A stretch of DNA of 20,000 nt from Sarea resinae. Its lineage: Eukaryota. The number at the start of each line of letters is the position of its first letter. Positions within the stretch are counted from its first letter, which is position 1. Below, piece by piece: positions 1-20,000 of this stretch. Below the pieces are notes generated by a model. The model did not search any database and had not been told where the DNA came from. It saw only the letters and a list, made by a program, of their open reading frames with translations. The stretch lies in the NCBI GenBank assembly GCA_026026165.1, contig JAPEUD010000066.1, positions 119,552-139,551 of the forward strand, given 5' to 3'. Made by a program: the position numbers and the translations under genes.

Positions 1-2811
1 ATATATGCTTCTTGCGAATCTCTTCGAACTTACAATCAGATCCGGGGGCGTTCTGCATAACGAGGTTCAAGCCCTTTGGCAGGCGCTTGCTACCGGTCCT
101 TATGGAGGCAACATCCAAGTGGTCTTAGATTTTATTATTTCTCTGTGTCTTGATCGGAGAGAGCAGAACTTTGTCGACTATGCCAAGCAGATTGTAGTTT
201 TTCTATCGAGCACCCCGGCCGGTCTGAAGGTCGTGGAGTTCCTCCTTCTACAGATCACACCCAAAGCTATGGTTCAAGAAAAGCGAGATCCCCTCGCTCC
301 GCCTCCAGAAGCTCATTCCTTGCCTTACCTAGCTGATCTTTCGCTTGCATTGCCAATAGGCCACAAACAGGTATTGAATTTCCCAATCCATAAAATAATT
401 TGTCACAAGCTAAAGGAAACTAGTCCGGATTCTCACTCGGTCAGCTGGCGCTTATACTACTTGTTGATCTGATGGTATCACCTGTACAACTTGATCCCGA
501 GAACGTACCCCTATTATTGCAAGTTGTCCTCGTCCTATGGGATCATTATATCCCTCCCGTACAGGAACAAGCAAGGGAAATGCTCGTCCATCTTATCCAT
601 GAGCTCGTCATCTCGAGAGTCGAAGATGAGAACACCATTCCCAGCAAACACTCCATAGAAGATCTCATCGATTGTGTTCGCCAACACGAGCCCAAAGTCG
701 TGTGGGCTTATGAGGATAGCTGTGGAAAAGATGAAGATGGGGATGGAGGTAATCGAGTGCCGCCGGCCATGGCCTACGTCACGGAGAAAGTTGTGGAGAT
801 TTTTACTCTGACTTACCCAGGTATTCGGGAGCAATGGGCAAAGACCACCTTGAGCTGGGCAACTTCTTGTCCTGTGCGTCATCTTGCCTGTAGGTCATTT
901 CAACTTTTTCGATGCACTTTGACGTCGTTAGATCAGAACATGCTTGCAGATATGCTAGCACGTCTATCTAACACTATCGCCGACGACGAAACGGACATTC
1001 AAACATTCTCCATGGAAATCCTGACCACCCTCAAGACCATAATTGGAGCCTTAGATCCAGAGGATGTTCTTCAGTATCCACAACTATTCTGGACCACGAC
1101 TGCCTGCCTTGATACGATACACGAACGAGAGTTTATGGAGAGCCTTTCGATGCTGGAAGGGCTGATGGATAAGGTGGACTTCGGCGATCCGGAAAATGTC
1201 AGGATGCTCATGGATACATTGCCTCCGAAGTGGGAGGGAGATTTTGAGGGTGTTGAGCCTCTAATCTACAAGGGCCTGAAATCATCCGCCTCGTTAACTC
1301 GGACGCTTTACATCATGGAGAGGCTCGCCGAGCTTCCCAACAACGTAATCATTGGCGATGATAGTCGCCTGTTGTTCGCGGTGTTGGCAAATCTTCCACG
1401 ATTCCTTCAGAGCTTCGAAACCGGTGTAAGCGATCCATCATGCCTACGGTGCGCTGAGGCGTTGGCTCGAGTAGCTGAAAATCAAGGGTGTGGCCATGTC
1501 TCTCGATGCTTGACCGGGTTTGCCACCTCTCGCTACAGGTCGAGCGCAGACTTTCTTTCGCAATGTGTCTCCGCGATAAGATCTTTTTTCTTTCCGAAGT
1601 GGGACTTCCAGAGTCTAGTATTCCTCATGGGCTTACTCACTAACCAGCTCCCTTGGTTCAAGATCAAGACAATGGAATTGCTTTGTGTCATTATTCCGGA
1701 CATCGATATGAGGAAGCCTGAGATCTCCAGTCACGGCCCTGATCTAATCTCTCCTCTCCTGAGGCTTCTGCAAACGGAGTTCTGCCCTCAGGCTCTAGAA
1801 GTCTTGGATCACATCATGACAATGTCTGGAACGCCCATGGATAAACATCATCTGAGAATGAGCATGGCTGGCTCACATTCCCACGCGATCAGAAAAGAGT
1901 ATGAACGAACACAAAGCCTGTTCGGCATTCCAGAAGAGACCGGCTGGTCTATTCCAATGCCTGCGGTACATTCCACTACAACTCGACGTAACGTCCACGC
2001 GGTTTTTTACACTTGTGCGAGTGCCGAATTGATAGATACAGACACAGCCGCAACTCCCGAGGTGGAGTTCCATACGGATGAATTCCAATTTGGATCTTAC
2101 ATCCCAGATCGGACCATAACAATGATGTCTGATGAAGGCCGTGGAGATGGAAATATAGGCGAACTTGTCATGAAACTAGACAGTTTAGATGACTTTTTCG
2201 AGGATCATCTAGCCACCGATAATGTAAACGGCGATCACCAAACCCAAGAGCTCGTCGATTTTCCATCCGATGTGGCTGATTCGAGCGCCAGCCTATATGA
2301 CCAAGAAACGCTGCCCATTCTTCACAAATCTCTCGCTAGAACATCGAGCGTTTCGTCGTTCCAAACTGGATTTGCTGATGTCAAAGCTCCCGGTGCGCGC
2401 GACCCAGGCGTGATGACTCCAACAGCATTCGCTATTCCACAGGGGCTTCCGGGACGGCCTTCTATGCATTCTCGTTCTGTGACATCGCCAGCTGTGAACA
2501 GCTTTCAGACGTCAACGGGAATAGAACTTCTGTCTGATGACGATATGGATGAGATTTTTTCCGATGACGAGCATTCAACCACTACGGGGCAGGGCAACGA
2601 AGGATCTTTCTTCCTGGAAAATATGATACGGCCTTTAGCGCACGGGACTCGTTCGGGTATGCGGAGGTTAACGGGAGGGGGTGGGAAAGAACGAGAAAGG
2701 CAAAGGGACGCACTCCGCGCTGAGAGGAAATTTAATATGAATCCCTCCTCTCCCAGAGTTCCCAAAGTTCCGAGCGCTTACATGCAAGGTTCGCGTTCTC
2801 AGGATATATAA
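1..2811 (+). CDS. TAO3: Cell morphogenesis protein Tao3/PAG1/Mor2 (Furry family), C-terminal part; gene starts upstream of window; exons <1-370 and 424-2811
   Basis: ORFs 5..472 and 472..2811 join in frame across a phase-0 intron 371-423 (GTATTG...TAG), giving ...IGHKQ|SGFSLGQLALILLVDLMVS. Motifs WATSCPVRHLACRSFQLFR, LARLSNTI, YPQLFW and DLISPLLRLLQT are characteristic of the MOR2-PAG1 C-terminal region. Stop TAA at 2809-2811. Confidence 0.93.
371..423 (+). other. Spliceosomal intron (53 bp) in TAO3/PAG1
   Basis: GT at 371, GCTAA branch-like site near 409, TAG at 421-423; removal restores one continuous reading frame. Confidence 0.9.
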
Positions 2812-3206
2812 TTCTTTGACTGTCAGGCTTACTACGCGCACTTGCTTGCTGGTCGAACAGCGCCTTAGCCTGTAGGAATTTCTTCGGTTCAAAAGCCTTT
2901 CGCTACCTATACCCTATAGAATTCTTTTTGGCGAAGACCTCGTAGCCATTGGCGTCAAGGTTAATTTTTCAGAAATGTGAATGTGTTAGAGAATAAGGGG
3001 GGGGTAATCCTATTATTACCTATCTTTTAAGAAACTTTGATAATACTATAGTACCTTTAGGTGAATTTGTATATTACATTTTATCTGCTACAAATCATTG
3101 ACTAGCCTTTTATTAGAGTAGGTAATTATTACCTAGTAGGTTAGGTTAGATATTAGAATTATAACCTTAATACTAGTCACCTTTAAGTATCTAGACAGTT
3201 ATAGAC

Positions 3207-3590
3207 TGTTATAAGACAAGAAAATAAAATATCTAGAAGCTTCTACATACCTATAGAAGCTAATAGAATGTAGTAAAACCCTATAGTATATTATAGACTA
3301 TTCTAAGAGATTCTATAGCTATACTAACTAAGTATCTAGAACCTTTTAGAATGTTCTAGAACTATTTAGAAGTCTATAGAGTCTCTTAGACATCTATAGA
3401 ACTTCTATAACATAAGAGTTATATAACTATCCTTTAACTTTCTTATAAAGTATACTAGTATATTATTATTAGCTTATTGCTTACAAATCACTTATGTAAT
3501 TAGTTGTTACTAGAAGTTTCTAGTAAGTTAGTTAAGTCTATATATTAACTGCCTTATATCTCTATAGCTAGAATCTCTAAGTTTATAATA
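3207..3590. mobile_element. Possible RIP-degraded solo LTR of a second retrotransposon family
   Basis: Starts TGTTATAAG and ends TTTATAATA (RIP-compatible inverted termini). Contains repeated TCTAGAA/TTCTA motifs and TATATAA near 3420. No matching TSD found. Confidence 0.35.
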
Positions 3591-4114
3591 TATAATTATT
3601 CTATACTATACTTCTTTAGCACCTTTCTCTACTTATATCTTTGTGCTACTTTCTAACACTTTGTTTAAGCAATTTTATACTGAAAAGGCATTATAGACTC
3701 TTATAATTAAGCTAGTATATAGGTTAGGTTAAACAAATTAGAGGCTGTATTTACTAACTCTATATAGGTTTCTAGAGTAAATAGATTATAGATATAAAAT
3801 CTAATCTAGTAGTAAATTAGGTTAGTTTTTCCTTAGCACTACTATATATAATCTTAAAATAGCTTACAGTTAATAGAAATATATATAAGTTAGTGTTATA
3901 GAATTTACATGTTATAATGTTCCTTAGATTATAATTAAAATGATTTACTAGAGTTTACCTCTATTAATTTATTGCTAAAAGTAACAACTAATAGTAACAC
4001 TTATTATAAAGAAAAGATCTATAAACCTATTACTTTTATACCTTTTTTACCTCTAAACTCTCTAAGAAAAATATGCCTATTAAGTGCTATAACTACCTAA
4101 TAAACACTATATAA

Positions 4115-4741
4115 CTATTTAGAGTAGACTGCTAAATTCTCTATTATTTTCTTTACTAATTATATATCTTTCTACTAGATTATAACTCTATTAGTATAGA
4201 TAGCTATGTTATTAGAGTCTAAAAAGAGCGTTACTATATACTATTACTTTAGAATATTAAACTTAACTTACTATTAAAGAAGCTAGATATATAAAGTTCT
4301 ATTGCTTTCTAAATAGTATTAATAGTAGAGCCTTAGAAATAAAAGGACTTAGATAGATACTAATTAATTACTATTTCTTAGACTAAGTAGTAGAATACTA
4401 TCTTTAGTAATAAGAGTTAGCTGCTTTTTTAATAGTATTTTATCTAATAAAGCGTGCTTGCTAGAAGATATTATATTACTAATATATATTACTATAGAAT
4501 AGTAGATAAAGAACCTACTATTTAGTTTAGTCTTTCTATAGACTTTATTTATTACTAACTTAGCTATAGTAAAAGCTTTATTCTTAGCTAAGGTATTATA
4601 ACACTACTTATCTTATTTCTTATAGTGCTTATTAAAGCTCTTATAGTATTTATCTTATCTACTCTAGTATAACTTTATAACCTTAGAGAGAGTAGAATGT
4701 TTAAAGTTATAGCACTTTATATATTACTTAGTACACTTTAT
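4115..4741 (-). pseudogene. RIP-inactivated divergent histone H3-like gene, 3 exons (4741-4519, 4460-4272, 4218-4115), ~171 aa
   Basis: Minus strand, with RIP changes reversed: M-K-R-T-K-Q start (ata aag tgt act aag taa), ...HRKTKPG|TSALRQIKxYQKS.QLLLPK..F.RLVREI...SFRFQGSAI.AIQEA.E.Y...FF.|DSNNMAIHANRVTIQQKDMQLV. Two GT-AG introns (4518-4461 GTAGGT..CTAG; 4271-4219 GTAAGT..TTAG) keep the frame. Confidence 0.85.
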
Positions 4742-4811
4742 AATTACTATTTAAGTAAGAATTAGTTACTATATTCTATTACTATTAAAAAGACTTATAT
4801 AGAGTAGATTT

Positions 4812-4872
4812 AATAATAATAATAAGACTTAGTAATAATAATAAGACTTAAAGATAATAATAATAAGACTTA
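4812..4872. repeat. Short tandem repeat, 3 copies of (AAT)n-AAGACTTA (~19-22 bp unit), upstream of the H3-like start
   Basis: aataataataagactta occurs three times in succession. Confidence 0.75.
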
Positions 4873-5139
4873 ATAATAGTGTAAGATCTATAAAACAAAT
4901 AATTATTACTAGATACTATTACCTTATAATCTTAGATTATAACTTACCTAACTTTAGAGAATAGTAAGGTAAAGTAGAATTAATAGCTCTAATTAAGTAG
5001 GTATATATATACTAGTTACCTTTCTAAGTTACTAGCTAGAATATTAAAGAAGTATAATAATCTAAAGGAAATCTATAGAGGTATAATAGCTAAAAGAGAG
5101 AGGTAGTAAAGTATATTAGTAAAAAGAGAGGTGTACTAC

Positions 5140-5526
5140 TATAAGGGATTAAACTAGATCGCACTAGATAAGTGCTAGATAGTCTTAAAGATATAGGAAC
5201 TGCTAAATTGTAATAGCGCTGCTATACTTAATAGTTGTTAAGTGTGTTATTATCTTAGGTCTTACTACTAATATATCTTAGAGAACTTAAATAGGTAGTA
5301 GAACAAGCGTGTTAATTAATATAAGCTATTAGCCTATAGCTTAGTAACTAAGTAATAAGAGGAAGAGAAAAACTAATGTGCTAACTACTTGCTTAACTAA
5401 ATGCTAGAAAACTAATAACTAAATGCATGTATAAAGAACTAATAATACCTCTTTTTAAACCCCTAAGGAATATAACCCTACTACTAACACCTAATAACTA
5501 AGCTATTACTAGTTTACCCTATTATA
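5140..5526 (-). repeat. 3' LTR (387 bp)
   Basis: Collinear with 16515-16901; by manual count about 25 differences, all transitions, no indels. Confidence 0.95.
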
Positions 5527-5538
5527 TCCTTCTCTCCT
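5527..5538 (-). promoter_or_regulatory. Polypurine tract (plus-strand primer)
   Basis: Plus TCCTTCTCTCCT = minus AGGAGAGAAGGA, directly abutting the 3' LTR. Confidence 0.85.
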
Positions 5539-5978
5539 ATAAAAATAAAGTTAGCCCTTAACTTTACTAACATATAAAAGACATGTCTGTTAAGGAAAAG
5601 GTAGGAAAAGCGTTCCTATAACTTGTTGCCCTTACGCTTTCTAGTTAAGCAGTAGAGAGATAGGTCTATTACTTGTCTATACAATTGTAGCATTTCTTGT
5701 ATAGTCTAGCTATTAAATAGATTAGACAACTTATTCCCTAGTAGCAGAGCTTCTTAAACACTTTTATAAGGAGATGTTTTAGGATTTAATAATGCTGCAG
5801 TTTTCTACTTCTTTAAAAGACAGGCTAGGAATAGTCCTTATTGTTTGCGCTTATTAGGTTTAGAACTCCTAGCCTATCTAGAAGAACCTTTGCTAATTAT
5901 ATTACAAGCAAGGTCTTAAGAGAGTTAGTCTATTAGATTAAGCAATTGCATTGCTTTTATTATTAGTTAGTCTTAAAC

Positions 5979-8894
5979 TTAGGTAAACTCTTTACTTGCT
6001 GCCTTTTCTATATTATTGTTAGTAAAGACTAGCTTAATATCTAATTCAACAGCGAACTTTCTCTTAGCTAGGCTAGAGGAAACAATTTTGTAGAGGTCTT
6101 CTAAAACATCTAATTCTTCTAACTGTTTAGAGTCTGTATTATTATTAGATACATGTGTTCTGTGTTCTATAGAGTAGAAATATAATTTGTTTCTATAGAG
6201 GCGCATTTCTATTCGCTTAAATACCTTAAAGGCTTTGTAGTATTAGCTTAGAGCTTAGCGTCTCTATTGCTAAAGATATCTAGTGACCTTATCTGTATTA
6301 TCCTCTATAAGAATTCTTTGCTCCTCTATAACTTCTAGCTTGTTAAATCTTCTCCTTCTAACTAAGTAATTAGATGTAGCCTCTAACTCTATTAATAAGA
6401 CTGCTGCTAGAAATTTACCTAGGACCTCTCTATACATATTAGGATGCCTGCTTAGGCTGTTTAGTAGAGGTGTTAGGTCTCTAAAACATGCAGATATATT
6501 CTCTTAAGTTCCTAACTCTAAAGCCTCTAGAGTCTAGTAGTTAGTATAGACACAAACTTTCTACAGATAAATAACGTAGCAGCAAGCTGTTAGCTTTTTA
6601 GTAGTCCTATAGGCGGCCTTAGGATTTGTAACTCAGAGGTCCTAGGCTTAAAGAGGCTATATAGTCTTTATTATGCTAAATCTTTCTTTGTCTGCTTTTA
6701 TAACCTATCTTCTATTAATAGTAGTAACTTTCCTAGTGTGTGTGTATAGCTTTAGGTTGTGTTTCTTAACTTCTTTAGCCTAAAGTTTAAAGGAATAACT
6801 TATGCTAAAGTAGACTATAGTGCAATTTTGTTTATCCTTAGGTTTAATAGCAATAGCGAATTGAATTATATTTGCGCCTTAGTCCTTCTTAGCTAGCTTA
6901 TAGACATTCTAGTCTAAATAGTAGAATCCTATATAGTCGCCTTTAGATAAGGATTTAGTATAGTAAGGATAGCTAATAAGCTGTATATTCTAGTCTAGCT
7001 AGTAGAAAACAGTAATTAGGTAATGCTACAGGTCTATATTAATTAGCTGCTAGAAAAGAGAGTAGAACATTATCTAAACCTAACTCTAATTAGCTTTCCT
7101 ATTAACCTTGCGTTAATAATGTTTGTAGCACGCAAATTCTTCCTTTACTATATCTGCTAGTCTAGGTGCTAACTCTATCTATTAGTAAGCTTTGTTAATA
7201 ATAACTGATCTATTTTTGTTCTAGTCTGCTATATGTGTCTTAAACTGCTGTTTAGTATAGGTATAGGTAGGTATAAACTCCTCTATATTAGTTTCTACCT
7301 TTAACTAGTATAACTCTCTAGCATCTGCTAGGCGCTTAGGTTAGATCTTCTTGCTAAACTAAATGTAGGTTTCTTTCTTAACTATAAAATCTACGAAATC
7401 TCCTAGCTAGGCTAGGAGCTCCTGAAATTATTGTCTTAATTCTATGTCTAAAGCATTATTCTTTATGCTAATACATGATGCAAGTGCCCTTATATAGTTT
7501 TAGCAAAGCTATTTAGTATTATATATTATATTAATTGTCTTCTACATTTGTAATAGCTTAATCGCGATTGCAAGGGTGGCTAGTTTCTTGCTTGCAACTG
7601 CATCTAAGAGTAAAGCTAGGACCTATAGAGTACATTTACAGCCTTTAACAACTAGCTTCTGTTTGACTTTAGATTCCTTTAACAGAATCTTTAGGCCTAT
7701 CTAAGAGTTCTTAACTAGTTGTAATGCTCTAATAGTTAAATTTAACATGATATTCTTAGCCCTAAGTAATAACAACCTAGTAGCAAGTGCTTTCTTTTCT
7801 AATTCCTCTTCTAGAAACTCCTTAGGTTTCTTCTCTTTATTATTATTAGCAGCAAGTCTCTCCTTTATAGCGTCTTTATAATCTGTCTTCTTCTTTAGTA
7901 GATCTTATAGGCTATTCTATTCTAGGTTAGCTTCTCTAAGGATCCTATATATATTAATAAGTGCTCCTACTATCTAAAGGTCTTTCTTAGTAAACAAGAA
8001 GATTTCTAACTTTTTACCTTTCTCTAACTTTTTAAGAGCCTTTGCTAGTTGTTTCTAATCCTTAGAAGTTTGCTTAACAATAGATTTAGAAAGCCCTTGC
8101 TTTCTTCCTCCTATAAGTTGTTGTATAGCTTCTAAGTTTGCTATTCTTATTGCCTCTTTAAATAGATACTAAGCTATAACATGCTTTATATTATCTAGGT
8201 GATTTCTAGACATTTCTGCTTCTAGCAAATAACAGGCATTATTATCTCTCTACTTGTTTCTAATCTTTTATCTTCCTTTAGCGATACGCTTCTTCTTATT
8301 ATAGGATTCCTTAGCAAGATTAAATATCTTAAGGATGTTGCCTATCTAGTGCGTCTTAATATACTTAGCTAACACTAAGTCCTTTTTAACTTCTTTAACA
8401 CTCTATTTATACATCTATAAATAACAGGTATAATGCTTGCTTATCTTATTAATAAAAGTCTTATAGAAGTCGACTTTTTCTTAGAGGTTAGCTATTATAC
8501 TTATATAAGTGTGAATAGATTCTACATTCTAGAATAGGATGCTAGAAATAGTTATAAACATATCTTTTGCCTTAAGCGCTGTTGTACTAGGTGTAGCTAG
8601 TGTAAGAGAGGTGTAGAGTAAGGTAGAAGATATATTAGTCTCTTAGTTTTCTTCTAGTTAGTCCTAGAGATTAGACTGTGTAATATGTCTTAGAGAACTT
8701 AACTTAGCTGCTAGCGCTTCTAATATTAAGGTGTCTACTTCTTCTTCTTAGGTATCGCCTTTAAATTCTTTACAGATAATAGAGAGATTAAGCTGTGTAG
8801 TAAGAGTGATAAAGAGGTCCTAGCTATTGCCTTTAGATAAGGTAGATAGGGGTGCTAGGGTTTCTTCTTATGTAGACAATTGCTAGCCAGCTAT
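5979..8894 (-). pseudogene. Retrotransposon-borne extra ORF (ORF3, ~970 codons): S/P/T-rich N-terminus, helical/basic region, CxC...CxxH motif, C-terminal 2OG-Fe(II) dioxygenase-like (PhyH-type) domain
   Basis: One frame throughout (same as track ORF 5979..6206), broken only by RIP-type stops. De-RIP: EEFACYKHHQR...MFYSLFQQL...LISYPYYTK...GF.HLDWN (HxD 6920-6912)...GANMIQFAIAI..ED.QNCT...RVTNPKAAHG (distal His 6611-6609)...RRYVIYPW (Arg 6584-6579). Start (aaaATAgct, 8894) and end are approximate. Confidence 0.72.
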
Positions 8895-9947
8895 TTTTAG
8901 CGATTCTTATCTCCTAGACTGTCTAGAAGATTAGAGAGAGCAAATATCCTTAAGGGTATAAAAAGATTTTTCTCTTAGGAATGCTAAGAGATTGTAAATA
9001 ACTGTAGAGTGTGATTAGATAAGAGAAGTAATTGTGTAGATTTTCGCTTATTATCTAATAAGGTGTTAGACAACAAGTGCTAATAGTAAGTAAGCTAATA
9101 AGGTAGAGAGTATAAGCAAGCTAATTAAGAGGAAGAGTTTGTAATAGGTGAATAATATTAGAAGAGCAGATAAGATAGTAGCAGCAGAAATTGCATAAGA
9201 AGTAGGAAAATATTTAGAGAAGATAGAGGTAAGCAAGTAGAAGATGTTTTCTTATAGTTCTTACTTAGAGTGCATATAACTAGATTCCTACTAATAATTG
9301 TTAGATATTAGCGTAAAAAAAGTGTTATCTTGCTTTTCTTTTATAGTGAATTTTAGCGTGTTATTAAGCTAAAGTAGTAGCTGCAGCGTTAGTAATACAC
9401 TTAAGCAAGGTTCTTTGTTATCTATATTGCTTCTTTATTTACCCTTACTTTTATACATGTTTTGCACCTAAAAGTAAGGTAAAAGTAAGATAAATTTAAG
9501 ATAAGGTTAAGCAAGTAGTAAGAACAATCTTTGCAACGCTAACTAAGGCGAATAGTAGTTGTAAGGCAGATATATAGTGCTTGTGCAAGTTAGGAATACT
9601 TGTCATACAATTTTACTAACTTATAGCGTGTTATTAAATTTAGATAAAGGCTGCATACTCTATAGTGTTACTCTTTAGGTCTAACTAGAAGATTAAGCTA
9701 GTAGAGTTTGTTTTACCTTAATATAAGCTAAAGAAGTGAAGTAATATAATGTGTAATAAATTAGAAATGTTATTACAAATTGTTAGGTATACTATACTAT
9801 ACAATATAAGCTGCGCCTCTTACGCCTCTAGCAAGGTAGACTGTAGTTAAAAAGATCTAGCTAGATAAGGTTATATATATACACACCTCTCTCTAGTTTC
9901 TTTTAAAACTTCTAGCTAGGCTAGAAAGTTTTATGCTATATAATTAG

Positions 9948-12900
9948 CTAAGGTAGGATAATAACAGCAAACAATCTTCTATAAAGCACTAAGGCCTATA
10001 AGGCCTTATATTCTTCTTAAGTTACTTGATTATTATTATCCTTAAGGTCCTTAGACTAAGTATTATTAGTATTATTTGTAGACTTGTCTTTAATTAGATA
10101 ATTAGGTATAGAGGTAGGCGATCGCGTGTTCCTTGCAGAATTAGGTAGAGAAGGTTAGCATGTAAATTTCTTTAGACAATTTCTAGGTGCAGTGCTGTTT
10201 AACTTAGTGCTGTTAAGTTTAGTAAGCTAGTAAGTTCCTTAGACAAAGTCAGCCTATATAACACAATAGAGACCTATCTACCTATAGCAGAGTTTGCTTT
10301 AGAGCGAATAGTCTATAGCAAGCTTAGTGTTATAGAGTAATACTATATTATTAACGTTAAATTTATCTAGGCAGAGATTATAAACTTTATTAAATGCTTC
10401 TTTACCTTGTTCACACATGCAGTGTAGATATAGCTAGGTTTCTTATAGATCTTTATTGTAGCGTTGCATTTGCTAAGCCTATAATGCTAGTAATTCTGTA
10501 GTAGTTCAGACTAAATTCTAGTCTAATACATGCTAGATAGGAAGGTCTAATTTAATAGGCAAGACTGTGTTATATCTGTATAGCACTTAATAAGGTGTCT
10601 AGCTAGTAGAAACTCAAACTGTAGTGCAGTCAGCCTATAGGACTATATGCAAGTTCTAGACCTAATTTCCTATGCCTCTGTTTATTATCTTAGCTAGTGT
10701 ATTAATAATAGAGGTATAACCTCTTTCTACTAGGCTATTTGCTTGCAAGTAGTATACTAAGACTATAACGTGATTGATTCTATACTTCTCTATAAGAACA
10801 TGTATAAACTGCTTGTTCTCTAGTCCTCTATTAGTAACTAGCTTTTAAAAGCATCTGTAGCAGCAGATAATATCTTTGTAAAGGAATTTAGCAATAGTAG
10901 CAGAGGTAGCGTCTCTTATAGCGTGTGCTTCTACCTAGCTAGAAAAGTTATCCTAGGTAACAATAATGTTCTTCCTATTCTAGTAAGCTAGTATATGTAT
11001 TATGTTAAGGCTAACCTTCTCCTAACAGGCAAAAGACTAGGTTAGGTGTAAGGCCTTCTCTTCTTATTTAAAGGCTCTCTCTTAACACTTCTAGCAGCTC
11101 CTAATATATGTTACTACTTCTAGATATAGATCGCTCTACTAGTATCTATCTGCAATGCGCTAATAGGTGCCTTCTTAGCCTTTATATCCTCCTTAATTGT
11201 AGGCCTCCTCTAGGATATAGGCTTTGTTAGTATCTTAGTTAATAACTCTTTAAAGTAGTATATTCTTAGAGGCATACTTAAACAAGTGTTAGTCGCGAAC
11301 TAAGAATTTTAGGGCGTGATTCTTAAACTTGCAGAACTCTTTTGCGCTTATTTCTGCTAGCTAGACTAGAGAAAGAAGCTATTATACAATCTTCTGCAAT
11401 TTGTCTAAGTAACTATCCTTAAGAGGTAATAGAGGTTCTGCCTCTACACTGTCGCTATTTACAGATATAAGAAAGACTTAAACAAGGTATAACTCTAAGT
11501 CTATTATGTTATTAATGTCTGCCTTGTTTTCTATATTAGCGATATCTTCTGTAGTAGCTAGCTAATAAGATAATCTATTAGCAGCACTATGCTTTTAACT
11601 AGGAACATGTTAAATAGTAAAGTTAAAAAGGCAGATCTATACAAGCTATTAAGTGATAAGAGCACTAGGAAGGTTAGCTGCAGGCATATTAAGTTATACA
11701 ACTAGAGTATTAGCATTAAGTTCTACTACAAAGGTCTGACTGTATAGGTAGACTTAGACTTTCTTTAGCGCCTTTAGTAGGCCTTAGCATTCTTACTTTC
11801 TTGCATTGTACTTTTTCTCTGCGTTGTTCTAGAGTCTACTCTTAAATCAAATAGAGTGCTGTTTTCTAGTCTCTAGATTAACCTGCATAAGGTTCGCTCT
11901 CTAGCCTTCTCTACTAGCATTAACTCTAAGTATAATCTCTCTTTCTCTTAGTCTATAGATAATTGTCACTAGTGCTAGCGCAGTAGTAAGAGTGTACTTT
12001 AGCTTATCTATAGCTAACACCTAATCTAGTCCCTAGACAAATTTAATATCCTTCTTAAATAAGATAAAGATTAGCCTAGCAATAATAGCAAACCTGTTAA
12101 TAAAGATCCTATAGTAGACACATATGCTAATAAAAGCCCTAGCTTCTATAACATTCTAATAATTAGGCTATTCAACAATCTTTAGCACTTTAGTGCTGTT
12201 AGAGTGTTAGCTGTCTAAGTTGCAGACATAGCTAATAATCTTAATGCCTTCTATATAGAATTAAGATTTCTCGCTAGATACTATGTAGCTAGACTGCTCT
12301 ATATCTGCTAGAACCTTATTAAGTAATTAGATATACTTAGCTATATAGCGCCTGATTCTAGGTAAAATTTCTTTGCCTTTATAGTTAGATTAAGGCCCTT
12401 TAACACTAATATTATCTAGAAAAGGTTGAGTAAGATTAGGAATGTAGTTGCTAAGAATCTTTATAATAATGCAGACAAATTACACAACTAAGTTTATAGC
12501 TCTTTAAGGTAAAGTCGTCTAGTAAAGCAGGCCTAGAGGTGTTATAAAGGCAGTTATATCCTAGCATTCTTCTACTAGTTCGATCTAATTATATCCTAAG
12601 AAGAAATCAATAAGTAAGGCGACTTACATACTAGCAAATTCCTTAGAAAATTCTTCTACTAAAGGCAAGAGGTTTATGTCTTAAATTATAACCTTGTTTA
12701 TTGCTATTGCTGTGTTAACTATGCAATACTTTCTAGACTTCTTCTTAACTAGGAACTATAGGTTTTAGTACAGTCTGTAGCAGTGTTCTAGTAACCTATT
12801 CTTTAATTGTTCTTATAGCATTTTAATAACCACTTTGTTTAGTGCTTATAGAACTAAAAAACTATTAGCTTGCTAAGCAGTATGTAGAATAGTTTGTATC

Positions 12901-13535
12901 TCTTACACTAGCGCTACCTCTTTTCAGACCTTGCTAATTTCTAAGAAGTCCTACACAAGGGCCTTCTTACAATTATAAAGCATTGTAGTAAGCATCTCTT
13001 TCTCTTAATCTAATATACTATCTCCTACAACTATTATCTCTAATCTTTTAGGCGTAATATAAGATCCTTTTTGCAACTTTAAAAACTTTAGAATTAGCAA
13101 CGTGTTAAAGTCTTCTTCTAGACAGTCTAGGTCTTTTTTGTGTAACGTTCTGTAGTTTAACGCGTCTTTCTCTTCTAACTCTCTTTTCTAGTCTTTTGCT
13201 CCTCTAGGCTTGCTACTATCTAATACTAAAGTGTTAACTAGTCTAACCTTATCTCTCTTTTTCTTATACATTGTATAGATATAGGCTAAGTTAACGTTTC
13301 CTTTTAGATTTAACTCTAGATTAAGTATCCTCTTAGAAAACTAGTAAGTTTCCTCTTAACCTATATATAACGCTTTAAACTCCTTAACCTAATCATTATT
13401 CTCCTAATCTGTCCTAGAGAAATCCCTAGCCTTATTATCTAGTTTCTACTTATCTTCTTCTTCTAAGCCTTGCTATATTAGTCTTATAGTTATAGCAAAC
13501 ACCTGCTTAGGATAGCGTCTGCTATCTAGTTTAAA
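9948..13535 (-). pseudogene. pol: pol (reverse transcriptase - RNase H - integrase), RIP-inactivated
   Basis: De-RIP motifs. RT: LIDFFSGYDQI, TAFMTPLG, LPQGATNS, catalytic FLDD (12422-12411). RNase H: VDASGEGWG (~11920) and AADGLSR. Integrase: HHCC (11201-11085), D (11006), D (10832), E (10727), GPY module. No chromodomain; 3' end approximate. Confidence 0.93.
13526..13535 (-). promoter_or_regulatory. -1 programmed ribosomal frameshift site (U UUA AAC followed by UAG)
   Basis: In the gag-PR frame the minus strand reads tgT TTA AAC TAG; a -1 shift gives exactly the RT frame. Confidence 0.8.
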
Positions 13536-15913
13536 CAGTTCTAGCTAGAGAATATATTAGCATGCCTTCTATTAGACAAACTTTCTACTTGTGCTGCACT
13601 AAATATCTTTAAATAGCGTTAGTCCTCTAAAAACACAGTGCATATTATTGTTCTATTATCCTACACCTTAGTGTGTATACAAGCAGCAATCTAATACAGT
13701 TGACTAAGGATAAGTAGTTGATCTAGTTAAGTAGTAATAAAAATAGGTACCCTGCTAGTAATACCTCTAATATTGACTTTAATATCTTTAGCGCATCCTA
13801 TAAATAGTGCTAGCTTTCCTTTAATACTAATTATTATAGTAGCTAGTTAAGGAGTCTAACTTAGCCTAAGATTCTTTGCTGTTAATAGACTTATTAGATA
13901 TATCTTAGCACTACTATCTAATAGTCCTCTTATTCTCTTTTTTCCTTTAATGCTTACTTCTGCTATTATATATCTAGCAGTATATAACGTGGAATTTAGT
14001 ATTTCCTTATTAGTATAATTATTGCTTTCTATCTTTCTAACTATCACTAGGCGATCTATATTATGCTGTCTAGCTACAAGATAGCCTTCTAACCTTCTGC
14101 CTAAAGAGTATAACTTATCTCTAAGGTTCTTAAAGAAAAGCTTCTGAACTTTAGGCGCATTTAAAAGAAGATCCTTTACTATAACGTGGTTAAGCTGCTA
14201 ATCTAGTATTATATCTATAATAGAAGCAGGGTTAGCGTCTTCTCTAAGGTAATTAGATAATTAGCGTTGATAAGCCTTTTGCTAATATATTTCTTCTACC
14301 TTATCTATTAGCTCTAGCTTAGCAAACTCTACTCTCTTTTTAGAACTGCTAGCTAGACTAGGACATTATAGAGGCTGTTCTTTATAACAGACTATATCTC
14401 TCTTCTTAAGAACACAACTGCTCTAGTACGTCCTAGGGCAGATGTTCTTAGCTGCAGGCAACTTTTCTTCCTCTTAAATTCGCCTCTTATAGACTCTAGC
14501 ATCTAGGTCTTATATAGGTTTCTATATAGCAGGGTTAGATCCTTGCCTAAGGATCCTCTTAAGTTGTCTTACTAAATAGACATTTAATTAGTTATAGTTA
14601 TTAGCTTCTACATCTGTGTTATCTAGCTTAAGATCTGCTGCATAAATAGAACTAACCCTTACTAAGTTAACTCTTAAACTAAGGCTTAGTTGCTTCTTCC
14701 TTTTATTATACATCCTTTTCTATTCTTTGTTAGCAAACAGGGCTTAGTATTTGCTAGGAGGAATATACAACTCTGCTTTACCTTGTTCTTTAGGACCCTA
14801 ATATATTTAACAACGTTTGTTAAAATAAATCTTTCTACTTATAAGGAGCTGCTGTATTAGCAGGCAATTAGCGAATCTATAGCGCTAGTCACTGCATCTA
14901 AAATATCTAGTCAATTAAGCACAGTTTGTATCGCGAGCTAGATCTGCTCTATTATTCTGCTAGCTAGTCTAGTAGTTTAGTGCGCTTGCAACTTTTAAGG
15001 CAGAAGATAGTATCTAAGTAAGGAGCTTAGCAGTGTTTGTAGCACTTGCTGTAACTGCTTTAATTAGAATTATTAAGCTAGCTAACCTATCTGCTAATTT
15101 GTCTATAACCTTATTAACCTTCTTACTTGCTGTTCTTTCTATATAATCTTATACAACTAGAGGTTAGAGTAGCTCTGCTATAGCAGCCTTTAGAGCTAGG
15201 TGCTATCCTTTAATTAAGGTCTTTACTATCTTTATTAGCTCTGTCTTATTCAGCTTCTGCAGTGCCTGTATAGATTGACATTACTTAATAGCAATGTTAA
15301 AGATCTTCTTAAAGTCAATATTAGTAGAGTTGTAATTGTCTAGGTCGATATAGCCTTATGTGATAACTTTAACTTAGATCTCTTAGAGAAGGCCTTAGAG
15401 AAACTATAACATACAAGTATAGGCATTAAGCTTGTTTTTCTAGCATAGGGTTTAAGAGATGCTCTAGAACTAACAACAATATTAATAGATCTCCTCTGTA
15501 TTTAAACAGGGTTTCTCTTTAAGGGCTTTAAGGTAAGTTTAGGAGTTGATTTACTGCTCTATATCCTAATTAGAGTAGTCTTTTAGCAGCGATTTCTTAA
15601 ACTTATCCTAATCTATAAGATACTCTAGCATAGTCTTAATACTGCAAGACATAATACTCTTATAATAACGTAGGAGCCGCTTAAATATCTCTGTTTAGTT
15701 AAGCTAGTAATCCTTACACAGTCCTTTATATCTCTTAAAGAACTCTATAGCGTTCACCCTGTTAAAATATAGTACGCTATAGGTCTTAGAGGATAGTATA
15801 GGAGTAAGATAATATATAGTAGGTAGGAATGCAGTACTAGCAGCTATTGTAGGTAGTGTTAGTAATTCTAGTGAACTGTCTCCTAAAAAGTGCAGAGAGG
15901 AACGCGTTTGCAT
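13526..15913 (-). pseudogene. gag: gag-protease ORF, RIP-inactivated
   Basis: Track ORFs 15704..15913 (de-RIP APYFDGANATEFFERYE) and 13856..14047 (LLDSGAE aspartyl protease, Asp 13918-13916) share one frame. Zinc knuckle C-x2-C-x4-H-x4-C at 14905-14864. Confidence 0.88.
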
Positions 15914-16496
15914 AGTAGTAACAATTGCAGCTGCAACAAAGTTTACTGTTTCTTAAATAATTGCTTAAACAAATTATGTTAACTTATAAAGGCACTTGTC
16001 TTGTTTGCTGCTTTTAACTTTCTTATGTTTAGACCTTGTCTTACTCTTGCTAATCTACTTATCTCTAGTAGCGCCTTAAACATCTCTTAGCGCACTCTTT
16101 AACGCATAATAAAGCTGTTCTTTCTATCTGTTCTCTTTATATACTACGCAATAAACTGCCTTATTGCTAAATAAACTGTAAGCTGTTAAGGATTGCCTCT
16201 AACCTCCTTAGATAAATAGCTGTCGCCTAACTATTTTAACAATAAGATCTAGCTAGTCTAGTAGAATTTTTCGTTGTGTAATCTCTAAACTTTATGTCTT
16301 TGTTTCTAAATTCTTTTAGGGTCTCTACAATTCCTACTTCTTATCTCTCTTATATTGTGCTAACCTTTTAGAGTCTTAATTATACAGGCTAGGTTTTGTA
16401 CTAGCCTTGCAGATCTAGCAACCCTTCTGTGTATCCTTTAAGCAGTGTTTATACTTATTTGTAAAGCACTTTCTAGTTAAATCTATGTTGTTTAAG

Positions 16497-16514
16497 CCTT
16501 GTATAGGTTACTAA
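16497..16514 (-). promoter_or_regulatory. Probable primer-binding site
   Basis: Minus TTAGTAACCTATACAAGG directly follows the 5' LTR; TAG is RIP-compatible with TGG (complement of tRNA CCA). Cognate tRNA not identified. Confidence 0.6.
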
Positions 16515-16901
16515 TATAAGGGATCAAACTAGATCGCACTAGATAAGTGCTAGATAGTCCTAAAGATATAGGAACTGCTGAATTATAATAGCGCTGCTAT
16601 GCTTAATAGTTGTTAAGTGTGTCACTATCTTAGGTCTTGCTGCTAATATATCTTAGAGAACTTAAATAGGTAGTAGAATAAGCGTATTAATTAATATAAG
16701 CTATTAGCCTATAGCCTAGTAACTAAGTAATAAGAGAAAGAGAAAAACTAACATACTAACTGCTTGCTTAACTAAATGCTAGAAAACTAATAACTAAATG
16801 CATGTATAAAGAACTAATAATACCTCCTTTTAAACCCTTAAAGAATATAACTCTACTACTAACACCTAATAACTAAGCTATTGCTAGTTTACTCTATCAC
16901 A
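16515..16901 (-). repeat. 5' LTR (387 bp)
   Basis: Direct repeat of 5140-5526; minus strand begins TGTGATAG and ends CCCTTATA (RIP of ...ACA). Confidence 0.95.
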
Positions 16902-19088
16902 CTATAAGCGACTATAGGTGCGCTATATAACCTATATTACCTACGTTATAAATAGTTAACGCTATAGTCTAATATATATAGTAGTTCTAGTAGCAGCTAT
17001 AATAGCACTATATATAGTGCAGTGTAGTAAGCAAAGTATATACCTAGTATGTACTACAGTAGCTAGTTTATGCTAGTAGTGCAACTTTATAAACTTAGCA
17101 CTTATAGATAGTTCTAACATACCTAGCCTATAGGGCTATAGGGTAGGTTATAGCCTTAGCGCTAACTAATTATAGAGTAAATTTTTATGAATTTTTATAA
17201 TTTCCTATTTAGAAAGTCTTAGTGTTAATACCTATAGCACTAGAGCTACTTTCGCTTAAATTTCGCTTAAACTTTTGCTTATATAAGCAATTTTCGTGTA
17301 GCATAGGCATTTCTATATAGATAGAAGAATTCTATATAGATATAGGTGTTCTATATAGACACTATAAAACTATATAGCTACTTAATGCATTACTATTTCT
17401 ATATAGCTAGGTACTATATATATATATTAAGGTACAAACTATATAGACCTTTTATAAAGGCTACTGCTAATAGAGGTGCTATATATAGCTTAGTGTAGCA
17501 TAAGGTAACTACTTAGTGTAGTTTAGCAACATTTAGGTAAGCTAAGTAGAGTTATTAGCTATATAGATTAATAGAGGCGCTAGCTATTAGGGCTAGTATT
17601 TAGTGCAATTATAAAGTTAGTGCCTACTAGTAATATCTATATCTATAGTATTAGTTTTGTATTGCTAGAGTGATGCTAGCACGCTATAGTACACTAGCCT
17701 ATTTAATTGTGCTATTTCTACCTACTCTACTATAGCTAGAAGCTTAAGAGGTAGTCTAACACCTTTTCTCTTTTTACTAATATAGAAATATATAAGTAGT
17801 AAGAGAAAGAATAAGCACTTAGATATATAGGTAAGTAGAAGTGTAGTAGTATAGTATACTATATATACTAGTAGTGTAACTCTATATAAGGATTAGGTTT
17901 TAGCATAAAAATCATTAAATATCTTAAATGTAATAAATGTAAAAAACAGTGAATATAAGAAACAATAAATACAGTATATACTATAGAGTTATATAACTTT
18001 TAAAGCATTATACTTATAGCTTTTAACTTCTTTCTTTCTTAACTTTTTTACTTCTTTCTTTAACTTATTACTTATTACTTACTACTTCTTCTATCTCTTT
18101 TACTATTTAAATTTTCACTAATTATCTACAAACTTAATTTCTATTCTCTCTAGATATTGCACTATATAATAGTAACAGTATATAGTAACTAAGAATAAAA
18201 GTCTATACTATATTAGCTAAAAATTTAGTTTTAGAAAAAGATAGCTAATTTCTCTACTAAAACTTCTTAAAAGAGTATACTTTTATTACTCTAGTAAGTT
18301 CTACTATTATATTACATAATAGTGACTACAGATAGTAACTAATACTTAAGTTAAAAGAAATTTAGATATAGATTCCTAATTTAATAATCTTAATCTAATC
18401 TAATAATCTTAATCTAATAAGACTTAATGTCAGACCGCCTCCTGGACTTCTAGCTATGGTAGAGTAGGTAGGAATAGCATGATCGAATAGGCTAGTGCAC
18501 TGCGGCGTGCTGGCGTCACCCTGGCGATGCGGAACTGATACTATGGATATGGATATTGCCAGTAGGCACTGACTTCGTAATTGCACTGAACGCTGGCCCT
18601 AATAGCCAGCGCCCCTATTGATCTATATAACTGATGACCCCGCTCGGCTTACCCGAACGTTGCCGAACCACACCAGGTGGTTACCCTGCGCTGCGCCGAG
18701 CCGCATACGGCACCCTTATCGGTAGTGGCCCTCACAATTACCTCCCCTCCTAGGACCTGGTCCTCTAGGTCCTTTGTTCGCGATGTATGACATCATGGTG
18801 TTGAGTCTTTGTCTCGCTGGCGCCTCGGTGGCGTTGCCATTCGCCGCAAACAGTGAATTCGTGTAGATAACAAAGGGAGTTCTTTGTCCTGTTTGCTTGG
18901 TTTGCCAAACGCCGCGCCGGGGTGGCAGCAGTGAATAGACAGAGTGAATGCTTCAAACCGTCCGCATTAGGCATTCTCCCCATCGCTTGGAGGTCGCTTA
19001 GCCATGGGTGTGTAGGTATAAAACGTAGGTGATCCAGTGCGCGCGCGCACGATCGAACTTTTCGCACCACGTTTCAGGTACGTTCCAT

Positions 19089-19786
19089 ATGCCCATCATG
19101 AATCCCGGACGCTTCGCCGCGCCCCCGCCACGTGTGAACCAGCCTGCCGCCGCCCTCCGAAAGCCTGTGGAACTGAATCGGGACGTCTGCCTCCGCTGCG
19201 CTAAGGTCATCGGGTCCACGCCAGATATCGTCTGTACGAAGGCCTCATCAGCTGCGAAGTGCACACGATGTGCTCGGTTGCATAAGAAGTGTAGTCAGGT
19301 AAGTGACTCCCACATGGTGCCAGCCAGGCTCTGACCCAGCGTGCCGAAGGTGCCTACGGTCTTCCGCAAGCGCCTGAACCGGCTCACCAAGGCGGCTGAC
19401 GTGGTGGTTGGCTACGCCGATGACAACCCCGCCAAGGAGCCGTCGGCCGCTGCGCTCCGCGATCTACAGAGGCGATTCACTCGCCAGGTCGAAGTCCACG
19501 TGAACGCCGCCAACAAGCACCCGTCCGACAACGCGCTCCGTACGGCCGTGGCGACGGAACGACTCGCCGATGGCGTCGAAAGCCTCAATGATATCCTCCG
19601 GTTTGCTGTAAGTCGCACGTGGAACGCCAGCGATGCGACAGCGCTAACCCAGTCATCTAGTTCGATTTGCCGTCCGTTACGCGCGCGGGTGAGAGTGACG
19701 ATGAGGATGACGACGATACGACTGCGCCTCCGGGGGGGTCCGGCAATCAGGCCAGTCAGGGCCAGGCGGGGCAGACCGGTCAGTGA
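19089..19786 (+). CDS. Small (197 aa) protein with atypical six-cysteine Zn-cluster-like motif and acidic tail; exons 19089-19298, 19350-19607, 19661-19786
   Basis: Introns GTAAGT..CTGAC..AAG (19299-19349) and GTAAGT..GCTAAC..TAG (19608-19660) join the track ORFs in phase 0. Motif C-x2-C-x11-C-x8-C-x2-C-x6-C; C-terminal ESDDEDDDD; stop TGA 19784-19786. Confidence 0.8.
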
Positions 19787-20000
19787 TGGGATGGTGGTTC
19801 TTTCCGTTTCCTTTGTATACTAGATAGCTTCGGGTTCGCGCCGGGACGGCGCCGGGGGTTAATTTCACTTTTCTTTTCCGTGACTTCATCTCCCCTCGTG
19901 ACCGTAGCATCGTAGCCCTATAGCCCAATAGCCTTCCACAGAGACCGTACGCCGTTAGCACGCAATCGCATCGCAGGCCTACCCCTACGTTGGCTCGCTA

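Follow-up and report, generated by a model that had tools for sequence, protein, structure and literature searches.

The systems closest to the one described here are fungal histone H3-like genes carried in repeated DNA. In Pyrenophora tritici-repentis, 26 near-identical, mostly intact and expressed H3L genes lie in hAT elements (Manning 2013, PMC3538342); they carry insertions in the N-terminal tail, and their fold fully fits neither canonical H3 nor the centromeric form, CenH3. In six Mycosphaerellaceae (Pseudocercospora, Cercospora and Sphaerulina), each genome is described as holding 135–784 intronless, RIP-dead H3-like copies in 9.5-kb hAT elements with 8-bp duplications, which stem from a captured transcript and are mostly fragments matching exon 3 (Dhillon 2019, PMC6710886). 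The R25 family of Parastagonospora (Stagonospora) nodorum is a RIP-degraded repeat with weak similarity to H3; its best match is a Pyrenophora H3, and the similarity improves after RIP reversal (Hane and Oliver 2010, PMC3017866). A literature search for amplified H3-like genes in fungal repeats, in which subscription journals were thinly covered, returned Dothideomycetes only.

In this work, we analysed a 20,000-nt stretch of ascomycete DNA (hereafter the window), which probably contains one dead copy of a dispersed repeat family carrying a divergent, intron-containing H3-like gene that was copied as DNA and then hit by RIP. The Pyrenophora H3L genes are likewise divergent H3-like genes in repeated DNA with N-terminal tail insertions, whereas they lie between hAT ends together with a transposase and the gene here is RIP-dead with no hAT parts seen; their host is a Dothideomycete and the host here is placed outside that class, and the two are likened by description, not by sequence (PMC3538342). 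With the Mycosphaerellaceae copies, all the extra ones among which were inactivated by RIP with premature stops, it shares this inactivation and amplification in AT-rich repeat blocks, but it differs from them in its two intron-like gaps, its full-length reading, its depth of ~10–24 times that of single-copy DNA and its lack of visible hAT hallmarks (PMC6710886). R25 is alike in being a RIP-degraded repeat family with histone H3 similarity, and unlike in the class of its host (PMC3017866). The gene is a known kind of relic in a new host lineage, with introns.

The locus and its host lineage

Host DNA lies at both ends of the window, with an AT-rich block (GC 21–36%) of four parts between:

1–2811: left host gene, for a morphogenesis protein of PAG1/Tao3 type; the window covers its C-terminal part, up to 2811
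3088–3662: very high-copy repeat, the leftmost part of the AT-rich block
3663–5131: moderately repeated unit with the H3-like gene, bordered on its left edge by the high-copy repeat and on its right edge by a Gypsy LTR
5132–16903, minus strand: Gypsy-type LTR retrotransposon, with RT_RNaseH and integrase zinc-binding domains at ~11075–12011
5132–5528 and ~16508–16903: the LTRs of the Gypsy element, ~397 nt each
16904–18425: further AT-rich stretch
from ~18430: GC-rich right host DNA

The protein encoded by the left host gene was used to place the genome. In a FastTree tree of 29 PAG1 proteins (a single-gene, midpoint-rooted tree of the 29 rows with organism names among 120 listed), it adjoins Xylona heveae with a local support of 99, and the two belong to a group of five rows, together with Pycnora and two Candelariales, that is separate from a seven-row Dothideomycete clade. 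Because this protein is only 71–74% identical to its nearest named relative and groups with Xylona heveae, the host genome is assigned, on the sequence of this one protein, to a sparsely sampled ascomycete lineage outside the Dothideomycetes.

Gene structure

The gene lies on the minus strand and reads as follows:

4741–4115, minus strand: RIP-inactivated histone H3-like pseudogene, three exons and two introns, 172 codons
4741–4519, minus strand: exon 1, 74 codons and 1 base, encoding a basic tail with many AAR and TAY codons
4518–4461, minus strand: intron 1, 58 nt, GTAGGT..TTCTAG, phase 1, within the codon aligned to T45
4460–4272, minus strand: exon 2, alpha-N to most of alpha-2, with 2 extra residues in loop 1
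4271–4219, minus strand: intron 2, 53 nt, GTAAGT..GTAAC..TTTTTAG, phase 1, within the codon aligned to D106
4218–4115, minus strand: exon 3, the end of alpha-2, alpha-3 and the C-terminus, with the stop TAG at 4117–4115

The span 4115–4741 and the three exons with canonical introns are those of the first-pass annotation, and they hold, on the minus strand. When the exons are joined by script, they amount to 516 nt and 172 codons with zero frameshifts. Once intron 1 is removed, exon 1 and the H3 fold are again in one frame, both GT..AG gaps (58 and 53 nt) are required to hold the frame, and among the alternative splice registers of intron 2 that we inspected by eye, only 4271–4219 has GT..AG ends and keeps the length of H3. 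GT..AG ends and gaps of such lengths are typical of fungal introns. The C-terminus runs 4 residues beyond that of canonical H3. Since spliceosomal-type introns are retained, the gene was copied as DNA, and the earlier view that retroposition was not involved stands.

This copy does nothing today. It has no open reading frame able to give a protein: its start codon reads ATA, from which ATG is reachable, and its 171 codons include 15 internal stops, all of them, like the final one, TAA or TAG, with TGA absent.

Resemblance to histone H3

The strongest evidence for the identity of the gene comes from exon 2. Searched against sequences of solved structures with its stops set to X, it gave 161 matches at E<=10, the best 60 of which are all histone H3 chains; the top match, 7d69_A, a 149-residue H3 chain, aligns without gaps at E=4e-5. 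The Pfam histone family PF00125 was detected in exon 2 (E=0.013) and in the exon-3 frame (E=0.018), with scores of 16.2 and 15.7 bits that fall under Pfam's cut-off of 26.4 bits, and exon 1 alone had no Pfam match. Taken strictly alone, exon 3 has a single match among solved structures, which is an H3 chain, at E=0.92 and 13.2 bits; a query running from exon 3 into the tail of gap 2 reaches E=4.4e-4 and 23.4 bits against solved H3.

To read through the mutated codons, we also used a transition-tolerant scan, in which each codon is scored by the best residue reachable by undoing C>T or G>A. Across the six frames of the window, the three H3-like pieces rank as the top 3 of 1326 segments, with scores of 91, 89 and 86; the next best segment scores 69, the null lies at 37 ± 8.8, and no second H3-like piece was found within the 20,000 nt. 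Aligned with canonical H3 over 128 positions, the spliced model has 38 residues identical as read and 82 that are either identical or reachable by undoing C>T or G>A, a likeness that spans alpha-N, alpha-1, loop 1, alpha-2 and alpha-3. Every peptide quoted by the first-pass annotation in support of an H3 fold is reachable by undoing transitions.

Chance resemblance in AT-rich DNA might be suspected from the Pfam scores under the gathering cut-off and from the E=0.92 of exon 3 alone. It is effectively refuted, and of negligible probability, given the match of exon 2 on its own, with H3 chains filling the best 60 of its 161 matches, the order of the pieces, which are collinear, correctly arranged and frame-restoring, and their rank at the head of the 1326 segments.

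Wider sequence searches returned canonical H3. When exon 2 was compared with 1.84 billion representative proteins, no intact or closer H3-like relative appeared, and the 7 matches at E<=0.001 were all mis-joined concatenates of canonical H3. A metagenome scan with canonical H3 gave 80 loci, which encode intronless, near-identical H3.

Signatures of an H3-type rather than a CenH3-type fold

Descent from centromeric H3 deserves consideration, as the tail is long and divergent, loop 1 is longer by 2 residues, and Q is impossible at the codon aligned to Q68 (TAC); these features, the last of them a lost glutamine in alpha-1, are the ones in which the gene resembles fungal CenH3. We compared the codons by eye with the rows that Yun and Nishida 2011 give for fungal H3 and CenH3 in their supplement (PMC3029354). 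Pezizomycotina CenH3 rows there have the motifs RWQS, PF[A/S]RLV and AFLVHLFED, a GxWGG-type C-terminus and a loop 1 with 3–5 extra residues. The loop here has 2, which require a 2-residue gap against canonical H3 and none against 7d69_A. The informative codons are these:

codon 116, TTC: F possible, as in the H3 'RFQ'; the W of CenH3 impossible
codon 131, TAT: Y possible, as in H3; the F of CenH3 impossible
codon 134, AGC: S possible, as in H3; the H of CenH3 impossible
codon 98, TAC, aligned to Q68: C, H, R or Y possible; the A/S of CenH3 and the Q of H3 impossible

At codons 116, 98, 131 and 134, the fold residues specific to CenH3 in these Pezizomycotina rows are therefore unreachable by C>T or G>A, and this is what sets the gene apart from fungal CenH3. 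The loop length, the CenH3 motifs, the four codons (F rather than W at 116, Y rather than F at 131, S rather than H at 134, and A/S impossible at 98) and an H3-like start that reads x-R-T-K-Q all speak against a centromeric origin, which we regard as highly improbable. The first-pass annotation had named a grouping with CenH3 as a refutation of its reading, and in this by-eye signature comparison CenH3 signatures are absent from the codons. Judged by signatures rather than by a tree, the gene appears to be an H3-derived variant and not a copy of CenH3.

The N-terminal tail

The tail comprises 74 codons up to K-P-G|T, the length that had been proposed along with the two extra residues in loop 1, and both features are confirmed. 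Its abundance of AAR and TAY codons means that undoing transitions would make it strongly basic. As read in the window, codons 1–6 give I-K-C-T-K-*, and R-T-K-Q is reachable at codons 3–6. The start M-K-R-T-K-Q, put forward as keeping the context of K4, can indeed be obtained by undoing transitions; in three of the four contigs that cover the start of the tail, however, codon 2 has G as its first base and codon 3 has C as its third. Codon 2 was probably GAG or GGG rather than AAG, because of the G carried by these three contigs.

The tail had also been said to lack ARKS motifs at K9 and K27. That is true of the sequence as read, and the site aligned to K27 reads A-K-N-K-A, with nothing ARKS-like there; codons 33–35 (TAT AAG AGC), however, align to R8-K9-S10 and are derivable from R-K-S, so that loss of the K9 motif cannot be claimed. 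In both places the scoring is permissive and the sequence RIP-damaged. The further proposal that the gene could evade heterochromatin by keeping K4 while losing K9 and K27 is not supported, since it rests on a reading of the tail that is partly contradicted by other copies; this copy, moreover, is unable to make a protein.

RIP damage

The H3-like copy was killed by RIP-type damage, C>T and G>A, which turned 15 codons into TAA or TAG. Across 4115–4741, GC is 0.233, TpA/ApT is 1.82 and (CpA+TpG)/(ApC+GpT) is 0.19; the corresponding values for the left host gene are 0.487, 0.59 and 1.32. RIP has also been at work in the surroundings of the gene, where the two LTRs of the Gypsy element differ at 27 of 389 compared sites, all by transitions. 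High TpA/ApT, low (CpA+TpG)/(ApC+GpT) and differences between copies dominated by transitions, the features by which RIP-affected DNA is recognized, are all present, and the first-pass description of a RIP-killed gene is borne out. In the repeat pairs, mutated sites occur in CpG and CpA contexts alike, which makes undoing TGT to CGT reasonable in this genome.

Next to the right host flank, 17452–17763 and 18426–18737 form an inverted duplicate of 312 nt. The two arms differ at 80 of 312 sites, with no transversions, and at 73 of these 80 sites the AT-rich arm has T or A; the arm bordering the GC-rich host DNA has barely changed (GC 0.548, compared with 0.337 for the other). Either RIP acted very unevenly on the two arms, or the retained copy was under selection.

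Copy number and boundaries of the unit

To assess repetition, contigs of one DNA run from the same organism, a run that contains 81% of sampled words of 1–6000, were placed on 2500–5433 at >=80% likeness. Summed contig depth, which by the tool's own warning is not a copy number, is 355 in the unique flank at 2500–3087, 23634–170099 at 3088–3675 and 3412–8488 at 3676–5145, the last being ~10–24 times single-copy depth; over the LTR it is 21696–45077, and the bins of the gene itself lie at 9.6–18.5 times unique depth. Single sites of the gene-bearing unit are covered by 3–7 distinct variant contigs, one of which, of 144 nt, matches 4116–4259 with 14 differences and no gaps. Among the contigs, 118 places carry other letters than the window, and 81 of these are T>C (47) or A>G (34).

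The H3-like gene clearly exists in multiple copies, of which there are roughly ten or more. It lies inside a repeat, as first described, and a single-copy host gene, the alternative named at that stage, is ruled out because the depth shows several copies.

In the contigs, the edges of the unit appear as loose ends at 3656, a back-joint at 3662 and loose ends of the LTR at 5134; in this locus, the true ends of the unit at 3663–5131 are hidden by other repeats on both sides. Two further joints, 3635>5112 and 3336>5112, were considered as element ends and dropped, as their short side spans only 27–28 letters.

The first-pass annotation had proposed a search with 3600–5139 joined to 16906–18430, the two sides of the Gypsy element. 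Treating them as one unit is unsupported, because the sequences that border the Gypsy element (AGAGG at one end, CTATA or ATAAG at the other) do not match as a target-site duplication would and because the right flank is in part a host copy, 17452–17763 being a RIP-mutated inverted copy of the host flank at 18426–18737. A transition-tolerant local alignment of the left against the right AT-rich flank fell in the linear regime.

Carrier and mode of spread

According to the reading that we consider probable, the ancestral gene would have encoded a protein of ~171 residues with an H3-type (not CenH3-type) fold, two extra residues in loop 1, a basic tail of ~74 residues and four extra residues at the C-terminus. 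Either a mobile element or segmental copying would have multiplied a unit of at least 1.5 kb at the DNA level, so that it came to occupy some ten sites or more, and this duplication would then have exposed every copy to RIP. By analogy with the known cases, the carrier was possibly a hAT-type DNA transposon.

Transduplication by a hAT element, in which the H3-like gene was captured between hAT ends and amplified by transposition, and of which this copy would be a truncated fragment, is possible but doubtful. In the two published cases in which H3-like genes were amplified in fungi, hAT elements carry them (PMC3538342, PMC6710886), Pyrenophora H3L likewise has tail insertions and matches neither H3 nor CenH3 in its fold (PMC3538342), and the gene here is multi-copy. 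In 12 read-through frames, the six of 2900–5140 and the six of 16800–18800, no family of transposase domain, hAT dimerisation domain or DUF659 was found, although RIP or truncation could hide one; the only match was the histone. No convincing terminal inverted repeats or 8-bp target-site duplication were seen at the unit, whose true ends are masked here, and the Mycosphaerellaceae copies are described as intronless (PMC6710886), which the present gene is not. For the mobile-element carrier envisaged in the first-pass annotation, the locus offers neither a transposase domain nor convincing terminal inverted repeats nor a target-site duplication as support.

One inverted pair, 3604–3625 and 5038–5059, was examined as candidate termini. 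In a purine/pyrimidine code it extends over 22 nt, where 30 null trials reached 20 at most; it was rejected because it lies inside the neighbouring high-copy repeat and lacks a flanking 8-bp duplication; as the sole candidate of its kind, it counts against the hAT mechanism.

A second alternative holds that a host H3-variant paralogue was multiplied by ordinary segmental duplication, rather than as the cargo of a transposon, and that RIP then destroyed it along with the repeat-rich DNA around it. The retained introns and the lack of attached mobile-element hallmarks at the unit are compatible with it, and local duplication does occur, as the inverted duplicate of the host flank at 17452–17763 attests. 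The depth of ~10–24 times and the several variant contigs, on the other hand, suggest that the family is dispersed and did not arise by just one or two duplications, and no H4-like relic lies alongside, as would be expected had a genomic H3–H4 pair been copied; we hold this explanation to be unlikely. An apparent H4-like relic beside the gene, with a top score of 81 at 17929–18108, was discarded as a lysine-rich low-complexity artefact.

Finally, the gene could be 3' flanking DNA carried by the adjacent Gypsy retrotransposon. Since this element has its RNase H and integrase domains on the minus strand, the LTR at 5132–5528 is the 3' LTR, and the gene lies ~390 bp downstream of it on the same strand. 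The depth of the LTR (21696–45077), however, is several times that of the unit (3412–8488) in the same summed measure, other copies of the LTR have unrelated sequence before 5134, and retained introns oppose passage via spliced RNA, which leaves a Gypsy passenger with hardly any probability. The dispersed, DNA-copied family remains the preferred reading.

Intron positions and the origin of intron 2

In PMC3029354, the marked intron sites of H3 in a sample of 11 filamentous ascomycetes fall in columns A7, H39, P43 and L70, those of CenH3 at a tail site and at L70, and the D106 column is marked for basidiomycete genes only. The gaps here lie at the T45 and D106 codons, where an offset of 1–2 residues relative to the columns of PMC3029354 is possible, since that paper gives no rule for assigning sites to columns.

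Gap 2 has a further peculiarity, in that window positions 4219–4293 (minus strand) resemble flanking exon sequence at a 53-nt offset. When the last 22 nt of exon 2 with the first 31 nt of the gap are set against the last 22 nt of the gap with the first 31 nt of exon 3, 26 of the 53 positions agree; in the control, the mean is 15.5 ± 3.6, and 26 is reached at 17 of 2115 positions. Read in the frame of exon 3, the tail of the gap resembles a segment of H3 alpha-2, and this reading raises the match from 13.2 to 23.4 bits. Intron 2 may have arisen from a 53-bp tandem duplication, or such a duplication could merely mimic an intron. We favour a real intron, because of the near-consensus GTAAGT, the branch-like site GTAAC and the run of T before TAG.

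A broader reading, to which we accord only a slim chance, is that the locus represents a selfish or repeat-borne H3-variant family well outside the Dothideomycetes, with a gene structure of its own that comprises intron sites absent from the sampled H3 genes of filamentous ascomycetes and one intron possibly derived from the 53-bp duplication. If true, it would imply one of two histories: a repeat-borne histone variant of old origin, perhaps spread horizontally, that was formerly active on chromatin, or several captures of H3 by mobile DNA, each independent of the others. More generally, a case that groups with Xylona suggests that the repeated DNA of filamentous ascomycetes recurrently takes on H3 as a passenger and that RIP regularly erases such passengers. 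The locus itself is a dead relic that changes no concept, and its main use is as a pointer.

Other features of the window

The right host flank gave nothing usable with Pfam. It contains a long open frame at 19029–19823 on the plus strand, with a cysteine-spaced stretch near its start; Pfam returned no match to this frame, which is probably a host gene of unknown family. The interior of the Gypsy element, at 11 kb, is long and may contain nested material.

At the left end of the AT-rich block, the repeat at 3088–3662 has a summed contig depth (again a measure other than copy number) of 67–479 times unique depth and an internal palindrome at 3302–3390, and a contig that links 3662 back to 3151 points to copies in tandem or head to tail. 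Shortly beyond the PAG1 gene, 3000–3087 is single-copy by depth (355), yet its GC is 0.27 and its dinucleotide indices are RIP-like (TpA/ApT 1.33); this stretch of unique DNA may reflect leakage of RIP from the adjoining repeats.

Follow-up and report, generated by a model that had tools for sequence, protein, structure and literature searches.

In orchids (Phalaenopsis), a Ty3/Gypsy retrotransposon carries an ALKBH5-like ORF with m6A RNA demethylase activity in vitro, according to the part of the article available to us (PMC9289625), and fungal DNA transposons (KDZ, i.e., Kyakuja-Dileera-Zisupton, Helitron, hAT, and others) encode TET/JBP dioxygenases, according to the available part of a second article (PMC12730594). 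The elements described below, in which a third ORF (ORF3) follows pol, resemble the orchid element in that a Ty3/Gypsy retrotransposon has acquired and kept an Fe(II)/2-oxoglutarate (2OG) dioxygenase ORF with an intact HxD...H motif, and in that subfamilies diversified after the capture; unlike here, the orchid acquisition is recent, in a plant host, and within one genus (PMC9289625, same part). The orchid enzyme belongs to the AlkB family, whereas ours comes from Pezizomycotina and is predicted to be PhyH/DUF1479-like (structural Z score of 21, versus 8.6 for an AlkB homologue); its lineages are deeply diverged, and it is known from sequence and a model. Like the fungal TET/JBP transposons, our elements carry a 2OG oxygenase gene whose presumed beneficiary is the element rather than its host, and in both cases the gene has passed repeatedly between contexts (available part of PMC12730594), but the carrier here is an LTR retrotransposon and the enzyme is not TET/JBP-like (Z of 8.2 to NgTET1). 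In position, ORF3 is comparable with the env-type third ORFs of Ty3/Gypsy elements and retroviruses, being a separate ORF between pol and the polypurine tract (PPT)/3' LTR; its predicted product is, however, a soluble enzyme and not a membrane fusion glycoprotein.

Searches of the literature outside Repbase and subscription journals turned up no account of a PhyH-like or other 2OG oxygenase ORF in a fungal LTR retrotransposon; the initial annotation of this locus knew of no functional description of such a cargo. Oxygenases are not mentioned in the part of PMC3248453 that was available; PMC5987419, considered as a description of such an element, was unrelated as far as its available part goes, and a search for literature on DUF1479/Gig2 yielded fish Gig2 papers only.

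Structure of the Element

The sequence analysed, hereafter the window, is a 20,000-nt stretch of Sarea resinae DNA (GCA_026026165.1 JAPEUD010000066.1:119552-139551), and coordinates are counted from its first letter. Positions 5129-16897 on the minus strand (Table 1) are very likely a RIP-killed Ty3/Gypsy LTR retrotransposon that carries a genuine, selected PhyH/Gig2-like oxygenase gene as cargo, a judgment that covers the identity and architecture of the element and not the inferred target of ORF3. The element is a member of a three-gene Pezizomycotina group with gag-protease (gag-PR), pol, and ORF3.

Table 1. Features of the retrotransposon and of its ORF3 in the window.
Feature	Position	Strand	Basis
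5' LTR	16505..16897	-	aligned to 3' LTR
Leader and presumed gag-protease region, heavily RIP-mutated	13305..16504	-	position only
pol (RT, RNase H, integrase), single frame with many RIP stops	10164..13304	-	tblastn, Pfam
End of pol and pyrimidine-rich spacer without coding signal	8895..10163	-	stop density, no matches
ORF3, RIP-inactivated, ~970-aa protein with C-terminal PhyH/Gig2-like 2OG-Fe(II) oxygenase domain	5979..8894	-	homology
Cys cluster CxC...CxxH, probable zinc site	7494..7640	-	23 aligned sequences
Catalytic double-stranded beta-helix domain	6165..7160	-	tblastn with L019 ORF3; fold from model of intact relative
Former His-x-Asp iron ligands, now Tyr-Leu-Asp (TAT TTA GAC)	6912..6920	-	homologue alignment
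Former distal His iron ligand, now Tyr (TAT)	6609..6611	-	homologues have P-H-G
Former Arg-Arg, now Cys-Tyr (TGC TAC; Cys774, Tyr775)	6576..6581	-	homologues have R-R-T-[ML]-L-P-W
Polypurine tract AGGAGAGAAGGA	5527..5538	-	read from sequence; 4 nt upstream of 3' LTR
3' LTR	5129..5522	-	LTR-pair alignment

The LTRs are identical in 369 of 394 aligned columns (93.7%), and transitions make up 23 of the 25 mismatches. The 5' LTR opens with TG, where the 3' LTR reads TA (G>A). Neither a matching duplication of 4-6 nt nor a tRNA-complementary site was seen in the LTR alignment; RIP may have erased both. The RIP index TpA/ApT is 1.7-2.0 inside the element, as against 0.57 and 0.86 in the flanking genes. 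The presumed gag-PR region has one frame with 65 stops in 999 codons, the other two having 126 and 106, and the gag-PR of an intact relative, L019, found no match in the window by tblastn at E<=1e-3. This region is placed by position only. For pol, tblastn aligned the window to L019 pol (residues 120-1148) as one segment of 38.7% identity and 612 bits, a single-frame stretch of 1051 aa, and Pfam found RT_RNaseH (4.4e-12, residues 1486-1570) and Integrase_H2C2 (9.6e-6, residues 1728-1775) in the read-through translation. The window pol is collinear with L019 pol, in which the domain order is RVT_1, RT_RNaseH, Integrase_H2C2, and rve. The window thus has terminal direct repeats, an integrase-last pol, and a polypurine tract by the 3' LTR, and the Ty3/Gypsy identity proposed in the initial annotation is upheld, as is its placement of ORF3 within the LTR pair, with pol on one side and the polypurine tract (5538-5527) on the other.

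At 11.8 kb, the element is unusually long, and a 1.1-kb non-coding spacer, absent from intact relatives, precedes ORF3. The spacer has 7-9% stops in all three frames (8901-10040), a strongly positive GC skew on the plus strand, and no similarity by tblastx or blastn to any of 80 related loci (8901-10100 searched); the gap between pol and ORF3 in L019 is only 451 nt. Length and spacer would both fit an unrelated mobile element or gene fragment nested in this one Gypsy copy. Such an insertion is nevertheless very improbable: ORF3 lies in the same position in L019/L021, L020, L047, and L051; the repeat scan found no inverted or direct repeats bracketing 5979-8894, only a weak match of 53 nt (72%) to 15095-15147; and RIP load and composition are even over pol and ORF3. 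The evidence supports ORF3 as integral cargo of the element at the env position.

The ORF3 Reading Frame and Its RIP Damage

On the minus strand from 8900 to 5961, the frame of pol contains 58 stops in 980 codons (37 TAG, 20 TAA, and 1 TGA), and the other two frames of that strand contain 110 and 121 in 979. Mononucleotide shuffles gave 78.8 +/- 8.8 stops with a minimum of 54 in 500, and the stop count by itself is therefore modest evidence for a real frame. Codon 8894-8892 is ATA, a single G>A step from ATG, and the first terminal stop is at 5981-5979.

The reality of the frame is decided by homology. A word-index protein search with the RIP-damaged ORF3 gave no match, but an exhaustive phmmer search gave 380 representatives (clusters at 50% identity) at E<=1e-3, 177 of them at <=1e-10 and 8 at <=1e-30, the best being 1.8e-38. 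Nearly all are unnamed fungal "hypothetical proteins" of 800-1000 aa, and the window ORF3 aligns over its full length with 22 homologues. Residues 558-887 of L019 ORF3 matched window 7160-6165 as a single tblastn segment (E of 3.6e-31), which means that there is no frameshift over that interval, and the full-length alignment holds one frame back to the CxC motif at 7640-7632. A same-strand frame of ~2.9 kb between pol and the PPT, free of frameshifts, had been proposed from the window alone; the frame stands, with no frameshift as far back as the CxC motif.

The same proposal held that the frame was broken only by RIP-type stops, which is largely but not entirely correct. In columns conserved in at least 80% of the 22 homologues, C>T/G>A changes alone suffice to explain 39 of the 62 differences that the window shows, against a shuffled expectation of 14.8 (maximum 26 in 2000), and stops at well-conserved columns sit on W, R, and Q, as RIP predicts. 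The other 23 cannot be so explained and include one stop, the TAG at 6644 in a Gly column.

Catalytic Residues

The first His column of the triad (6920) is H in at least 90% of homologues, and the window TAT there is one C>T step from CAT; intact homologues have H at both 6920 and 6611 and R-R at 6581-6576. The triad residues are nearly invariant (at least 90%) across 126 aligned sequences, and every intact copy shown, element-borne or free, retains HxD, the distal H, and RR. The window ORF3, as read from this alignment, has lost the former His ligands and the Arg pair through C>T/G>A changes, and because both triad His are now Tyr, this copy is inactive. The homologues conserve R-R-T-x-L-P-W, in which the second Arg follows the distal His by 11 residues; presumably, by analogy with PHYH, this Arg binds the 2OG C5-carboxylate. 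Immediately downstream, a P>L (CTG) and a W>stop (TAG) change fix the register of the pair in the window. In the Cys cluster, the window reads C-K-C ... L-C-stop-N-Y, a Tyr codon (TAT) standing in place of the His; across the 23 aligned sequences, CxC and the later Cys never vary, and most keep the cluster His.

Since intact relatives have His and Arg where the window has Tyr and Cys, the RIP reversals made in the initial annotation were right. Its H-L-D at 6920-6912 and distal H at 6611 are exact in their coordinates, with His at both in intact homologues, and the IQFAIAI...QNCT strand between them lies where it was placed (6866-6846 and 6830-6819). The Arg-Arg pair it called is present in homologues, but 10-11 codons after the distal His rather than 9-10; and because the pair is TGC plus TAC, only one (TGC, Cys774) of the two tgc codons that it reverted to cgc is an Arg site.

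Predicted Fold and Family

An AF2 model was made from the intact relative, L019 ORF3 residues 400-890, and not from the window copy. It is a double-stranded beta-helix (DSBH) with a pLDDT of 94 and a pTM of 0.84; Foldseek gave 266 PDB matches at E<=1e-3, the top-listed being PhyH-type 2OG enzymes. In a wide VIA-align search, the best structural matches to the catalytic domain were Yersinia pestis YbiU (DUF1479, 4rgk; Z of 21.2 over 276 aligned residues, rmsd 3.1) and Candida albicans Gig2 (6akz; Z of 19.6 over 282 aligned residues, rmsd 3.5). Their sequence identity to ORF3 is 12%, and they are single-domain proteins of about 415-450 aa that have no transposon association and lack both the ~450-aa N-terminal extension and the Cys cluster of ORF3. 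To our knowledge, neither YbiU nor Gig2 has an established substrate. Human PHYH (PF05721, 2a1x) has the same fold (Z of 13.6) and the same HxD...H...R arrangement; its substrate is a fatty acyl-CoA in peroxisomes, and nothing points to such a substrate for ORF3. Demethylase structures scored lower, with 8.6 for ALKBH3, 8.7 for NMAD-1, and 8.2 for both NgTET1 and JMJD3, which lowers the probability that the modelled domain belongs to the AlkB, TET, or JmjC families while being compatible with an analogous activity.

Sequence-based assignment is weaker. PhyH (PF05721) is the only Pfam family matched by ORF3 homologues; two of 19 pass its cut-off of 22 bits (36.1 and 22.8), four fall below it, and 13 give nothing, and the L042 ORF3 scores 23.7 bits. 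Most family members, unlike the PhyH family proper, are thus below threshold: intact L019 ORF3 gave no Pfam match at E<=0.001, nor did those of L021, L047, and L051, and the window ORF3 gave none at E<=10. With so few homologues passing, the family assignment rests mainly on predicted structure. A sequence profile search of the PDB gave nothing meaningful (best E of 0.15), and the PhyH/Gig2-like clusters found in the ESM Atlas, at 0.87-0.88 and below 0.9, are leads only. On the model, the catalytic domain is a predicted Fe(II)/2OG oxygenase of the PhyH/DUF1479 (Gig2-like) type. The initial reading of a PhyH-type 2OG-Fe(II) dioxygenase is borne out by the His and Arg residues of the homologues, the DSBH fold with its PhyH-type Foldseek neighbours, and the sole Pfam family.

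The whole protein is ~900-1000 aa. A helical N-terminal domain of ~200 aa without a recognisable fold is followed by a disordered linker, often ending in a run of basic residues, then by the CxC...CxxH cluster and the oxygenase domain. The N-terminal model (pLDDT of 87.7) found no Foldseek match at E<=0.001, and its best VIA-align Z was 5.7, to a helical hairpin alone. Runs of [KR]4 occur in 57 of 128 full-length homologues, compared with 21.8 in shuffles (maximum 32), and 30 of the 57 placeable runs lie 200-300 residues ahead of the SYPYY motif; this enrichment is a hint of nuclear targeting.

ORF3 in Related Elements

Of 42 evaluable loci in metagenome contigs, 31 carry a same-strand pol immediately upstream of ORF3. 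One element family accounts for 26 of the 31, and three others are a single element that was assembled three times and has only a remnant of pol; independent support thus comes from the window and about four lineages. The order in intact elements is LTR-gag-pol-ORF3-LTR. L019 has identical LTR ends, a 1059-aa gag-PR (with a CCHC motif visible in the translation and Pfam Asp_protease_2), a 1214-aa pol, and a 986-aa ORF3, and L047 and L051 have the same layout despite ORF3 catalytic regions just 38-43% identical to that of L019. A survey of proteins of 1727-4930 aa contained no ORF3-pol fusions, which is weak evidence.

ORF3 is under purifying selection as strong as that on pol. Between L019 and L021, gag-PR gives a dN/dS of 0.232 and pol one of 0.072; the value for ORF3, from 186.5 synonymous and 59.5 non-synonymous differences, is 0.082, with 0.046 in its catalytic part and 0.108 in its N-terminal part. 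The order pol-ORF3-3' LTR in several divergent lineages, together with this selection, confirms the earlier placement of the ORF as cargo at the env position and not as a nested gene. LTR retrotransposons rarely keep extra genes. The presence of an enzyme gene, conserved and under selection, at the env position of several old fungal lineages implies that its function repays the extra 3 kb of genome. We have little doubt that ORF3 is genuine, selected cargo with a predicted catalytic activity, and since intact relatives keep and conserve it, it probably helps the element to spread.

Contigs from RNA libraries are ~93% identical to L019. One (X1, 7988 nt) spans pol through ORF3, and another (X7, 3236 nt) is confined to 8536-11780, an interval made up of ORF3 and the LTR; transcript ends cannot be read from these contigs, and DNA carry-over is possible. 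The parts covered contain no canonical joint of a spliced ORF3 mRNA. A 53-nt skip inside ORF3 was rejected as an intron because its ends, TA..GG, are not intron-like. Separately, a palindrome, TTCCATGCCGGGCATGGAA, was observed upstream of ORF3 in L019 and L021 only, among the 80 loci, and the 50 nt around it also occur joined to other sequence in the RNA-library contigs.

Free-Standing Copies

Homologues do not always follow pol: 11 of the 42 evaluable loci are free-standing, with no pol within 4 kb or more upstream. Intact free-standing copies occupy nine distinct loci, and there are annotated single genes on megabase contigs in Penicillium, Coccidioides, Sclerotinia, Rhinocladiella, and others; some have neighbouring genes in common with close relatives, as is usual for ordinary genes. 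On the tree, element-borne copies are interspersed with free ones: three changes are needed, and a single split is rejected by the AU test (p = 0.00036, rows of known context only). An AU test of nine element-borne against 49 other rows (p 5e-69) was discarded as unfair because the "others" held rows of unknown context, one of them identical to the L051 ORF3. Both tests were run without the window row, which has an end branch of 2.98, and without L030 and L032, which are duplicates of L029.

Because of this interleaving, ORF3 could be a host gene captured repeatedly. Taken further, it might be an ordinary fungal gene for a small-molecule oxygenase, picked up several times as a passenger of no use in transposition, and the free-standing copies, the conserved neighbours of some of them, the absence of a single element-borne clade, and the mostly metabolite-hydroxylating neighbours in the PhyH clade are what such a history would leave. 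We consider a useless passenger improbable. Every element lineage found has ORF3 after pol and before the PPT/3' LTR, on the same strand; pol (31-50% identical between lineages) and the ORF3 catalytic region (25-43%) are both deeply diverged, as expected from a long shared history; a useless passenger should decay, yet its dN/dS between two element copies equals that of pol; and several free-standing loci lie amid transposon genes (integrase core, Tc5/DDE_1, Helitron, and DUF6589).

Proposed Role of ORF3

Active elements would produce the ORF3 protein separately, perhaps from a dedicated transcript, and it would enter the nucleus, where hydroxylation of a macromolecular target may raise the propagation of the element itself. 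The putative target could be a host or element protein, with a modified base being less likely. That the substrate is a macromolecule and not a small metabolite is a reading we lean towards with some reserve: the fold neighbours other than YbiU and Gig2 act on small molecules or free amino acids, and they therefore favour a metabolite as much as a macromolecular substrate.

A more specific possibility is an anti-silencing demethylase that would oxidise 5-methylcytosine, RNA m6A, or methyl-lysine on the chromatin or RNA of the element. The two earlier recruitments of 2OG oxygenases by transposons lend it precedent, as far as the available parts of these articles go (orchid Gypsy, PMC9289625; fungal DNA transposons, PMC12730594). 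The gene is selected inside the element, the ~450 extra N-terminal residues, Cys cluster, and basic runs fit a nuclear, macromolecule-directed enzyme, and RIP is evident in the window itself. The hosts counter repeats with RIP and cytosine methylation. The removal of a methyl mark from DNA, RNA, or a histone by ORF3 nevertheless seems unlikely. PhyH/DUF1479 neighbours score 13.6-21.2, compared with 8.2-8.7 for AlkB-type, TET, and JmjC structures, and none of the 19 homologues matched an AlkB, TET/JBP, or JmjC Pfam family at E<=0.01. No PhyH-clade enzyme is known to us to use nucleic acids or histones as substrates. RIP struck the window copy regardless, as it did 29 of the 31 L019-like copies other than L019 and L021.

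Tentatively, and with more doubt than confidence, we suggest that an old and widespread group of Pezizomycotina Ty3/Gypsy elements encodes a putative nuclear PhyH/Gig2 oxygenase that may promote transposition by modifying a host silencing factor, a repressive mark, or a protein of the element itself, Gag or integrase; the free-standing genes of the family would then be escaped or domesticated copies. If true, mobile elements would have recruited a 2OG oxygenase independently for a third time, and fungal retrotransposons for the first. With the finding, a large family that has been annotated only as hypothetical proteins, and that is present in the genomes of lichen fungi, moulds, and some pathogens, acquires a name and a context, and the range of transposon-borne 2OG oxygenases widens to include fungal retroelements and another branch of the enzymes. 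Elements with ORF3 allow a concrete test of whether retrotransposons fight RIP, methylation, and other host controls enzymatically.

The element and its surroundings

The block between the flanking genes is AT-rich (15 kb, GC 0.22-0.35), and the end of the MOR2/PAG1 gene falls about 200 nt short of it. RIP signatures in this block are strong: TpA/ApT is 1.7-2.0 and (CpA+TpG)/(ApC+GpT) is 0.28-0.74, against 0.57/1.33 and 0.86/0.99 for the same two indices in the flanking genes. A Pfam search with the ORFs on the far side of the block gave no significant match, and that GC-rich stretch is probably a piece of an intron-containing gene. Two LTRs, of whose 25 differences 23 are transitions, enclose an 11.8-kb minus-strand element. 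Read-through translation of 16400-10041 matched Pfam RT_RNaseH (4.4e-12) and Integrase_H2C2 (9.6e-6), and the intact pol of a related element aligned to 13304-10164 as a single 1051-residue segment with 38.7% identity. Neither a primer-binding site nor a target-site duplication was recognised around the element, and gag was not detected by similarity within the window.

Further AT-rich, RIP-like DNA (GC 0.22-0.30, TpA/ApT 1.7-1.8) lies around the element at 3000-5128 and 16898-18400, with no similarity to pol or ORF3, and a 310-nt inverted repeat, 75% complementary, occupies 17452-17761 and 18428-18737. Both are probably leftovers of other repeats.

Features of the window and of related metagenome loci (window positions unless a locus is named)
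Feature	Position	Strand	Remarks
MOR2/PAG1 (Tao3/Furry-like) cell-morphogenesis gene, C-terminal part	2-2811	+	Pfam MOR2-PAG1_C 1.2e-106 at 424-2811; normal composition
LTR pair (direct repeats)	16505-16897 and 5129-5522	-	394 columns, 369 identical
Polypurine tract AGGAGAGAAGGA	5538-5527	-	4 nt from 3' LTR
ORF3 codon TAT	6920	-	His of F-R-H-[IML]-D in homologues
ORF3 codon TAT	6611	-	His of P-H-G in homologues
ORF3 codon TGC	6581	-	first Arg of R-R-T-x-L-P-W in homologues
ORF3 codon TAC	6578	-	second Arg of R-R-T-x-L-P-W in homologues
GC-rich block (0.58-0.61)	18700-20000	both	overlapping ORFs of 100-160 aa
L019 LTRs	L019:1289-1415 and 11654-11780		100% identical
L019 gag-PR			1059 aa; CCHC knuckle and protease
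L019 pol			1214 aa; RVT_1, RNase H, integrase
L019 ORF3			986 codons stop to stop, Met at codon 37
CCAAT motif and perfect palindrome TTTTCCATGCC-G-GGCATGGAAAA	L019:8527-8581 (also L021:7371-7389)		~210 nt 5' of ORF3 start codon
L047			2365-aa gag-pol, 1240-aa ORF3
L051			2168-aa gag-pol with chromodomain, plus ORF3

ORF3 in the window

Between pol and ORF3 lies about 1.1 kb of pyrimidine-rich DNA that shows no coding signal, and the pol frame is readable again downstream, from 8894 to 5979. This frame contains 58 stops in 980 codons (37 TAG, 20 TAA and 1 TGA), the other two frames 110 and 121; the count is about 2.4 SD under that of shuffled sequences (78.8 +/- 8.8; minimum 54 in 500 shuffles) and would not by itself prove a gene. 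The damaged translation found nothing in Pfam or in a word-indexed protein search. An exhaustive profile search with ORF3 returned 380 cluster representatives at E<=1e-3, 177 of them at <=1e-10 (best 1.8e-38), mostly proteins of 800-1000 aa. The named matches are all "hypothetical" or "uncharacterized" and all from Pezizomycotina, including Candelina, Coniocarpon, Trichoglossum, Venustampulla, Sclerotinia borealis, Coccidioides posadasii, Coleophoma, Rhinocladiella, Vezdaea and two Penicillium species; one JGI record among the ORF3 relatives bears the name PhyH.

The initial annotation had reconstructed the metal- and 2OG-binding residues of a dioxygenase by reversing RIP, and we compared the codons of the frame with those of 22 aligned intact homologues (Table). 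Both Tyr-to-His reversions were borne out, as the intact homologues carry His at these columns. The proposed Arg pair is likewise Arg-Arg in the homologues, but it lies 10-11 codons past the distal His, one codon later than had been written; the register is fixed by the downstream Pro-to-Leu (CTG) and Trp-to-stop (TAG) changes. Stops at conserved columns fall on Trp, Arg and Gln. At columns at least 80% conserved, the window matches 53 and departs at 62, and 39 of the 62 departures are reachable through C>T or G>A alone (shuffled mean 14.8, maximum 26, 2000 shuffles); the remaining 23 cannot be reached in this way, a sign of ordinary divergence as well. The homology spans the entire ORF3, beyond the catalytic part, with the CxC...CxxH cysteine cluster (7640-7494) and the N-terminal helices also aligning. 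The copy in the window is dead.

Protein family and fold

PhyH was the sole Pfam family found among 19 homologues, and weakly so (six at E<=0.01, two over the gathering score). The ORF3 relative of locus L042 also exceeds that score, and the intact element-borne proteins had no Pfam match. The His-x-Asp...His triad and the Arg are near-invariant across the family and intact in every tabulated intact copy, element-borne or free. Residues 400-890 of ORF3 from L019, the intact reference element, were modeled from a 126-sequence alignment (pLDDT 94, pTM 0.84). Foldseek returned 266 PDB matches at E<=1e-3, led by SnoN/SnoK, proline hydroxylase H11, EctD, GriE, EvdO1 and YbiU. In a Foldseek-independent structural alignment against 48,161 representative chains, YbiU/DUF1479 scored Z 21.2 (276 aligned residues, rmsd 3.1) and Candida Gig2 Z 19.6, small-molecule 2OG oxygenases about 13-15, human PHYH 13.6, NMAD-1 8.7, ALKBH3 8.6, and JMJD3 and NgTET1 8.2 each. 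As modeled, the catalytic domain folds as a double-stranded beta-helix and falls within the PhyH/Gig2 branch. An enzyme that removes methyl marks from DNA, RNA or histones, as the initial annotation had suggested, is possible and is not the reading we favour. A metabolite substrate is rather improbable and stays a serious rival, because the structural neighbours of the domain either use small molecules or lack an established substrate.

The N-terminal 220 residues gave a confident helical model (pLDDT 87.7), for which structural searches returned no informative match. Of 128 full-length homologues, 57 have runs of at least four Lys/Arg, compared with 21.8 in shuffles; the runs concentrate right before the Cys cluster and, from their sequence, are a possible nuclear localisation signal.

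ORF3 as cargo of Gypsy elements

Relatives are encoded in 343 stretches that a pattern scan picked out of JGI metagenome contigs. From these, 80 loci were retained and searched with gag-PR, pol and ORF3 from the intact L019. Forty-two loci were evaluable, their contigs reaching 4 kb or more beyond the estimated start of ORF3 on the upstream side; same-strand pol lies directly upstream in 31 and is absent from 11. The 31 are not independent: 26 represent one family (L019 and L021, both intact, and 24 RIP-mutated copies mostly from one metagenome), three are a single element assembled three times (L029, L030 and L032) with only an integrase remnant, and two, L020 and L047, are separate lineages. 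A circularly permuted contig, L051, adds one more lineage. LTR pairs of the RIP-mutated copies are 92% identical and 10.4 kb apart, with both genes inside. That ORF3 is a nested, unrelated insertion is very unlikely. Between lineages, identity is 31-50% for pol and 25-43% for the ORF3 catalytic region; both have diverged, so either the association is of long standing or it has formed anew time and again. Overall, the Ty3/Gypsy element has three genes, the third of which encodes a conserved Fe(II)/2OG oxygenase from the PhyH/Gig2 branch.

The 10220-bp L051 contig begins with 167 nt that recur at its end (99.4%), and its two ends each hold part of ORF3. It is one element in circularly permuted form, which could reflect a circle with one LTR, copies in tandem or an effect of assembly. 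L029 has two further ORFs, of 1044 aa (4929-8060) and 405 aa (21405-22619), with distant similarity to the oxygenase family (identity ~23% across as many as 807 residues, E down to 2e-20); these are a local paralogue cluster.

Free-standing copies

The 11 pol-less loci comprise nine distinct, intact, normal-GC genes (L002, L003, L005, L014, L026, L028, L040, L042 and L064) and two RIP-mutated L019-like copies. Genes of other mobile elements are plentiful around them, among these an integrase core domain, Tc5/DDE_1, Helitron helicase, DUF6589, and DEAD and SNF2 helicases; close relatives have neighbour genes in common, as ordinary genes do. On an 18-row tree restricted to known context, with groups named after sight of an earlier tree, the element-borne label requires three changes, and well-supported branches force at least two of these. 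A single split between element-borne and free copies fails the AU test (delta lnL 52.4, p = 0.00036). Element-borne L020 nests among free copies, and the gene has therefore switched between the retrotransposon and free-standing states more than once, whichever the direction. The window's own ORF3 is too degraded for placement (end branch 2.98).

DEAD/Helicase_C or SNF2 helicase genes repeatedly adjoin free-standing members (L010:6704-8648, L018:4884-6917 and L003:12380-14495), those of L010 and L018 being 25-29% identical to each other. At L042:11514-14355, a 450-aa ORF and a DUF6589 protein (E 1.5e-60) come immediately after a free-standing member, in the same orientation, and this member may be part of another type of mobile element.

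Selection and expression

For the pair L019 and L021, dN/dS came to 0.232 in gag-PR, 0.072 in pol and 0.082 in ORF3, the last from 186.5 synonymous and 59.5 non-synonymous differences; within ORF3 it was 0.046 in the catalytic part and 0.108 in the N-terminal part. ORF3 is thus under the same constraint as pol within one element lineage, and this is the weightiest argument for ORF3 being of service to the element.

RNA-library contigs from three studies, ~93% identical to L019, cover the element, and no intron-like joint was seen in them. One, 7988 nt long, starts at the end of gag-PR (3963) and extends across pol and ORF3 into the LTR junction. Another, of 3236 nt and depth 39.5, covers only 8536-11780 (ORF3 and LTR), with gag/pol depth 0-6 in that run; it is compatible with a separate ORF3 transcript, although such contigs do not reveal transcript ends and may stem from DNA carry-over. 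The ~50 nt palindrome stretch 5' of ORF3 also occurs at high depth joined to unrelated flanks in RNA-library contigs; a promoter element and a small repeat are both possible readings of it.

Possible role and precedents

The oxygenase would be produced in cells with an active element, move into the nucleus and there hydroxylate a macromolecule, to the benefit of the element. The nearest precedents are orchid Gypsy elements with an active ALKBH5-like ORF (PMC9289625) and TET/JBP genes carried by fungal DNA transposons (PMC12730594), from which the ORF3 case differs in host or carrier, enzyme branch and age. Full-text searches of open-access articles, confined to their main text, gave no description of an ORF3-type element. 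The transposon-borne 2OG oxygenase is already known as a kind, and the ORF3 element is a variant of that kind.
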